From positions 1-55,801 of the forward strand of contig CAYUPY010000003.1 in assembly GCA_964446595.1 (NCBI GenBank): DNA of 55,801 bases, in the 5' to 3' direction. A model generated the notes under the pieces. It was not told the origin of the DNA and did no database searches. It saw nothing but the letters and a program-made list of their open reading frames with translations. The translations under genes were made by a program, and so were the position numbers. This DNA comes from an uncultured Candidatus Saccharibacteria bacterium (GTDB lineage Bacteria > Patescibacteriota > Dojkabacteria > J137 > JAEUSD01). This document shows, in pieces, positions 1-55,801 of the stretch. Position 1 is the first letter of the stretch. The number at the start of each line of letters is the position of its first letter.

Positions 1-361
1 TAAATTCATTTCCTTCAATTTTAGTTGGCATTAATAGTAATACTAATAATGCAATATTAACAACAGGAATAAACGCTAATAGGATAAATAGAGGATGATA
101 TCCGGCATCTCTTAGTCTTCTGACAGCAATTGCTACGGATGGTAACAAAAGTGCTAAGTTAACTAGACTAATTAGACAGTTGAAAAGTAATCCGAAAACA
201 TCAGCAATAACTGTAAAGAATCCAGCAACGAAACCTAATGCTAATGAGATTCCGATCATTATTAGGACAAAATACCAATACTGACGTCTGCCAGCGAAGC
301 CGTCAAAGTCAACATAGTGATTCTTAATTACGTCAATGAAGTATTTTTGAATAAAGTCCAT
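1..361 (-). CDS. DUF805-family small membrane protein (C-terminus runs off the window edge)
   Basis: Not in the ORF track (no in-window stop). My translation from ATG 361..359 reads MDFIQKYFIDVIKNHYVDFDGFAGRRQYWYFVL...AVRRLRDAGYHPLFILL. This shows the RR.(E/Q)YW.F.L and RRL.D.G motifs and hydrophobic helices typical of DUF805/YhaH-like proteins. Confidence 0.6.
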   Translation of the reverse strand, partial: MDFIQKYFIDVIKNHYVDFDGFAGRRQYWYFVLIMIGISLALGFVAGFFTVIADVFGLLFNCLISLVNLALLLPSVAIAVRRLRDAGYHPLFILLAFIPVVNIALLVLLLMPTKIEGNEF

Positions 362-397
362 AAAGGTTGTTTAAGAAATTAAGTAAGTGATTGTAGC

Positions 398-700
398 TTA
401 TGCTTCGGCTTCAGCCAACTGTTCTAGTGCTTTCACTGCAGCTTGTTTGTCCCAATTTTGGGTTAGAGTCTTCCAGGCAAGGTTGAAAGCTGGGTCTACA
501 TCATCACTTGCATATTTTGTCTGGCGCATATAGTCGATGGCGTCACATAGGCATTCAGCAGAAACTGAAGGATTCTCTGCAAATGCTTCCTCGATGGTCT
601 GACGTAGCGCAGGCCCCACAGCAAGAATGCTAAACCCAGGAAAAAACTGCTTAAGTTCGTAATAAAACCTTGACTGTTTGCCAGCGAAAGCATCCTCCAC
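398..700 (-). CDS. hypothetical 100-aa protein, co-oriented directly downstream of gatA
   Basis: ORF with a GTG start at 700..698, preceded on the minus strand by TAGGAGGTTTTGAA-GTG (strong AGGAGG Shine-Dalgarno, 7-nt spacer). I recognise no family. Confidence 0.5.
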   Translation of the reverse strand: MEDAFAGKQSRFYYELKQFFPGFSILAVGPALRQTIEEAFAENPSVSAECLCDAIDYMRQTKYASDDVDPAFNLAWKTLTQNWDKQAAVKALEQLAEAEA

Positions 701-711
701 TTCAAAACCTC

Positions 712-2139
712 CTATAGACTTGAGTAGGCAGCAGAAATTTTAAATAATTTGTCCTCTGTGAATTTCGGTGTCATAAACTGCAAGCCAATTGGCAGGCCGT
801 CTTTGTTTTCCCCGCAATTCACGCTGATACCCGGAACGCCAGTTAGGTTAGCAATTACCGTGTAGGCATCTGCCAAGTACATTGCAATCGGATCATCTGT
901 GCGCTCACCGAGCTTGAAAGCTGGTGTGGGGGAAGTAGGTCCTACAATCACATCCACTTGTGCAAAAAGCTTGTCGAGTTCTTGCGTAAGTTTAGTACGA
1001 ACTTTCGTAGCCTGTTTGTAATATGCGTCTGCATATCCAGCACTTAGGGTATAAGTTCCAATTATAACGCGGCGTTTGACCTCGTCTTCCATGTATTTGC
1101 CGCGAGTCTCAACGATGTTTTCGTAATAGTCATCTGACTCGCGGTGACCATAGCGGACACCGTCAAAGCGGGCCATATTTGAGGAGATTTCGGAAGGAAC
1201 CAATACATAGTAAGTTGCGATTCCGTATTTCAAGATTGGCAGTTCAAGCTCGACGATTTCGGCTCCAGCTTTTTGCATCGCCTCAATTGCTGCTTTAACC
1301 TTCTGCTCCACTTCTGGATCGATGCCTTGGGCGAAAAATTCGGCGGGGACTCCGACCTTTAGGCCTTTGAATGAGAATTTTTCGCCAAGCGCCTTCACAT
1401 AATCCGGCACTTCAATTTCGTAAGTGGTGGCATCACGCAGGTCTTTTCCAGCCAACACACCTTCAACAACTGCTACATCTTCCACGGTCTCCGCCAGAAC
1501 TCCGACCGTATCGAAGGAGGAAGCCATTGCAATCAAGCCATAACGAGAATTACGACCATACGTTGGCTTAAATCCAACCAAGCCGGTAAACGCTCCAGGC
1601 TGACGTACTGATCCGCCAGTATCGGTTCCCAAGGCAAACAAGCCTATCCCCGCGGCCTGAGCGGCCGCGGCACCAGAACTAGAACCACCTGGCACATGTT
1701 CTTCATTTACAGGATTCTTTGCTGGTCCAAAACCAGAGTTTTCTCCGCTTCCGCCGTAAGCAAAAGGGTCACAGTTTGTTTTCCCAATCATCACCGCTCC
1801 TGCTGCCTCAATTCGCTCCACTGCGGTGGCAGAATATGGTGCTACAAAGTCACGCAACAGCTGTGAACTGGCGGTTGTGCGAATGTCCTTCGTCATAATT
1901 ACGTCTTTCACCGTGCAAGGCACACCCGCCAAAGGACCGGGGTCTTTTCCCTCAGCCACCATGGCGTCAATCTCCGCTGCACGTTTAAGCGCATACTCTT
2001 CAGTGACCGTAATGAATGCGTTTAGTTCCTTACCACGTGTTTTTGCTAATTCTAAGTGCTGTTTGGCTAACTCAACTGCTGATACCTTGCCTGAACGTAC
2101 ATCGTTTGCTGTTTCAATTATTGATTTATTCTTACTCAT
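712..2139 (-). CDS. gatA: Asp-tRNA(Asn)/Glu-tRNA(Gln) amidotransferase subunit A
   Basis: 475 aa. Amidase signature region GGSSSGAAAAQAAG and the GTDTGGSVRQP motif. Starts 2 nt after the gatC stop. Confidence 0.93.
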   Translation of the reverse strand: MSKNKSIIETANDVRSGKVSAVELAKQHLELAKTRGKELNAFITVTEEYALKRAAEIDAMVAEGKDPGPLAGVPCTVKDVIMTKDIRTTASSQLLRDFVAPYSATAVERIEAAGAVMIGKTNCDPFAYGGSGENSGFGPAKNPVNEEHVPGGSSSGAAAAQAAGIGLFALGTDTGGSVRQPGAFTGLVGFKPTYGRNSRYGLIAMASSFDTVGVLAETVEDVAVVEGVLAGKDLRDATTYEIEVPDYVKALGEKFSFKGLKVGVPAEFFAQGIDPEVEQKVKAAIEAMQKAGAEIVELELPILKYGIATYYVLVPSEISSNMARFDGVRYGHRESDDYYENIVETRGKYMEDEVKRRVIIGTYTLSAGYADAYYKQATKVRTKLTQELDKLFAQVDVIVGPTSPTPAFKLGERTDDPIAMYLADAYTVIANLTGVPGISVNCGENKDGLPIGLQFMTPKFTEDKLFKISAAYSSL

Positions 2140-2141
2140 CT

Positions 2142-2444
2142 TTAATCTTTAACTACAATTTGATTAACTTTAAAGTATCCATTTCCACTTCTCTTCTCTC
2201 CATTTAAGAAAACTTGTTGATTAGTAAGACCTTTTTGCGGTTGATCTGGCTGCAGTATCTGTCCCTGAAAATCCGCCACATGCGAAGCACGCTCTACATC
2301 ATCTACGTCAACCTCTTGCAGCTGCCCCACATAATCTAAAATGTCGGAAATCTCGGTGGCAAACTTGCCCAGCTCTTTGTCAGTTAACTTAATTCTCGCA
2401 AGGTCTGCGATCTTTTGTACTTGCTGTTTAGTGATTTTCGCCAT
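2142..2444 (-). CDS. gatC: Asp-tRNA(Asn)/Glu-tRNA(Gln) amidotransferase subunit C
   Basis: 100 aa. Typical GatC size and N-terminal helix pattern (KIADLARIKLTDKELGKFATEISDILDYVGQLQEVD). Translationally coupled to gatA. Confidence 0.85.
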   Translation of the reverse strand: MAKITKQQVQKIADLARIKLTDKELGKFATEISDILDYVGQLQEVDVDDVERASHVADFQGQILQPDQPQKGLTNQQVFLNGEKRSGNGYFKVNQIVVKD

Positions 2445-2539
2445 GAGGAGAGTTTAGCATAAGTTACACAAACAGTAATTAGCTTGAACTTAGCTAGAGT
2501 AATTGATAACTCTGACCCACAGATTTATGTTTACAAGTA

Positions 2540-2572
2540 GCCCTACTGGTCAGCTTTGCTGACCAGTAGGGC
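2540..2572 (-). terminator. 15-bp perfect stem-loop downstream of the beta-CASP RNase gene
   Basis: gccctactggtcagc-ttt-gctgaccagtagggc lies 28 nt past the stop at 2600. The trailing U-tract on the minus strand is weak (uacuugu). Confidence 0.5.
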
Positions 2573-2599
2573 CTCGTTGGTTCCCTTACAACCTGAAGA

Positions 2600-3955
2600 T
2601 TACTCCAATTCTACCTTCTCGCCACGATCAGGGATATATGGATGGTCTAGACTAATGTCTTTCATATGATCACGCATACGATCGGCACGGTCCATTTCAG
2701 CGTGGATTAGGAAGGTTTTCTTTAGCCTTGGTGTATTGTAACGCTTTAACCAATGCACGTAGTCATTAGTATCACCATGAGCAGAGAAACCACGTAAATG
2801 ATATATTCCGGCCTTCACCTGAACCTGAGTTTCATCTACTTCCACTTGAGTCTCACCTTCAATTAAAGCCCGTCCTAAAGTTTTTTCTGCCTGATATCCC
2901 ACAAAGATAAAACTATTCTTCTCATCAGAGATGTTATTCATAATATGCATTAGAATGCGTCCACCTTCGGCCATCCCGCTACCTGCAATTACAACCTGCC
3001 CTCTCTTTTTGGATAGCTTCTGCGACTTACGATGGTGGCGCACAAAACCTAGTCCAGGGAAGTTAAAGTTGGACTCCTGTGAGTGATCCAAAGCGGCACT
3101 GTAAATATCGGTTACTCTCTGAGCCATTGGGCTGTCCAGCCATACAGGTAAGTCTTCTGGTAAAGCCCCACCTTGTTTGGCTAGCTTTAGATCATTCAAA
3201 ATTTCTTGAGTACGTTGTACTGCGAAACAAGGAATATAAGCAGTGCCACCACGTTCAATTGTTTCCTTAATGATCCTTACTAATTCATTAACGGATTCGG
3301 CGCGGTTAGGGTGAGTCTCACCTCCGTATAGAGATTCCATTAATACATAGTCAACTTCACGTTTGTAGTTTGTATCAAACCCCTCAATCAGATCCTGGTT
3401 CAAACGACCAATATCTCCAGAGAAGACAACAACTTTACCGTTGTATTCAACTTCATAAGTTGCAGCACCCAAAATGTGTCCTGCAACTCGAGCAGTTACT
3501 TTGACTCCTGGTACTGGTTCAAACTCTTCATCATAATTAACTACCTTTAATGCATGCACCGCATCATCTGCATCCTTCGCATCATAAACTAGCTCTACTC
3601 TTTTAGAAAATTTCCATGGAATACCTTCTGCATAGTTATTTTCCTGAATTTTGGCGGAGTCACGCATAATAATCTCGGCAATCTGGGCTGTATGCAAAGT
3701 TGCATATACGTCACCACGATAACCATGACGGAACAACTTAGGCAATAAGCCTGTATGATCCAGGTGAGCATGGGTTAATAAAACAAAATCAATCTCTTCT
3801 GGATTGAAGTCTAGAGGCTCAAAGTTTCTTTCTTCTACAGTTGGACCCTGGTACATACCCATGTCCACTAGAAACTTAACATCGTCTGCCTCGACAAGAA
3901 AATTGGAGCCCGTAACAGTACGGGTTGCCCCCAAAAATTTAATTGAAAACGACAT
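2600..3955 (-). CDS. metallo-beta-lactamase / beta-CASP family ribonuclease (CPSF/RNase J-like)
   Basis: N-terminal FLGATRTVTGS and HAHLDHTG (HxHxDH), with later D and H motifs (SGDIGR, FSAHGD). ATG at 3955 is preferred over the track's TTG at 3970. Confidence 0.85.
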   Translation of the reverse strand: MSFSIKFLGATRTVTGSNFLVEADDVKFLVDMGMYQGPTVEERNFEPLDFNPEEIDFVLLTHAHLDHTGLLPKLFRHGYRGDVYATLHTAQIAEIIMRDSAKIQENNYAEGIPWKFSKRVELVYDAKDADDAVHALKVVNYDEEFEPVPGVKVTARVAGHILGAATYEVEYNGKVVVFSGDIGRLNQDLIEGFDTNYKREVDYVLMESLYGGETHPNRAESVNELVRIIKETIERGGTAYIPCFAVQRTQEILNDLKLAKQGGALPEDLPVWLDSPMAQRVTDIYSAALDHSQESNFNFPGLGFVRHHRKSQKLSKKRGQVVIAGSGMAEGGRILMHIMNNISDEKNSFIFVGYQAEKTLGRALIEGETQVEVDETQVQVKAGIYHLRGFSAHGDTNDYVHWLKRYNTPRLKKTFLIHAEMDRADRMRDHMKDISLDHPYIPDRGEKVELE

Positions 3956-4003
3956 AATTTTTCGTTTCAAAAATAAAATATGTTTTTTCGTTTTGGCGGC
4001 GTG

Positions 4004-5188
4004 CTACTCTTCTTCTAGCACGCCGCGATAACTTAAATCTGGATAGTTGAAGGCTTCAGTCACCTCATCAAAATCACCCTCACTAACTCTTACCCAACTA
4101 AAAACAGTTGAGTTTGGAGTTCTTTCTTCAACTAGTTTTAACAAAACAGCACCGTCTCGACATTCAACAGAATTACTATCGACTGTATTGCGGTTACTGG
4201 AAAGTCTGCTGAAAATTTCTGTACTGATTTCCGATACAGGGTCGTATGATTCTACTTTAGTTCCACTCTCAGCAGTTGACAATAGCATATAAGCTAAGGT
4301 GTCTGTACTACGACATAAGAATTCGTATCTGCCAGTTTGATTAATTAATGTTAATTCACTCGTCTCTAAATTCAGTTGTGCTGTAATTATAGCACCATCA
4401 GCATTTTTCCCGCTCACATATATCTCGTTTCTGCCAAAGCCAAGATTTACTGCGGAAACTTCTGCAAATAAATCGAGTTGATCGCTCGTTAGAGTTGCCA
4501 CTAAGTTACTACCTTCATTTTGAGCTGCACTTTGGTAAATATTATAAGCTATCACACCGTTACCCAGAGGTTGGGTAGTAACATACCTATCACTAAAGTA
4601 ATCACTTAACTCCCCCTGTACCTGGAAAATTTTACGTAGCTCAGAATTCTTTAAGTCGTAGCGATGCATCCATTTATTAGCCCCACTTCCTTGGGTGAAT
4701 ACAATCGTGGAATTGGTTTCCCAGAAGTAATTATCTATACCTGCTTCTGACTCAGCAAACGAAGTTAAAGTTTGCCAATTAGCCCGACTAGGGGTGTATA
4801 GGAGTAGATCATCCTTAGCTCCCTCACGCACCTTCCCTATTACGCTTACGTAATCTTGACCAGGTGACCATTTAATCTCCCGCCAATCTTGATTATCTAA
4901 ATCTATAGTTGACTCCAGTTCCAGCTCTACTGAACCCTCTCGTTCAGTACCAAGCAGATCAAGCATTCTTTTGTCCGTAATACCTGCATATTGAAAATTA
5001 CGATCAATCAAGATTTGGGTATTTGCAGTACTGGTAGTGATACTACTGCTACTATTATTGCCTCCATTACCGTTCATGATAGGGGAAGAGGGAAAGAATA
5101 AGGCTAAGCTTAAAATACAGAGTAAACTGACAACAAAGAGTGCAGCCAATCCAATCCCAATGTTTTTAAAGGCAATTACTTTCGGCAT
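4004..5188 (-). CDS. hypothetical membrane-anchored extracytoplasmic protein (possible beta-propeller)
   Basis: 394 aa with an N-terminal TM helix (IGIGLAALFVVSLLCILSLALFF) and a Ser/Asn-rich spacer. No family recognised. Confidence 0.55.
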   Translation of the reverse strand: MPKVIAFKNIGIGLAALFVVSLLCILSLALFFPSSPIMNGNGGNNSSSSITTSTANTQILIDRNFQYAGITDKRMLDLLGTEREGSVELELESTIDLDNQDWREIKWSPGQDYVSVIGKVREGAKDDLLLYTPSRANWQTLTSFAESEAGIDNYFWETNSTIVFTQGSGANKWMHRYDLKNSELRKIFQVQGELSDYFSDRYVTTQPLGNGVIAYNIYQSAAQNEGSNLVATLTSDQLDLFAEVSAVNLGFGRNEIYVSGKNADGAIITAQLNLETSELTLINQTGRYEFLCRSTDTLAYMLLSTAESGTKVESYDPVSEISTEIFSRLSSNRNTVDSNSVECRDGAVLLKLVEERTPNSTVFSWVRVSEGDFDEVTEAFNYPDLSYRGVLEEE

Positions 5189-5206
5189 CGATTTAGTCTA
5201 GCATGA

Positions 5207-5773
5207 TCAAAGCTGAAAAATAAGTTCGATCAGTTTAACTCCGGTCTGAAAAGTCTCAGCTAGAGTATCATGTTCCGTAATGTGAATTGTTACTTCCAAA
5301 CCAGCGTTATCGCAGGCATAGGCCATCCTAATTACATCCCCTCTTTTACCTATTATGGCTACATTTTCTAAATTTGGTTCTAGGTCAACCAGATTGCCAC
5401 AAAATTCCTTTACGTTGGTAGCTGCATAGTCAGGAGTGAACATTACATCTGGATAGGACGCGTCTAAACCTGAAGAGTAGTCACGCAGAGTTGTTGTATC
5501 TGGGGCAAAAAGATATGCCCGGTCAAAGTCTATCAATACATTCGTATCTGCGGGGTAAATGAGGGCTGCAACCGATATGTTTTTCCCTGACCCACCGAAA
5601 AGTGTGGTGTCTAAGTAAGTATCGCTAACGAAGTAGTTAATGACAAATGGGGCGATTGACCCTAAAAGAATTAACGACACTATTACAGTGAGGATGTTGC
5701 GCACACTAAAATATTTTTTAAATCGGGTGCGCAACACATCCCCCAAGCGTCGGTGAGTGTACTTAATTTGCAT
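5207..5773 (-). CDS. hypothetical membrane-anchored protein
   Basis: The internal ATG at 5773..5771 (MQIKYTHRR...) overlaps the transketolase stop by 1 nt (TAATG). The longer track ORF (to 5833) would overlap the tkt coding sequence. One TM helix (ILTVIVSLILLGSIAPFVINYF). Confidence 0.5.
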   Translation of the reverse strand: MQIKYTHRRLGDVLRTRFKKYFSVRNILTVIVSLILLGSIAPFVINYFVSDTYLDTTLFGGSGKNISVAALIYPADTNVLIDFDRAYLFAPDTTTLRDYSSGLDASYPDVMFTPDYAATNVKEFCGNLVDLEPNLENVAIIGKRGDVIRMAYACDNAGLEVTIHITEHDTLAETFQTGVKLIELIFQL

Positions 5774-6735
5774 TACAACAAAGAATGACAGGCAGATAAG
5801 ATGTTTTCTACAGTTAGGCCTCTGCTCTGCCATAGCTCTTCGCTTGACTTCGCCGTCTCGCCAAATGTATCTTCCACCCCTATCATCTGCATTTTAAAGT
5901 CAACTTTGTGCTGAAGGAGTGTTTCCGCAATTGCGCTGCCCAGGCCGCCGGCACGTTGATGCTCTTCTACGGTAATTACCCGGCCGGTGGCCTGGGCAGC
6001 CTCCACAACACCAGCCACATCCAAGGGCTTAATGGTATGTATGTTGGCGACTGAGAAATGAAACCCCTTTTCTACAAGTTGCGCACTGGCCTGAAGAGCT
6101 AGATCTACCATATAGCCACAGGCGAAAATTACGCCATCACCGCCGCCGCGCAGCCTTTGCAGCTCCCCAAATCGCGGCGGCTGGTAAATACTTTTATCTA
6201 CAAGAGGATGACTTTCTAAGTCAGGTGCTGCTGAGCGTCCAATTCTAAGATAAACTGCTCCATCAATTTCAGCAATTTCCTGAGCAAATTGTTTTGTTTG
6301 ATGATAATCAGCTGGCACAACTACCTGCATATTGGGCAGAGTCCGCATAATAGCGATGTCTTCTAGAGCTTGAATTTGAATTCCATCAGCGGCAAAACTA
6401 AAGCCACCATGGGAAGAGACTATCTTCACAGGCGCGTTCATAATACAAATGGAAGTACGTATCTGATCAAGATTGCGCATTGGCTGAAAAGAGGAAAAAG
6501 AACCAATATACGGAATCTTACCGCTTAGTGCTAACCCTGCAGCAATACCAGCCATATTTTGTTCAGCAATCCCTACCTCTATAAATCTTTCGGGATACCT
6601 TTGAGCGAAGGCTACCATCTTTACTGAGCTGGCTAAATCCGCAGTAAGTGCAATTACGTCCTTATTTCTATGACCTAATTCTAATAAACCGTCACCAAAT
6701 CCGTCACGAATGGTTTTTTCTTTTGATTCTCCCAT
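5773..6735 (-). CDS. transketolase, C-terminal (pyrimidine-binding) subunit
   Basis: 320 aa. Motifs FIEVGIAEQNMAGIAAGLA and the C-terminal TKC-like region. Adjacent to the N-terminal subunit (split tkt). Confidence 0.9.
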   Translation of the reverse strand: MGESKEKTIRDGFGDGLLELGHRNKDVIALTADLASSVKMVAFAQRYPERFIEVGIAEQNMAGIAAGLALSGKIPYIGSFSSFQPMRNLDQIRTSICIMNAPVKIVSSHGGFSFAADGIQIQALEDIAIMRTLPNMQVVVPADYHQTKQFAQEIAEIDGAVYLRIGRSAAPDLESHPLVDKSIYQPPRFGELQRLRGGGDGVIFACGYMVDLALQASAQLVEKGFHFSVANIHTIKPLDVAGVVEAAQATGRVITVEEHQRAGGLGSAIAETLLQHKVDFKMQMIGVEDTFGETAKSSEELWQSRGLTVENILSACHSLL

Positions 6736-6739
6736 AATC

Positions 6740-7600
6740 TTACAAGTCCTTATCTAACTGATCTAATTCGGCGAGGCCCTGCGCCAATTCTTCGTCGTTT
6801 GGAGCTTTTCCATGCCACTGCCATTTATTTTCCATAAAGCTAACCCCTTTGCCAGGAATCGTATTAGCTATAATTATTGTAGGTTTATGTTGTACAAGTG
6901 TCGTCTTCCCTAGGGCGAAGGCTATTTGTTCATAATCATGACCATCAATCTCCAGTACATTCCACCCAAAAGCCTCAAACTTACGATTAACCGGTTCTAA
7001 GGGCATGATATTCTTCGTATCATCAGAAAGCTGGATACCATTATTGTCTAAAATTACCACGAGCTCATTCAGCCGTTCTTTAGCCGCAAACATAATGGCT
7101 TCCCAAGTTTGCCCTTCATTAAGCTCGCCGTCACTCACAATGCAGTAAGTACGAAATGGGGGTTTAGCTATCGAGCCTATATTTTCACGACGGAACCTAG
7201 ATTCTAAGGCGAACCCGCAGGCCACCGAAAAACCCTGGCCAAGAGAACCTCCTGTCGTTTCTACCCCTATGTCTAGGTTGCGAAAAGCATGACCCTGTAA
7301 CAGAGAGCCGAATTGGCGCGAGGTTTTCAATTCTGATTTTGCAAAGAAACCTCGCGCCGCCAGCACAGCATACAATCCCGGCACTTGGTGTGCCGGTGAT
7401 AGCACAAACTTATCACGATCTTCTTTTGCAGGGTTGGCTGGATCAACATTTAAATGCTTAAAGTATAAATAGACTAATATATCAGCAATACCCATAGCCC
7501 CTCCAGGATGACCGGATCCAGCAGCGTGAACTAACTTAAGAATATCTTTTCTTACCTCGTTAGCTATTGCCGGTAAATTGTAAGTTGTCGATTTAGACAT
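6740..7600 (-). CDS. transketolase, N-terminal (thiamine-diphosphate-binding) subunit
   Basis: Motifs GSGHPGG and the GDG-like SDGELNEGQTWEA. The start at ATG 7600 (MSKSTTYNLP...) avoids overlap with the upstream gene, which ends at 7641. Confidence 0.9.
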   Translation of the reverse strand: MSKSTTYNLPAIANEVRKDILKLVHAAGSGHPGGAMGIADILVYLYFKHLNVDPANPAKEDRDKFVLSPAHQVPGLYAVLAARGFFAKSELKTSRQFGSLLQGHAFRNLDIGVETTGGSLGQGFSVACGFALESRFRRENIGSIAKPPFRTYCIVSDGELNEGQTWEAIMFAAKERLNELVVILDNNGIQLSDDTKNIMPLEPVNRKFEAFGWNVLEIDGHDYEQIAFALGKTTLVQHKPTIIIANTIPGKGVSFMENKWQWHGKAPNDEELAQGLAELDQLDKDL

Positions 7601-7640
7601 TTTAGATGTTATAAATTTAGGCGAACCGAAAGACGGGAAT

Positions 7641-10600
7641 TTACTTGTCTTTGTTTTTTCGGTTTTTAAGATACAAATAGATGGCGACACCTGCTCCCAC
7701 TATCAATAATAGCAAACAGATTACAAATAACCACCAAATACGATTACTCGATCTGATGACTAATAACTCAACCGTCTCCGATCTAATTATCCCTACGTTG
7801 GACTGAAGTTGGGCGAAAAGATTCAATTGTAAAGTGTCATCGTTAACTACGCGAGCCCGATACTCTATCCCCATTACTTGTCCTGGGGCAAGGTTAAACT
7901 CACCTGTACTTAAAACATTATCGGTTGAAACACGAATCTCGTCAGCAGGTAACACCTGGCTTAGACTGGTCAAAGAGCCATCCACTACCACTATTTGCGA
8001 TGGCAGTTGTTGAGTCAACTTAAGACGAGTCTGAATCTCATCAGTATTATTCTGAATTTCTAGTTTTACAATGAACTCTTCCAGTAAGTTGACCGCAGGC
8101 TCTCCATCATCTGTAATTATCTGTATCTTAATATCTCTAAAGTCAATTACAGCAAGAACACTACGCACAATAACTCTAGCGGCTGTGTTAATTAAGTCTC
8201 CCGTGCCTATTCGAATAAATATAGGGATGGAGCCAATAATATCACCCACAGGAACGTCATAACAGTTATATGAATTGGTTTCACTATTGTACACACACTC
8301 TTTTTCACCACCGTTTTCACCAACTTTAATACTTATTCCTAAGACAGGAGGTGCTACATCTGGGGGCATCTTTACTTCACAATCAGTAGTTCCAGACTGT
8401 TGGACTTCGCCACAACTAACTTGAGTACGATCTATATCATCCTCATCCAGTTGCGGACGCTCTTCTGAAACCGGAATATCTGTAGTTGTACTACTAGTGC
8501 TAGAAATTGTACTTGTGGTAGTACTTGTACTACTTGATGTTGTTGTAGTGGCAGAGCTACTAGTTGCTGATGAGGTGGAACTACTAGTTGCAACTGCAGT
8601 TATGCTGACAGTTTCTCCAGTGTTGGTTTGAGTCGAACTAGTCCAAGCAAAAATAGTATGCGTACCTACACTGCTACCTGTTGGCACACTAGCACAAGTA
8701 ACTGTAGTTCCTGCTCTTGAGCATCCTCCTACTGCCGCGGCACTACCAATTGATATCTGAAAATCACCTGGAAGCAATATGTGTGTAGGTAGACTAAATG
8801 TACATGTGGTAGTTGAGTTTATCTGCGCGGGATTACAACTAAAGGTTAATCCAGGGATATCAGCAGTACTTAAAGTCCGAAAAGGTGTGATGCCATTAAT
8901 ATCTGCGGCAGGTCCTGCGCCATTAGCATTTATAGCCTCTACTCTAAAATCATAAGTTATTCCAGCAACAAGTCCAGTTACAGTTGCCCCAGTTGTGGCA
9001 GTTACACCATCGGCAAATACACTGTAGAGACTATCACTATCCTCCTTGTAACTCACCCTATAGTCAGTAATGGTTAATCCGCCGTTGGTAGCGGGAGCAT
9101 TCCAGGTCAATGTTACCTGCTGCTCACCAGCTGTACCGTTTAAATTCTGAACAGCTCCTGGAACAGAAGTAATATTCACTGTTTCCCCTGAGTTGGTTTG
9201 TATAGAAGCTGTCCAACCATAAATCGCCTGACTTCCCACACTCACACCTGTAGGGATATTATTACACGTCACAGTTGTACCTACCCGTGAACACCCACCA
9301 GCCGGAGTACCTGCTCCAATTGATACCTGAAAATCACCTGGAAGCAATATGTGCGTGGCTAAATTGAATGAACAGGTTGTAGTACTATTAATTTGCGCTG
9401 ATGCACAAGCCATAGTTAACCCAGGGATGTCTGCACTACCCAGAGTACGGTAAGGGGTGAATCCTGTTATATCCGTATTCGGGCCAGTACCAACTGAGTT
9501 AACTGCGGCAACCCTGAAGTCATAACTAGTACCGGCTGTTAGTCCAGTTACAGTAGTTCCTGTAATCGAAGTCACCCCATCTGCATAAGAAGAGTATCCT
9601 GGCATACCAGTTTCGCGATAACTCACCACATAGTCTGTAATTGCCGCACCACCATCACTTGCCGGGGCATTCCATGTTAAGACTACTTGTTCTTCTCCCA
9701 CTGCCCCAGCCAAATTCTGCACAGCACTGGGAGCAGTCGCAGCGGGTGTTGGTGTAGCGCTTGCTACATTAGATATAGGACCTTGCCCTACGGAATTTAC
9801 GGCGCTTACCCTAAAATCATAGCTCACTCCGTTATTTAATCCCGTAACTGTAACAGCAGTGGATGCACTAGTACCATCAGCAAATATGCTATAGGTTGGC
9901 TGAGCTGTTTCCTTGTATTCAATTATATAGTCAGTAATAGCACTACCGTTATTGCCAGGAGCTGACCAAGAAAGATCAACTTCGGAATCTGATCCTGATG
10001 CACCCAAGTCTCCAATAGCCAAAGGCACATCGACTGGTGTAGCACTATCAACATTAGAATAGGCCCCTTGCCCTTGTGCATTTACAGCTGCTATCCGGAA
10101 GTCATAACTAGTACCATTAGCTAACCCTGTAATTGTAGCTCCAGTAGCTGCACTAACCCCGTCATTGAACACGCTATACGTCGGTTGGGCTGTCTCTTTG
10201 TACTCAACTATATAGTCTGTGATTGTGTTACCGTTATTATTTGGTGCACTCCAAGTCAAAGATGCTTCAGCAGCTCCTGCGACAGCATTCAGATCGGAAG
10301 CAGCTAATGGCGTGCCGGACGGCGTTGACTGCTGGGCCGCAGTGGGTGCACCTGTTCCGGTCGAGTTTACTGCTGCAACTCTAAATTCATAGTCTGTACC
10401 ATTTGCCAGCCCTGTGACCAATGCAGTTGTGGCAGCACTTACACCGTCGCTAAAAGTAGTGTAACTGGGTGCACCTACAACGCGATACTCAATTACGTAA
10501 TCAGTAATTACTCCACTTTCATACTGCTCCTCTGTCCCTATGGAAATGTGAGTAGTATTATTTGCCATGTTTTCGTATTCAGTGGCAATCCAGTCGGCTG

Positions 10601-11762
10601 TAAGCTCATCGTTCGTGAATCTAACCTCATCAATTACTCCAGCAAAATCATCTGTGTTAGTATTGTTGTTTCCAAGGTTCATAGTCCCAAAATGTGGACC
10701 AGCACTACATCCATTTGTAGTGCCACCTACATGAAGTGTTCCATCTAAGTAGTTATTAAAATCTGCTTGCCCAAAACCCAGATGATTATACTGGGAGGCG
10801 ACTTGGTACCATTGGCCATTATTAAATGTTACACCTGTTATTTCATTTGTGGCTGAGCCAAAACACATTAATTCAAATCTAACTTCTCCGCTCACATACC
10901 TCACCCTTCCCCGGGTACCCTCTGCGTAAAATATCTCTCCTGATAGGGCGTTATTTGTGAGATTAAACCAGGCGGAGAAAGTGCCCGTCTCCTTTATAGT
11001 ATAAATTGTTGGGTTATTTGCACTAGGTAGGCCTTCAAAATCAAAGCTATTACCTAACACTCCGCCACTGGTCCAGCCGCTCGTATTTGCTAAAGTGGCA
11101 TCGTAGCCATTGGGCGAGCTATCAGCAACTGTTGTTCCGCTACCCTCTCCAAAGTGATAGACAAAATCATAGTTTGCCCACAGTGCAACAGGGTTCTGCA
11201 AGCTTGTCGCACTTGGATTCGAATAATACATAAACAAATCAGTATCCAAGCTAGCACTCAACGTTGGTATTTGTACCCAAGCTTGTAATTCACCGGTTGC
11301 AGGATTAAAGCTTTCAATTTCGTGTTCTAATCTGGTAGTTCCATCTGACAGCGTAAAAATAATATCATCGGCGTCTAACTGTGCTTCTCCGATTAAATCG
11401 GCCTCAGTAATATTAATCAACGCGGGAAAGTTCAGAAGATCAACCCCGCCAACTACCATACTGGGGTCAATCGTAATTGGTTTTCGATAGAGCCAATTAC
11501 TGTTATACCAGTTATCTTGCGCACCATCATCTGCCGGCAGTGACCAGCTTAAGCTAACTTCGGTATCTCCTGCTGTCAGGATTAAGCCCTGAGGATCTGA
11601 CGGTGTAGCAGCACTTACAGGTATAGCGTTATATTGACTTACCCCTAGCTGAATGACTACTATTGCTAAATAAAAACCAAAGAATACAAGTAGACCAAGC
11701 ACCCACCAATATTTTCCAAATAGCTTTTCAAATTTATCTGCTGTCATTTTGAGGACATACAT
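7641..11762 (-). CDS. giant modular surface protein (TM - split FN3 with nested DUF2341/LamG - 4 more FN3 - 4-Cys modules - S/T linker - DUF11-like - C-terminal TM)
   Basis: 1373 aa with an N-terminal TM helix. FN3 signatures recur (SL(S/T)WS.P...G..ITDY.(V/I)EY...GL..G.(S/D)Y(D/E)FR(V/I).AVN). DUF2341-like block WLYRKPITID...LFMYYSNP. LamG-like block ending DEVRFTNDELTADWI. S/T linker at aa 1059-1094. C-terminal TM helix plus KNRKNKDK tail. Confidence 0.8.
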   Translation of the reverse strand: MYVLKMTADKFEKLFGKYWWVLGLLVFFGFYLAIVVIQLGVSQYNAIPVSAATPSDPQGLILTAGDTEVSLSWSLPADDGAQDNWYNSNWLYRKPITIDPSMVVGGVDLLNFPALINITEADLIGEAQLDADDIIFTLSDGTTRLEHEIESFNPATGELQAWVQIPTLSASLDTDLFMYYSNPSATSLQNPVALWANYDFVYHFGEGSGTTVADSSPNGYDATLANTSGWTSGGVLGNSFDFEGLPSANNPTIYTIKETGTFSAWFNLTNNALSGEIFYAEGTRGRVRYVSGEVRFELMCFGSATNEITGVTFNNGQWYQVASQYNHLGFGQADFNNYLDGTLHVGGTTNGCSAGPHFGTMNLGNNNTNTDDFAGVIDEVRFTNDELTADWIATEYENMANNTTHISIGTEEQYESGVITDYVIEYRVVGAPSYTTFSDGVSAATTALVTGLANGTDYEFRVAAVNSTGTGAPTAAQQSTPSGTPLAASDLNAVAGAAEASLTWSAPNNNGNTITDYIVEYKETAQPTYSVFNDGVSAATGATITGLANGTSYDFRIAAVNAQGQGAYSNVDSATPVDVPLAIGDLGASGSDSEVDLSWSAPGNNGSAITDYIIEYKETAQPTYSIFADGTSASTAVTVTGLNNGVSYDFRVSAVNSVGQGPISNVASATPTPAATAPSAVQNLAGAVGEEQVVLTWNAPASDGGAAITDYVVSYRETGMPGYSSYADGVTSITGTTVTGLTAGTSYDFRVAAVNSVGTGPNTDITGFTPYRTLGSADIPGLTMACASAQINSTTTCSFNLATHILLPGDFQVSIGAGTPAGGCSRVGTTVTCNNIPTGVSVGSQAIYGWTASIQTNSGETVNITSVPGAVQNLNGTAGEQQVTLTWNAPATNGGLTITDYRVSYKEDSDSLYSVFADGVTATTGATVTGLVAGITYDFRVEAINANGAGPAADINGITPFRTLSTADIPGLTFSCNPAQINSTTTCTFSLPTHILLPGDFQISIGSAAAVGGCSRAGTTVTCASVPTGSSVGTHTIFAWTSSTQTNTGETVSITAVATSSSTSSATSSSATTTTSSSTSTTTSTISSTSSTTTDIPVSEERPQLDEDDIDRTQVSCGEVQQSGTTDCEVKMPPDVAPPVLGISIKVGENGGEKECVYNSETNSYNCYDVPVGDIIGSIPIFIRIGTGDLINTAARVIVRSVLAVIDFRDIKIQIITDDGEPAVNLLEEFIVKLEIQNNTDEIQTRLKLTQQLPSQIVVVDGSLTSLSQVLPADEIRVSTDNVLSTGEFNLAPGQVMGIEYRARVVNDDTLQLNLFAQLQSNVGIIRSETVELLVIRSSNRIWWLFVICLLLLIVGAGVAIYLYLKNRKNKDK
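8589..9734 (-). repeat. in-frame tandem duplication (about 190 aa x2: FN3 + 4-Cys module) inside the giant gene
   Basis: Unit A is aa 677-867 and unit B is aa 868-1058. Examples: RTLGSADIPGLTMACASAQINSTTTCSFNLATHILLPGDFQVSIG vs RTLSTADIPGLTFSCNPAQINSTTTCTFSLPTHILLPGDFQISIG. The DNA string ctgaaaatcacctggaagcaatatgtg occurs in both units. Confidence 0.8.
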
Positions 11763-11781
11763 TACTTTATCGAATTATGTA

Positions 11782-13446
11782 CTAGTTAAAATCAATTGTA
11801 TAGGCTAATTTATCAGAAAATCTACCGTTTGAATTGGTTACGACAACCTCAGCACAATTTGGATTCTTATAGTTATTTCTAAACACTGCAAAATCAGCAC
11901 TATCTAGTCGACAATTATTACCTGCCAAATCGAGTGTACAGTTAATATTATCCTGCAAATAATTCTGAGCAAAGACAGTGAAGTCACTAGTACTTACTGC
12001 ACCGTCTTGATCATAGTCTCCGAAACAAAAGTTATCTTGTACACTTTGACTTTCTATGATCTGAAAGTCAATTTCCAGTGGCACCCCAATATTTCCCTGC
12101 TCATCTTTGGGGACGATGCGCAGCGTATGGTTTCCGATTCTTAACTGAGAGAAGTTATAGATATTATCAGCTCCCCCATCCCCCCCGATGGCTAGTGGAG
12201 CATTACCTTCTGTACGAATGTACTGATCATTAAAATAAAAGTCCACTGCAGCTGCTTCTTGGGATAAACCTTCAGCCAAAATAGAAAGGTTGTTTCCAGT
12301 TTGAGTCAGATCTATGATATCGTCATTAACCAGTGTTTTTATATTAACCCCAGTCTCAATATTAACAAGCACTGCCCTGTCTACAGTTATATTGTCAGGC
12401 TCAACTGGCTGCGAAGTTGTCGTTGAGGTAGTTGTGCTTGGCTGGCTGCTGGAGCTACTTATCCCTGCAGGATAAGATCTAGTTACCTGAATTTCATCAA
12501 AATATACGTAGGTATCTGTTTGTGATGGATAGCTACCACCAAAGAATGTACTCATGAAGAGTTTATCGATAGATAAAGAATCAGTTTTTCTGAATTCATA
12601 GTCAGATTTGCTCTGTACCTTAGTTCCGTCCAACCATGTTTCTACAATTCCATTCCTCTTTCCTACATCGTTCATTTTAACTCTAAGAATTATTTGGTAC
12701 CAACGCTCTTTATTATATCTAAACCCATCCCAGCCGTCTGCTTGGCCATAATCACCAGGAGTGTTTGCGTGATAGACATATGTTGAAGCAACTCCTTGAT
12801 TAGTCAGTGCACATTCAAATCCGGGGTAGCACGCACACCCAGCACTACCCGAACTGCAGCTTATATCATGCCAATGCAACCTTACACTCCAACCATTGTA
12901 CCCATCAGTATCATTACCTCCTGAATTACATTCTCCCCCACACAAGCCATTTAATTTGCCGTTTGGAAACCAAGCAAACGTATTGTCAAACTTTATTTTA
13001 TAGCTAAAGTAGAGCTCATCATACTTTTTACCCAAACTATGCTTAAAATCTATCCCCCCACCTTGGGGTAGACGTTGATCCTTATTGTAGAACATCCTGA
13101 GCACTTTCCCTTGCGTAGAATCGTTTACAATACTCAACCACCCATTGTCCAAGCCTGGGCTAGCACTAGGCGAATCCCAATCATCGTTCCATTTGCTTCT
13201 AGTGTAAACTCCTGCTGAGTGGTGCTCAAAATTGTTAAAGTAGACTTTATCATCTTCGCAATCCGACTCACCTTGACAAACTCCAAGAATATCGGGATTG
13301 AACTCTGTATTTACAACGCTAAATTGAATGTAAGCAAAAGCTAGCAATAAAATCGACGCAAGTGTAAGTACGACAAATCTTAGCCTAGAGTAACTTTGCA
13401 TTTGTCCGTTTATAATAACTATAAATAATGGTTTCATCTTATCCAT
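11782..13446 (-). CDS. secreted/anchored PL14-like (concanavalin-fold polysaccharide lyase-like) protein with C-terminal dockerin-like module
   Basis: 554 aa with an N-terminal TM helix. The block GGGIDFKHSLGKKYDELYFSYKIKFD...NGKLNGLCGG...GWSVRLHW...WYQIILRVKMN...NGIVETWLDG...LFMSTFFGG resembles the Polysacc_lyase (PF14099/PL14-like) pattern. S/T linker, then a dockerin-like GDYDQDGAVSTSDFTVFAQNYL...LDSADFAVFRNNY. Confidence 0.65.
   Translation of the reverse strand: MDKMKPLFIVIINGQMQSYSRLRFVVLTLASILLLAFAYIQFSVVNTEFNPDILGVCQGESDCEDDKVYFNNFEHHSAGVYTRSKWNDDWDSPSASPGLDNGWLSIVNDSTQGKVLRMFYNKDQRLPQGGGIDFKHSLGKKYDELYFSYKIKFDNTFAWFPNGKLNGLCGGECNSGGNDTDGYNGWSVRLHWHDISCSSGSAGCACYPGFECALTNQGVASTYVYHANTPGDYGQADGWDGFRYNKERWYQIILRVKMNDVGKRNGIVETWLDGTKVQSKSDYEFRKTDSLSIDKLFMSTFFGGSYPSQTDTYVYFDEIQVTRSYPAGISSSSSQPSTTTSTTTSQPVEPDNITVDRAVLVNIETGVNIKTLVNDDIIDLTQTGNNLSILAEGLSQEAAAVDFYFNDQYIRTEGNAPLAIGGDGGADNIYNFSQLRIGNHTLRIVPKDEQGNIGVPLEIDFQIIESQSVQDNFCFGDYDQDGAVSTSDFTVFAQNYLQDNINCTLDLAGNNCRLDSADFAVFRNNYKNPNCAEVVVTNSNGRFSDKLAYTIDFN
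11854..12027 (-). other. dockerin-like module, copy 1
   Basis: FGDYDQDGAVSTSDFTVFAQNYLQDNINCTLDLAGNNCRLDSADFAVFRNNYKNPNC. A DxDxDGxxxxxD loop plus helix, then a Cys-bracketed second loop plus helix. Confidence 0.6.
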
Positions 13447-13469
13447 TCACAGAGGGAATAGCAAGTTAG

Positions 13470-15761
13470 TTAATAAAATTTTGCTGTATAGACTGAAGCT
13501 TTCCCGTCCTTATACCCTAGGTACCTCACGTTCCCGGTTTCCTGTGTGTATCGTACATCAATCAACAGTGTAGCGGAGGCCGTTGCAGGGATAGTGTAAC
13601 GTCTCCAGGTGGCGCCTTTATCATAACTCCGGTGCAGCGCTGCACCTTCAAATACTGTGATAATCCCTCTATCATCAATCACGATATGACCAGGGTACCT
13701 TCCTGGGTAACTTCCGGCATTCGTCCAGTTATTTCCGTTATAAGTGCGCCAGATTACTTCCCAGTCAGTGCTATCAATCGCAAGGGTGGCAAAAGGTTGG
13801 CCAGTTGGGTAAATACCTAGTCCCGTGTAATTATGCGCTCTTTTAGGCGTTAATGGATCGGTAAGCGCTACTTCTCCAGTTTTGTCGGTCATTGGTAGCT
13901 GGTTGTATGTCTGGCCTTTGGAGTTTTTCCAGGTTTGACCGCCGTCATCGGAACACGCATATAGCACATGTGTGATTGAGTTATTGTTACCACCATCACC
14001 ATCTTTTCCGAAAGCTTGAACACCGGTAGAAACATGCATACGATTGTGTTTATCAAAAATAACACGCGGCTTCATTGGCTGATACATGCGGGAATCTGGG
14101 GTTTTAGCTGACCAGAATAGAGTCGACATTTCATAAGCGTAGTCTCTACCACCTAACTCTACCCACGTTCCCTTCCCATTTGGACTGGCAACGTATTTAT
14201 TTACATCAGCTCCCATATTTTGAGGATTATCTCCTGCGTCGAATCGGACCCGTTCACGATGCGAGAGATAAAGTTCGCCATTACGATCCTTGGCAAAGAA
14301 AGGATATGAGACAAAGCAAGAAACAGGTGTTCTGCTGCCAGTTGTTTCTGGGATTGGGAAGTTTGCCCAGCAGCTCTTTTCTACTGTCCCACGAGGGCCT
14401 TCATCTCCTACGAACTCGAATTCTGTAATGTCGCGTGGACGCTTGGAGATCCAATACTGCCAAGGATAATCTTTATATTCGTATCCTGTCTGATCTTGCA
14501 ACAAGAATGGTGCATAATGAATATTTCCAATGTAGTGAATGTACCCATACTTATCTAGTGCTACAGAACCAATTGAATGGTAAAGGTTTTTTTCAGTTCT
14601 ATCGAGAATTGTATTTGTGGTAATGGTGCCATTTGGCGTCTTCTTCGCAATCTTGGTGTGGTAATTACTACCAACTTTCTCGATATAAATTGCATAAATT
14701 GTGCCATCTGTATCGGTAACTACTGGTGCGGCATAGTCGCCTTGAATAATATCGTCGGCTGGAAACTCCATCTCCTTAACAACATTAATTGACTCTGTAG
14801 GCGTAGGTTCGCTCACACACTCAGGACAGGCAACCACTACTCCACAAGCAGCCTGTGCAATTGTGCCACCTGACGAAGAACTACTTGCTGTCGAGCTTGA
14901 GCTAGGTGAAGAACTTGAGGAAGAGGCCACTGGAACTTCCCAGTCAGGGTTAATGACTAAACTATCAGATTTATAAAGCCGTGCAAACTCTGCTAAGTCT
15001 GCGGCATCTAGCCGACAATTATTTCCTATTAAATCCAGGGTACAATTAATATTACTGGCAAGATAGTTTTGGGCAAAAAGACTCAAATCCGATACGTCTA
15101 CTGCACTATCATTGTCATAGTCACCCCAATAGCGGAAGCTGTAGCTTTGCTCTAGAAGTTCAAATTCTATTGCATCGAAGTCTACATAACCACCGAGTGG
15201 TTCAATACTGAGAACTTGCTCGCCTGAGGACAAATTTATTTCCTGCAGTGCTGCTACCCCTGGTGTGTTCCAATTTGCTACTTGCGGTACGGGTATAGTT
15301 GTAACTGAGGAGCCGTTAATGAGAAAGTTTATTTGCCTACCAGCATCAGCACTATAAGTGTGTAACCTGATACCATATCTACCTTTTACAGGAACATTAA
15401 TAGTATATCTTAGACTCTCACCGGGAAGAAACAGTCCCACAACATGATTCCCAGACTGCGTCGGATGAAGTTTAATATCTACATCTGTATTCTCATCACT
15501 ACGATAAGTAGAATCTAAGCCGTTTCCTGGGGTGTCATCTATATAAGCCCTGCCGTTTACACCGCGATTAAAGTTCTCTGACTCTAGCTGTCCCGCATTG
15601 ACGTTAAAAGGAGTGGAATTAAACGGAGTTCCGGCATCAATTATACCTAGTACTGCCCCTTGATTTACTTGCAAGACGAAAAACAACAGTGTTAGTACTG
15701 CAATTAAAAACAGTAATAATTTTGCTAGTATTAATAATCTTTCCCTTTTGCTAGCGGGCAT
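13470..15761 (-). CDS. anchored CBM6-like + internal dockerin-like + BNR/Asp-box beta-propeller protein (putative glycosidase/lyase)
   Basis: Start at ATG 15761 (MPASKRERLLILAKLLLF..., TM helix), just after the upstream ORF stop; the track ORF extends to 15824. CBM6/35-like ESENFNRG...GRYGIRLHTYSA...VDFDAIEF. Asp-box motifs SDDGGQTW and YDKGATW in the C-terminal half. Possibly BNR_4/GH145-PL42-like, which is a weak call. Confidence 0.65.
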   Translation of the reverse strand: MPASKRERLLILAKLLLFLIAVLTLLFFVLQVNQGAVLGIIDAGTPFNSTPFNVNAGQLESENFNRGVNGRAYIDDTPGNGLDSTYRSDENTDVDIKLHPTQSGNHVVGLFLPGESLRYTINVPVKGRYGIRLHTYSADAGRQINFLINGSSVTTIPVPQVANWNTPGVAALQEINLSSGEQVLSIEPLGGYVDFDAIEFELLEQSYSFRYWGDYDNDSAVDVSDLSLFAQNYLASNINCTLDLIGNNCRLDAADLAEFARLYKSDSLVINPDWEVPVASSSSSSPSSSSTASSSSSGGTIAQAACGVVVACPECVSEPTPTESINVVKEMEFPADDIIQGDYAAPVVTDTDGTIYAIYIEKVGSNYHTKIAKKTPNGTITTNTILDRTEKNLYHSIGSVALDKYGYIHYIGNIHYAPFLLQDQTGYEYKDYPWQYWISKRPRDITEFEFVGDEGPRGTVEKSCWANFPIPETTGSRTPVSCFVSYPFFAKDRNGELYLSHRERVRFDAGDNPQNMGADVNKYVASPNGKGTWVELGGRDYAYEMSTLFWSAKTPDSRMYQPMKPRVIFDKHNRMHVSTGVQAFGKDGDGGNNNSITHVLYACSDDGGQTWKNSKGQTYNQLPMTDKTGEVALTDPLTPKRAHNYTGLGIYPTGQPFATLAIDSTDWEVIWRTYNGNNWTNAGSYPGRYPGHIVIDDRGIITVFEGAALHRSYDKGATWRRYTIPATASATLLIDVRYTQETGNVRYLGYKDGKASVYTAKFY
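14964..15128 (-). other. dockerin-like module, copy 2 (internal position)
   Basis: WGDYDNDSAVDVSDLSLFAQNYLASNINCTLDLIGNNCRLDAADLAEFARLYKSD, located between the CBM6-like domain and the S-rich linker. Confidence 0.6.
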
Positions 15762-15768
15762 AAATAAG

Positions 15769-16059
15769 CTATAAAATTTCTTGGAGCGCTTCAAACCATT
15801 TCTGTGCCATTTTGTTTTCCCCACTTACATTTGGGTGCTCTCCGTCACGTAAGTCTGTTGAAGAATTAAACCCTGTATATTGATCGACTAATATCACTGG
15901 CGATATTGCTGTATTAATTTCAGCGATCATAGCCGGAATGGCGTTATTAAAGGGTTCAATCGCCTCTTCTCCACTCTTATTATGAGGGATAATCTGTGCG
16001 ATTAAAAGTACTATTTGAGGATTTTTTGCTCTTAATTCAGAGATAATGCTTTTAAGCAA
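15769..16059 (-). pseudogene. remnant of an SGNH/GDSL hydrolase (C-terminal third only)
   Basis: The 96-aa ORF begins right after an in-frame TAA, with only a TTG start. It contains SGNH block V (DGEHPNVSGENKMAQKW) and the preceding VLLIAQIIP strand. The GDS(L) block I and GxND block III are absent, and only 43 nt separate it from the upstream gene. Confidence 0.55.
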
Positions 16060-16102
16060 TTAAATGGCCTAGTCAAAAGACCCAGCCATGCCGGGACATA
16101 AG

Positions 16103-18730
16103 TTAGTTACAATAACCAGCTTTTTTGTATGCAGCTGAGAATACGGATAGATCGTTTGCATCTAGACGACAGTCTCCTCCGGATAAGTCCAGTCCACAGT
16201 TGATATCACTTCGGAGGTAGTTCTGTGCAAATACAGATAAATCTCCAGCATCTACCTGGCTATCACCAGTATAATCTGCTGCACATGCTGTCACCTCTGA
16301 ATCTTGGATAGCTAAGTCTAAATAGTCAAAGTCCGCGTAATTACCGCCAGCCATCTCAACTCTTATTATGTTCTCGCCTTCTTCTAGACTGATATTAACT
16401 GGTTCGGAAAAAGCTATCTCCTCCCAAGAACCTACTTGTGGTACATTCACGGTAGCTTCTAGCTGGTTGTCAACATAAATTCTTAATTGCCGACCAGCGT
16501 AAATGCTCCTTACTTGAGCTATTAGCTCATAATCCGCAGTCAGATTTGCTTCCACTGTATAGTGTAGCCATTCTCCTTGCTCAAATAGACCGATCACGTA
16601 TCCGGTACCATTAGCGTTTCGCTTCATATCTACATCTCCTCCTCTGTATGTGACTGTGGCGTCTAGTCCATTCCCTGCACTCTTATCATAATATGCACCG
16701 CCATTACTTCCTTCATTAAAATTCTCTGCCTCTAATCTACCAGGGGCACTAACTCCGCCGCCGTATGCCGTACCTGGGTTTCCAATTGTCGATGTGCTAC
16801 TGCTACTTTGAGAGGTAGAGACTGAGCTACTACTCGTCTGCTGCTGACCGCTAGAATTGATTGTCACTATCAAAGCATCATTCGTACCAGATGCAAGATT
16901 GAAACTACCGTTTACAACATTTCCTCCTGGCAGTGTAACTCGCACATCGTAGTCACCGTGAAAGCCACGGAAGTTGGCAACGCCACTAGCGTTGGTTGTG
17001 GCCGTCACCTCAGTGCTCCATTCATCACGCAATGCCTGATAGCGACGGCCAGCAGCGTTAACTGTCCAGTTTTGTTCAACAATTGCGGCATCATCGCGCC
17101 AGTGCTGCCCATCCCAGAATCCCCACATTAAAATACCGCCAACGTTACGGTGGCTAAACGCAGTACGATAAAGATTTTCTAGGCTATCTGCAGCTTCATT
17201 TTTATTTTGGTAATCTTGGTCAAACTCTGTCACCCAAATTGGAGTGTTGCCAAGCTCCTGAGTTAGTCGTTCGAAGCGATAGTAGACATCATTAGGATTA
17301 ATTGGCTTATTGGCTTCAAAGTGACCCTGCACACCAAGTAAGTCTACCTGTCCACCTGCGGCTCTTAAGTTTTTTACTAACTGAATATATGCATCTAATC
17401 TATCACCTCCACTATACGATCTAGGAGAAATTACATGATAGTCGTTCACAGTTGCCTTCACATCAGGATCAAGCTGCTTCACACGCTTGTGCATCCTAGC
17501 GGTCATTGGAATACCGTAGAAGTTACCATGCGTCATTTCATTATTAATATCCCAATGCTCTAAATAGTCCGCATAGCGAGGAACAACAGCATTAATATGC
17601 TCCATTACCTCAGCTTCTAATTCTGAATTTCCTCCATCTTTTTCTTGTTGGCTAGTTCTATCTGACAAGGCATGTACCCATGGAGGATCAAAATCACGGT
17701 AGGTAACTCCCCAGACTAGTGAGTGTCCGCGCATCCTTAAACCATTCTTGCGTGAAAAATCAACCAAATTATCTGCTCTTTCAAAGTCCACTCTATCACG
17801 AGAGTACTCAAAAGCAGGCCATTTGTGTCTACTTTCGGCCACTGTCCAATTAAAGTTCTCCACCACAAAACGCTCATAAGTATTAAGCGAAGAAGGTGTA
17901 CCGTTCTTCCAATCTTGAATTTGATTAATATTTATCGCAGTACCAAAAGCGAACTCGTTATTTGTCTGCGTAATTGCCACGTTTGCACCCGAAATAGGAT
18001 TACCGCTTCCACTCACTACTCTGACTTGCAGGTCTCGTTTCCGAATTTGTTCTATTCTGGCGTTTGCATCCGCTTTCCAGTCGCCAGTACCACCACCTAA
18101 TTTATACATCACCACGTCATCTACATAAAAATCGCCGGTGGATGTACCTGAGCTTTCAATATAAAGTCTCATCCCACTTAAACTACCCGACTGCTGGTGA
18201 TTATAAGTGCCTTTTAGTTGCACCCAACTTCCTGAACCTACAGTCTCGGTGTCAATCCCAACATAGCTTGTAGAACTATCGTTTCTTCGCATTGTCAGCT
18301 TCAGGCTTTGGCTACCGGAGGCAGATCGTACGTAAGCATAAACCTCGTAAATACCTCCCTGTTGAAAGCTGGAGGTAGGAAGGTTTTGACCTGGACCATG
18401 GTAGGTCTCAGATCTGTTAGATACTAGTAGTGATTGACAACCAGAATTCTTTTGATTGGAAACTGCTGTAATTGTACCGCCACCTGATGTCCACCCAACA
18501 ATTCCATCCTCAAAACTAGAGTTTTGCACAAAATTCCCATTTACGTCTTCATGTTGAGAAGCACAACCAAGCACATCTGAATCATTAACGGGGGATGGGT
18601 TGGAAAAGTTGCCATTAATCCACCAGGAAACTAATATTAGTAAACCAATAGATGCTAATAGTAGTGGTATTTGTAAATACTTGGGTAGGTTAATGTACAA
18701 TTTTTCTTTCACTATACAAGGATAAAGCAA
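16103..18730 (-). CDS. modular GH10 endo-beta-1,4-xylanase (CBM4_9/22-like + GH10 + Ig-like + CBM6-like + dockerin-like)
   Basis: 875 aa with an N-terminal TM helix. CBM4_9 pattern NSSFEDGIVGW...FYVDDVVM. GH10 pattern FAFGTAI...ENFNWTVAESRHKW...RMRGHSLVWG...WDINNEM (acid/base Glu) ...LLGVQGHF...IWVTEFD (nucleophile Glu). CBM6-like RLEAENFNEG...ADFDYLDL. The start codon is uncertain (TTG 18730 or GTG 18712). Confidence 0.85.
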   Translation of the reverse strand: MLYPCIVKEKLYINLPKYLQIPLLLASIGLLILVSWWINGNFSNPSPVNDSDVLGCASQHEDVNGNFVQNSSFEDGIVGWTSGGGTITAVSNQKNSGCQSLLVSNRSETYHGPGQNLPTSSFQQGGIYEVYAYVRSASGSQSLKLTMRRNDSSTSYVGIDTETVGSGSWVQLKGTYNHQQSGSLSGMRLYIESSGTSTGDFYVDDVVMYKLGGGTGDWKADANARIEQIRKRDLQVRVVSGSGNPISGANVAITQTNNEFAFGTAININQIQDWKNGTPSSLNTYERFVVENFNWTVAESRHKWPAFEYSRDRVDFERADNLVDFSRKNGLRMRGHSLVWGVTYRDFDPPWVHALSDRTSQQEKDGGNSELEAEVMEHINAVVPRYADYLEHWDINNEMTHGNFYGIPMTARMHKRVKQLDPDVKATVNDYHVISPRSYSGGDRLDAYIQLVKNLRAAGGQVDLLGVQGHFEANKPINPNDVYYRFERLTQELGNTPIWVTEFDQDYQNKNEAADSLENLYRTAFSHRNVGGILMWGFWDGQHWRDDAAIVEQNWTVNAAGRRYQALRDEWSTEVTATTNASGVANFRGFHGDYDVRVTLPGGNVVNGSFNLASGTNDALIVTINSSGQQQTSSSSVSTSQSSSSTSTIGNPGTAYGGGVSAPGRLEAENFNEGSNGGAYYDKSAGNGLDATVTYRGGDVDMKRNANGTGYVIGLFEQGEWLHYTVEANLTADYELIAQVRSIYAGRQLRIYVDNQLEATVNVPQVGSWEEIAFSEPVNISLEEGENIIRVEMAGGNYADFDYLDLAIQDSEVTACAADYTGDSQVDAGDLSVFAQNYLRSDINCGLDLSGGDCRLDANDLSVFSAAYKKAGYCN
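16106..16285 (-). other. dockerin-like module, copy 3
   Basis: CAADYTGDSQVDAGDLSVFAQNYLRSDINCGLDLSGGDCRLDANDLSVFSAAYKKAGYCN at the C-terminus of the GH10 protein. Confidence 0.6.
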
Positions 18731-18747
18731 ACAAAAAGTAAAGACAA

Positions 18748-26575: not shown

Positions 26576-27856
26576 ATGGATTCTAAAGAAACAAAACCCA
26601 CATCACCATTCGTATGGAAGGTATTTATTCCTGTCATGGCTTTTGCCTTCCTTTTCGGAGGATTAGCCATGTTGATAGATACTGGAACGCGACTTACGAA
26701 TTCAGCTGACCAAACGGTAGATACTGCGGTCGCCTTGGCCTCAAGTCTGCCCGATGCCAGCTTCCCAGATTTACCTGTTACCAATAACTGTTGTTATACG
26801 CATGGTTATGATCCTGATTGTAATAACATTGAAGGTGGCTGGGACCGTGGCTGGTATGACTGTGAGAAAGGCGGATGCGAAGCATGTAGAAAAGGAAATA
26901 ATCCTCCCCCAGGTAATGGTGGCGGTGGTGGTGAAAAAGACCCAGACAAAAAACCTTCTGATCCTAAGTGTGTAGTTAATGGCATATGTGGCCCAGGAGA
27001 AAGCCACAAAAATTGTCCTCAAGACTGTGACGAGCTAGGAAATGACATAGGTGGTAGTGATCCGAGTGACGGAAACGATAATAATGGCGGCAGCAACGGC
27101 GGCAGTTCCGCACAAGTGTGTAGACGAGGAAATAGAACCTTTAAACCTGGCCAAACTATACCCCTTGCCCCACAAGGATGTTTTGAAAGAACCTGTACAT
27201 TTGGAAATCCAGCTGAAAACGGTAGCTGTCCTTGTTACATAAACTATGGCCAAAGACTACCCAACTGTGAAACTACAGAGGACATTAGAGCACAACAGCG
27301 TAACCAGGAACTAGAAGAAAAATTCACTGATGCCGAGCAAAGACGTCAGGAAGAAGAGAGGGAAAGGCAAGAAAGAGAATCAAGAGCTAACAATATTTTA
27401 TCTGCATTCCCTAGTATTGACCTACCAAGAGAAGAAGCATATACCCTAGAAATGTTCTCAGGTGACATTAATAATATTCTTGGAATTGATCTAACTCCAA
27501 CCTCATTAGATCCAGAGGTCAGAAGAACAAGTATGGCTAATACCCTATACTGTCGGAACTCTGGTGGTACACCAACCTTTAACGAGCAAGGACTTTATGT
27601 AAGCTGTAATCGACCTGAGGCAACTTCAAGTAATACTACTGCTAATTCACAGACCCCGCCTACTACATCAGTGGCGTGTGAACAAGCAGACGGAGCCTGG
27701 ATAGTTAACCCTATCCTAAAGGACGGGGGATATTGTACTTTCTCTAGCTTTAACACAGGAAGTAATAATCAGACACCAACTACTGCTTATCAATGTATTG
27801 CCGCAAATGGACGGTGGGCACCTGATGCAGAAGGAGTGTTTTCTTGTTACCTTTAA
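26576..27856 (+). CDS. membrane-anchored Cys-rich extracytoplasmic protein with a charged coiled-coil segment
   Basis: 426 aa with a TM helix (VFIPVMAFAFLFGGLAMLI) and many Cys, including NGICGPGESHKNCPQDCD. Contains an E/R/Q-rich helix (QRNQELEEKFTDAEQRRQEEERERQERESR). No family recognised. Confidence 0.5.
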   Translation: MDSKETKPTSPFVWKVFIPVMAFAFLFGGLAMLIDTGTRLTNSADQTVDTAVALASSLPDASFPDLPVTNNCCYTHGYDPDCNNIEGGWDRGWYDCEKGGCEACRKGNNPPPGNGGGGGEKDPDKKPSDPKCVVNGICGPGESHKNCPQDCDELGNDIGGSDPSDGNDNNGGSNGGSSAQVCRRGNRTFKPGQTIPLAPQGCFERTCTFGNPAENGSCPCYINYGQRLPNCETTEDIRAQQRNQELEEKFTDAEQRRQEEERERQERESRANNILSAFPSIDLPREEAYTLEMFSGDINNILGIDLTPTSLDPEVRRTSMANTLYCRNSGGTPTFNEQGLYVSCNRPEATSSNTTANSQTPPTTSVACEQADGAWIVNPILKDGGYCTFSSFNTGSNNQTPTTAYQCIAANGRWAPDAEGVFSCYL

Positions 27857-27883
27857 ACCCAAATATTAAGTAAAATAACTACT

Positions 27884-28825
27884 ATGAAAAAAATAACTGA
27901 ATTTACAAACAATAAGGCGGCAATGTTGGCTTTGCTGGTGGTTGGTGTGATCATCTTGCTATTAGGATTTGTAGCCGCTCTTGTGGCAAGACAAGACGCT
28001 ATTCTTGGAGGTGGGGAAAGGAACATAAATGTAAATGCCGCCGAACTGCTTAAAGCTCATATAAATGAGAATATTGTACCTGCAGTCAAAACCAGCACAA
28101 AGGACGGCACTAATCCTTATGGAATCCTTGTAAAGGATTTAATTGGAGACAACAATGGATTTCATAGCGAAATTTCACTTGATTTTGCCCAAGGGGACCT
28201 AACCATGGCTCTCGATATGAATGGATTTGCCAAGCTGAATAATGAAAATAAAGACTTGGAACGCTATACCGGTGACGGCACCTTAACACTAAATGTTCCC
28301 GGTTATGAGATCATTACACTGACTATCGAAGCGTTATACGATGGTAGTGATTTCTATATTATGCCAACCGGTGCTTTGGGCGATGTTCCTCCACAATTTA
28401 GTTTCCTTAAGGATTTTGAGGGTACAACATGGTATAAAGTTGACAGGCAGGAATTTGATATTGTGGCCAGTCTTTTTAGTGGAATTGATACTCGGGCGCC
28501 TATGCCCCAAGGTTTCTCTACAGAGTTAGCTAAAGATTGGGAAAGATTAAACCTTGGTGATAAATCGAAACCAGCTATGGTTGAAAATATGCGCTTAGCC
28601 TGTTTTGGCGGTGATAGCGGAACTCGATCTATGACCATTTGTTTAAACCAACAGAATTTCCCATTGTATCTAGCTCAGACATCTAGAAACGATTCCCTCA
28701 AAATAGGTATAAACATGCAAATGCTTCTAACAGGTACTAACTTAGCCGATTCATTAATGGAGAGCGTGCAAACACCTCCCGCCGAGCAGGTCAGGAATTT
28801 TAGGAATTTATTGGGATACTCGTAA
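27884..28825 (+). CDS. hypothetical membrane-anchored protein
   Basis: 313 aa with an N-terminal TM helix (AAMLALLVVGVIILLLGFVAALV). No family recognised. Confidence 0.5.
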   Translation: MKKITEFTNNKAAMLALLVVGVIILLLGFVAALVARQDAILGGGERNINVNAAELLKAHINENIVPAVKTSTKDGTNPYGILVKDLIGDNNGFHSEISLDFAQGDLTMALDMNGFAKLNNENKDLERYTGDGTLTLNVPGYEIITLTIEALYDGSDFYIMPTGALGDVPPQFSFLKDFEGTTWYKVDRQEFDIVASLFSGIDTRAPMPQGFSTELAKDWERLNLGDKSKPAMVENMRLACFGGDSGTRSMTICLNQQNFPLYLAQTSRNDSLKIGINMQMLLTGTNLADSLMESVQTPPAEQVRNFRNLLGYS

Positions 28826-28855
28826 TTAGGATTAGAATCTTAGAATGCACGAACG

Positions 28856-28883
28856 CCAGCGGCCAGTTTTAACTGGCCGCTGG
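28856..28883. terminator. 12-bp GC-rich stem-loop between convergent genes (bidirectional terminator candidate)
   Basis: ccagcggccagt-ttta-actggccgctgg lies between the stop at 28825 (+) and the trxB stop at 28909 (-). Confidence 0.55.
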
Positions 28884-28908
28884 TTATGACAGAATACGAA
28901 GTAAAGGC

Positions 28909-29847
28909 CTAATGTAGTTCCAGCCACTTTTGCGCATCCAGCGCTGCACGACAACCGGCACCAGCCGCAGTAATTGCTTGGCGATACTTATGATCCTCAA
29001 CGTCGCCAGCCACAAACACACCCTCAATATTAGTATGAACTCCATCAATAGATGATACATAACCTTCATCTGTTAAGGATACGCCATTCATATAGCCAGT
29101 CACCGGAATGTGTCCGATTGCCAGAAACATGCCATCCACATTCAGTTCGAACTCTTTTTGTTCTTGGTTATCCCAAAGCTTTAACCTATCAACCTTACCT
29201 GTTGACTTATCCCCAAGTACTTCTCGCACTTCGGCATTCCAAATGAACTCAATTTTTTCGTTAGCCATAGCCCTCTCTTGCATCACCTTACTAGCACGCA
29301 ATTCATCACGACGATGAATCACATAAACTTTGCTAGCATGATGAGTAAGGAAGGTAGCCTCTTCCATGGCACTATCTCCACCACCAATTACAGCCACTTC
29401 TCGGTTCTTAAAAAATGCCCCGTCACAGGTAGCACAACTAGAGACACCCTTACCCCAATACTCTTCCTCACCCGGAATAGTCAGCTTACGAGGCAAGGCT
29501 CCGGTTGCCAAAATAATGGCCTCAGCAGTTAGCTGCTTACCTGTGGAGGTCGTTATTTTTTTGGGGCTTCCAGCCAATTCTACAGATTCCACATTTTCAT
29601 AAATTAGCTTTGCTCCCCAGCGTTCAGCCTGTTTAATGAAATTTGTCATTAAGGCTGGTCCTTGAATACCTTCTGGAAACCCAGGGAAGTTTTCTACTTC
29701 TGTGGTTTGCATTAGCTGGCCGCCTGGTTCATAGCCTGCTACTACCACTGGAGCCAAACCGGCGCGGCCAGCGTAAATAGCAGCGGTCAGGCCCGCAGGG
29801 CCTGACCCGATAATAATTACTTTGTGAGTTTCATTTGCCATATGCAT
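28909..29847 (-). CDS. trxB: thioredoxin-disulfide reductase
   Basis: Motifs IIGSGPAGLTAAIYAGRA, redox-active CATCDG, and GGGDSAMEEA (NADPH site). Confidence 0.92.
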   Translation of the reverse strand: MHMANETHKVIIIGSGPAGLTAAIYAGRAGLAPVVVAGYEPGGQLMQTTEVENFPGFPEGIQGPALMTNFIKQAERWGAKLIYENVESVELAGSPKKITTSTGKQLTAEAIILATGALPRKLTIPGEEEYWGKGVSSCATCDGAFFKNREVAVIGGGDSAMEEATFLTHHASKVYVIHRRDELRASKVMQERAMANEKIEFIWNAEVREVLGDKSTGKVDRLKLWDNQEQKEFELNVDGMFLAIGHIPVTGYMNGVSLTDEGYVSSIDGVHTNIEGVFVAGDVEDHKYRQAITAAGAGCRAALDAQKWLELH

Positions 29848-29864
29848 GTACTCCTTGATTAGTA

Positions 29865-30302
29865 TTAAGCAGCTTCAGCCATCTTGTCAGTATCAACACC
29901 AACAGCTTGCATCCACTGCAACATCATTGGTTCTGGACGAAAACCTACAGCTACTGAGAACTTTCTCTCTGTATGTTCATCTTCAGCAAAAATCACACCC
30001 TTCTCATCATCTTCTTTTTCCTCATTTTCTGCAACCGCTTTCTGAGAAGCGTAAAGATACATTGTCGGAATACTCATAATGCCGTAACGCTCAGCTAGCT
30101 CACGGTTGTTGTCCACATCTACTTTCACCACTTCTAGCTGCTCTTCAAGTCCTTCAGCTAGGCGCTCAATTACTGGTTCTGCAGCCTTACATGGACCACA
30201 CCACTCTGCCCAAAAATCTACTAGCACGAATTTGTCTGTAAGTTCTTTTAACTTATTGTCAAATTCTTCTGCATTCTTTACGTTATGGATATTGTTTGCC
30301 AT
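29865..30302 (-). CDS. trxA: thioredoxin (with acidic insertion/extension)
   Basis: FWAEWCGPCK active site and SIPTMYLY. An acidic stretch of about 25 aa (AENEEKEDDEKG...) sits in the C-terminal half. Confidence 0.85.
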   Translation of the reverse strand: MANNIHNVKNAEEFDNKLKELTDKFVLVDFWAEWCGPCKAAEPVIERLAEGLEEQLEVVKVDVDNNRELAERYGIMSIPTMYLYASQKAVAENEEKEDDEKGVIFAEDEHTERKFSVAVGFRPEPMMLQWMQAVGVDTDKMAEAA

Positions 30303-30321
30303 ATGATTGTTTAATATTTAG

Positions 30322-30582
30322 TTAAGATAGTTTAAATAGGTCTTTGACTAGTGAACGTAGTTTGGTTATTTGTGAATCAGGATCTTGCTGGCTTTGTTCT
30401 ACGCAACAAATAGCTTCGTTTTCGATCAGTTTTTCCCCTAGTGAGGCTAAACTAGCACGAACAGCCTGGATCTGTACAATAATATCATTACAGTCTCGAT
30501 TCTCGTCAATCATGACTGAGATGCCGTTTAACTGTCCTTTAATCCGGCTTACTCGTTTTTTAATATCTGTTGGTGCGACCAT
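30322..30582 (-). CDS. CsoR/RcnR/CstR-family (DUF156) metal- or thiol-sensing transcriptional repressor
   Basis: 86 aa. RIKGQLNGISVMIDENRDCNDIIVQIQAVRASLASLGEKLIENEAICC is colinear with M. tuberculosis CsoR (RGHLDGIVRMLESDAYCVDVMKQISAVQSSLERANRVMLHNHLETC). Confidence 0.8.
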   Translation of the reverse strand: MVAPTDIKKRVSRIKGQLNGISVMIDENRDCNDIIVQIQAVRASLASLGEKLIENEAICCVEQSQQDPDSQITKLRSLVKDLFKLS

Positions 30583-30585
30583 AGC

Positions 30586-30602
30586 ATACCCCCATGGGGT
30601 AT
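30586..30602. promoter_or_regulatory. CsoR-type operator (ATACCCC-cat-GGGGTAT inverted repeat)
   Basis: Perfect 7-3-7 G/C-tract inverted repeat flanked by AT. It lies 3 nt upstream of the csoR-like start codon and abuts the -10 box. It has the same architecture as published CsoR-family operators (ATACCCC...GGGGTAT type). Confidence 0.6.
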
Positions 30603-30631
30603 ATATTACACCTCAAAGAAAAATCTGTCAA
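30603..30631 (-). promoter_or_regulatory. near-consensus sigma70 promoter of the csoR-like/trxA/trxB operon
   Basis: The minus strand reads TTGACA - 17 nt (gatttttctttgaggtg) - TAATAT. The -35 overlaps the TGA stop of the upstream GT2 gene. Confidence 0.6.
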
Positions 30632-31356
30632 AACAAATTAAACTTTAGAATTTCAGCCAGTGCTTTAAAGCCATCTTTGAAAGCCTTCATATGCTTACCC
30701 TCTTCAATGCTACGAGGGAAATAAGTAATAGGAAGTTGTTGCCAAGCAATTCTGGACCCGTCAGCATGGCGAAATTTGGAGAACTTCGCAGTTATTTCTG
30801 GTTCAAAACCGAAGTTAGATTTTGATTCGATTGATTTAGCTAACTCACGGAAGATATCTCCCTTAGCCATCTTATAACAAACTTCCATATCCCTAGTCCA
30901 CATTTTGGCTCTCAGTCCTGTAAAGAAAGCTGAAACTAAACTTAGGAAACTATTTCCAAGCCAGTTTTGCAAATATATGACCTTATTATTACGCCCGAAC
31001 CGATTACCGTAGACTACATCTACATTGGTAGTCTTAAACAGCTTTACAAATTCAACAAGCTCAGTAGGGTCATATTCTAAGTCAGCATCCTGGATCACAA
31101 CTAGATCGCCGCTAGAAGCTAGAATACCCTTTTTGACTGTTTGGCTTTTGCCAACATTCTTTTTATTTTCAAGGATCTTATAATGCTTTTCTTTTTTTAA
31201 GTCGGCCAGGATCTGAGCTGTGCCATCAGTTGAGGCATCATTGACTATGACTATTTCTTTTTCTAGGCCAAAGTCTACAGTTTCCACTTTATTTAAAAGT
31301 TGCGAGAGAGTAGCCTGTTCATTGTAGACTGGAATAATTAGTGAAAGTTTCTTCAT
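30628..31356 (-). CDS. family 2 glycosyltransferase (polyprenol-phosphate sugar transferase-like)
   Basis: Start MKKLSLIIPVYNEQ at 31356, which avoids overlap with radC. Motifs VNDASTDGT and IQDADLEYDP (DxD). Confidence 0.8.
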   Translation of the reverse strand: MKKLSLIIPVYNEQATLSQLLNKVETVDFGLEKEIVIVNDASTDGTAQILADLKKEKHYKILENKKNVGKSQTVKKGILASSGDLVVIQDADLEYDPTELVEFVKLFKTTNVDVVYGNRFGRNNKVIYLQNWLGNSFLSLVSAFFTGLRAKMWTRDMEVCYKMAKGDIFRELAKSIESKSNFGFEPEITAKFSKFRHADGSRIAWQQLPITYFPRSIEEGKHMKAFKDGFKALAEILKFNLF

Positions 31357-31363
31357 CCGGTGA

Positions 31364-32029
31364 TTATAGCTTGCCCTCCACTCTAAAGCTATAAAACTCT
31401 TCATGTGGGCTTACAATCAAATGATCAAGTAACTTTATACCTATTAGTTTTGCAGCTTTATCTATATGTTGTGTCACTTTTATGTCTTCCTGGCTGGGAG
31501 TAGTATCTCCGGATGGATGATTGTGAACCAAGAATATTCCAGCGGCATAGTCCTTAATAGCTGGGAGAAATACTTCTCGTGGATGAATTAGAGTACTGTT
31601 TAAGGTACCTATTGAAATTATGTGCCTATTAATTAATTCCTGTGCTCCGTTAATACTAATGACAACTAGGTATTCTTTTTTCTTGGACATCAAGTCAGAT
31701 ACCAAAGGCAAAATCTGCTGGGGTGTTGTGTAACGATGCCTTGTCTGGTTTTGCATGCGGCGGCCGATTTCGGCCGCCGCCAATATCCTGCAAACCGAGA
31801 CCTTCCCCAGCCCAGGCACCAATTGTAGGGTGCTGGAAGATTGCCTGGGCTGATTCTGCAGAAGTGTCTCCAAATAAGTAGCTATTTGGGCAACATTATG
31901 TTTAGCATTGCCTGAGCCAATAAGTACTTGTAGAAGCTCGTTAGTCGTAAGCACCTCTGCTCCCCTTTCCAGTAATTTCTCACGGGGACGCTGGCTGTGG
32001 ACTAAGTCTCTTGGTGATTTCAGTTTCAT
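31364..32029 (-). CDS. radC: RadC-family JAB/MPN domain protein
   Basis: Motifs LLQVLIGSG and the JAMM motif HNHPSGD, with LDHLIV. ATG 32029 is preferred over the TTG at 32035. Confidence 0.85.
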   Translation of the reverse strand: MKLKSPRDLVHSQRPREKLLERGAEVLTTNELLQVLIGSGNAKHNVAQIATYLETLLQNQPRQSSSTLQLVPGLGKVSVCRILAAAEIGRRMQNQTRHRYTTPQQILPLVSDLMSKKKEYLVVISINGAQELINRHIISIGTLNSTLIHPREVFLPAIKDYAAGIFLVHNHPSGDTTPSQEDIKVTQHIDKAAKLIGIKLLDHLIVSPHEEFYSFRVEGKL

Positions 32030-32085
32030 AACCAATCCTATCTAGCCAAGGTTAAGTAAAAATTAAATCATGCTAAACTTTATAA

Positions 32086-32412
32086 ATGGAACAAAAACCT
32101 CCAGCAGCACCAAAATATGTACAATTGGCTACAGTAAAGAAAAGAGAGGTTATTTTTAATAGCTTCTTAGGAGGACTTGCCTGGGGAGTAGGCTCAGTAA
32201 TCGGTGCAACTATTATCATTGCCTTGATCGGACTTATTATTTCTCGTTCTCAGAATGTCCCCTTTTTGGGAGAAATTACAGAAGCCATACTAGAACAAAT
32301 TGAAGAAGGAAGGGAAGCTTTTAATGAACAGTTCCGAGAAGACATGGGAGCCAACGGCAGCACTAGTTATCCAACATCGTATACTACCCCGCAATCAAAC
32401 ACAGCTGAGTAA
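32086..32412 (+). CDS. small membrane protein, unknown function
   Basis: 108 aa with a central hydrophobic hairpin (FLGGLAWGVGSVIGATIIIALIGLII). Confidence 0.5.
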   Translation: MEQKPPAAPKYVQLATVKKREVIFNSFLGGLAWGVGSVIGATIIIALIGLIISRSQNVPFLGEITEAILEQIEEGREAFNEQFREDMGANGSTSYPTSYTTPQSNTAE

Positions 32413-32414
32413 GA

Positions 32415-34457
32415 TTAGAATCCACCACCAAATCCGCCACCTCCGCCACCTCCAGAAAACCCACCGCTAAATCCACCACTACTCCACCCGCCGCCACTAG
32501 CAGAGTTGGATTGAACCTGTGTATAAACCACAGAATTCATGTTAGTAGAAAAATTCCTAGTGAACTGGCTTAAGACGTAGACGTCCCACACATCAATATG
32601 ATCGGATTCATACCAATCAGGCTGTCCATTATAAATACCTTCAAATTTCTGAGCCCACTCTTTCTCTATTTGAAAAGCTACAGCATACGAAAGATATTTC
32701 TCAAACTCTTCTGGGGAGAGGTTCTGGAGGCGATAACGTTCAGCAAAATCTAAGTACATTTTAAAACCTAGGATTTCGGCGAATAGCTTACTCCCTTTAG
32801 AAGTCTTAGCTGGCATATAGTTCGCTGCAATCATATAAGCTACTCCTGCAACTACCGCTGCTACCCCCAACATAAAAGGGCCGAAAAAACTAATAAACTC
32901 TATGAACGGAAAAGATAGGAAAATTGCCGCAAAAACTCCAATACCGAATAGAAAAATACCTATACCAAAATATTGCCCCCTTACTGACTCAGGTAAGCGC
33001 TTAAAGTACCCATCAGAAACCATCTTACGCGCAATTTTCTTTGTGAGTAACTGGTATTTCGCATAAAAAGTATTCTTTAAGTCTTTTGTCTCCACCTCAC
33101 TCGCGTCACCAAATAAATCTGCAATTAATTGTGCTTCAACATCATCTAGTTCGGCCTGATCTTTATCCAATAGAGTAAGGCGATAGTTCTTACGAGAATC
33201 TAGTTCTTTAATCTTAATGAAACCACGATAAGCCAAATCGATAATACTACTTGTAACATCTTCCCGATCTACACGCTCATCTTTAACCGAGCCTAGCAGA
33301 TATGGACGAATGCCCTTTGGGGGCTGATAAATTGGAATAATTGTTTTCGGCATATTCTCATCACGACCATTTGTAGCCCAATGACTATAGATTAAATAGA
33401 CTGCCAGCGGAGTAATAATCAAGCCAAGCATATTTAGCAATACTATCAGTCCAATTGCAATCATAATTGGAGTTGTTGGCGTCAACGAATAGGTATAATA
33501 AATCTGACCATCTGGAGTAACCCGTGCCGCATATGTTTCAGGGAGAAAACCTGGTCTACTAAATTCGATTTCATATTCACCAGTTGGCAACCCTAATAAC
33601 GGCGAACCAACTCCAACTAACTCTGTATCTTGAAACTTAATTGTAGGACCCCCAAATGGAAAAAGCTGCGTAAAGTGTAATGTACCAAACATATCCACAG
33701 CAGACTTATTAATTGGATAAGCTACAGTTACAGCTCCGGCCGCACGTGGCAGGTCCTGAGTTTGAAGTTTAATAGTACTACCAGCGGTAGAGGTGCGGAA
33801 CTCCTGTGAGTTTAAAGTGTAGATTTCTAGATTACTTTCATTAATCGGAGTACCAGAGGGGAAATTTATGGTGATTGATGCTTTATCCAATTGGCCATCA
33901 CGTTCTGCGTAAAGAGCGTTCCAGTAAAGATAAGTGGCGTCATCGTCGTAGATCAATCCTCCTAAGACCCTATACTCTAACGTCCAGGTAAATTGCTCAT
34001 TTTGGAGAAATTTTCCTCCTGGCCAAACCTCCCAGCGCACTACAAGATGGCGTTTGCCAGAATCTTCATCTGTTTGAATAGAAAGTTCGTAGTCTTGCGG
34101 GTCTACTAGGGCACCTGACTCATCATATACCCCGGTTATGGTGATGTATTCAAAGTTTCCACATGTAAGACCAGCATTACTGGCACACTCTCGGTCACGT
34201 TGTGGGTCTTCGAGTGTAATACCGCGCAGGACACCGCGAGACTGCCCGTTAAATGTTAATGTGGCAGTCTCGCGCACATCAAATGTGGAGTCCTTATTTA
34301 CTGTAATCTCTACGTCTAGCTGGTCAGTGGTAATAGACTGAGCGGCTACCTCAATAAAACTAGTGGTAGCCGCTCCGACCAAGCCCAAAGCGCAAAATAG
34401 CGCTATAAGCAGTAACTTTAAAAATATGTTTTTACTCTTTAGCTTTTGCACTTTCAT
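32415..34457 (-). CDS. DUF2207-family membrane protein
   Basis: 680 aa: signal/TM, a large extracytoplasmic domain, several TM helices, and a C-terminal Gly-rich tail (GGGWSSGGFSGGFSGGGGGGGFGGGF) typical of DUF2207. Directly downstream of LemA, which is the classic pairing. Confidence 0.75.
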   Translation of the reverse strand: MKVQKLKSKNIFLKLLLIALFCALGLVGAATTSFIEVAAQSITTDQLDVEITVNKDSTFDVRETATLTFNGQSRGVLRGITLEDPQRDRECASNAGLTCGNFEYITITGVYDESGALVDPQDYELSIQTDEDSGKRHLVVRWEVWPGGKFLQNEQFTWTLEYRVLGGLIYDDDATYLYWNALYAERDGQLDKASITINFPSGTPINESNLEIYTLNSQEFRTSTAGSTIKLQTQDLPRAAGAVTVAYPINKSAVDMFGTLHFTQLFPFGGPTIKFQDTELVGVGSPLLGLPTGEYEIEFSRPGFLPETYAARVTPDGQIYYTYSLTPTTPIMIAIGLIVLLNMLGLIITPLAVYLIYSHWATNGRDENMPKTIIPIYQPPKGIRPYLLGSVKDERVDREDVTSSIIDLAYRGFIKIKELDSRKNYRLTLLDKDQAELDDVEAQLIADLFGDASEVETKDLKNTFYAKYQLLTKKIARKMVSDGYFKRLPESVRGQYFGIGIFLFGIGVFAAIFLSFPFIEFISFFGPFMLGVAAVVAGVAYMIAANYMPAKTSKGSKLFAEILGFKMYLDFAERYRLQNLSPEEFEKYLSYAVAFQIEKEWAQKFEGIYNGQPDWYESDHIDVWDVYVLSQFTRNFSTNMNSVVYTQVQSNSASGGGWSSGGFSGGFSGGGGGGGFGGGF

Positions 34458-35034
34458 CGCTAAAGCTTACCTTTACATTTTCTCTTTCACCTTCTGCTAC
34501 CTCAAAGAATTCGCGTCGTTTAATGTTTGGAAAGAATCCCACAATAAAATTGTTAGGGAACACCACAATCTGAGTGTTGAGATCACGAGCCACTCCATTA
34601 TAGTAACGGCGAGCACCTTCGATTTCAGTTTCAATATCTTCTAGGGTATTTTGCAGCTCTAGGAAATTCTTATCTGACTTTAGCTCAGGATAAGCTTCCG
34701 AAACAGCAAATAAACTCTTTAAGGTAGAGCGCAACTCCCCTTCCATCACTCCTAATTCCTTTGGATCATCTGTATTCATCATTCCAGAGCGCAATTCGGA
34801 AACGCGGGTAAAGATTTTTTCCTCTTGTTTTGCGTAGCCTTTGACTGTTTCTACCAAGTTGGGAATAAGGTCAAAACGCTTCTTCAGTTGTACGTCAATG
34901 CCACTCCAAGCCTCATCAGCCAACACATTTAACCTCTGTAATCGGTTGTAAATAGCTACCACAAAACCTACCAACCCTAGCCCTACAGCTATTACAGCAC
35001 AGGCACAGAGAAAAATAATAAAAATTAGGTCCAT
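34432..35034 (-). CDS. lemA: LemA family protein
   Basis: N-terminal TM helix. Motifs YNRLQRL...AWSGIDVQLKKRFDLIPNLVETVKGYA...SEAYPELKSDKNFLELQ...ARRYYNG. Confidence 0.85.
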   Translation of the reverse strand: MDLIFIIFLCACAVIAVGLGLVGFVVAIYNRLQRLNVLADEAWSGIDVQLKKRFDLIPNLVETVKGYAKQEEKIFTRVSELRSGMMNTDDPKELGVMEGELRSTLKSLFAVSEAYPELKSDKNFLELQNTLEDIETEIEGARRYYNGVARDLNTQIVVFPNNFIVGFFPNIKRREFFEVAEGERENVKVSFSDESAKAKE

Positions 35035-35083
35035 CTTAATGAAATAATAGATAATTTATTCTTTAAACAATTATAAGACAAAT

Positions 35084-37060
35084 TTACTGTAATCGCCATG
35101 AGGATATAGAGGCGAAACGTTCCTCAATAGCATCAGCTCTAGTTAGGTCTACCTGATTTAACTCATTTTGAGTGTAGTAGATGAACTGCGGGTGATAAAG
35201 GAATATTGCCGGCACGTCTAAAAGCAGTTCTTGCTGAAACTCGGCGTAAGTATCTAGACGCTCTTTCTTAGCACTTAAAGGATCCAAGCTTCTCCCTACC
35301 TCTAAAAGTCTATCGATTTTGGGCAATGTCACTTTCTTGCCGTCTTCAATTTTTACTGTATTGTCAGTCCCTACGTAAGAAGAGAGGTTAGAGAGGCTCA
35401 TTTCCTTACTATGAAATAGCTCATATCTATCTGGGTCGATAAATGTACGCATCCCGTAAAGCAAGGTATCAAAAGTTTTACTTGAAACAACTTCGTTCAC
35501 CATCTCTCGTGGCTGTCTTGGGTCAGGAGTTACTTCAATCCCAATCTCCTTTAAATCCTCTACCAAAGAGTTAACTGTTTGCTCACGATCATAGTTATCA
35601 ACGTAAGAAAGCTTAAAACTAAGCCGTGTACCATTCTTAGTTAGTATTCCGTCGTTCCCGCGCACCCATCCTTCATCTTCTAAAATTTGACGTGCGCGCA
35701 CAGGATCAAACCCAAATCTGGTGGCTTCTGCATTGTAAAATTCACTTGACTTATGAATCGGACCTGTGGCCACTTCCCCGATAGTCAACGCTTCACTGAC
35801 AATTTTTTGCTTATTGATTGCCAAATTAATCGCTCTACGGACCCTAACATTGTCTAAAAAGGCTGGCCCCAATGGCTCTCCTTCTGGATTCTTCCTTAAG
35901 TTAAAGTAAAGTGCCCAGTATTGATACGTCAATACTTCACTAGTCAGAACTTGTAAATTAGGATAATTTTTAATTTCACTTAAGTTAATTGTGGACGGAG
36001 ACACCACTGAGTGAATTTCCCCTACTTGTAGAGCATACATTGCTTCATCTTCAGTACGGAACAACTTAAATACAATACGCTCAATTTGTCCGTGAGTTTC
36101 TCGATATAATTTGTTGGTAGTGAGTATTATTTCATCGTCTTCGCTACGGCTAAATACGAAAGGGCCTGTCCCTATTGGACTTCTATTTATTAGCGGCTCT
36201 GGTTGGTTAATATTCAGCACATTTAACTCACCAATTAAGTGCGCCGGCATTATCTTCACAGCCACCAACTCTAGAAAGTTAGATAGAATAGGCTTTTGCC
36301 CCGATGAATTAGTACATGGGCGGTCAAGCTGGTTATCCTTAAATGCTTGTAGATCTGACTGATCAAGAGTACAAATCGCAATAGCATTATCTCCTACCAC
36401 TTCCCAACCCATCTGATCTATAGCTTTAATAAACGCATTTTCACTTAACTCTTCGTTTTCGGTCAGCTGTTGCATTAATGCCAGAGTAGCCTCTACATCT
36501 TGGACTCCAAATGAACGCCCATCATGCCAAAAGATATCTTCTTTTAACTCGAAAATGTACTCAGCCCCTTCTTGGCGGCGAATAATGTTATTGGCTAATA
36601 CGTTTACAATTTCACCGTCTTGCTGATAGCGGATCAACGGCTCATAAATTAGTTCACTCAAATCCTTCTCTAATTGAATACTAGACGGTATTAACGGATT
36701 AACTTTGGCAAGTTTCTGCACGGCACCAGTTTCATCTACACCCATCACCACCCCCTCAGTTAAGGTGTTATGACTGTATGCAAATGCAGGGCTAGCAGCC
36801 AATTTAATCACCACAAATGTAAGCAAAGCAATAGCAATAAAGGCGAAGATTACATATGAAATAGGATTAAAGTGACGATAGATACGATAAGCAATCAGCG
36901 ACAACGAATTCTGCCCAAAGAAAAGATAATCTGGATAATTCCATAAAGCATCTCTAAGAATGTAGAAACCTTTTTCAATCTTCCCAAGTAACCCCCATAA
37001 TAGCCTGAAAGGAGCTAAAACCCTCTGATACCAAGGAGTAGGTTGTTCAATTGGAACCAT
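35084..37060 (-). CDS. membrane-anchored ABC-type substrate-binding protein, family 5 (peptide/nickel-type fold)
   Basis: 658 aa with a TM helix (YVIFAFIAIALLTFVVI). SBP_bac_5-like strings (IYEPLIRYQQDGEI, GTGPFVF, RRAINLAINK). No permease or ATPase gene nearby. Confidence 0.7.
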   Translation of the reverse strand: MVPIEQPTPWYQRVLAPFRLLWGLLGKIEKGFYILRDALWNYPDYLFFGQNSLSLIAYRIYRHFNPISYVIFAFIAIALLTFVVIKLAASPAFAYSHNTLTEGVVMGVDETGAVQKLAKVNPLIPSSIQLEKDLSELIYEPLIRYQQDGEIVNVLANNIIRRQEGAEYIFELKEDIFWHDGRSFGVQDVEATLALMQQLTENEELSENAFIKAIDQMGWEVVGDNAIAICTLDQSDLQAFKDNQLDRPCTNSSGQKPILSNFLELVAVKIMPAHLIGELNVLNINQPEPLINRSPIGTGPFVFSRSEDDEIILTTNKLYRETHGQIERIVFKLFRTEDEAMYALQVGEIHSVVSPSTINLSEIKNYPNLQVLTSEVLTYQYWALYFNLRKNPEGEPLGPAFLDNVRVRRAINLAINKQKIVSEALTIGEVATGPIHKSSEFYNAEATRFGFDPVRARQILEDEGWVRGNDGILTKNGTRLSFKLSYVDNYDREQTVNSLVEDLKEIGIEVTPDPRQPREMVNEVVSSKTFDTLLYGMRTFIDPDRYELFHSKEMSLSNLSSYVGTDNTVKIEDGKKVTLPKIDRLLEVGRSLDPLSAKKERLDTYAEFQQELLLDVPAIFLYHPQFIYYTQNELNQVDLTRADAIEERFASISSWRLQ

Positions 37061-37079
37061 AATATTTGGACTTTAAGAT

Positions 37080-37337
37080 TTAGTTAGTCCCTATGGCGGC
37101 GAGTACAAAAGAGGCAACAGCAAAACTAGTGATTAAAATTATTGTCGAATTATAAAGCCAAGCCTCTAATCCACGGCGAGACCGATAAACCTCAGCCGAA
37201 GAGCTACTACCACCAAAGGTTGTACCTAAGCCACCAGACCTTACCTGAAGTAAGATAACCACCATGATCGCTACCGAAATACCGGCAATTAAGTACTTTA
37301 AAATTATTTCGATTTGTGAAATTAACTCCGGATTCAT
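37080..37337 (-). CDS. secG: preprotein translocase subunit SecG
   Basis: 85 aa with two TM helices around LLQVRSGGLGTTFGGSSSS...RRGLE. GGAGG Shine-Dalgarno 6-7 nt upstream. TAATG overlap with the upstream gene. Confidence 0.72.
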   Translation of the reverse strand: MNPELISQIEIILKYLIAGISVAIMVVILLQVRSGGLGTTFGGSSSSAEVYRSRRGLEAWLYNSTIILITSFAVASFVLAAIGTN

Positions 37338-37753
37338 TATTTTCCTCCACTTTTTTGCAAAGACTTTAGCCCTAGTACACTAAGTGAGATTAAGACAGTG
37401 GCCAGCACCATTGTTTGTACTGGATTAAACTTTAGTGCCCCAGAAGTAACAATAGGTCTTAAATTAATGGTTGTTTGACCAATACTTCCCAAGCCAAAGA
37501 TACCTTGCTGTAAAATAAACATAAATATAAAAATTACTATTAGAGCCATTAAGAAAGTGGCCCCGTTATTTACAGGTACTTTAAAAAACTTCAGAATAGA
37601 AGGAATAGAAGCGATTAGCAATCCAAATAGCAAACCAGACCCTATGTTAATAAGGATATTGTTATTTGATCCAGCAATGTTAATGCCATTGAAAAAATTT
37701 AAGAAAAAATAAAACAACAAGGCGTTTATTATCACTTCGTATAAAAATTTCAT
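37337..37753 (-). CDS. small polytopic membrane protein (YvlD/phage_holin_4_2-like architecture)
   Basis: Start MKFLYEVIINALLFYFF at 37753; the track ORF extends to 37810. Four hydrophobic segments. The family call is weak. Confidence 0.45.
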   Translation of the reverse strand: MKFLYEVIINALLFYFFLNFFNGINIAGSNNNILINIGSGLLFGLLIASIPSILKFFKVPVNNGATFLMALIVIFIFMFILQQGIFGLGSIGQTTINLRPIVTSGALKFNPVQTMVLATVLISLSVLGLKSLQKSGGK

Positions 37754-37808
37754 GTATTCTGAATAACAAATTTTGCTTATTTTAGCACCAAACACTAATA
37801 TATTAAAC

Positions 37809-38588
37809 ATGGATTATCCGACCTTCAATTTGTTCGATGTTGTTGTGCCCAAGATTGAAGCACAGAGTTACGACGGTATCTCTCAGCCAACCTTTGGCCT
37901 ACTTGATATCGCTGAAGGTGAAAATCAGGCAGAACTTAACTTTACCACCGATACCACCTCTCCTGCAGTAGGTGAGACCTTTACTGTGGATGTGGAAATT
38001 TCTACAAAAGACTTTACTATTAATGAGTACCAGATAATTGTAGATTTTGACACTACTAAGCTTAGTGTACTTGATTCAGAACCAGATACCGCAGGAACCC
38101 AAGTTGAGTTTCTAGACTTAGTATACGTGGTAGAACCAGGAGATAATAACGTCCAGGATGGCAGAATAACATTAATTGCCCGTACTCCTTCCGGCAACGC
38201 GCTACAGGTCAACAGGGCTGTAGCTAGAATCACATTTCAATCACAAGAACAGGGAGTAACGGTCATTGAACCAGTAGCTACCTTCGAAGGTACAAAACTA
38301 ATTAATCAAAATGGTGTAGTTATAGACGCCAGCTTAAATAGCTTAACTCTCAATGTTGGCTCCGCAAGAACTAGTAGCGCGACCTCCACTAGCTCAAGTA
38401 CCTCTGCAAACGCGACTACCACTAGCGCCACTAGTTCATCTAGCGGACCAACTCAACCACCTGATCAAATACCTAACACAGGCATTTTTGATGATGGAGG
38501 GCTTGCAATACTGCCGCTTGCTATTGGTTTATTACTCGTAGTAGTAGGTGCACGACTAAGAGGTGAAGCAAAAAAGGGCAAGCCTTAG
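37809..38588 (+). CDS. cohesin-like domain protein with S/T linker and C-terminal IPNTG sortase-type sorting signal
   Basis: Cohesin-like pattern GETFTVDVEISTKDFTINEYQIIVDFDTTKLSVLD...DGRITLIARTPSG...ARITFQSQEQG...LNVG (nt 37929..38360). S/T linker. IPNTG + hydrophobic helix + RLRGEAKKGKP (nt 38469..38585). No obvious N-terminal signal peptide. Confidence 0.6.
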   Translation: MDYPTFNLFDVVVPKIEAQSYDGISQPTFGLLDIAEGENQAELNFTTDTTSPAVGETFTVDVEISTKDFTINEYQIIVDFDTTKLSVLDSEPDTAGTQVEFLDLVYVVEPGDNNVQDGRITLIARTPSGNALQVNRAVARITFQSQEQGVTVIEPVATFEGTKLINQNGVVIDASLNSLTLNVGSARTSSATSTSSSTSANATTTSATSSSSGPTQPPDQIPNTGIFDDGGLAILPLAIGLLLVVVGARLRGEAKKGKP

Positions 38589-38592
38589 AATT

Positions 38593-39546
38593 ATGAGCAG
38601 CTTACGCAAAATCAGCCGTAGCCGTAACTTTATGAACACCGGTATTACCTTGAGTATCGCCATAGGAGATGAAGTTAGTACAGTAGATGCGCTAGATGCG
38701 ATCGAGCTCGCCTTCGGCGAGTTCGATCGCATCGTAAAACTTTACACCCGCTTCAATGATACCAGTGAATTATCCAAATTAAATGCAGCCAGCAAAACAG
38801 GCCCTAGTTGGTACCCGGTTAGTAAAGAATTTCAGTTTCTAATTCAGACTATGCTTGACCTGGCCGCACAATCGAAAGGAGCCTTTGACCCTACTATAAT
38901 TGACTTTCTAGAAGAGTATGGCTATGACAAACACTATAACTTTAGAAAATTAGAGGAAGACAATTTGACTAGCAGGATCTCGACATTGGCTTCTACCCGC
39001 CCTAGTTGGCGGGAAATTGAGGTCAGGCCTCTAGAGGTAAAGCTGGCCCAGGGACAGCGCCTAGATTTAGGCGGCATCGGCAAAGGTTACGCTATGGATT
39101 GTGCCGCCGCTCATTTAGCTCAGTTTAAGAATTACCTGATCAATGCTGGTGGAGACTTAATCTGCCAGGGTGTAAATGAGATGGGAGAACCTTGGCAGTT
39201 AGCGCTTAAACACAAACATGAAGATCAAGAGATAATTATTGGTAAGTTCCAAGCTGAAAAACCTGAAAGCCCTGTGGCGTTAGGATGCTCTGGATCATGG
39301 GCTAGAAAAGTAAAAGATTTTCATCACCTGCTTCATCCCAGCTCTGGGAAGCCGGTAGCTGAGTTAGCTACCGTATTTGTGACTGCTCCCACAGCGATGT
39401 TAGCTGACGGTTGGGCCACTGCACTTTTTGTAGGAGGCAAAGAATTGTTACCTGTAATCCCTAAGGGTTATGAAGCGGTTTTAGTGAGCCATGACGGCCA
39501 AATTACCGGAACTCCGGCTTTAATTGAAAAGCTATTCCCTAAGTAA
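38593..39546 (+). CDS. apbE: FAD:protein FMN transferase (ApbE family)
   Basis: Motifs FMNTGITLSI, FDPTI, LDLGGIGKGYAMD, ADGWATALFV. The start at 38593 follows the upstream stop. Confidence 0.8.
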   Translation: MSSLRKISRSRNFMNTGITLSIAIGDEVSTVDALDAIELAFGEFDRIVKLYTRFNDTSELSKLNAASKTGPSWYPVSKEFQFLIQTMLDLAAQSKGAFDPTIIDFLEEYGYDKHYNFRKLEEDNLTSRISTLASTRPSWREIEVRPLEVKLAQGQRLDLGGIGKGYAMDCAAAHLAQFKNYLINAGGDLICQGVNEMGEPWQLALKHKHEDQEIIIGKFQAEKPESPVALGCSGSWARKVKDFHHLLHPSSGKPVAELATVFVTAPTAMLADGWATALFVGGKELLPVIPKGYEAVLVSHDGQITGTPALIEKLFPK

Positions 39547-39599
39547 TACTTAATTAGATCTATTTTTCTTGATATACTCAACCTGTTTAGAAAAGTTAC

Positions 39600-39947
39600 A
39601 TGCCGATTGCACCAAGTAGTGATGAAATTTTAACTAATACCCGCACATTTCTGCATAAGCAGGGACTAAACGAGAATGTGGAAGCAGAAGATAGATTAGA
39701 GAAGATCTTTGAGATCCTGGCAGCCAGCCGAAACACTGCTAGCGCGCTTTATAACTGGGAACCTCCTCAGGGAAAAGGACTGCCACGTAAAATAAAGAAC
39801 TTCATTCAGCTTAAGCTCAAAAACATTATTCTAAATACTTTAGAGAAGTATGTGATGAGACAACAGAAGTATAACGAGGTCGTCTACCAAGCATTACTAG
39901 AGATCAAAACAGAAATCAGGAGTTCAGATCATGGCCATCGCGACTAA
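39600..39947 (+). CDS. hypothetical 115-aa protein preceding the large glycosyltransferase
   Basis: ORF only. Its 3' end overlaps the next gene by 17 nt. Helical, K/E-rich. Confidence 0.4.
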   Translation: MPIAPSSDEILTNTRTFLHKQGLNENVEAEDRLEKIFEILAASRNTASALYNWEPPQGKGLPRKIKNFIQLKLKNIILNTLEKYVMRQQKYNEVVYQALLEIKTEIRSSDHGHRD

Positions 39948-42240
39948 ATCCAATCAAGAGAATATGCTAGCAAATGCTGGCTTGCAGGAAGAGAAGCCTC
40001 AAGTGCTGGTAGTTGGCCCTTACGCGTCAAACTATAGCTTTGCCAAAGTCAACCGCGGCCTTGCCTTAGGTTTAGCTCAAACAGCTAAATCGTATTCTGT
40101 GCGAATTTGGAGAGAACCATCAGTAGGTTTAGACTATGCTCCTTCCGAGGCTGACTTACAGAAACTACCTGGATTAGCGGAAATACTCACGAATAACGTA
40201 GAAGATACCGCTATCACTATTTACAATAGCTTTACACCTGACTCTGAATTTTATGGTTTAGAGACCTTGCCTGGCAGAATCAAACTTATGTATATGGCAT
40301 GGGAGGAAAGTGTATTCCCTGCTAGCCGGGTAACCGAAATGAATAAGCACCTACATGGGGTAATGACGGCCAGCTCTTTCACTAAAGAAATACTCCGTCG
40401 GAGCGGGGTACAAGTGCCAATTGTGGTTGTACCGAACGCCCTTGATGACAAGTTCTTAAGTTACACCCCAAAACCATACCCACTAAAAACCAAAAAGAAA
40501 GTAAAGTTTTTGCATATTAGTTCGGCGCGCATCCGTAAAGGAGTAGATGTAATGTTGCGCGCCTACTTTAACAGTTTCACAGCTGATGATGATGTAGTAT
40601 TAATTATTAAGAGTTTTCCTGGCCCAGACAACACTGTGAACGACCAGCTAGGCAAGTTAAGAAAGGATTACCCTAACGGACCTGAAGTACTGCACATTTT
40701 TGATCCCAATTTAAGTGAAGAAGAGCTTATTGACTTAACGGCGATGGCTGATGCCTGCGTCTACCCCACTCGCGCGGAGGGCTTTGGTCTCCCTATTGCT
40801 GAGGCTATGTTTCTTAAGCGTCCAACTATCGTAACTGGCTATAGCGGCCATATGGATTTTTGTGACGAAGACTCAGCCTTGCTAGTAGACTACGAAATTC
40901 AGGATGCCTCAGATTCAGAAATGGTTAATATTGGTGCTAAGTGGGCAGAACCTGATCAGAAAGACTTAGAAGCTAAACTGCGTTACGTTTACGAAAACAT
41001 AGGCAGTGAAAAATTAAAGGAACTTGGTAATGAAGCCTACGAGTATGTTGAGCACTTAACTTGGAAAGATAGTGCTGAACTTGCATGGGAATTTATTGAG
41101 GAGATACAAAACTACGCCAGTTTAAAAAGTCAAAAAGTAGCAGTGATGTCAGAAATAAATACGATCGGCGGCATCGCTGAGTATTGTCGCGATCTATATA
41201 ATTCAGTGCAACACAGCTTTAACGAATTCTACTTTATTGGGAACAGCGATGCTGCCGATCGCACCCGCGCGGACGCAGAAAATGTAGTAAGGCTTTGGGA
41301 ACAAGGCTCACAAGATTTTTCGAAAATAATCGGGTTTTTAAAGGAAAAACAGATTGACTATTTGCATATTCAACACCATTCCTCGTACCTCCCGATGAGC
41401 GCTTTAGCTAAGCTCATAAATACAGTAGCTCAACTAAAGTCAGACACAGGTATTAAGATTTTGCTTACCCCACATGATACCCAAAGCAAAGGTTCAGACT
41501 TTAGCCAGATTAAGACAGAACTAAAGCAAGTTGATCATATTTTTGCTCACAAACAGGTAGATTTAGACCTGTTTTTAAAACTGGGAGTGTCAAAAGAGGC
41601 TGTGTCGTTGTTCCCGCTACCCTTTGATGAGTATCCGTTGTGGTCTCAATCCCAATTACGAAGCAACATGCAGTTAGAAAATAATCATCCTATACTCGTT
41701 ACTCACGGTATTTACTCTTTTCACAAAGGACTGTTGCAAACTGCAGAAGCAGTAGCACAACTAAAGTCAGAATATCCACAGATTCTGTGGCTGGCAGTAA
41801 ATGCTATTAGCCCTAACAATATTTCTTCTAGTGATACTTTTGACCAAGTCCAAGCTAAGGCTAAGCAGTTGGAAATTGAAGAAAATGTGAGATTTTTCCC
41901 CGACTTTTTAGATTCGCTCGAGGTGATGGCACTACTTCAGGTTGCTGATATTGGCCTTTTAGTTTATGACGAGGTAGGTGAATCTGCTAGTGCGGCTGTA
42001 CGTAAGTTTTTAGCATCTGGAACTACAACAATTGTAACTGATATCCCAATGATGACAGAGCTAAATCACCAACAAGAAGTTTACAAAATAACCAATAATA
42101 AACCCGAACAAATTGCTCAAGGGATCAAAGATTTACTAACCAACCCGCAACTAGCCGATGATATTTCTACGAATGCTTTGGAAACTTCAGAAGCACAAAG
42201 CTGGGAAGTAATGGCCCGCAGAATGCTAATCATGTACTAA
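39931..42240 (+). CDS. two-module GT-B glycosyltransferase (GT4/GT1-like x2)
   Basis: 769 aa. AGGAG Shine-Dalgarno 8 nt upstream. The first module has YPTRAEGFGLPIAEAMFLKRPTIVTGYSG (E-x7-E region). The second half repeats the GT-B C-domain pattern (VYDEVGESASAAVRKFLASGTTTIVTD). Confidence 0.75.
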   Translation: MAIATKSNQENMLANAGLQEEKPQVLVVGPYASNYSFAKVNRGLALGLAQTAKSYSVRIWREPSVGLDYAPSEADLQKLPGLAEILTNNVEDTAITIYNSFTPDSEFYGLETLPGRIKLMYMAWEESVFPASRVTEMNKHLHGVMTASSFTKEILRRSGVQVPIVVVPNALDDKFLSYTPKPYPLKTKKKVKFLHISSARIRKGVDVMLRAYFNSFTADDDVVLIIKSFPGPDNTVNDQLGKLRKDYPNGPEVLHIFDPNLSEEELIDLTAMADACVYPTRAEGFGLPIAEAMFLKRPTIVTGYSGHMDFCDEDSALLVDYEIQDASDSEMVNIGAKWAEPDQKDLEAKLRYVYENIGSEKLKELGNEAYEYVEHLTWKDSAELAWEFIEEIQNYASLKSQKVAVMSEINTIGGIAEYCRDLYNSVQHSFNEFYFIGNSDAADRTRADAENVVRLWEQGSQDFSKIIGFLKEKQIDYLHIQHHSSYLPMSALAKLINTVAQLKSDTGIKILLTPHDTQSKGSDFSQIKTELKQVDHIFAHKQVDLDLFLKLGVSKEAVSLFPLPFDEYPLWSQSQLRSNMQLENNHPILVTHGIYSFHKGLLQTAEAVAQLKSEYPQILWLAVNAISPNNISSSDTFDQVQAKAKQLEIEENVRFFPDFLDSLEVMALLQVADIGLLVYDEVGESASAAVRKFLASGTTTIVTDIPMMTELNHQQEVYKITNNKPEQIAQGIKDLLTNPQLADDISTNALETSEAQSWEVMARRMLIMY

Positions 42241-43535
42241 GCCTGAAGCTTTCCGGCCACGTAACCACTACTCCAACTCCATGACAAATTAAAACCTCCT
42301 ACGTCCCCATCTACATCAAGGATTTCTCCTGCCAGGAATAAATTAGGGACTAAGTTTGATTCTAGAGTTGTTGTTTTTACTTGTGTGTTATTAATTCCTC
42401 CAGCTGTAAATTCAGCTTCATTCCAGCCACGAGTCCCGTCAACTTTAACGATATATTCGGTTATATTACCTGCCAACCTGGAAAGTTCTACTTGTGTAAC
42501 TTCACTTACCAACTTTGCGTTAGGCAGATCGGAAACCTGCAAGATAGCGGCGGCAAATTTATTTGGAAATAATCCGTATAGGCTCTTTTCGAGCCCTTGA
42601 TCAGGTCTCTTCTGCCATCTTTCTTGTAGTTCGTCTATCACTTCTTGTTTGGATTTTCCAGGAAGAAAATTAAGTTTCAGCGCAGCAGCGCTGCCTTGTT
42701 CTCGATGCACATGAATGCTGATTTCACGACTCACGTTAAGAATGACGGGGCCTGATAGACCATATTTTGTAAACATCATGTCGTCAGCACGGGTTTTAAT
42801 TTCTTGACCGTTAATGATAGAAGTAACTTGTGTCTCCATGCGCTGCCCTTGAAGTAGTTGCGAGAGGGGATTTTTAGCCTCTAAGGGCAGCGCAGAGGGG
42901 ACCGGTTCTACTAGTGAATGTCCTAACTCTTCAACCAAACTATATCCTGAGCCATTTGAACCTAATGCTGGATACGTTTTTCCCCCAGCGGATAGAATTA
43001 GATAGCTGGATACAAAACTATATTCTTGAACACGCTTGCCATCACGTTCTATCTCCCATGCTTGTAATTGAAAGTTTTCTTGTGGGAGGTTTGGTGCAGT
43101 AATTTTAGTAACTTCAGTATTCAAAAATACAGCGATTTTGGCACGCTCAATCTCGTCTAGCATCATTTCCGTAATTGTATGGGCCTGATTGGTAACGGGA
43201 AACATCTTCCCGATATCTGTTTTTCTTTCTACATATAGTCCCACGCCCAGGTCTTCAAAAAAACTAACAATATTATCAAAGCCAAACTGATTAAAAATTG
43301 ACTTAATAAAGTCATCTTGGGCCCCGTAATAGTGACTATCAATACTTTCGTGCAAATTGATGTTCGTAATATTACAGCGCCCTGCCCCACAAACTAGTAT
43401 TTTCCGCCCTAGGGCAAAAGTACGATCAAGAATAGCTATATTATATTCTGGATGGTGGCGACGTGCTGATATTGCAGCCATCATTCCTGCTGCTCCACCC
43501 CCTATTATTATGAGATCAAATTTCTTTTGCTCCAT
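42237..43535 (-). CDS. HI0933/BaiN-like FAD-dependent oxidoreductase
   Basis: Motifs DLIIIGGGAAGMMAA and KILVCGAGRCNITN, with the C-terminal GGFNLSWSWSSGYVAG. Confidence 0.8.
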   Translation of the reverse strand: MEQKKFDLIIIGGGAAGMMAAISARRHHPEYNIAILDRTFALGRKILVCGAGRCNITNINLHESIDSHYYGAQDDFIKSIFNQFGFDNIVSFFEDLGVGLYVERKTDIGKMFPVTNQAHTITEMMLDEIERAKIAVFLNTEVTKITAPNLPQENFQLQAWEIERDGKRVQEYSFVSSYLILSAGGKTYPALGSNGSGYSLVEELGHSLVEPVPSALPLEAKNPLSQLLQGQRMETQVTSIINGQEIKTRADDMMFTKYGLSGPVILNVSREISIHVHREQGSAAALKLNFLPGKSKQEVIDELQERWQKRPDQGLEKSLYGLFPNKFAAAILQVSDLPNAKLVSEVTQVELSRLAGNITEYIVKVDGTRGWNEAEFTAGGINNTQVKTTTLESNLVPNLFLAGEILDVDGDVGGFNLSWSWSSGYVAGKLQA

Positions 43536-43537
43536 TG

Positions 43538-44641
43538 TTATTCTGCGGTTATAAAATCTACAATTCGCTGAGCCACATTATCCCAACTGTACGTTTCAAT
43601 CAATGCTTGATGGGGCGGAGATTTAGGCTGTTTTGCTAATTCAGCAAATCCTTGTGCCATATCATTAATATCAGTAGGGTCTACAAAAATAGGATCCGAA
43701 TCAAACTCTATATGTCTAAATACTGGAATATCAGAACACAAAATAGGTAAACCACGGGAACGTGCTTCTATTAAGGGCAATCCAAATCCTTCTTCTATGC
43801 TTGTTTGCACGAATCCAGCAGACTGATCAAAAATATGGGGGAGATCTTCTTCTTCAAGAAACCCTAAAAATCGCACTTTTTTTTCTACCCCTAGCTCCTG
43901 TGCCTCAGCCAGTATCTGACCATATAGCCAGCCAGTTCCGCCCCCTATTAAATAATGAAAATCGGCTAAGTCAGGATAAGTCTTGATCGCTTGCGCAAAC
44001 GCTTTTACAGTCTGTTGGTAATTTTTGCGTGGTTGAACTGTACCGAGGCTGAAAAAATACTTCTTAGGAAGCTTTAACTTTCTTGAGACTTTGGCTTGTT
44101 GGTCTAAATCAATTGCAGTTTTAGTCCACTCTGCTAACCCCGCATCTGTCACAATTATCGGTTTTTCATAGCCTGGAAATTTCTTTTTAAATGCCAATTT
44201 AGTAGTTTCGGTAAGTGCGGCGATTTTGGTTGCAAAGAGCCGTGCAAACCAGAGACTCAGCCAAAATCGCCACCGTAGTCCTCCAGTCACTGTCTGCGGG
44301 TGGGTAATCGGTGATAGATCATGAATCACCTGCAATGTTGGAAAAAATACACAGGCAGTGTTCATAGTCACTTCTAGGAGGATGTCTACATCTTTCTCCC
44401 GTAACTGCCGACCGAGTAACCAATACCAGATAAACCCACCTCCTTGCCATTTGGGAACTGACGGCTGTACTAGAATGCTAGCGTTTTCTGGTAAATCAAA
44501 ATTTAGGACTTCATGCTGGCGCATACATAGCACAAACTCATGTTCAGAATTGTGCAACAGCGAGTTAAGTACTCCTTTTAGGTAATTATTTACCCCTGCT
44601 CCGTCACGATTAATTTGGCTTAAGTCAATTGCGATTCTCAT
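43538..44641 (-). CDS. family 4 (GT-B) glycosyltransferase
   Basis: Start MRIAIDLS at 44641; the track ORF extends to 44674. Motif SIEEGFGLPLIEARSRGLPILCSDIPVF. Confidence 0.8.
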   Translation of the reverse strand: MRIAIDLSQINRDGAGVNNYLKGVLNSLLHNSEHEFVLCMRQHEVLNFDLPENASILVQPSVPKWQGGGFIWYWLLGRQLREKDVDILLEVTMNTACVFFPTLQVIHDLSPITHPQTVTGGLRWRFWLSLWFARLFATKIAALTETTKLAFKKKFPGYEKPIIVTDAGLAEWTKTAIDLDQQAKVSRKLKLPKKYFFSLGTVQPRKNYQQTVKAFAQAIKTYPDLADFHYLIGGGTGWLYGQILAEAQELGVEKKVRFLGFLEEEDLPHIFDQSAGFVQTSIEEGFGLPLIEARSRGLPILCSDIPVFRHIEFDSDPIFVDPTDINDMAQGFAELAKQPKSPPHQALIETYSWDNVAQRIVDFITAE

Positions 44642-44684
44642 TACTTCAACATTATATCTTATAAAAGATATCATTTCTCTTCAC

Positions 44685-46514
44685 ATGTTAGTTTTATTTT
44701 CCTATACTGAATGTGATAAATTAGCCAAAAACAGAGTGAAACAACAATACAACCGCTTTCAACTTGCCATCATCACCGGTATTAGCATTATGCTAATAGG
44801 TGTTTTATTTGCATACTTCCAGTTAAGTAGCTTTGGAGCAAATAACGCAGGCCGAAATAACAACGTGGCCTTAAATGTCTCCAATAATGTTGCACTTACT
44901 GGTGGTGGTACTGGAGTTGTAGTAGAGATCACAAGCGATGACTTTGTGGCAACTACAGGTAGTGGTGTTTTAAATATTGCAGAATTGGTGATCGAATTTG
45001 ATAATACAATACTAAGGCTAGATGACATGCAGGCTAATTCAAGTCTTCTAGCTCTTAACGAAAATATAAACAACTCAAACGGAAGCGCTACTATTGATTT
45101 GGCTCAACCAGTAACCGAATTCCCTGCTGGTACTACACTTGTAACGTTGACTTTTGCAGCCTTAGAGCAGACAGATACCGTTGTTAGTCTTGACCATAGT
45201 ACTACTTGGGGATACCCAAACCGTATGAATTTCGCAGCTAGCAATACTGACTTTGATGTCGACTTCCCTGAACCTTCAAGTAGTGCCACAACTAGCTCAT
45301 CTACTGCTAGCGGTTGTGCTAATACAGCAGTAGGCAATGGACGTTCACATCAGATCTGTGCAAACTACTTTATATTGCAAGCTGAAGACTTCAATAATGG
45401 CGGGAACGGCGTGGGATACAATGATCTTGACGCTATGGCTACTGATAGTGAATATGATCCAAACTATCGTTCAGGTGAAACTGTTGATGTAAAAGCTCCA
45501 GTAAATGGAGTACGTGCCGTGGGTTATAACCGTGCAGGTGAATGGTTAAACTTCACAGTTAATGTTCCTCAGGCGGGTGCTTACAGAGTAACTGCACGAG
45601 TCGCTATGGATAGTAGTTCCGGTCAGCTTGGCGTTGCAGTAAACGGTGGGTCTAACGTGGCGACCGGTACAGTACCAAATACAGGCAACTACAATACATT
45701 TGCTGATCTAGTGTTGAATAATAACGTAACCTTAGCCGCCGGTTCTCAGACAATCCGATTTAATGTTATTCAACAGTACTTTGATATCGATTACCTGAGA
45801 TTTGATCTTGTAGCTGCATCAAGCTCATCAACAAGCACTAGTACCTCTACAGCAACAACATCGTCAGCTACAACGACTACAACTAGCTCTGTATCAACAA
45901 CAACAACAACAACAACAACAACTAGCGTCTCTACAACCACGAGTTCTGCGACAACTAGTTCAGTAAGTACAACTACAAGTAGTTCTAGCAGCTCAGCTGG
46001 TTCTGATATCTCTAGATTGTATAGATTCTACAACACTGCAACTGGTGCACACTTCTTTACCCCAGATGAGGGACAGGCATTAAGAGTCTGTGAAAGATTT
46101 GTACCTCCATTCCAGAATGAGAGTATCGGATTCTATGTATATGGCAACCCAGGTGCTGGAAGAATCCCTGTATACCGATTCTACAACCCAAGTAAAGGTA
46201 CCCACCTATACATGAGCGGAGATGAGGGGAAAAGAGCAATTACAGAAGACCCTAGATTCAATACTGTATATCAAATCGAACCGATTACTGGAGAACCAGC
46301 ATTCTATGTAAACGCAGAAGCAGCTGGAACCCCAGTATATAGATTCTACAATGCGAAAACTGGTGCTCACTTTTACACCGCATCAATTACACAAAGGAAT
46401 ACACTGTTGACCAACCCATTGTTCTCAGCATTCCAATATGAAGGTGTTAAGTACTATGTACCAGCCGGGCCAAACGGTAGTGAAGGCTACACATGTCCTC
46501 AAGCCGCACAGTAG
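44685..46514 (+). CDS. anchored modular protein: cohesin-like + CBM6-like + long S/T linker + 3 DUF5648-type repeats
   Basis: 609 aa with a TM helix (LAIITGISIMLIGVLFAYF). Cohesin-like GVVVEITSDDFVATTGSGVLNIAELVIEFDNTILRLDD...GSATIDLAQP...TLVTLTFAALEQ (about nt 44901..45210). CBM6-like QAEDFNNGG...GAYRVTARVA...FDIDYLRF (45369..45806). Repeats at 46011..46463. Confidence 0.65.
   Translation: MLVLFSYTECDKLAKNRVKQQYNRFQLAIITGISIMLIGVLFAYFQLSSFGANNAGRNNNVALNVSNNVALTGGGTGVVVEITSDDFVATTGSGVLNIAELVIEFDNTILRLDDMQANSSLLALNENINNSNGSATIDLAQPVTEFPAGTTLVTLTFAALEQTDTVVSLDHSTTWGYPNRMNFAASNTDFDVDFPEPSSSATTSSSTASGCANTAVGNGRSHQICANYFILQAEDFNNGGNGVGYNDLDAMATDSEYDPNYRSGETVDVKAPVNGVRAVGYNRAGEWLNFTVNVPQAGAYRVTARVAMDSSSGQLGVAVNGGSNVATGTVPNTGNYNTFADLVLNNNVTLAAGSQTIRFNVIQQYFDIDYLRFDLVAASSSSTSTSTSTATTSSATTTTTSSVSTTTTTTTTTSVSTTTSSATTSSVSTTTSSSSSSAGSDISRLYRFYNTATGAHFFTPDEGQALRVCERFVPPFQNESIGFYVYGNPGAGRIPVYRFYNPSKGTHLYMSGDEGKRAITEDPRFNTVYQIEPITGEPAFYVNAEAAGTPVYRFYNAKTGAHFYTASITQRNTLLTNPLFSAFQYEGVKYYVPAGPNGSEGYTCPQAAQ
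46011..46463 (+). repeat. 3 x YRFYN..(T/K)G.H(F/L)(F/Y) repeats (DUF5648-type), protein 1 of 3
   Basis: RLYRFYNTATGAHFFT..., VYRFYNPSKGTHLYM..., VYRFYNAKTGAHFYTASITQRN...FQYEGVKYYVP. Confidence 0.7.
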
Positions 46515-46542
46515 CAATATACGATAAAGGATAACTTCCCCG

Positions 46543-46566
46543 GGGAGATGATTAAATTCATCTCCC
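46543..46566 (+). terminator. stem-loop terminator candidate between convergent genes
   Basis: gggagatga-ttaaat-tcatctccc followed by tttaactt, 29 nt after the stop at 46514. Confidence 0.5.
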
Positions 46567-46598
46567 TTTAACTTGCCTGAAAGATGAGTTTAGGAGGA

Positions 46599-47771
46599 CT
46601 ACTTTAACAGGCTTTTAGCCAGATTCATGAAAGGCCTTTCAATAAAGGCGTATATGGGAATAGATACCGCGATGGAGAATACGGTAGCTACTAAGAATAG
46701 TGGGGCGCCTAACGGCACCAAATTAGTAGCCTTAAAGTACTCAATAATGAAATCATGGGTAAGGTAAACGCTAAAGCTAATTGTACCGACAAATCTTAAT
46801 GGAAAGGACGCAAACAAACGGAATATAAGACTGCGGCGGTTGTAAATCAATAGTAGCATTAATACCATAGTAAAAAGACTAACTAACAAACTGCCTGTGT
46901 CCCCGTACGGATAACTCAGTCCAAAAAAGTCTAACGGAGCACTAGCGCCATTAAAAAGAACATATAAAGTATTCTTATTTAAGGCAAGTAAAGCAATTAT
47001 CATCACAGCGGCTACTCCATCAGCAAGAATGCTTATTAATCTTGAAGAAGTAAACAACTTAGTAATACGTGGTCGTGCTGAAGCCCACACCGCCACCAAA
47101 ATACCCACAATAAAGATATCTAAATGCCATTTACGCACGCTTATGACGCCCTCAGTGCCAGGGACCAGCCACTGAAAACCAAATACCTCTTTGGTAACGA
47201 AAATATGTGCAAAAGCAATTAATAGAAGCAAGATAATATTGGTTAACCAAAAGCGATATTTTGTTAATCTGTATACCACGAACATGATCACCGGTAGGAA
47301 CACGTAAAAGAGAACCTCTTGCTGGATAGTCCAAAAAATACCATCGCCTCGTATTAATAGAAGATGGCGTAGAATATCTGCCGAATACCAAAAACGTAGC
47401 AACCCTATAACCAATACCACAATTGCAAATAGCGGGTAAATACGCAGGATTCTTTTGGTAAAATAGTTGATGAGCGCGCTTAGCTGAAAAGCTTTACCTC
47501 TTTTCTCTAGGAACTGAGAGCTAAGCAAAAATGCACTTAAAATAAAGAAAATATAGACTCCTACCCTTCCGATTCCATATGCACCAAAAGCCACAGAATG
47601 CTCGACTATGACCATTAGCGCGGCGAAGCCGCGCAATCCATCAAGCGCCGTGTTTCTTTCTTCAGATTGGGCAGGAAATCGAAGGGTGTCGCGAAAGGCA
47701 GCCGCTATATCAGTTTGTAGGAACCTTGTAAGCCTCTCCTTCATAATCAAATGCTTCGAAACGTGGATCAT
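46599..47771 (-). CDS. acyltransferase family 3 (OafA/YrhL-like O-acyltransferase) membrane protein
   Basis: LDGLRGFAALMVIVEHS plus about 10 hydrophobic segments. The start is either ATG 47771 or 47744; both overlap the 3' end of the upstream gene. Confidence 0.8.
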   Translation of the reverse strand: MIHVSKHLIMKERLTRFLQTDIAAAFRDTLRFPAQSEERNTALDGLRGFAALMVIVEHSVAFGAYGIGRVGVYIFFILSAFLLSSQFLEKRGKAFQLSALINYFTKRILRIYPLFAIVVLVIGLLRFWYSADILRHLLLIRGDGIFWTIQQEVLFYVFLPVIMFVVYRLTKYRFWLTNIILLLLIAFAHIFVTKEVFGFQWLVPGTEGVISVRKWHLDIFIVGILVAVWASARPRITKLFTSSRLISILADGVAAVMIIALLALNKNTLYVLFNGASAPLDFFGLSYPYGDTGSLLVSLFTMVLMLLLIYNRRSLIFRLFASFPLRFVGTISFSVYLTHDFIIEYFKATNLVPLGAPLFLVATVFSIAVSIPIYAFIERPFMNLAKSLLK

Positions 47772-50700
47772 TTAAAATAGTATCCCGCTCGCTAACTTTA
47801 TTTGTATAGAAATGAACTCCAGCTTCAGTATTATAGAAGCGATAAACAGATTGTGCACCTGTACCCCCATAACTACTTCGATAAACATAGAAGGCTACAC
47901 TTTCATATTCAAACTGGGGAAAATCAGATATTACTCGATCTCGCTGATCTGTCGAGGCTGTATAGAAATGAGCTCCCGTGCTGGCGTTATAGAACCTAAA
48001 AACCGGCACAATATCTGGGTTCCCTGTTAGTCCTGAAGTAAATACTAGACCACGCTGCCCTTCATAGTCAAAGGCGGGGAAGTCGTTAATTACACGGTTA
48101 CGTTGACTCGCACTACTAGTATAGAAATGCGCACTTGTAGATGGATTGTAGAATCTGTATAAAGGTGTGCTCGACGGCAGTCCAATTGCGGTGGTTGCAG
48201 TAGCCACATTTGAATAGTTAGCAGATACTCCAGCTACGTTTTGAGCCTTTACTCTGAAAGAATAATCAGTATTACTCTGCAGGCCAGCTACCGTTGCTCC
48301 AGTGGAACCTAGTATCCCGTCGTCGAAGATTGTGTAATCGGTATCGGGTGCAGAGGTTAGCTTATACTCAACTATATAGTCTGTAATTACAGCTCCTCCA
48401 TTGCTCGGGGCTGACCAAGTTAGCTCGATAGCATTAGCACCATCTTCTACTGCAGCAAGATCAGCAACATCATTTGGAATAGTTACAATAGTGGCCTCAG
48501 CATAACTACCAGGGTCGTCGTAGGTTGCGGTACCCTCATTATTAATAGCTGCTACTCGAAATTGGTAAGTATTACCTACAACTAGTGTAAAATCAGGATT
48601 GCCCGCTGTAAATGTGTTAGAGATACTATTGGTTAGGAACGGACTCGACCAAGCACCAGGAGAGCCAGGGTTGGTATAGTCTCTATATTCAACTTGATAA
48701 TTATCAATCAACGTACCTTGGTCATTTGGCTCAGTCCAGTTAAGCAATACCGCCTGATCCTGCTGAATAGCCGTTAGATCTATAATAGGATCTGGGGGTG
48801 AGTTTCCATCATCGACATTCAAAATTAGAACCCAATCAGAAGCACCTGATGCTGGTGACCAAGACTCAACTGCGGTGTTTGATATGGAACCTGTTATATT
48901 GAGTTCGCTATAGGTACTAGCCCTTAAGTCAATGGCACGAGCATTCTTCACTGCCGTGTAATTAGGATTACTTAAATCTAGCTGAATGTTTGTATTGCCA
49001 GGATTTGCTGGTCCTACCTCTTCTTCGTAAATGATTATAAGCTCGTCACCGGTGGACGGACTTTCTAAACAAACTCCAGAACCATCATTTAGGCTAAATC
49101 CCGCTGATCCATCTTCAGAATCTCGAATTACACTTGCGGTACAATTAACCATGTCGGCCTTAAGATAGCGATTAACTATAATGGCACGATTAAGTAAGTG
49201 CTGCCGTGCTGAATAGGCTGTAGTATCACCACCAGGATGCTGGCGTGCTGCGTCAACGTTACTGACAGACCCTGCAAAATGGTTGGCTAAATCAAATGGT
49301 AAAGAAGTTGAGGTACCATCAATAATATTCTCATCAAAAGGACTTCCTACGTTACCCCAAATAGAGGCTATTCCACCTGTCATGGCCAAATAAGCTTGCC
49401 CACGGCCTGCCATTAAGTACGTATATGCGTTCGAAGCATCATAGTCACCTACCATAAACCTTAATTCACTGAAATGAGGCTGGACAGCACCTCCACTAGG
49501 TGGGACGCTACCTAGCAAATTTAGTAACAGATTATAACTCGGCTGTGAATCTGCCCATGAATATGTATTTAACTCATTAGATGTTAGTCCTACCTGACGA
49601 TCAAAAGTTGTACCATTGTCGTCGTTTGCAGGGATATCATCTAATGGCAGTAACCGGTCAGTATTGTTATTTAGTTCGCCGTCAATACGGTCGGCTGTTG
49701 CATCACCGGCAGTAAGGGTATTTGGATTATATTTTCCTTGCGATGTAAGTAGATGCATCCAGGTAGACTCAGATTCCATATAGTCATACCAATACTCAAT
49801 CTCAGGATTAAATGCCCATTCATCTAAATTATTTCCAAAACCCATTGTCCAGCCAGGTACGGCTCCTAGACGGGCCACAATGTATTCGTATAATCTGTTT
49901 GCTGTTGTTGAGCCGATCAAACCTTCTGAGTATGAGCCATCATTTAGGTTTTGATCTTCTAAAGTATTTCCCCATAACCATAAATGCGTCATACCGCCAC
50001 GTTCATATGTATGATTAATTACTTGCTCCAAGGCTTCAAAGGTACGTCTGTCTGGATTACGTTTATTAAAGTTATTGAATTGATTAGGACCGGTTGTGTC
50101 ACACTCACCATCTACTGCGGCGATATCAAACCAGCGACAATAAACAGGAAGGTTAAAGCCATCAAAACCGTGATTCGTTTGTGCTTCCGCAGTCTGATTA
50201 TGGTTGTATACAAAAAGGTCAAGGTCTCCTTCTAGCTTACCAGGGGTGAAAAAGTATTCGCTGGGGCTGGCGGCCATCACGAACGTAGGGCTAAACGCAT
50301 AATTGCCGTCCAGCCCTGACCTACTCCATTTGTTGGGATTTGCAGTATTTGGTACTACAAAACCTCTCTTTAACACATTATTCGCATTCGCCACCACGGT
50401 TACACTACCTGCCCAGCCGTCCAAGTCACCGTTCACATCCCCAGTACCAATGTCATCGCTAGTTGTAGCTATGGACCATTCACCAGTAAGGTCCCCATTA
50501 AATCTAAACTTCCATATACCTTGTGTACTACCGCTATCGCCGTCGTAAAACATTTTAACTGTCCTTACTTGACCATTAGCTGCTCCACTCGTACCAGTGA
50601 ATACCGCTGTAGCATCAATATCATAAGGGTTACCGTTATAGGCTACTCCACTAATCTCCCATTCTCCATATGGATAAAACTGTGTGATCTGTGTTGGCCC

Positions 50701-50865
50701 ACTAAAAGCACCTAGTGCGTTAGTCTTTACATCCGTATTGGCTGAAACGTTAGTGTAAATAAAGAACGCTACAATAATTAATATCGCAGCGATTGCTATT
50801 GCTTTGAGATTTTTAAGGTGTTGTAATACTTCCATAGTCTGGTACATAATATGCAATTCCTTCAT
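47710..50865 (-). CDS. anchored modular protein: DUF5060-like beta-sandwich + putative glycoside-hydrolase-like region + 2 FN3 + 3 DUF5648-type repeats
   Basis: 1051 aa with a TM helix (AIAIAAILIIVAFFIY). The N-terminal pattern YGEWEISGVAYNGNPYDIDATAVFTG...VKMFYDGD...WKFRFNGDLTGEW resembles DUF5060. Two FN3 domains (ITDYIVEYK...YSFRVKAQN). An alternative start at 50835 (MEVLQHL) is possible. Confidence 0.62.
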   Translation of the reverse strand: MKELHIMYQTMEVLQHLKNLKAIAIAAILIIVAFFIYTNVSANTDVKTNALGAFSGPTQITQFYPYGEWEISGVAYNGNPYDIDATAVFTGTSGAANGQVRTVKMFYDGDSGSTQGIWKFRFNGDLTGEWSIATTSDDIGTGDVNGDLDGWAGSVTVVANANNVLKRGFVVPNTANPNKWSRSGLDGNYAFSPTFVMAASPSEYFFTPGKLEGDLDLFVYNHNQTAEAQTNHGFDGFNLPVYCRWFDIAAVDGECDTTGPNQFNNFNKRNPDRRTFEALEQVINHTYERGGMTHLWLWGNTLEDQNLNDGSYSEGLIGSTTANRLYEYIVARLGAVPGWTMGFGNNLDEWAFNPEIEYWYDYMESESTWMHLLTSQGKYNPNTLTAGDATADRIDGELNNNTDRLLPLDDIPANDDNGTTFDRQVGLTSNELNTYSWADSQPSYNLLLNLLGSVPPSGGAVQPHFSELRFMVGDYDASNAYTYLMAGRGQAYLAMTGGIASIWGNVGSPFDENIIDGTSTSLPFDLANHFAGSVSNVDAARQHPGGDTTAYSARQHLLNRAIIVNRYLKADMVNCTASVIRDSEDGSAGFSLNDGSGVCLESPSTGDELIIIYEEEVGPANPGNTNIQLDLSNPNYTAVKNARAIDLRASTYSELNITGSISNTAVESWSPASGASDWVLILNVDDGNSPPDPIIDLTAIQQDQAVLLNWTEPNDQGTLIDNYQVEYRDYTNPGSPGAWSSPFLTNSISNTFTAGNPDFTLVVGNTYQFRVAAINNEGTATYDDPGSYAEATIVTIPNDVADLAAVEDGANAIELTWSAPSNGGAVITDYIVEYKLTSAPDTDYTIFDDGILGSTGATVAGLQSNTDYSFRVKAQNVAGVSANYSNVATATTAIGLPSSTPLYRFYNPSTSAHFYTSSASQRNRVINDFPAFDYEGQRGLVFTSGLTGNPDIVPVFRFYNASTGAHFYTASTDQRDRVISDFPQFEYESVAFYVYRSSYGGTGAQSVYRFYNTEAGVHFYTNKVSERDTILNDPRFEAFDYEGEAYKVPTN
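47713..48168 (-). repeat. 3 x DUF5648-type repeats, protein 2 of 3
   Basis: LYRFYNPSTSAHFYTSSASQRN..., VFRFYNASTGAHFYTASTDQRD..., VYRFYNTEAGVHFYTNKVSERD...FDYEGEAYKVP. Confidence 0.7.
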
Positions 50866-52774
50866 AGTCGAATTGAGGATAGGTATTTATTACTTTCTGC
50901 CGTTGCTGCTCACTAGCTGTATAAAAGTGAGCACCGGTCTCTACATTATAAAATCTGTAGATGGGCTTCGACTTTACTTTGTTCTCAGTATACACGAAAA
51001 ACCTAGGCCCTTCGTATTGAAAATCTGGAAAGTTATTAATAACTTTGTTTCTTTGTTGCATGCTCGCAGTATAAAAATGAGCAAGCGTCTTAGGGTTATA
51101 GAATTGATAAACAGGTGTTAACTCTACGCCGCTAATTTGCTGATCAAAAACCTGATAGGCCACACCCTCATATTGATACTGGGGGAAACTACTAAGTACT
51201 TTATCACGGTCAGTTTCACGGTTAGTATAAAAATGAGCCCCGCTTTGAACATTATAGAATCGATAAACTAAATCAGTTTGCGGCTGTTCAGTGCTATAGA
51301 AGTCGACCAGATCTAACGCGCGATCAAAGTTAATTGCTCCATGCCCGGTTTGATTATCCCTGCCAATCGCCCCTACATCAATCGCAGACTCTATCATTAA
51401 AGTAACTACGTCCTCGTTCGTTAGGGTACTGTCATAGGAAAGTAATAATGCAGCCAAAGCCGAAACCTGAGGCGCGGCGTACGAGGTACCAATACCATAG
51501 CGATTGGAATAACCATTATCTACGTTATTTGCATCACAAGATCCAAAACAACTAAGGCTCGATTGCCAGGTGGCGTTTCCAGCACTAGCGCCTGCTCCAA
51601 CATAGGCTACTAAATCTATATGCGAGCCGTAAGTAGAATAGTTACTTCTCGCTTGATCATTATTAATGGACCCAACGGCTACCACATTGGCAAAAGCCGA
51701 GGGATACATCTGCTCTTGCAAGCCAGTATTGCCAGAAGAAGCTACCACCACCACACCTGCGTCTACTAGATCCTGGACCGCCGAATTCATAAACGGGTCT
51801 GCGCTGGGACCGCCGAGGCTCATATTGACCACATCAGCGCCATACGCCTCGGCGTAACTTAGTGCGGTAATAAGTGCGCTGGAAGCAAACGAATTCTGAA
51901 AATGAAAACTAGCTGCTATCGGCATGATTGTGACATTAAATGCAGGCGACACAGAACTTGCCCCGTTATCCACTGCACTTGAAATCAAACCAGTTACATA
52001 TGTGCCATGACCGAAAGTATCAACAGGAATGCCAGCTTTATAATAGCTTTCATCTACAACTTGCGGAACCCCACCTATACAAGTATTACTTCCAGTCAAT
52101 AAAAAGGCATACGAATCTAAGCCATTGTAGTCATCAACTACTCCATTGCAGTCATCATCTAGCTGGTTGTCTGGTATTTCGTCCGGATTCGTATAAAGAT
52201 TAATATTCGCATACTCTGAATTAGCTACAAAGACAGCACCAGTTTGTCCACCCGTATCATCAAAATCAAAAGCTGCTAACCCCGTATCGATAACTGCTAC
52301 TGTCACATCGGGTGAACCGCCACAACCTGGTCCGTCAGGGCAGTCAAGGTGCTTCCAAGCTTCAGGTAGATCTTGATTAGAATAGTACCAATGGTTTGAA
52401 GGATTGTAATCGTCAGGAGTGGCAGTAGTAGTAGTTTCATCCCATACCGTAGTTTTGTATATATAGTTAGGCTGCGCAGCCTCTACATCAGGATTACTAA
52501 GCAGTTCTCGTAGTTGATCATCTATGCTTTCAGGCTCCACTACTAAAATTTCAAAGCCAACACCCTTACCATCAGAATCTGTGTTCCCAATTGCAAAGGG
52601 CTGAAAGGCGGGCTGGCGGTATCTCACTAATAGCTGTCCTGGCACATATTCTCCAGCCCGCAACAAAGAATCCACCTTGGCATTCATGGCCTGAACCGCA
52701 ACAAGCTCCTTACCGACTAAGATTGGCAGGGCCAAAATAATAACTAGGGCTATAGCCCAAGCTAACCGCTTCAT
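50813..52774 (-). CDS. secreted subtilisin-like (S8) serine protease with 3 C-terminal DUF5648-type repeats
   Basis: Signal peptide MKRLAWAIALVIILALPILVG. Catalytic triad contexts VAVIDTGL (Asp), HGTYVTG (His), GTSYAAPQVSA (Ser). Repeats at 50816..51274. Confidence 0.88.
   Translation of the reverse strand: MKRLAWAIALVIILALPILVGKELVAVQAMNAKVDSLLRAGEYVPGQLLVRYRQPAFQPFAIGNTDSDGKGVGFEILVVEPESIDDQLRELLSNPDVEAAQPNYIYKTTVWDETTTTATPDDYNPSNHWYYSNQDLPEAWKHLDCPDGPGCGGSPDVTVAVIDTGLAAFDFDDTGGQTGAVFVANSEYANINLYTNPDEIPDNQLDDDCNGVVDDYNGLDSYAFLLTGSNTCIGGVPQVVDESYYKAGIPVDTFGHGTYVTGLISSAVDNGASSVSPAFNVTIMPIAASFHFQNSFASSALITALSYAEAYGADVVNMSLGGPSADPFMNSAVQDLVDAGVVVVASSGNTGLQEQMYPSAFANVVAVGSINNDQARSNYSTYGSHIDLVAYVGAGASAGNATWQSSLSCFGSCDANNVDNGYSNRYGIGTSYAAPQVSALAALLLSYDSTLTNEDVVTLMIESAIDVGAIGRDNQTGHGAINFDRALDLVDFYSTEQPQTDLVYRFYNVQSGAHFYTNRETDRDKVLSSFPQYQYEGVAYQVFDQQISGVELTPVYQFYNPKTLAHFYTASMQQRNKVINNFPDFQYEGPRFFVYTENKVKSKPIYRFYNVETGAHFYTASEQQRQKVINTYPQFDYEGIAYYVPDYGSITTP
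50816..51274 (-). repeat. 3 x DUF5648-type repeats, protein 3 of 3
   Basis: LVYRFYNVQSGAHFYTNRETDRD..., VYQFYNPKTLAHFYTASMQQRN..., IYRFYNVETGAHFYTASEQQRQ...FDYEGIAYYVP. Confidence 0.7.
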
Positions 52775-52780
52775 GACTTA

Positions 52781-52804
52781 TGTAGTTGAATTAATTCAAC
52801 TACA
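52781..52804. promoter_or_regulatory. perfect 24-bp palindrome in the divergent S8-protease / GT2 intergenic region
   Basis: tgtagttgaatt|aattcaactaca ends 7 nt upstream of the protease ATG (52774). It could be an operator for a dimeric regulator or a 5'-UTR hairpin. Confidence 0.4.
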
Positions 52805-52850
52805 TACTTACAAAAATATCCATAAAACACAAGCTCAACCCATATTAACC

Positions 52851-52879
52851 TTGCCTATTCTACGTTTGCAGGCTAAACT
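52851..52879 (+). promoter_or_regulatory. candidate sigma70-type promoter for the GT2 gene at 52891
   Basis: TTGCCT - 17 nt - TAAACT. This would leave only a very short leader before the ATG. Confidence 0.3.
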
Positions 52880-52890
52880 CTTTCACAACT

Positions 52891-53874
52891 ATGGTAAAAA
52901 AATCTCACACCACAGAATCACCGGAAATCTATATCTCCGCAGTACTTCCAGTACATAATGAGGAAGGGAATTTAGAAGAATTACATGCAAGATTGACTGA
53001 TACCCTAAAAGGGCTAGATAAACCTTTTGAAATTATTTATGTTGAGAACCGCTCTACTGACAACACTGTAGAGATACTAAGGACATTAAAAGATGCCAAA
53101 TCTATTATCTTGCGTTTACCTATTGGTGCTGGTGGCAGGACTACACAGTCCATTGCCTTAGATGCCGGTATTAAAGAGGCAAAAGGTCAATTTATTGTAA
53201 CCCTGGACTCTGACCTACAGAATCCACCTGAGGAAATTCCTAAACTACTCAAAAAGTTAATCGACGAAGATTTAGACCTAGTCTCTGGCTGGAGAAAAAA
53301 GCGTAAAGACGGCGTCATTATTCGCAACTTATCTAAATTTGGAAGCTGGATGAGACGCAGTTTCTTAGATCCAGGAGTGCACGATTTAGGATGCACCCTA
53401 AAAGTTTATCGACGTGAATGCTTCGACAATATTGACCTAAGCGGCGAAATGCACCGCTATTTAGTGGCAATTTTGCGGTGGCAAGGGTTCCAGGTTGGCG
53501 AAGTGGTTGTAAAGCACGAACCACGCAAATCCGGTAAGAGCTCCTACAACTGGAAGAAAGCTTTCCGCGGATTTGCGGACATGTGGCTCATTTGGTTCTG
53601 GAAAAAGTACAATGATCGACCCTTACATTTATTTGGTGTGGTAGGTATTTTCCTCGCCATAGCTGGTTTTGGTTTGCTGGCCTTACTCGGCATTTTAAGG
53701 TTATTTAACATGTTGGCACTGGCAGACTCAATTTGGCCACTAATTTCTGTGTTGCTAATAATTACTGGAACCCAACTATTCGTGTTCGGCATTACTATCG
53801 ATTTGGTAATCCGTACTTATTTTGCCACAGGTCGGGAAAAACCATACCTTGTACGCGAAGTAATTGAAACGTAG
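52891..53874 (+). CDS. family 2 glycosyltransferase with C-terminal TM helices (polyprenol-phosphate glycosyltransferase, GtrB/ArnC/DPM1-like)
   Basis: Motifs ISAVLPVHNEEGNL, VENRSTDNT, TLDSDLQNPPEEIP (DxD), plus two C-terminal TM helices. Confidence 0.8.
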   Translation: MVKKSHTTESPEIYISAVLPVHNEEGNLEELHARLTDTLKGLDKPFEIIYVENRSTDNTVEILRTLKDAKSIILRLPIGAGGRTTQSIALDAGIKEAKGQFIVTLDSDLQNPPEEIPKLLKKLIDEDLDLVSGWRKKRKDGVIIRNLSKFGSWMRRSFLDPGVHDLGCTLKVYRRECFDNIDLSGEMHRYLVAILRWQGFQVGEVVVKHEPRKSGKSSYNWKKAFRGFADMWLIWFWKKYNDRPLHLFGVVGIFLAIAGFGLLALLGILRLFNMLALADSIWPLISVLLIITGTQLFVFGITIDLVIRTYFATGREKPYLVREVIET

Positions 53875-53903
53875 TATACTGAATTCAGATTTGCATCTGA
53901 AAA

Positions 53904-54863
53904 GTGAGGAATAGAAAAACTCGTTCGGTTTTAGCGTTAATTGTGTGGTACAGTTTAATTATACTGTTCCTCTTCATCCCCATTTTTGGTATTAAAAAAC
54001 CTCCTTTTCGTAAAGATTTTGCTACTAATGTAGAAACCACTAACCCTGAGGTTTTCTTTATTGGAAATAGTATGCTTGGAAGTAGAATTGACCTTGAGGT
54101 TTTTGAGAAATACAGCAATAAAAAAGCTGTAAAAGTAGACAGCCCTGGTAGCAATAGTGCCACCTGGTACAATATTTATAATAACCTAGCGAAGGATAGC
54201 GGGTCAAAACACATCATCATCTTTTTCCGTCGAGATATTTTTGAGAAGCCCGCAGAAGGTCTAGATGCAGAAAGATACGTAAGGCTGCAAACGTTTGAGA
54301 AAAGCCGCGAGCCATACGCGGATCAAATGCTGGCTAACCATTCAACGGTATTTCAAAAAATGGATCAGTGGTTTCTCTCCACAGTGGACTATCACCATAA
54401 GCGAGATGTAATAGAAAACAGCTTACAAAAATTCTCTGCCGGCATTGTCAGCTCTCTGCCATATAAGGAGTTTGAAGGGTTATTGTATGAACGCTTTGGG
54501 GAACAAAACCTTCGTTACAGAAAAGCCCCGCCTGTATTTTTGGCTGCCCCTAACCCAATAGTTAATCAAAGTGATGATCAAAGTTTTTTGCCTCGCATAA
54601 TATCTCTTACTCAGAAATATGAACAGAAACTCACATTAGTAAATGTTGAGCTTGATGATACATATAATCAAGGACATAAATTCAATGCTTACCTCTCAAC
54701 ATTGCAAAATTATGTGTCCCAGTTTGAACATGTGAACCTGATCAACATGGAAGAACAACAATGGATTAAGAAAGATTGGCTTCAGGATGGGGCCCACCTA
54801 GCTTACAGATATAAATGGGTATATACTAAGAATTTTGTAGAGACCTTAGCTAATTCAACCTAA
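53904..54863 (+). CDS. membrane-anchored hypothetical protein, possible SGNH/DltD/AlgJ-like partner of the MBOAT
   Basis: GTG start, TM helix (VLALIVWYSLIILFLFIPIF), FFIGNSMLGSRID near the N-terminus and DGAHL near the C-terminus (D..H block). TAATG-coupled to the MBOAT gene. The family call is weak. Confidence 0.4.
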   Translation: MRNRKTRSVLALIVWYSLIILFLFIPIFGIKKPPFRKDFATNVETTNPEVFFIGNSMLGSRIDLEVFEKYSNKKAVKVDSPGSNSATWYNIYNNLAKDSGSKHIIIFFRRDIFEKPAEGLDAERYVRLQTFEKSREPYADQMLANHSTVFQKMDQWFLSTVDYHHKRDVIENSLQKFSAGIVSSLPYKEFEGLLYERFGEQNLRYRKAPPVFLAAPNPIVNQSDDQSFLPRIISLTQKYEQKLTLVNVELDDTYNQGHKFNAYLSTLQNYVSQFEHVNLINMEEQQWIKKDWLQDGAHLAYRYKWVYTKNFVETLANST

Positions 54864-55771
54864 TGCTTTTTCAAACATACGAGTTTATTGCCTTTTTGTT
54901 AGGCACATTGATTATCTACTGGCTACTCGCTAAAAGGATTAATCTTCAAAATAGTTTTCTTTTACTTGCTAGTTACTTTTTTTATGGATTCGCTCATCCC
55001 TTGCTTATTTTGTTACTTCTTACTTCTACTCTAGTTGATTTTTTTGCAGCGCTATTAATCGAAAGAGCTAATCGACGAAAAGGACTCATTTTATTTGTGT
55101 CCGTAACTGCAAATCTTGGCTTACTAGCATTATTTAAATACTATAACTTCTTTGTGGAAAATGTGAATACTTTATTAGCTCATCTTGGGCTAGACAATCT
55201 ACCCCTCCTAGCAATCCTACTCCCAGCTGGAATCTCGTTCTATACATTTCAAACAATCTCTTATACTGTAGACGTTTATCGCCAAAAAATAGCTGCGGAA
55301 AGAAACTTCCTGGATTTTGCTCTATTTATCTCATTCTTTCCGCAACTAGTAGCAGGCCCTATAGAAAGAGCAGAAACCATGCTACCCCAATTTAAGTCAA
55401 CGCGTAAATTGAACTTTTCCCAGTTTGAAAGCGGAATAAGGTTAATTATCTGGGGCTATTTTAAGAAACTAGTTATTGCAGATAATGTCTCTATTCTGGC
55501 ATTTCAAGTCTTTAAGACAGCAGATATGCCATTCCCTTTGATTTGGGTAGCAGCTTTAGCCTTTACAGTACAGATTTTTGCCGATTTCTCGGCTTATATT
55601 GATATTGCATGTGGGGTGGCAAGGCTTTTTGGGATAGAGTTATCTACTAATTTTAATTTTCCTTATATCGCCAAAAGCCCTGCGGACTTTTGGCGGCGCT
55701 GGCATATTACTCTATCTAATTGGATTCGCGACTATATCTATATCCCTTTAGGGTCTCGACTAGATAACTAG
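54863..55771 (+). CDS. MBOAT-family (AlgI/DltB-like) O-acyltransferase, apparently truncated at the C-terminus
   Basis: Motifs GISFYTFQTISYTVDVYR, FFPQLVAGPIERA, FWRRWHITLSNWIRDYIYIPLGSR. A stop follows at once, so the downstream conserved His region (about 150 aa in full-length homologs) is missing. Confidence 0.7.
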   Translation: MLFQTYEFIAFLLGTLIIYWLLAKRINLQNSFLLLASYFFYGFAHPLLILLLLTSTLVDFFAALLIERANRRKGLILFVSVTANLGLLALFKYYNFFVENVNTLLAHLGLDNLPLLAILLPAGISFYTFQTISYTVDVYRQKIAAERNFLDFALFISFFPQLVAGPIERAETMLPQFKSTRKLNFSQFESGIRLIIWGYFKKLVIADNVSILAFQVFKTADMPFPLIWVAALAFTVQIFADFSAYIDIACGVARLFGIELSTNFNFPYIAKSPADFWRRWHITLSNWIRDYIYIPLGSRLDN

Positions 55772-55801
55772 ACGTCAAAAGTTTAGAATCTAGTAATGAT
55801 A

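Follow-up and report, generated by a model that had tools for sequence, protein, structure and literature searches.

Dockerins generally occur in C-terminal, N-terminal and internal positions, and many 'non-cellulosomal' dockerin-like modules are found in genomes without cohesins. Peer et al., writing in 2009, are said to have described such modules as widespread outside cellulosomes. Ruminococcus flavefaciens ScaE is a sortase-anchored anchoring scaffoldin with a single cohesin, and in Neocallimastigomycota the CAZymes carry small dockerins, rich in Cys and stabilised by disulfides, as docking modules. Among CPR bacteria, earlier reports describe cohesin and dockerin genes or 'cellulosomes' from Cand. 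Shapirobacterales, Cand. Roizmanbacterium and Saccharibacteria, and interpret them as a simple cellulosome or as a glycan-targeting device (bioRxiv 10.1101/2021.08.21.457207, 10.1101/211649; PMC10633639). In an epibiotic Saccharibacterium a dockerin-domain protein is essential, and host-glycan targeting has been suggested (PMC10633639).

The window analysed here, the whole stretch of 55,801 nucleotides from contig CAYUPY010000003.1, very probably encodes a simple system for docking enzymes, of a kind already known but with a dockerin subtype that had not been described before. Three dockerin modules and two cohesins lie within 35 kb; no tRNA or Rfam features were found in the window. The relevant features are as follows.

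11782..13446, minus strand: gene 1, PL14 lyase carrier, 554 aa
11851..12042, minus strand: dockerin module 1, aa 469-532 of gene 1 (family profile E 1.2e-26)
13470..15824, minus strand: gene 2, CBM35/6 and BNR_4 protein, 784 aa
14958..15146, minus strand: dockerin module 2, aa 227-289 of gene 2 (family profile E 1.5e-25)
16103..18730, minus strand: gene 3, CBM4_9, GH10 and CBM6 protein, 875 aa
16106..16300, minus strand: dockerin module 3, aa 811-875 of gene 3 (family profile E 2e-25)
37809..38588, plus strand: cohesin protein 1, called gene of 259 aa, open reading frame open from 37773
44685..46514, plus strand: cohesin protein 2, 609 aa, cohesin at nt ~44871-45284

The original prediction had described three minus-strand genes for a PL14-like lyase, a CBM and propeller protein and a CBM4_9-GH10-CBM6 xylanase. 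All three reading frames are present, the module peptides quoted from them occur verbatim, and the Pfam calls agree with the enzyme identities. Each protein begins with a hydrophobic segment, as judged by hydropathy, and Ser/Thr-rich linkers are also present, in line with the N-terminal TM anchors and linkers that had been proposed. In gene 1 the hydrophobic segment is followed by the PL14 domain (aa 110-318; Polysacc_lyase_14, E 1.2e-31), an S/T linker, an Ig-like beta domain, the module and a tail of 22 aa. Gene 2 continues with a CBM35/6 (aa ~114-223), the dockerin module, an S-rich linker and a BNR_4 beta-propeller (aa 389-702; Pfam CBM_35 and BNR_4, E 1.6e-10), so that one module is indeed internal while the other two are C-terminal. 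Gene 3 encodes CBM4_9 (66-194), GH10 (257-551), an S/T linker, CBM6 (698-805) and the module, with Pfam matches to CBM_4_9, Glyco_hydro_10 (E 2.5e-38) and CBM_6. Its orthologue in a syntenic relative (P0004, 837 aa) retains the module.

A profile search of the whole window in six frames returns exactly three module copies (E 4e-27 to 8e-26; next match E 0.27), one in each gene as claimed, with a length of ~63 aa rather than the ~55 aa first given. At the DNA level the copies have diverged in the third position of many codons (a conserved Arg, for example, is CGA, CGG or CGT), which argues that selection at the protein level maintains them and rules out a recent duplication. Chance or low complexity is ruled out by profile E values of ~1e-25 and by conservation despite synonymous divergence.

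Segment 1 of the module is a canonical 12-residue Ca2+ loop (family consensus D-Y-N-x-D-G-x-V-D-x-x-D) with the helix motif DFxxFAxNYK. The loops of the window modules, DYDQDGAVSTSD, DYDNDSAVDVSD and DYTGDSQVDAGD, all match the canonical D-x-[ND]-x-[DN]-G-x-[IV]-[DN]-x-x-D, and the perfect DxNxDGxVDxxD motif bears out the earlier reading of the first half as a dockerin/EF-hand loop and helix. Segment 2 has the helix motif DFxxFAxxYK, and its 13-residue loop, D-[IL]-x-G-x-[DN]-C-x-L-[DN]-x-x-D, departs from the canonical 12-residue form: it has a Cys at the canonical Gly6 position and one extra residue, and it lacks the position-3 ligand. The two invariant Cys that had been noted as framing a degenerate second loop are real, but they are only the inner pair; the family has four, with the inner pair inside or around the non-canonical loop and an outer pair bracketing the module. 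Modules 1 and 3 contain all four, their outer pairs lying in FC-FGDY...NPNC and AC-AADY...GYC, respectively, and module 3 forms the end of its protein. Module 2 has the inner pair only (-CC-), with Y...V in place of the outer pair.

By fold and homology the module is a divergent bacterial dockerin, as the original prediction had proposed. An AlphaFold2 model of module 1 (pLDDT 91.4) consists of two loop-helix units, with helices at 19-28 and 49-58, and shows the bridge between the loops that is typical of EF-hand pairs. Its 15 Foldseek matches in the PDB are without exception dockerins in Coh-Doc complexes, and 2y3n_B ranks best (probability 1.0, TM 0.64/0.70, rmsd 1.4 A); since every match is a bacterial-type dockerin, a fungal-type dockerin is ruled out. 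Dockerins also rank first in a PDB search with a profile of 59 module sequences (2y3n_B, E 2.3e-5). Furthermore, hhalign aligns the module alignment with 12 canonical dockerins, 11 of which match Pfam Dockerin_1, over 54 columns that include both segments (probability 98.7 %, E 2.7e-16).

Curated models recognise the module less readily. Pfam Dockerin_1 (PF00404; gathering score 22.9) gives 14.5 bits, no match and 13.1 bits for isolated modules 1-3, in the first half only, and no match at E <= 1 in the three full-length enzymes. NCBIfam dockerin_GC (NF041540) gives 19.9, 17.0 and 24.4 bits, below its curated cut-off of 29. At E <= 1, the two models are reached by 20 (best 1e-5) and 44 (best 6.3e-7) of the 59 family members, respectively. 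A Pfam check thus detects the enzyme domains, but neither the window modules nor the window cohesins reach the Dockerin_1 and Cohesin gathering scores.

The module belongs to a sizeable family. An exhaustive search found 571 representatives at E <= 1e-3, and the full four-Cys module is present in 76 of the best 150 of these, excluding the window's own sequences; the family therefore comprises at least 76 clusters at 50 % identity. The module lies at the C-terminus in 57 cases, at the N-terminus in 13 and internally in 8, and most of the proteins that carry it are surface proteins or act on carbohydrates (GH5, GH16, GH10, GH8, PL14, beta-helix proteins and CBM6/35). The few named members are from WS6/Dojkabacteria, and one such cluster is already named "Dockerin domain-containing protein" in UniRef. 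Other searches were narrower in reach. A word-index protein search with the module alignments, ill-suited to a 65-aa domain, returned only the window's own fragment, and a metagenome scan with a sub-group of the module alignment gave three loci. A scan of a genome collection with three-sequence patterns returned only two Latescibacteria loci, both canonical dockerins, which are useful as homology bridges and not for the distribution of the family.

Both cohesin candidates in the window are cohesins, the first by fold and the second by homology to Pfam-positive cohesins, and they are placed where the original prediction had seen two cohesin-like regions. Pfam Cohesin (PF00963, gathering score 24.1 bits) matches neither, even at E <= 10. 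The core of cohesin protein 1 (nt 37926-38363) is modelled by AlphaFold2 with pLDDT above 90, and the best 50 Foldseek matches in the PDB are all cohesins (best E 7.6e-9, TM (target) <= 0.78). A sequence search of the PDB with this protein returned nothing, so that its identification comes from the fold search; its homologue P0164 has a precomputed PF00963 annotation. The core is followed by an S/T linker and a sorting signal (nt 38469-38585) in which IPNTG precedes a TM helix, LAILPLAIGLLLVVVGA, and a basic tail, RLRGEAKKGKP. Across 21 homologues the arrangement of [IL]P[DN]T[GA] and TM helix is conserved, and P and T are invariant. Hydropathy reveals no N-terminal hydrophobic segment or recognisable signal peptide: the maximum 19-residue Kyte-Doolittle mean over the first 80 aa is 0.38, versus 2.0-2.9 in other secreted proteins. 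The gene belongs to the core genome, where its place beside SecG and ApbE is conserved, and it is not part of a scaffoldin cluster.

Cohesin protein 2 consists of an N-terminal TM segment, the cohesin, an S/T linker, a CBM6 (aa 266-374), a second S/T linker and DUF5648 repeats, with Pfam matches to CBM_6 and DUF5648 and a local profile E of 3.6e-39 for the protein. In phmmer searches its cohesin matches P0091, P0025, P0104, P0024, P0053, P0021 and P0076 (E 6e-22 to about 3e-8), and the matched regions of all seven pass the Pfam Cohesin gathering score. Elsewhere, cohesins of this type are often found in one polypeptide with the four-Cys dockerin; by analogy with CipA-like scaffoldins, this argues that they may not be the cognate partner of the four-Cys dockerin.

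We are now able to propose how these parts may work together. Through the module, the PL14 lyase, the CBM35-BNR_4 protein and the GH10 xylanase would be plugged into surface proteins that belong to the same cell and have one cohesin each. The candidate partners are the sortase-type (IPNTG), putatively wall-anchored cohesin at 37809-38588 and the membrane-anchored cohesin-CBM6-DUF5648 protein at 44685-46514. The predicted outcome is that enzymes for polysaccharide breakdown are displayed one-to-one, or clustered, on the cell surface. This would not be a multi-cohesin cellulosome: the cohesin proteins of the window have one cohesin apiece, and a cellulosome in the strict sense, with a multi-cohesin scaffoldin, is not encoded in the window, while proteins with two cohesins and a four-Cys dockerin exist elsewhere (P0091, P0025 and P0124). 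We give this explanation as a whole, in which the binding is predicted, a probability of about 0.68. Several observations weigh against docking. In addition to the scores below curated cut-offs for both modules and cohesins, there are three dockerins to two cohesins, each cohesin protein offering a single one, and cohesin protein 1 has no recognisable signal peptide. No sortase family was matched by Pfam among the window reading frames scanned, a set that stops short of three of at least 120 aa (30344-30724, 34432-35034 and 54863-55771). Finally, the long N-terminal hydrophobic segments of the enzymes may serve as membrane anchors; the enzymes would then be attached to the cell without any need for docking.

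This last point also speaks for what we regard as the strongest alternative, although an unlikely one: a dockerin fold that does not bind cohesin. The module would then be a small Ca2+- or disulfide-stabilised unit with another role, for example to bind glycans, an S-layer or the cell wall, or to stabilise the adjacent CBM, and the window cohesins would bind other ligands. The low scores and the degenerate second loop speak for such a module, and in all three window proteins, as well as in P0053, it abuts a beta-sandwich domain (CBM6/35 or Ig-like) without a linker. No module was found in the 10-kb flanks of the cohesin-1 homologues at three loci (L012-L014), a result that is uninformative because module and cohesin lie ~19 kb apart in the window itself. 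Against this alternative, both helices keep the symmetric DFxxFAxxYK faces, which form the cohesin-binding surface in canonical dockerins, and the two cohesins and three dockerins of the window share 35 kb of one small genome. A wide occurrence of the module without cohesins had been named as grounds for abandoning the docking idea, and the family data point the opposite way. A Pfam cohesin is present in the same polypeptide in 13 of the 76 module carriers, all from other metagenomes, and cohesin and dockerin genes adjoin each other at two loci (L006 and L008). At L008 a cohesin gene lies next to a gene for two cohesins, DUF4215 and a dockerin; in WS6 OLB20, the gene for a cohesin-to-dockerin protein is followed by one for a signal peptide, a single cohesin and a TM anchor.

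The four Cys offer a second point on which readings diverge. Among 79 modules, 72 have all four Cys, four lack exactly the outer pair (window module 2 included) and one lacks exactly the inner pair. The coincidence of four C1 losses with four C4 losses has a chance probability of ~7e-7 in a statistic that ignores phylogeny. Each pair is therefore lost as a unit, which suggests that the Cys form two disulfides, C1-C4 and C2-C3. On this covariation, the former would link the two ends of the module to each other, and the latter would act as a staple in the degenerate second loop, which may make up for a second Ca2+ site that is weakened or lost. Many CPR bacteria inhabit anoxic water, where extracellular disulfides are uncertain. 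A metal-stabilised dockerin, with the four Cys as a single Cys4 metal (Zn) site or as free thiols, would suit such habitats, and GC-type dockerins such as P0075 have a C-x-x-C at the equivalent place. Nonetheless, the separate loss of the outer and inner pairs fits two independent pairs and not one four-ligand site; we have thus rejected the single metal site as the main reading and consider this alternative, taken as a whole, distinctly improbable.

Less probable still is that the cohesin-dockerin pairs act between cells, with the dockerin-bearing proteins or the cohesins of a presumably episymbiotic CPR bacterium engaging partners on a host cell, mainly for adhesion rather than enzyme display: the CPR-like lineage (Candidatus Doudnabacteria, to judge by cohesin-1 homologues and synteny), the WS6/Dojkabacteria origin of named module carriers and the host-glycan targeting suggested for the essential Saccharibacterial protein (PMC10633639) agree with it, but the carriers are mostly CAZymes with CBMs, and both partner types are encoded in one genome segment and conserved together in the syntenic relative (sample ERR15087793), which retains both cohesin genes and the GH10-dockerin gene.

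Returning to the docking of enzymes within one cell, a bolder form of the proposal may be advanced only tentatively, and we think it rather doubtful when all of its parts are taken jointly. The four-Cys module would represent a new cohesin-dockerin type largely confined to CPR/Patescibacteria (WS6/Dojkabacteria and Doudnabacteria-like bacteria), in which the second Ca2+ site has given way to a disulfide staple and the cognate partners are sortase-type cohesins without a signal peptide. If so, folding and docking would depend on redox conditions instead of, or besides, calcium, and ultra-small bacteria would have an enzyme display of their own making, covalently anchored to the wall and assembled from parts that escape standard domain models. 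Two intramolecular disulfides together with a degenerate second Ca2+ loop would amount to a new structural solution in a natural bacterial dockerin, and such a dockerin could provide an orthogonal docking pair for designer enzyme assemblies, possibly Ca2+-independent or redox-switchable. More generally, the window modules and cohesins are missed at Pfam and NCBIfam cut-offs, which implies that cohesin-dockerin systems are undercounted in surveys of CPR CAZymes; new models could be seeded with the 59-sequence module alignment and two cohesin alignments. The locus also adds to the evidence that some small-genome CPR bacteria invest in degrading xylan and other polysaccharides, probably by surface display, and are not wholly reliant on a host.

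The earlier CPR reports likewise describe a CPR lineage with CAZymes and with cohesin and dockerin annotations. Together with the UniRef-named cluster and the curated, Cys-containing GC-type family, they weaken the suggestion that such an assembly would be notable in a reduced genome. The basis of these reports is the annotation of standard domain types in databases, and none of them describes the four-Cys subtype, its family or its Cys covariation.

Among anchoring proteins, cohesin protein 1 resembles the ScaE-type scaffoldins in having a single cohesin, a Ser/Thr linker, an LPXTG-like motif, a TM helix and a basic tail. It differs from them in its missing signal peptide, in the lack of detectable sequence similarity to PDB cohesins and in the position of its gene beside SecG/ApbE and not in a scaffoldin cluster. 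The fungal (Neocallimastigomycota) dockerins, which have no EF-hand loops, are unrelated to the window module in fold and sequence.

Canonical dockerins (PF00404; e.g. Pseudobacteroides cellulosolvens Cel48, 2Y3N chain B) have the same two loop-helix units and the canonical first Ca2+ loop. They share with the window family a duplicated helix motif, CAZyme carriers in which the module lies beside CBMs, C-terminal, N-terminal and internal positions, and co-occurrence with cohesins. Unlike them, the family has four conserved Cys and a 13-residue second loop with a Cys at Gly6 and no position-3 ligand.

The GC-type dockerin (NF041540) is the best curated model over the full length of the module, covering profile positions 1-65 of 67. 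Its true members P0080 (59.6 bits) and P0075 (77.9 bits) have the same outer Cys pair, C-x-x-D...G-x-x-C, as window modules 1 and 3, a trait read from these two members and not from a published definition. Among the true members examined, a sorting signal is recognisable only in P0075, whose T9SS C-terminal domain makes it appear non-CPR in origin. P0075 has two inner Cys as well, with a spacing from C2 to the loop Asp12 equal to that of the window family. The GC-type members combine a canonical DxNGDG second loop with a third Cys just before it (C-x-x-C), whereas in the window family the third Cys lies inside the degenerate loop.

The original prediction placed three adjacent CAZyme-like genes with a shared module on the minus strand, together with two cohesin-like domains elsewhere in the window. 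Coordinates and Pfam domains agree for the three enzymes, and the relevant features are as follows.

11782-13446, minus: ORF 1, 554 aa, Polysacc_lyase_14, E 1.2e-31 (Pfam)
13470-15824, minus: ORF 2, 784 aa, CBM_35 + BNR_4, E 1.6e-10 (Pfam)
16103-18730, minus: ORF 3, 875 aa, CBM_4_9 + Glyco_hydro_10 (E 2.5e-38) + CBM_6 (Pfam)
37773-38588, plus: cohesin 1, gene called from 37809, 259 aa (AlphaFold2 and Foldseek)
44685-46514, plus: cohesin 2; TM segment, cohesin, CBM6 and DUF5648, in that order (Pfam and phmmer)

The three quoted module peptides occur verbatim in ORFs 1-3, and searching all six frames by regular expression and by family profile gave exactly three copies in the window (profile E 4e-27 to 8e-26; next-best match 0.27). 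Many synonymous differences separate the DNA copies, which are therefore maintained by selection at the protein level; recent duplication is ruled out. As predicted, one module is internal (ORF 2, aa 227-289 of 784), and all three enzymes carry an N-terminal hydrophobic segment, which may already anchor them in the membrane, and Ser/Thr linkers. These linkers lie between the remaining domains: in all three enzymes (11782-18730) the module directly abuts the preceding beta-sandwich domain (CBM6/35 or Ig-like), and the CBM6-dockerin junction of P0053 is alike. By analogy with X-dockerin pairs, the two domains may form a functional dyad.

The module is a genuine yet divergent bacterial dockerin, as indicated by its predicted fold, profile matches to the PDB and profile-profile homology. 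An AlphaFold2 model built from a 59-sequence family alignment (mean pLDDT 91.4) contains two loop-helix units and, as is typical of EF-hand pairs, a bridge between the loops. Foldseek gave 15 PDB matches, every one a dockerin from a cohesin-dockerin complex, the best being 2y3n_B (probability 1.0, TM 0.64/0.70, rmsd 1.4 A). Dockerins likewise ranked first when the alignment profile was compared with PDB sequences (2y3n_B, E 2.3e-5), and hhalign against 12 canonical two-loop dockerins, 11 of which match Pfam Dockerin_1, covered both segments (98.7 % probability, E 2.7e-16). The predicted dockerin/EF-hand character is thus upheld by fold and homology, although standard models score below their cut-offs: Dockerin_1 reaches 13-14.5 bits over the first half only (cut-off 22.9), and the NCBIfam 'GC-type dockerin' model NF041540 17-24.4 bits over the whole length (cut-off 29). 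When 1.84 billion representatives were searched exhaustively with a profile, 571 matched at E <= 1e-3. Among the best 150 of these, 78 contained the complete module (57 C-terminal, 13 N-terminal, 8 internal), 76 of them from outside the window; the remainder were ordinary tandem dockerin repeats matching segment 1 only.

Column statistics over 79 modules show a canonical first loop (D-Y-N-x-D-G-x-V-D-x-x-D), near-symmetric helices (DFxxFAxNYK and DFxxFAxxYK) and a second loop of consensus D-[IL]-x-G-x-[DN]-C-x-L-[DN]-x-x-D, which in the hhalign comparison has one inserted residue, ligand position 3 taken by a hydrophobic residue, and Cys in place of the canonical Gly6. A dockerin-like first loop and a degenerate, Cys-framed second loop had been anticipated, but with two conserved cysteines, and there are four: C1 two residues ahead of loop 1, C2 after helix 1, C3 within loop 2 and C4 about five residues past helix 2. 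All four are present in 72 of the 79 modules. The outer pair is missing from four, including the internal module of ORF 2, and the inner pair from one; two show single deviations, one of them merely a shifted C4. From these counts, and ignoring relatedness, the chance of four C1 losses coinciding with four C4 losses is about 7e-7. Because the cysteines vanish as pairs, the pattern favours a pair of separate disulfides, C1-C4 and C2-C3, over one four-ligand metal site.

Both predicted cohesin-like domains prove to be cohesins by fold or homology, although neither directly matches the Pfam Cohesin model. They belong to separate subfamilies. The AlphaFold2 core of cohesin 1 (aa 40-185) exceeds pLDDT 90, and its top 50 Foldseek PDB matches are all cohesins (E from 7.6e-9, TM up to 0.78). 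Its 21 homologues, of about 250 aa, include one named Candidatus Doudnabacteria and one with a precomputed PF00963 annotation; their alignment shows conservation of the [IL]P[DN]T[GA] motif, the hydrophobic helix after it and the basic tail. Hydropathy revealed no N-terminal hydrophobic or signal segment in cohesin 1 or its sortase-type family, and no sortase gene was found among the Pfam-scanned window ORFs. The family's 230-aa N-terminal domain has a conserved N-terminal motif, MDxxExxLxLIPKVxAQ...QPTFG (37809-38588; loci L003, L013 and L014 from elsewhere), and the gene order SecG, 131-aa ORF, cohesin, ApbE is kept at four loci. In phmmer comparisons cohesin 2 matches (E 6e-22 to 3e-8) domains within module carriers, and these domains themselves reach the gathering threshold of Pfam Cohesin.

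Cohesin is also the commonest Pfam family co-resident with the module in the 76 carriers from other metagenomes (13 of 76), followed by Beta_helix (11), CBM35/6 (about 11), DUF4215 (10), GH5 (7), GH16 (3) and GH10 (2), with GH8, PL14, BNR_4 and others. Further support comes from three loci. In candidate division WS6 bacterium OLB20 (JYNZ01000002.1, 10001-14579), a protein of 1327 aa combines an N-terminal cohesin with a C-terminal four-Cys dockerin; the next gene encodes 208 aa comprising a signal peptide, a single cohesin and a TM anchor at the C-terminus. From its domain order this is a classic adaptor/anchor arrangement, and a good candidate pair for cohesin-dockerin binding. At the second locus, L008, one gene with a single cohesin lies beside another encoding two cohesins, DUF4215 and the dockerin. 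Named carriers belong to candidate division WS6/Candidatus Dojkabacteria, one cluster bearing the UniRef name 'Dockerin domain-containing protein'; the window shows CPR-typical traits, among them a split transketolase, and around cohesin 1 its gene order matches that of a Candidatus Doudnabacteria MAG. The third locus, in a syntenic relative from sample ERR15087793, retains the two cohesin genes and the gene for GH10 plus dockerin, the last followed by a different gene, so the enzyme set is flexible.

We propose that the enzymes would be exported and/or membrane-tethered through their N-terminal segments, and that the dockerin, its fold built on one canonical Ca2+ site plus two putative disulfides, would plug into a single-cohesin surface protein. 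The near-symmetric helices leave a dual binding mode open. Candidate partners are the putatively wall-anchored IPNTG cohesin 1 and the presumed membrane-anchored cohesin-CBM6-DUF5648 protein, which would supply its own substrate-binding modules. Since cohesins of the second type elsewhere often share a polypeptide with a four-Cys dockerin, analogy with CipA-type scaffoldins weakly favours cohesin 1.

Several neighbouring genes deserve mention. DUF5648 repeats (YRFYNxxxGxHFYT-like), possibly a further means of surface anchoring or glycan binding, form a second shared C-terminal module on three secreted proteins: the cohesin-CBM6 protein (44685-46514), a DUF5060+fn3 protein (47710-50865) and an S8 subtilase (50813-52774), the latter two ORFs overlapping by 53 nt. 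Immediately downstream of the CAZyme genes lies a 1373-aa surface protein (7641-11762, minus) with DUF2341, Laminin_G_3, five fn3 domains, a long S/T stretch, two repeats of about 95 aa with four conserved Cys each, and hydrophobic helices at both termini. Directly upstream of the GH10 gene, a SLOG/LOG-like (Lysine_decarbox, LDcluster4)-SAM methyltransferase fusion (18748-20037, minus) is found at the same place in the relative (L005, 6938-8221). Two class-I Trp/Tyr-type tRNA synthetases (21896-23464 and 24821-26329, minus) bear N-terminal add-ons, tRNA_bind in the 522-aa protein and YbaK-like tRNA_edit in the 502-aa protein; for their counterparts of 364 and 379 aa (L005, 930-2024 and 2873-4012) the catalytic domain alone is listed. 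An editing domain fused to such a synthetase is unusual.

Cohesin/dockerin genes or 'cellulosomes' have been reported from Candidatus Shapirobacterales (expressed proteins) and Candidatus Roizmanbacterium (bioRxiv 10.1101/2021.08.21.457207) and from the Saccharibacterium T. rhizospherense (bioRxiv 10.1101/211649); a dockerin-domain protein is essential in an epibiotic Saccharibacterium (PMC10633639), and Dojkabacteria have been flagged as CAZyme-rich (PMC7038595). The present system is probably a real, coherent cohesin-dockerin system of this known kind. Each window cohesin protein has one cohesin, so strictly speaking it is no cellulosome. Our literature search brought up no description of intramolecular disulfides in natural bacterial dockerins or of the 'GC-type' dockerin, and the only disulfides mentioned in a 2025 cellulosome review are engineered and intermolecular. 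The dockerin subtype and two cohesin subtypes, mostly missed by standard domain models, thus appear undescribed so far. Elsewhere, Candidatus Latescibacteria MAGs (L001, 18-1583; L002, 568-4089) encode single polypeptides in which a canonical dockerin with two loops (GDFNGDGWVNLSDFSLFAQNYG...) immediately precedes a cohesin-like segment, with a T9SS sorting domain at the C-terminus, which suggests possible self-assembling surface proteins. The GC-type members P0080 (59.6 bits) and P0075 (77.9 bits) share the outer Cys pair with our family. P0075, a 360-aa metagenomic protein with a T9SS C-terminal domain, carries four tandem GC-type dockerins, each C...C-x-x-C...C, its inner cysteines forming a C-x-x-C just ahead of a canonical second loop; Cys-containing dockerins are therefore not confined to CPR. 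On these motifs, the CPR-type family is best described as a relative of the GC-type dockerin with the inner Cys pair relocated to a degenerate second loop.

What the first reader, a model, noticed from the sequence alone, without database searches (positions are those of the whole stretch)
37773..38588. Cohesin-like protein with IPNTG sortase-type sorting signal but no visible signal peptide: candidate wall-anchored mini-scaffoldin
The protein consists of one cohesin-like beta-sandwich (GETFTVDVEISTKDFTINEYQIIVDFDTTKLSVLD...DGRITLIARTPSG...ARITFQSQEQG), an S/T linker and a C-terminal tripartite signal. The signal is IPNTG + hydrophobic helix (GLAILPLAIGLLLVVVGA) + basic tail (RLRGEAKKGKP), the architecture of a sortase substrate. 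That is what an anchoring scaffoldin for the dockerin-like enzymes at 11.8-18.7 kb would look like. The oddity is the N-terminus, whether from ATG 37809 or TTG 37773, which is not hydrophobic. There is therefore no recognisable Sec signal, and a sorting signal is meaningless without export. The ATG at 37809 is also interlocked with a divergent minus-strand ATG (CATG at 37808..37811). No sortase gene is present in the window.
Basis: partly seen in the sequence, partly recalled or inferred. Interest (0 to 1): 0.7.

Follow-up and report, generated by a model that had tools for sequence, protein, structure and literature searches.

The report
Flavin-transferase-linked cohesin-fold surface protein
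This gene belongs to a large, undescribed family of small anchored proteins in ultra-small (CPR/Patescibacteria) bacteria whose steady gene partner is a flavin-attaching enzyme, so it is more likely a flavin-carrying envelope protein than a cellulosome scaffold, and how it leaves the cell without a signal peptide is unknown.

Summary
The ORF at 37809-38588 (+) encodes 259 aa: a cohesin-fold beta-sandwich (AlphaFold pLDDT >90; the 50 best PDB matches listed are all cohesins), an S/T linker, and IPNTG + hydrophobic helix + basic tail. It has no Sec-type N-terminus. This is not truncation: relatives have stop codons 2-3 codons upstream of the same start.

It is one member of a large Patescibacteria family: 749 clusters at E<=1e-3, about 100 with this architecture. 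Two points change the interpretation.

- **Conserved N-terminal element.** It is an 8-residue motif, D-x-x-[A/S]-x-P-[T/S]-[F/I] (here DGISQPTF, T28), not the weakly hydrophobic leader. The motif is in register with the ApbE flavinylation motif D-x-x-[S/T]-G-A-[S/T].
- **Gene neighbour.** The next gene downstream is a signal-peptide-less ApbE flavin transferase in 12 of 19 distinct loci, including members only ~25% identical with unrelated flanks.

My best reading is a candidate new ApbE substrate, C-terminally anchored by a sortase-type signal and probably surface-exposed. Flavinylation, export route and sortase processing are all inferred. The scaffoldin idea is only partly supported. The fold and sorting signal hold up. 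Binding to the local dockerin-like modules is untested and is unlikely to be the family's conserved role.

The parts
37809..38588 (+). CDS of the cohesin-fold, C-terminally anchored protein (259 aa plus stop)
37809..37862 (+). Short N-terminal leader M1-A18 (MDYPTFNLFDVVVPKIEA), ending in a V/I-x-A|Q site. Weakly hydrophobic and not a Sec h-region. Its length in the family is mostly 9-16 aa, and it is absent in a few members.
37872..37895 (+). Invariant N-terminal motif D22-G-I-S-Q-P-T28-F29. Family consensus: D(85%)-x-[IVL]-[A/S]-[Q/S]-P(100%)-T/S(91%/9%)-F/I. It is in register with the ApbE flavinylation motif D-x-x-[S/T]-G-A-[S/T]. The candidate modified residue is T28 (37890-37892).
37926..38363 (+). 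Cohesin-like beta-sandwich domain (residues 40-185)
38364..38468 (+). Ser/Thr-rich low-complexity linker (residues 186-220). Some relatives carry Cys-rich, Dickkopf-like inserts here.
38469..38483 (+). IPNTG, an LPXTG-like pentapeptide. Family consensus: [ILT]-P-[DNK..]-[TS]-[AGS].
38499..38585 (+). Hydrophobic helix GLAILPLAIGLLLVVVGA (38499-38552) followed by the basic tail RLRGEAKKGKP (38553-38585)
38593..39546 (+). ApbE family FAD:protein FMN transferase gene. It starts 4 nt after the stop of the cohesin-like gene and has no signal peptide or lipobox. This gene pair is conserved in 12 of 19 distinct loci.
37337..37753 (-). Divergent 4-TM membrane protein (weak PF04020 match). Its real start is at 37753, not 37810. 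It is conserved next to SecG in one context type and is probably not part of the system.
11893..12018 (-). Dockerin-like module at the C-terminus of the PL14 protein. It is a candidate ligand, not a shown one.
14997..15122 (-). Dockerin-like module inside the CBM35/BNR protein
16151..16276 (-). Dockerin-like module at the C-terminus of the GH10 xylanase-like protein

Best explanation
The gene encodes a member of a large Patescibacteria-specific protein family. The parts, from N to C, are a flexible N-terminal tag, a cohesin-fold beta-sandwich, a Ser/Thr stalk and an LPXTG-like sorting signal (IPNTG + helix + basic tail).

The gene is co-transcribed with, and functionally coupled to, the ApbE flavin transferase immediately downstream. 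The most likely mechanism is that ApbE uses FAD to attach FMN by a phosphoester bond to the conserved Thr of the N-terminal motif (D-G-I-S-Q-P-T28). The flavinylated protein is then held at the cell envelope by its C-terminus.

The charge distribution, the stalk and the sorting signal argue that the sandwich faces outward. There a sortase would cut after T224 and link it to the wall. The protein would then be a tethered redox carrier rather than a cellulosome scaffold.

Shown:
- the ORF and its true N-terminus;
- the predicted fold;
- family-wide conservation of both terminal motifs;
- the conserved gene pair;
- the absence of signal peptides on both proteins.

Inferred:
- flavinylation of T28;
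- outward topology;
- the export route, which is unknown and not a classical Sec signal peptide;
- sortase processing.
For: **Gene pair.**
- ApbE lies directly downstream on the same strand in 12 distinct loci. Spacing runs from a 23-nt overlap to a 44-nt gap.
- These loci span members down to about 25% identity to the window protein.
- The outer neighbourhoods differ: SecG/SBP5, an ATP synthase operon, and Metallophos/SMC.

**Control.**
- None of 80 generic ApbE loci has a family member nearby.

**Motif.**
- D(-6), P(-1) and T/S(0) are conserved in 127 of 135 representatives.
- The motif survives in members that lack the hydrophobic leader altogether.
- In all CPR loci fetched up to that point (L001-L020 and the window), the motif pattern occurs only in these genes.
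- It has the same 7-residue register as the ApbE motif, D at the first position and S/T at the last. ApbE tags work best at a terminus (PMC12052999).
- No canonical D..[ST]GA[ST] substrate exists in the window or in the 15 related CPR loci (L001-L015) scanned.

**Enzyme.**
- The window ApbE matches Pfam at E 8.7e-48 and solved FMN transferases at E about 1e-18.
- The GKGYA, HH..P and AD..T motifs are invariant.

**Outward topology.**
- An acidic stretch precedes the helix and a tail with 3-6 K/R follows it.
- The stalk is S/T/P/N-rich.
- Some members have Cys-rich, Dickkopf-like linker inserts.
- The C-terminus gives sub-threshold LPXTG-anchor HMM hits.
- Sortase is reported in more than half of CPR genomes (PMC6744442).
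Against: - The motif is not the canonical one. G-A before the Thr is replaced by Q-P or S-P, and Ala usually replaces S/T at -3. No ApbE has been shown to accept this.
- Seven of 19 loci (the Dojkabacteria-type clade) have no ApbE within 10 kb. There the gene lies between a divergent GT2 and infA-rpsM-rpoA.
- Both the protein and its ApbE lack signal peptides. A cytoplasmic enzyme with an exported substrate has no precedent that I know of.
- No sortase was found in the window or in the flanks of loci L001-L015.
- No FMN-binding domain (PF04205), DUF2271 or DUF3570 was detected.
Confidence: 0.5

Rival explanations
1. The protein is a wall-anchored mini-scaffoldin whose cohesin binds the dockerin-like modules of the GH10, PL14 and BNR/CBM35 enzymes at 11.8-18.7 kb. 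It would display them on the cell surface.
For: - The fold is cohesin-like.
- The C-terminal signal is sortase-type.
- Three secreted enzymes in the window carry a duplicated D-x-D-x-D-G...F loop module whose best database matches are dockerins.
Against: - The dockerin matches are all sub-threshold, with E between 0.05 and 1.
- The word-indexed search of 5.8 billion proteins found only one fragment with this module. The cohesin-like family has 749 clusters.
- The family's conserved neighbour is ApbE, or GT2/infA, and never a carbohydrate-active enzyme.
- Apart from the window itself, none of the 15 loci scanned (L001-L015) carries a dockerin-like module in its flanks.
- No docking could be run.
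Confidence: 0.15
2. The protein is a tail-anchored, cytoplasm-facing membrane protein. With no signal peptide it is never exported. The C-terminal helix inserts post-translationally. The cytosolic ApbE flavinylates the N-terminal tag. The flavoprotein then works on the inner face of the membrane. On this reading IPxTG is a conserved juxtamembrane hinge, not a sortase site.
For: - Neither the protein nor its ApbE has a signal peptide.
- There is a single helix at the extreme C-terminus.
- Cytosolic ApbEs with cytosolic substrates are known, as in the Klebsiella fumarate reductase (PMC12052999).
- This topology removes the export paradox.
Against: - The charges flanking the helix are strongly biased, acidic before and 3-6 K/R after. 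That predicts the tail inside and the N-terminal domain outside.
- The stalk is S/T/P/N-rich, and some members have disulfide-type Cys-rich inserts.
- P and T of the pentapeptide are invariant at the distance from the helix expected for a sortase signal, with sub-threshold LPXTG model hits.
- Cohesin folds are otherwise extracellular.
Confidence: 0.2
3. The ApbE adjacency is operon hitch-hiking. The conserved Thr is used for something else, such as O-glycosylation by the neighbouring glycosyltransferases. The protein would be a structural or adhesive wall protein with no cofactor.
For: - Seven loci lack ApbE and instead have an orthologous GT2 divergently upstream.
- GT4, GT2 and GtrA genes are frequent nearby.
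- The motif deviates from the canonical ApbE motif at the two residues before the Thr.
Against: - The pair persists while all the other neighbours change, and the genes often overlap.
- The register and the D / S-T ends of the motif match the ApbE motif.
- No other candidate ApbE substrate is visible in the window or loci L001-L015, the sequences scanned for the canonical motif.
Confidence: 0.13
4. The gene is a 5'-truncated pseudogene, has a mis-called start, or is an assembly artefact that has lost its signal peptide.
For: Only the absence of a hydrophobic N-terminus.
Against: - The same short N-terminus occurs in about 100 cluster representatives from independent samples.
- In-frame stops lie 2-3 codons upstream of the start in several loci.
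- The N-terminal 30 residues are among the most conserved parts of the protein.
Confidence: 0.01

Closest known systems
ScaE-type anchoring scaffoldin of Ruminococcus flavefaciens: a single cohesin with a sortase LPXTG signal (recalled from my own knowledge). It stands for cohesin modules in general (PF00963; e.g. PDB 2jh2, 6kgf, 1qzn).
   Same: One cohesin-fold beta-sandwich, a low-complexity stalk, and an LPXTG-type pentapeptide with a hydrophobic helix and basic tail. The 50 best Foldseek hits listed are all cohesins.
   Different: - ScaE has a normal signal peptide and a known X-dockerin partner.
- Here there is no signal peptide.
- The sequence does not reach the Pfam Cohesin threshold.
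- No partner is shown.
- The conserved gene neighbour is a flavin transferase.
[quoted passage not shown]
   Same: In a single-membrane bacterium, a small envelope-tethered protein is encoded next to an ApbE-family enzyme, with a Thr-containing flavinylation site.
   Different: - PplA uses FMN-binding domains (PF04205) with the canonical [S/T]GA[S/T] motif and is exported by a lipoprotein signal.
- FmnB acts outside the cytoplasm.
- Here the fold is cohesin-like, the motif is D-x-x-A/S-Q-P-T, the anchor is sortase-type, and the ApbE has no export signal.
DUF2271 and DUF3570, ApbE substrates discovered through gene neighbourhood (Meheust et al. 2021, PMC8238504)
   Same: An uncharacterised domain family identified as a likely ApbE substrate. 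The grounds are conserved adjacency to apbE and a conserved Thr motif.
   Different: - Those families carry the canonical [S/T]GA[S/T] motif and signal peptides, and their flavinylation was demonstrated.
- That survey removed genes without a predicted signal peptide and found CPR 'strikingly underrepresented'. This pair would therefore have been filtered out.
Cytoplasmic ApbE with the soluble fumarate reductase of Klebsiella pneumoniae (PMC12052999)
   Same: An ApbE without a signal peptide that modifies a co-occurring substrate which also lacks a signal peptide.
   Different: That substrate is a soluble cytoplasmic enzyme with an FMN-binding domain and no membrane anchor or sorting signal.

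Membership tests
Cohesin (PF00963) | Nine-stranded jelly-roll beta-sandwich fold | tested here: met
   The AF2 model built from the 21-sequence alignment has pLDDT >90 over residues 40-185. The 50 best Foldseek PDB hits listed are all cohesins, with E 7.6e-9 to 1.7e-6 and TM (target-normalised) 0.36-0.78.
Cohesin (PF00963) | Sequence match to the family model above its gathering score | tested here: not met
   The window protein gives no Cohesin hit at E<=1. Four of 21 relatives hit weakly, best E 7e-6. The family profile against PDB has ScaB cohesins as best hits, at only E 0.035.
Cohesin (PF00963) | Binds a dockerin module | not testable with these tools
The local dockerin-like modules are sub-threshold.
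Sortase substrate (LPXTG cell-wall sorting signal, TIGR01167 / PF00746) | Pentapeptide LPXTG-like motif, then a hydrophobic segment, then a basic tail at the C-terminus | tested here: met
   IPNTG + 18 hydrophobic residues + RLRGEAKKGKP. The family pattern [ILT]-P-x-[TS]-[AGS] occurs in 121 of 135 representatives.
Sortase substrate (LPXTG cell-wall sorting signal, TIGR01167 / PF00746) | Match to curated sorting-signal models | tested here: inconclusive
   - TIGR01167: 9 of 70 members, best listed score 13.6 bits against a cut-off of 15.9.
- NF053819: 15 of 70 members, best 23 bits against a cut-off of 47. The match covers the C-terminal 60 residues.
- PF00746: 2 of 21 members, E 1.5e-4.
- The window protein itself gives no hit.
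Sortase substrate (LPXTG cell-wall sorting signal, TIGR01167 / PF00746) | N-terminal Sec signal peptide | tested here: not met
   The hydropathy maximum is 0.67 over 15 residues. Seven of the eight exported or membrane proteins of the window compared give 2.6-3.3. Only 3 of 135 representatives, all distant, have a hydrophobic N-terminus.
Sortase substrate (LPXTG cell-wall sorting signal, TIGR01167 / PF00746) | A sortase encoded in the same genome | not testable with these tools
   None was found in the window or in the flanks of loci L001-L015. The literature reports a sortase family in more than half of CPR genomes (PMC6744442).
ApbE flavinylation substrate | Sequence motif D-x-x-[S/T]-G-A-[S/T] with the last residue modified | tested here: not met
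   The window has D-G-I-S-Q-P-T. The family consensus is D-x-[IVL]-[A/S]-[Q/S]-P-[T/S]. The register and both end residues are kept, but G-A is replaced. This is a variant, not the canonical motif.
ApbE flavinylation substrate | Conserved genomic association with an apbE gene | tested here: met
   apbE lies immediately downstream in 12 of 19 distinct loci, across divergent members and varied flanks. None of 80 control ApbE loci has a family member nearby.
ApbE flavinylation substrate | Known substrate domain (FMN_bind PF04205, DUF2271, DUF3570, NqrB/RnfD) | tested here: not met
   No such Pfam hit in the window protein or in the 21 relatives.
ApbE flavinylation substrate | Covalently bound FMN on the Thr | not testable with these tools
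   This needs co-expression, UV fluorescence and mass spectrometry.
Bacterial tail-anchored membrane protein | No signal peptide, with a single helix within about 30 residues of the C-terminus | tested here: met
   The helix spans residues 231-248 of 259, and the N-terminus has no hydrophobic segment.
Bacterial tail-anchored membrane protein | N-terminal domain in the cytoplasm, short C-tail translocated | tested here: inconclusive
   The charge bias (acidic before the helix, 3-6 K/R after) and the Cys-rich or S/T-rich stalks argue against this topology. There is no experimental topology.

The most novel reading that the evidence does not exclude
Patescibacteria possess an undescribed envelope flavoprotein system. 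A cytoplasmic, signal-peptide-less ApbE attaches FMN to a non-canonical N-terminal tag (D-x-x-A/S-Q-P-T) on a cohesin-fold protein. That protein is then exported without a Sec signal peptide, by a route that recognises the short conserved leader or the modified tag. Finally a sortase fixes it to the wall. This would amount to a new ApbE substrate class, a new recognition motif and a non-classical export path for a sortase substrate.
Probability: 0.22. Interest if true: 0.85.

Novelty: new variant of a known kind. Interest (0 to 1): 0.72.

Why it matters
**Extracytosolic redox chemistry in CPR.** CPR/Patescibacteria make up a large share of bacterial diversity, yet their envelope biology is almost unknown. 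The main survey of protein flavinylation found them 'strikingly underrepresented'. That survey discarded genes without signal peptides, and it noted that some ApbE substrates remain unidentified (PMC8238504). A family-wide pairing of a signal-peptide-less ApbE with a cohesin-fold, sortase-type-anchored protein would do three things:
- give CPR a candidate extracytosolic redox carrier;
- widen the ApbE recognition motif, which matters for flavin-tagging technology;

**Annotation.** The result also warns against annotating lone cohesin folds as cellulosome parts.

Tried and rejected
**Longer N-terminus or truncation.** Rejected. In-frame stops lie just upstream of the start.

**Leader as a double-glycine (C39) leader, a type IV prepilin-like N-terminus, or a Tat signal.** Considered from the alignments and rejected.
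- The -2 residue is variable.
- No long hydrophobic helix follows.
- There is no RR motif.
- The acidic residue is not fixed.

**Leader as a general export signal shared with other proteins.**
- A profile of the leader hits only the family's own genes in about 290 kb of CPR DNA.
- The database-wide attempt failed: query too short, then nothing at E<=10.

**Pam pilins of CPR (bioRxiv 10.64898/2026.03.03.709456).** Different. They have signal peptides, two domains and donor-strand exchange.

**The divergent 4-TM 'holin-like' neighbour as an exporter.** It is conserved only in one context type and belongs with SecG.

**Searches that gave little.**
- Dockerin module search: one fragment only.
- Reverse test with ApbE against metagenome contigs: returned only generic ApbEs of 26-36% identity. 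These served as a negative control, not as a test of the CPR clade.
- Promoter and terminator scan: uninformative.
- Single-sequence AF2 model: useless, pLDDT 39.8.
- Literature searches: no paper links cohesin domains to CPR surface proteins, or ApbE to LPXTG or cohesin proteins.
Full report
**1. The observation**

- The ORF is real. It runs from TTG 37773 or ATG 37809 to the stop at 38586-38588 on the + strand. An in-frame stop at 37764-37766 caps any N-terminal extension at 12 codons.
- A search of 5.8 billion proteins returned 21 relatives of 237-273 aa. One is named Candidatus Doudnabacteria.
- In their alignment the start Met, at the position of ATG 37809, is invariant.
- In related loci, in-frame stops lie 2-3 codons upstream of that start. 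In Dojkabacteria the start is a GTG with a stop two codons before it.
- The gene is therefore not truncated and the short N-terminus is genuine.
- The best 15-residue hydropathy window in the N-terminus is 0.67, and 0.4-1.1 in relatives. Seven of the eight exported or membrane proteins of the same window that I scored give 2.6-3.3. The exception, the SBP_bac_5 protein (1.37), has its hydrophobic segment beyond the 70 residues scanned.
- The C-terminus reads IPNTG-IFDDG-GLAILPLAIGLLLVVVGA-RLRGEAKKGKP.
- No sortase is detectable in the window.
- The 'interlocked' CATG is incidental. Homologues of the divergent 4-TM gene start at the equivalent of the ATG at 37753.

**2. The fold**

- The window protein does not reach any Pfam or NCBIfam model.
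- Four of 21 relatives give weak Cohesin hits. The family profile's best PDB hits are ScaB cohesins at E 0.035.
- A single-sequence AlphaFold model was useless.
- The alignment-based model gives a beta-sandwich over residues 40-185 with pLDDT >90. Residues 1-36 are disordered and there is a C-terminal helix.
- Foldseek against the PDB lists 50 best matches, all cohesins, with E from 7.6e-9 and target-normalised TM of 0.36-0.78. The lowest values are for two-cohesin or multi-module chains.
- The cohesin fold is supported at the level of structure. Membership by sequence is sub-threshold.

**3. A large family**

- An exhaustive profile search of 1.84 billion cluster representatives found 749 proteins at E<=1e-3 and 148 at E<=1e-10.
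- About 100 of the best 150 are 220-330 aa with the same architecture.
- Of 135 small representatives, 121 carry [ILT]-P-x-[TS]-[AGS] + helix + basic tail. Only three, all distant, have a hydrophobic N-terminus.
- More distant multi-cohesin proteins from other bacteria do have classical signal peptides. The absence is thus a trait of this family, not a gene-calling habit.
- Genome records carrying the family are labelled Dojkabacteria, Doudnabacteria and 'uncultured Candidatus Saccharibacteria'. These are all CPR/Patescibacteria.
- C-terminal regions give sub-threshold hits to LPXTG-anchor models.
- Some members have Cys-rich, Dickkopf-like inserts in the linker. Together with the acidic-before, basic-after charge pattern around the helix, this argues for an outward-facing domain.

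**4. The N-terminus**

- The leader (M..LI[ED]LLIPKVxA|Q) is mostly 9-16 residues long. It ends like the c-region of a signal peptide, but its hydrophobic stretch is far too short.
- A few members lack the leader completely.
- The invariant element is the following 8-residue motif: D (85%)-x-[IVL]-[A/S]-[Q/S]-P (100%)-T/S (91%/9%)-F/I. It is found in 127 of 135 representatives, at a median position of 23.
- The leaderless members keep this motif.
- In all ORFs of 90 aa or more in the window and the 20 CPR loci fetched by then, the pattern occurs only in these genes. In 337 kb of control DNA it occurs once.

**5. The conserved partner**

- In the window, an ApbE-family gene starts 4 nt after the stop. 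It matches Pfam at E 8.7e-48 and solved FAD:protein FMN transferases at E about 1e-18.
- The same arrangement, from a 23-nt overlap to a 44-nt gap, occurs in 12 distinct loci:
  - window
  - L002/L003
  - L004/L011
  - L005/L006
  - L007
  - L015
  - L016
  - L017
  - L018
  - L019
  - L020
  - the contig of P0061

- These loci include members only about 25% identical to the window protein. Their outer neighbours are unrelated: Metallophos/SMC in one case and an ATP synthase operon in another.
- Seven other loci form a second context: an orthologous GT2 divergently upstream, then the family gene, then infA, rpsM, rpsK, rpsD and rpoA. No ApbE lies within the flanks.
- All seven aligned partner ApbEs lack a signal peptide or lipobox and keep the family's conserved motifs.
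- As a control, none of 80 generic ApbE loci from metagenomes has a family member nearby.

**6. Connecting the two findings**

- ApbE recognises a 7-residue motif, D-x-x-[S/T]-G-A-[S/T], and transfers FMN to the last residue. Substitutions of G or A reduce flavinylation but do not abolish it. Tags work best at a protein terminus. Cytoplasmic ApbEs exist (PMC12052999).
- The family motif has the same register and the same first and last residues. The window copy is D-G-I-S-Q-P-T.
- No canonical motif occurs in any ORF of the window or of loci L001-L015, the sequences fetched when that scan was run.
- The large survey of flavinylation removed genes without predicted signal peptides. It found CPR strikingly underrepresented and noted that substrates remain unidentified (PMC8238504).
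- I therefore read this family as a candidate new ApbE substrate with a variant tag. This is an inference from gene neighbourhood and motif register, not a demonstration.

**7. What remains unexplained**

- A cytoplasmic-type ApbE and a substrate without a signal peptide fit a cytoplasmic reaction.
- The rest of the protein (charge bias, stalk, Cys-rich inserts, LPXTG-like signal, cohesin fold) points outward.
- Two resolutions are possible:
  - The protein is modified inside and then exported by a non-classical route.
  - It is a tail-anchored, inward-facing flavoprotein and the sorting-signal resemblance is misleading.
- I favour the outward topology at about 65:35. I cannot name the export route.
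- The leader is not a double-glycine, prepilin or Tat signal, and it is not shared with neighbouring genes.

**8. The scaffoldin idea**

- The three enzyme-borne modules do look like duplicated calcium-loop dockerins. Their matches are sub-threshold.
- This variant is rare in the databases.
- Binding could not be modelled.
- The window protein may still bind them in this organism. However, the family's breadth and its conserved partners make enzyme display unlikely to be the conserved function.

**9. Novelty**

- No Pfam or NCBIfam model covers the family. Sources call its members hypothetical.
- The paper library holds nothing that links cohesin domains to CPR surface proteins, or ApbE to LPXTG or cohesin proteins.
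- The CPR Pam pilins are different proteins.
- I class the family as a new variant of known kinds (ApbE substrate, sortase-type anchored protein), with an unresolved export problem that could turn out to be more than that.

Noticed in passing
window 11893-12018, 14997-15122, 16151-16276 (all - strand): Three secreted carbohydrate-active proteins (PL14, CBM35/BNR, GH10+CBM) share a roughly 45-residue module, DYDxDGxVxxxDxxxFAQNYL...INCxLDLxGxxCRLDxxDxxxF. The conserved core has two invariant Cys (INC, CRLD) and two of the three copies have further flanking Cys. It is dockerin-like but sub-threshold. The word-indexed protein search found almost nothing like it.
   Followed up: partly
window 44685-46514 (+), 47710-50865 (-), 50813-52774 (-): Three secreted proteins (CBM6 protein, FN3/DUF5060 protein, S8 subtilase) all end in a DUF5648 module. 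It could be a shared wall-binding or docking module, and hence another candidate ligand for a surface receptor.
   Followed up: no
window 21896-23464 (-) and 24821-26329 (-): Two class-I Trp/Tyr-type aminoacyl-tRNA synthetase genes carry N-terminal fusions. One has a tRNA_bind domain. The other has a YbaK/ProX-type tRNA_edit domain, which looks like an unusual partner for a W/Y synthetase.
   Followed up: no
window 37790-37808; also L001, L004 and L005 just upstream of the start codon: A TATATT/TATAAT-like box lies about 6-12 nt upstream of the ATG in several loci, and no Shine-Dalgarno sequence is visible. This would fit a leaderless or nearly leaderless mRNA.
   Followed up: no
L001, L008, L009, L010, L013, L014, L101 (family gene near position 10000, or as listed): In one clade the family gene sits between a divergent orthologous GT2 glycosyltransferase and the infA-rpsM-rpsK-rpsD-rpoA cluster. 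This suggests strong constitutive expression and perhaps glycosylation of the S/T stalk. Whether these genomes have ApbE elsewhere is unknown.
   Followed up: partly
window 38593-39546 and partner genes in L002, L004, L005, L016-L018: The ApbE enzymes paired with this family all start about 10 residues before the conserved FMNT.I.I strand. They have no signal peptide or lipobox, unlike typical ApbEs.
   Followed up: yes
window 7641-11762 (-): This 1373-aa protein has DUF2341, a LamG-like domain and five FN3 repeats. It has an N-terminal signal anchor and a C-terminal helix with a basic tail, but no LPXTG-like pentapeptide. Anchoring by a C-terminal helix alone therefore also occurs in this genome.
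   Followed up: no
L004 9923-10000: In one Doudnabacteria locus, the 26 in-frame codons upstream of the ATG encode a hydrophobic stretch (NILSLIFVAVGGLKTIPIGVIPIIYI) without a canonical start codon. It may be chance, or possibly a relic of a lost signal peptide.
   Followed up: no
window 39600-39947 (+): A small ORF of 115 aa with no Pfam hit follows ApbE. It is conserved in L002, L004, L005 and L007, but not in the more distant ApbE-linked loci.
   Followed up: partly
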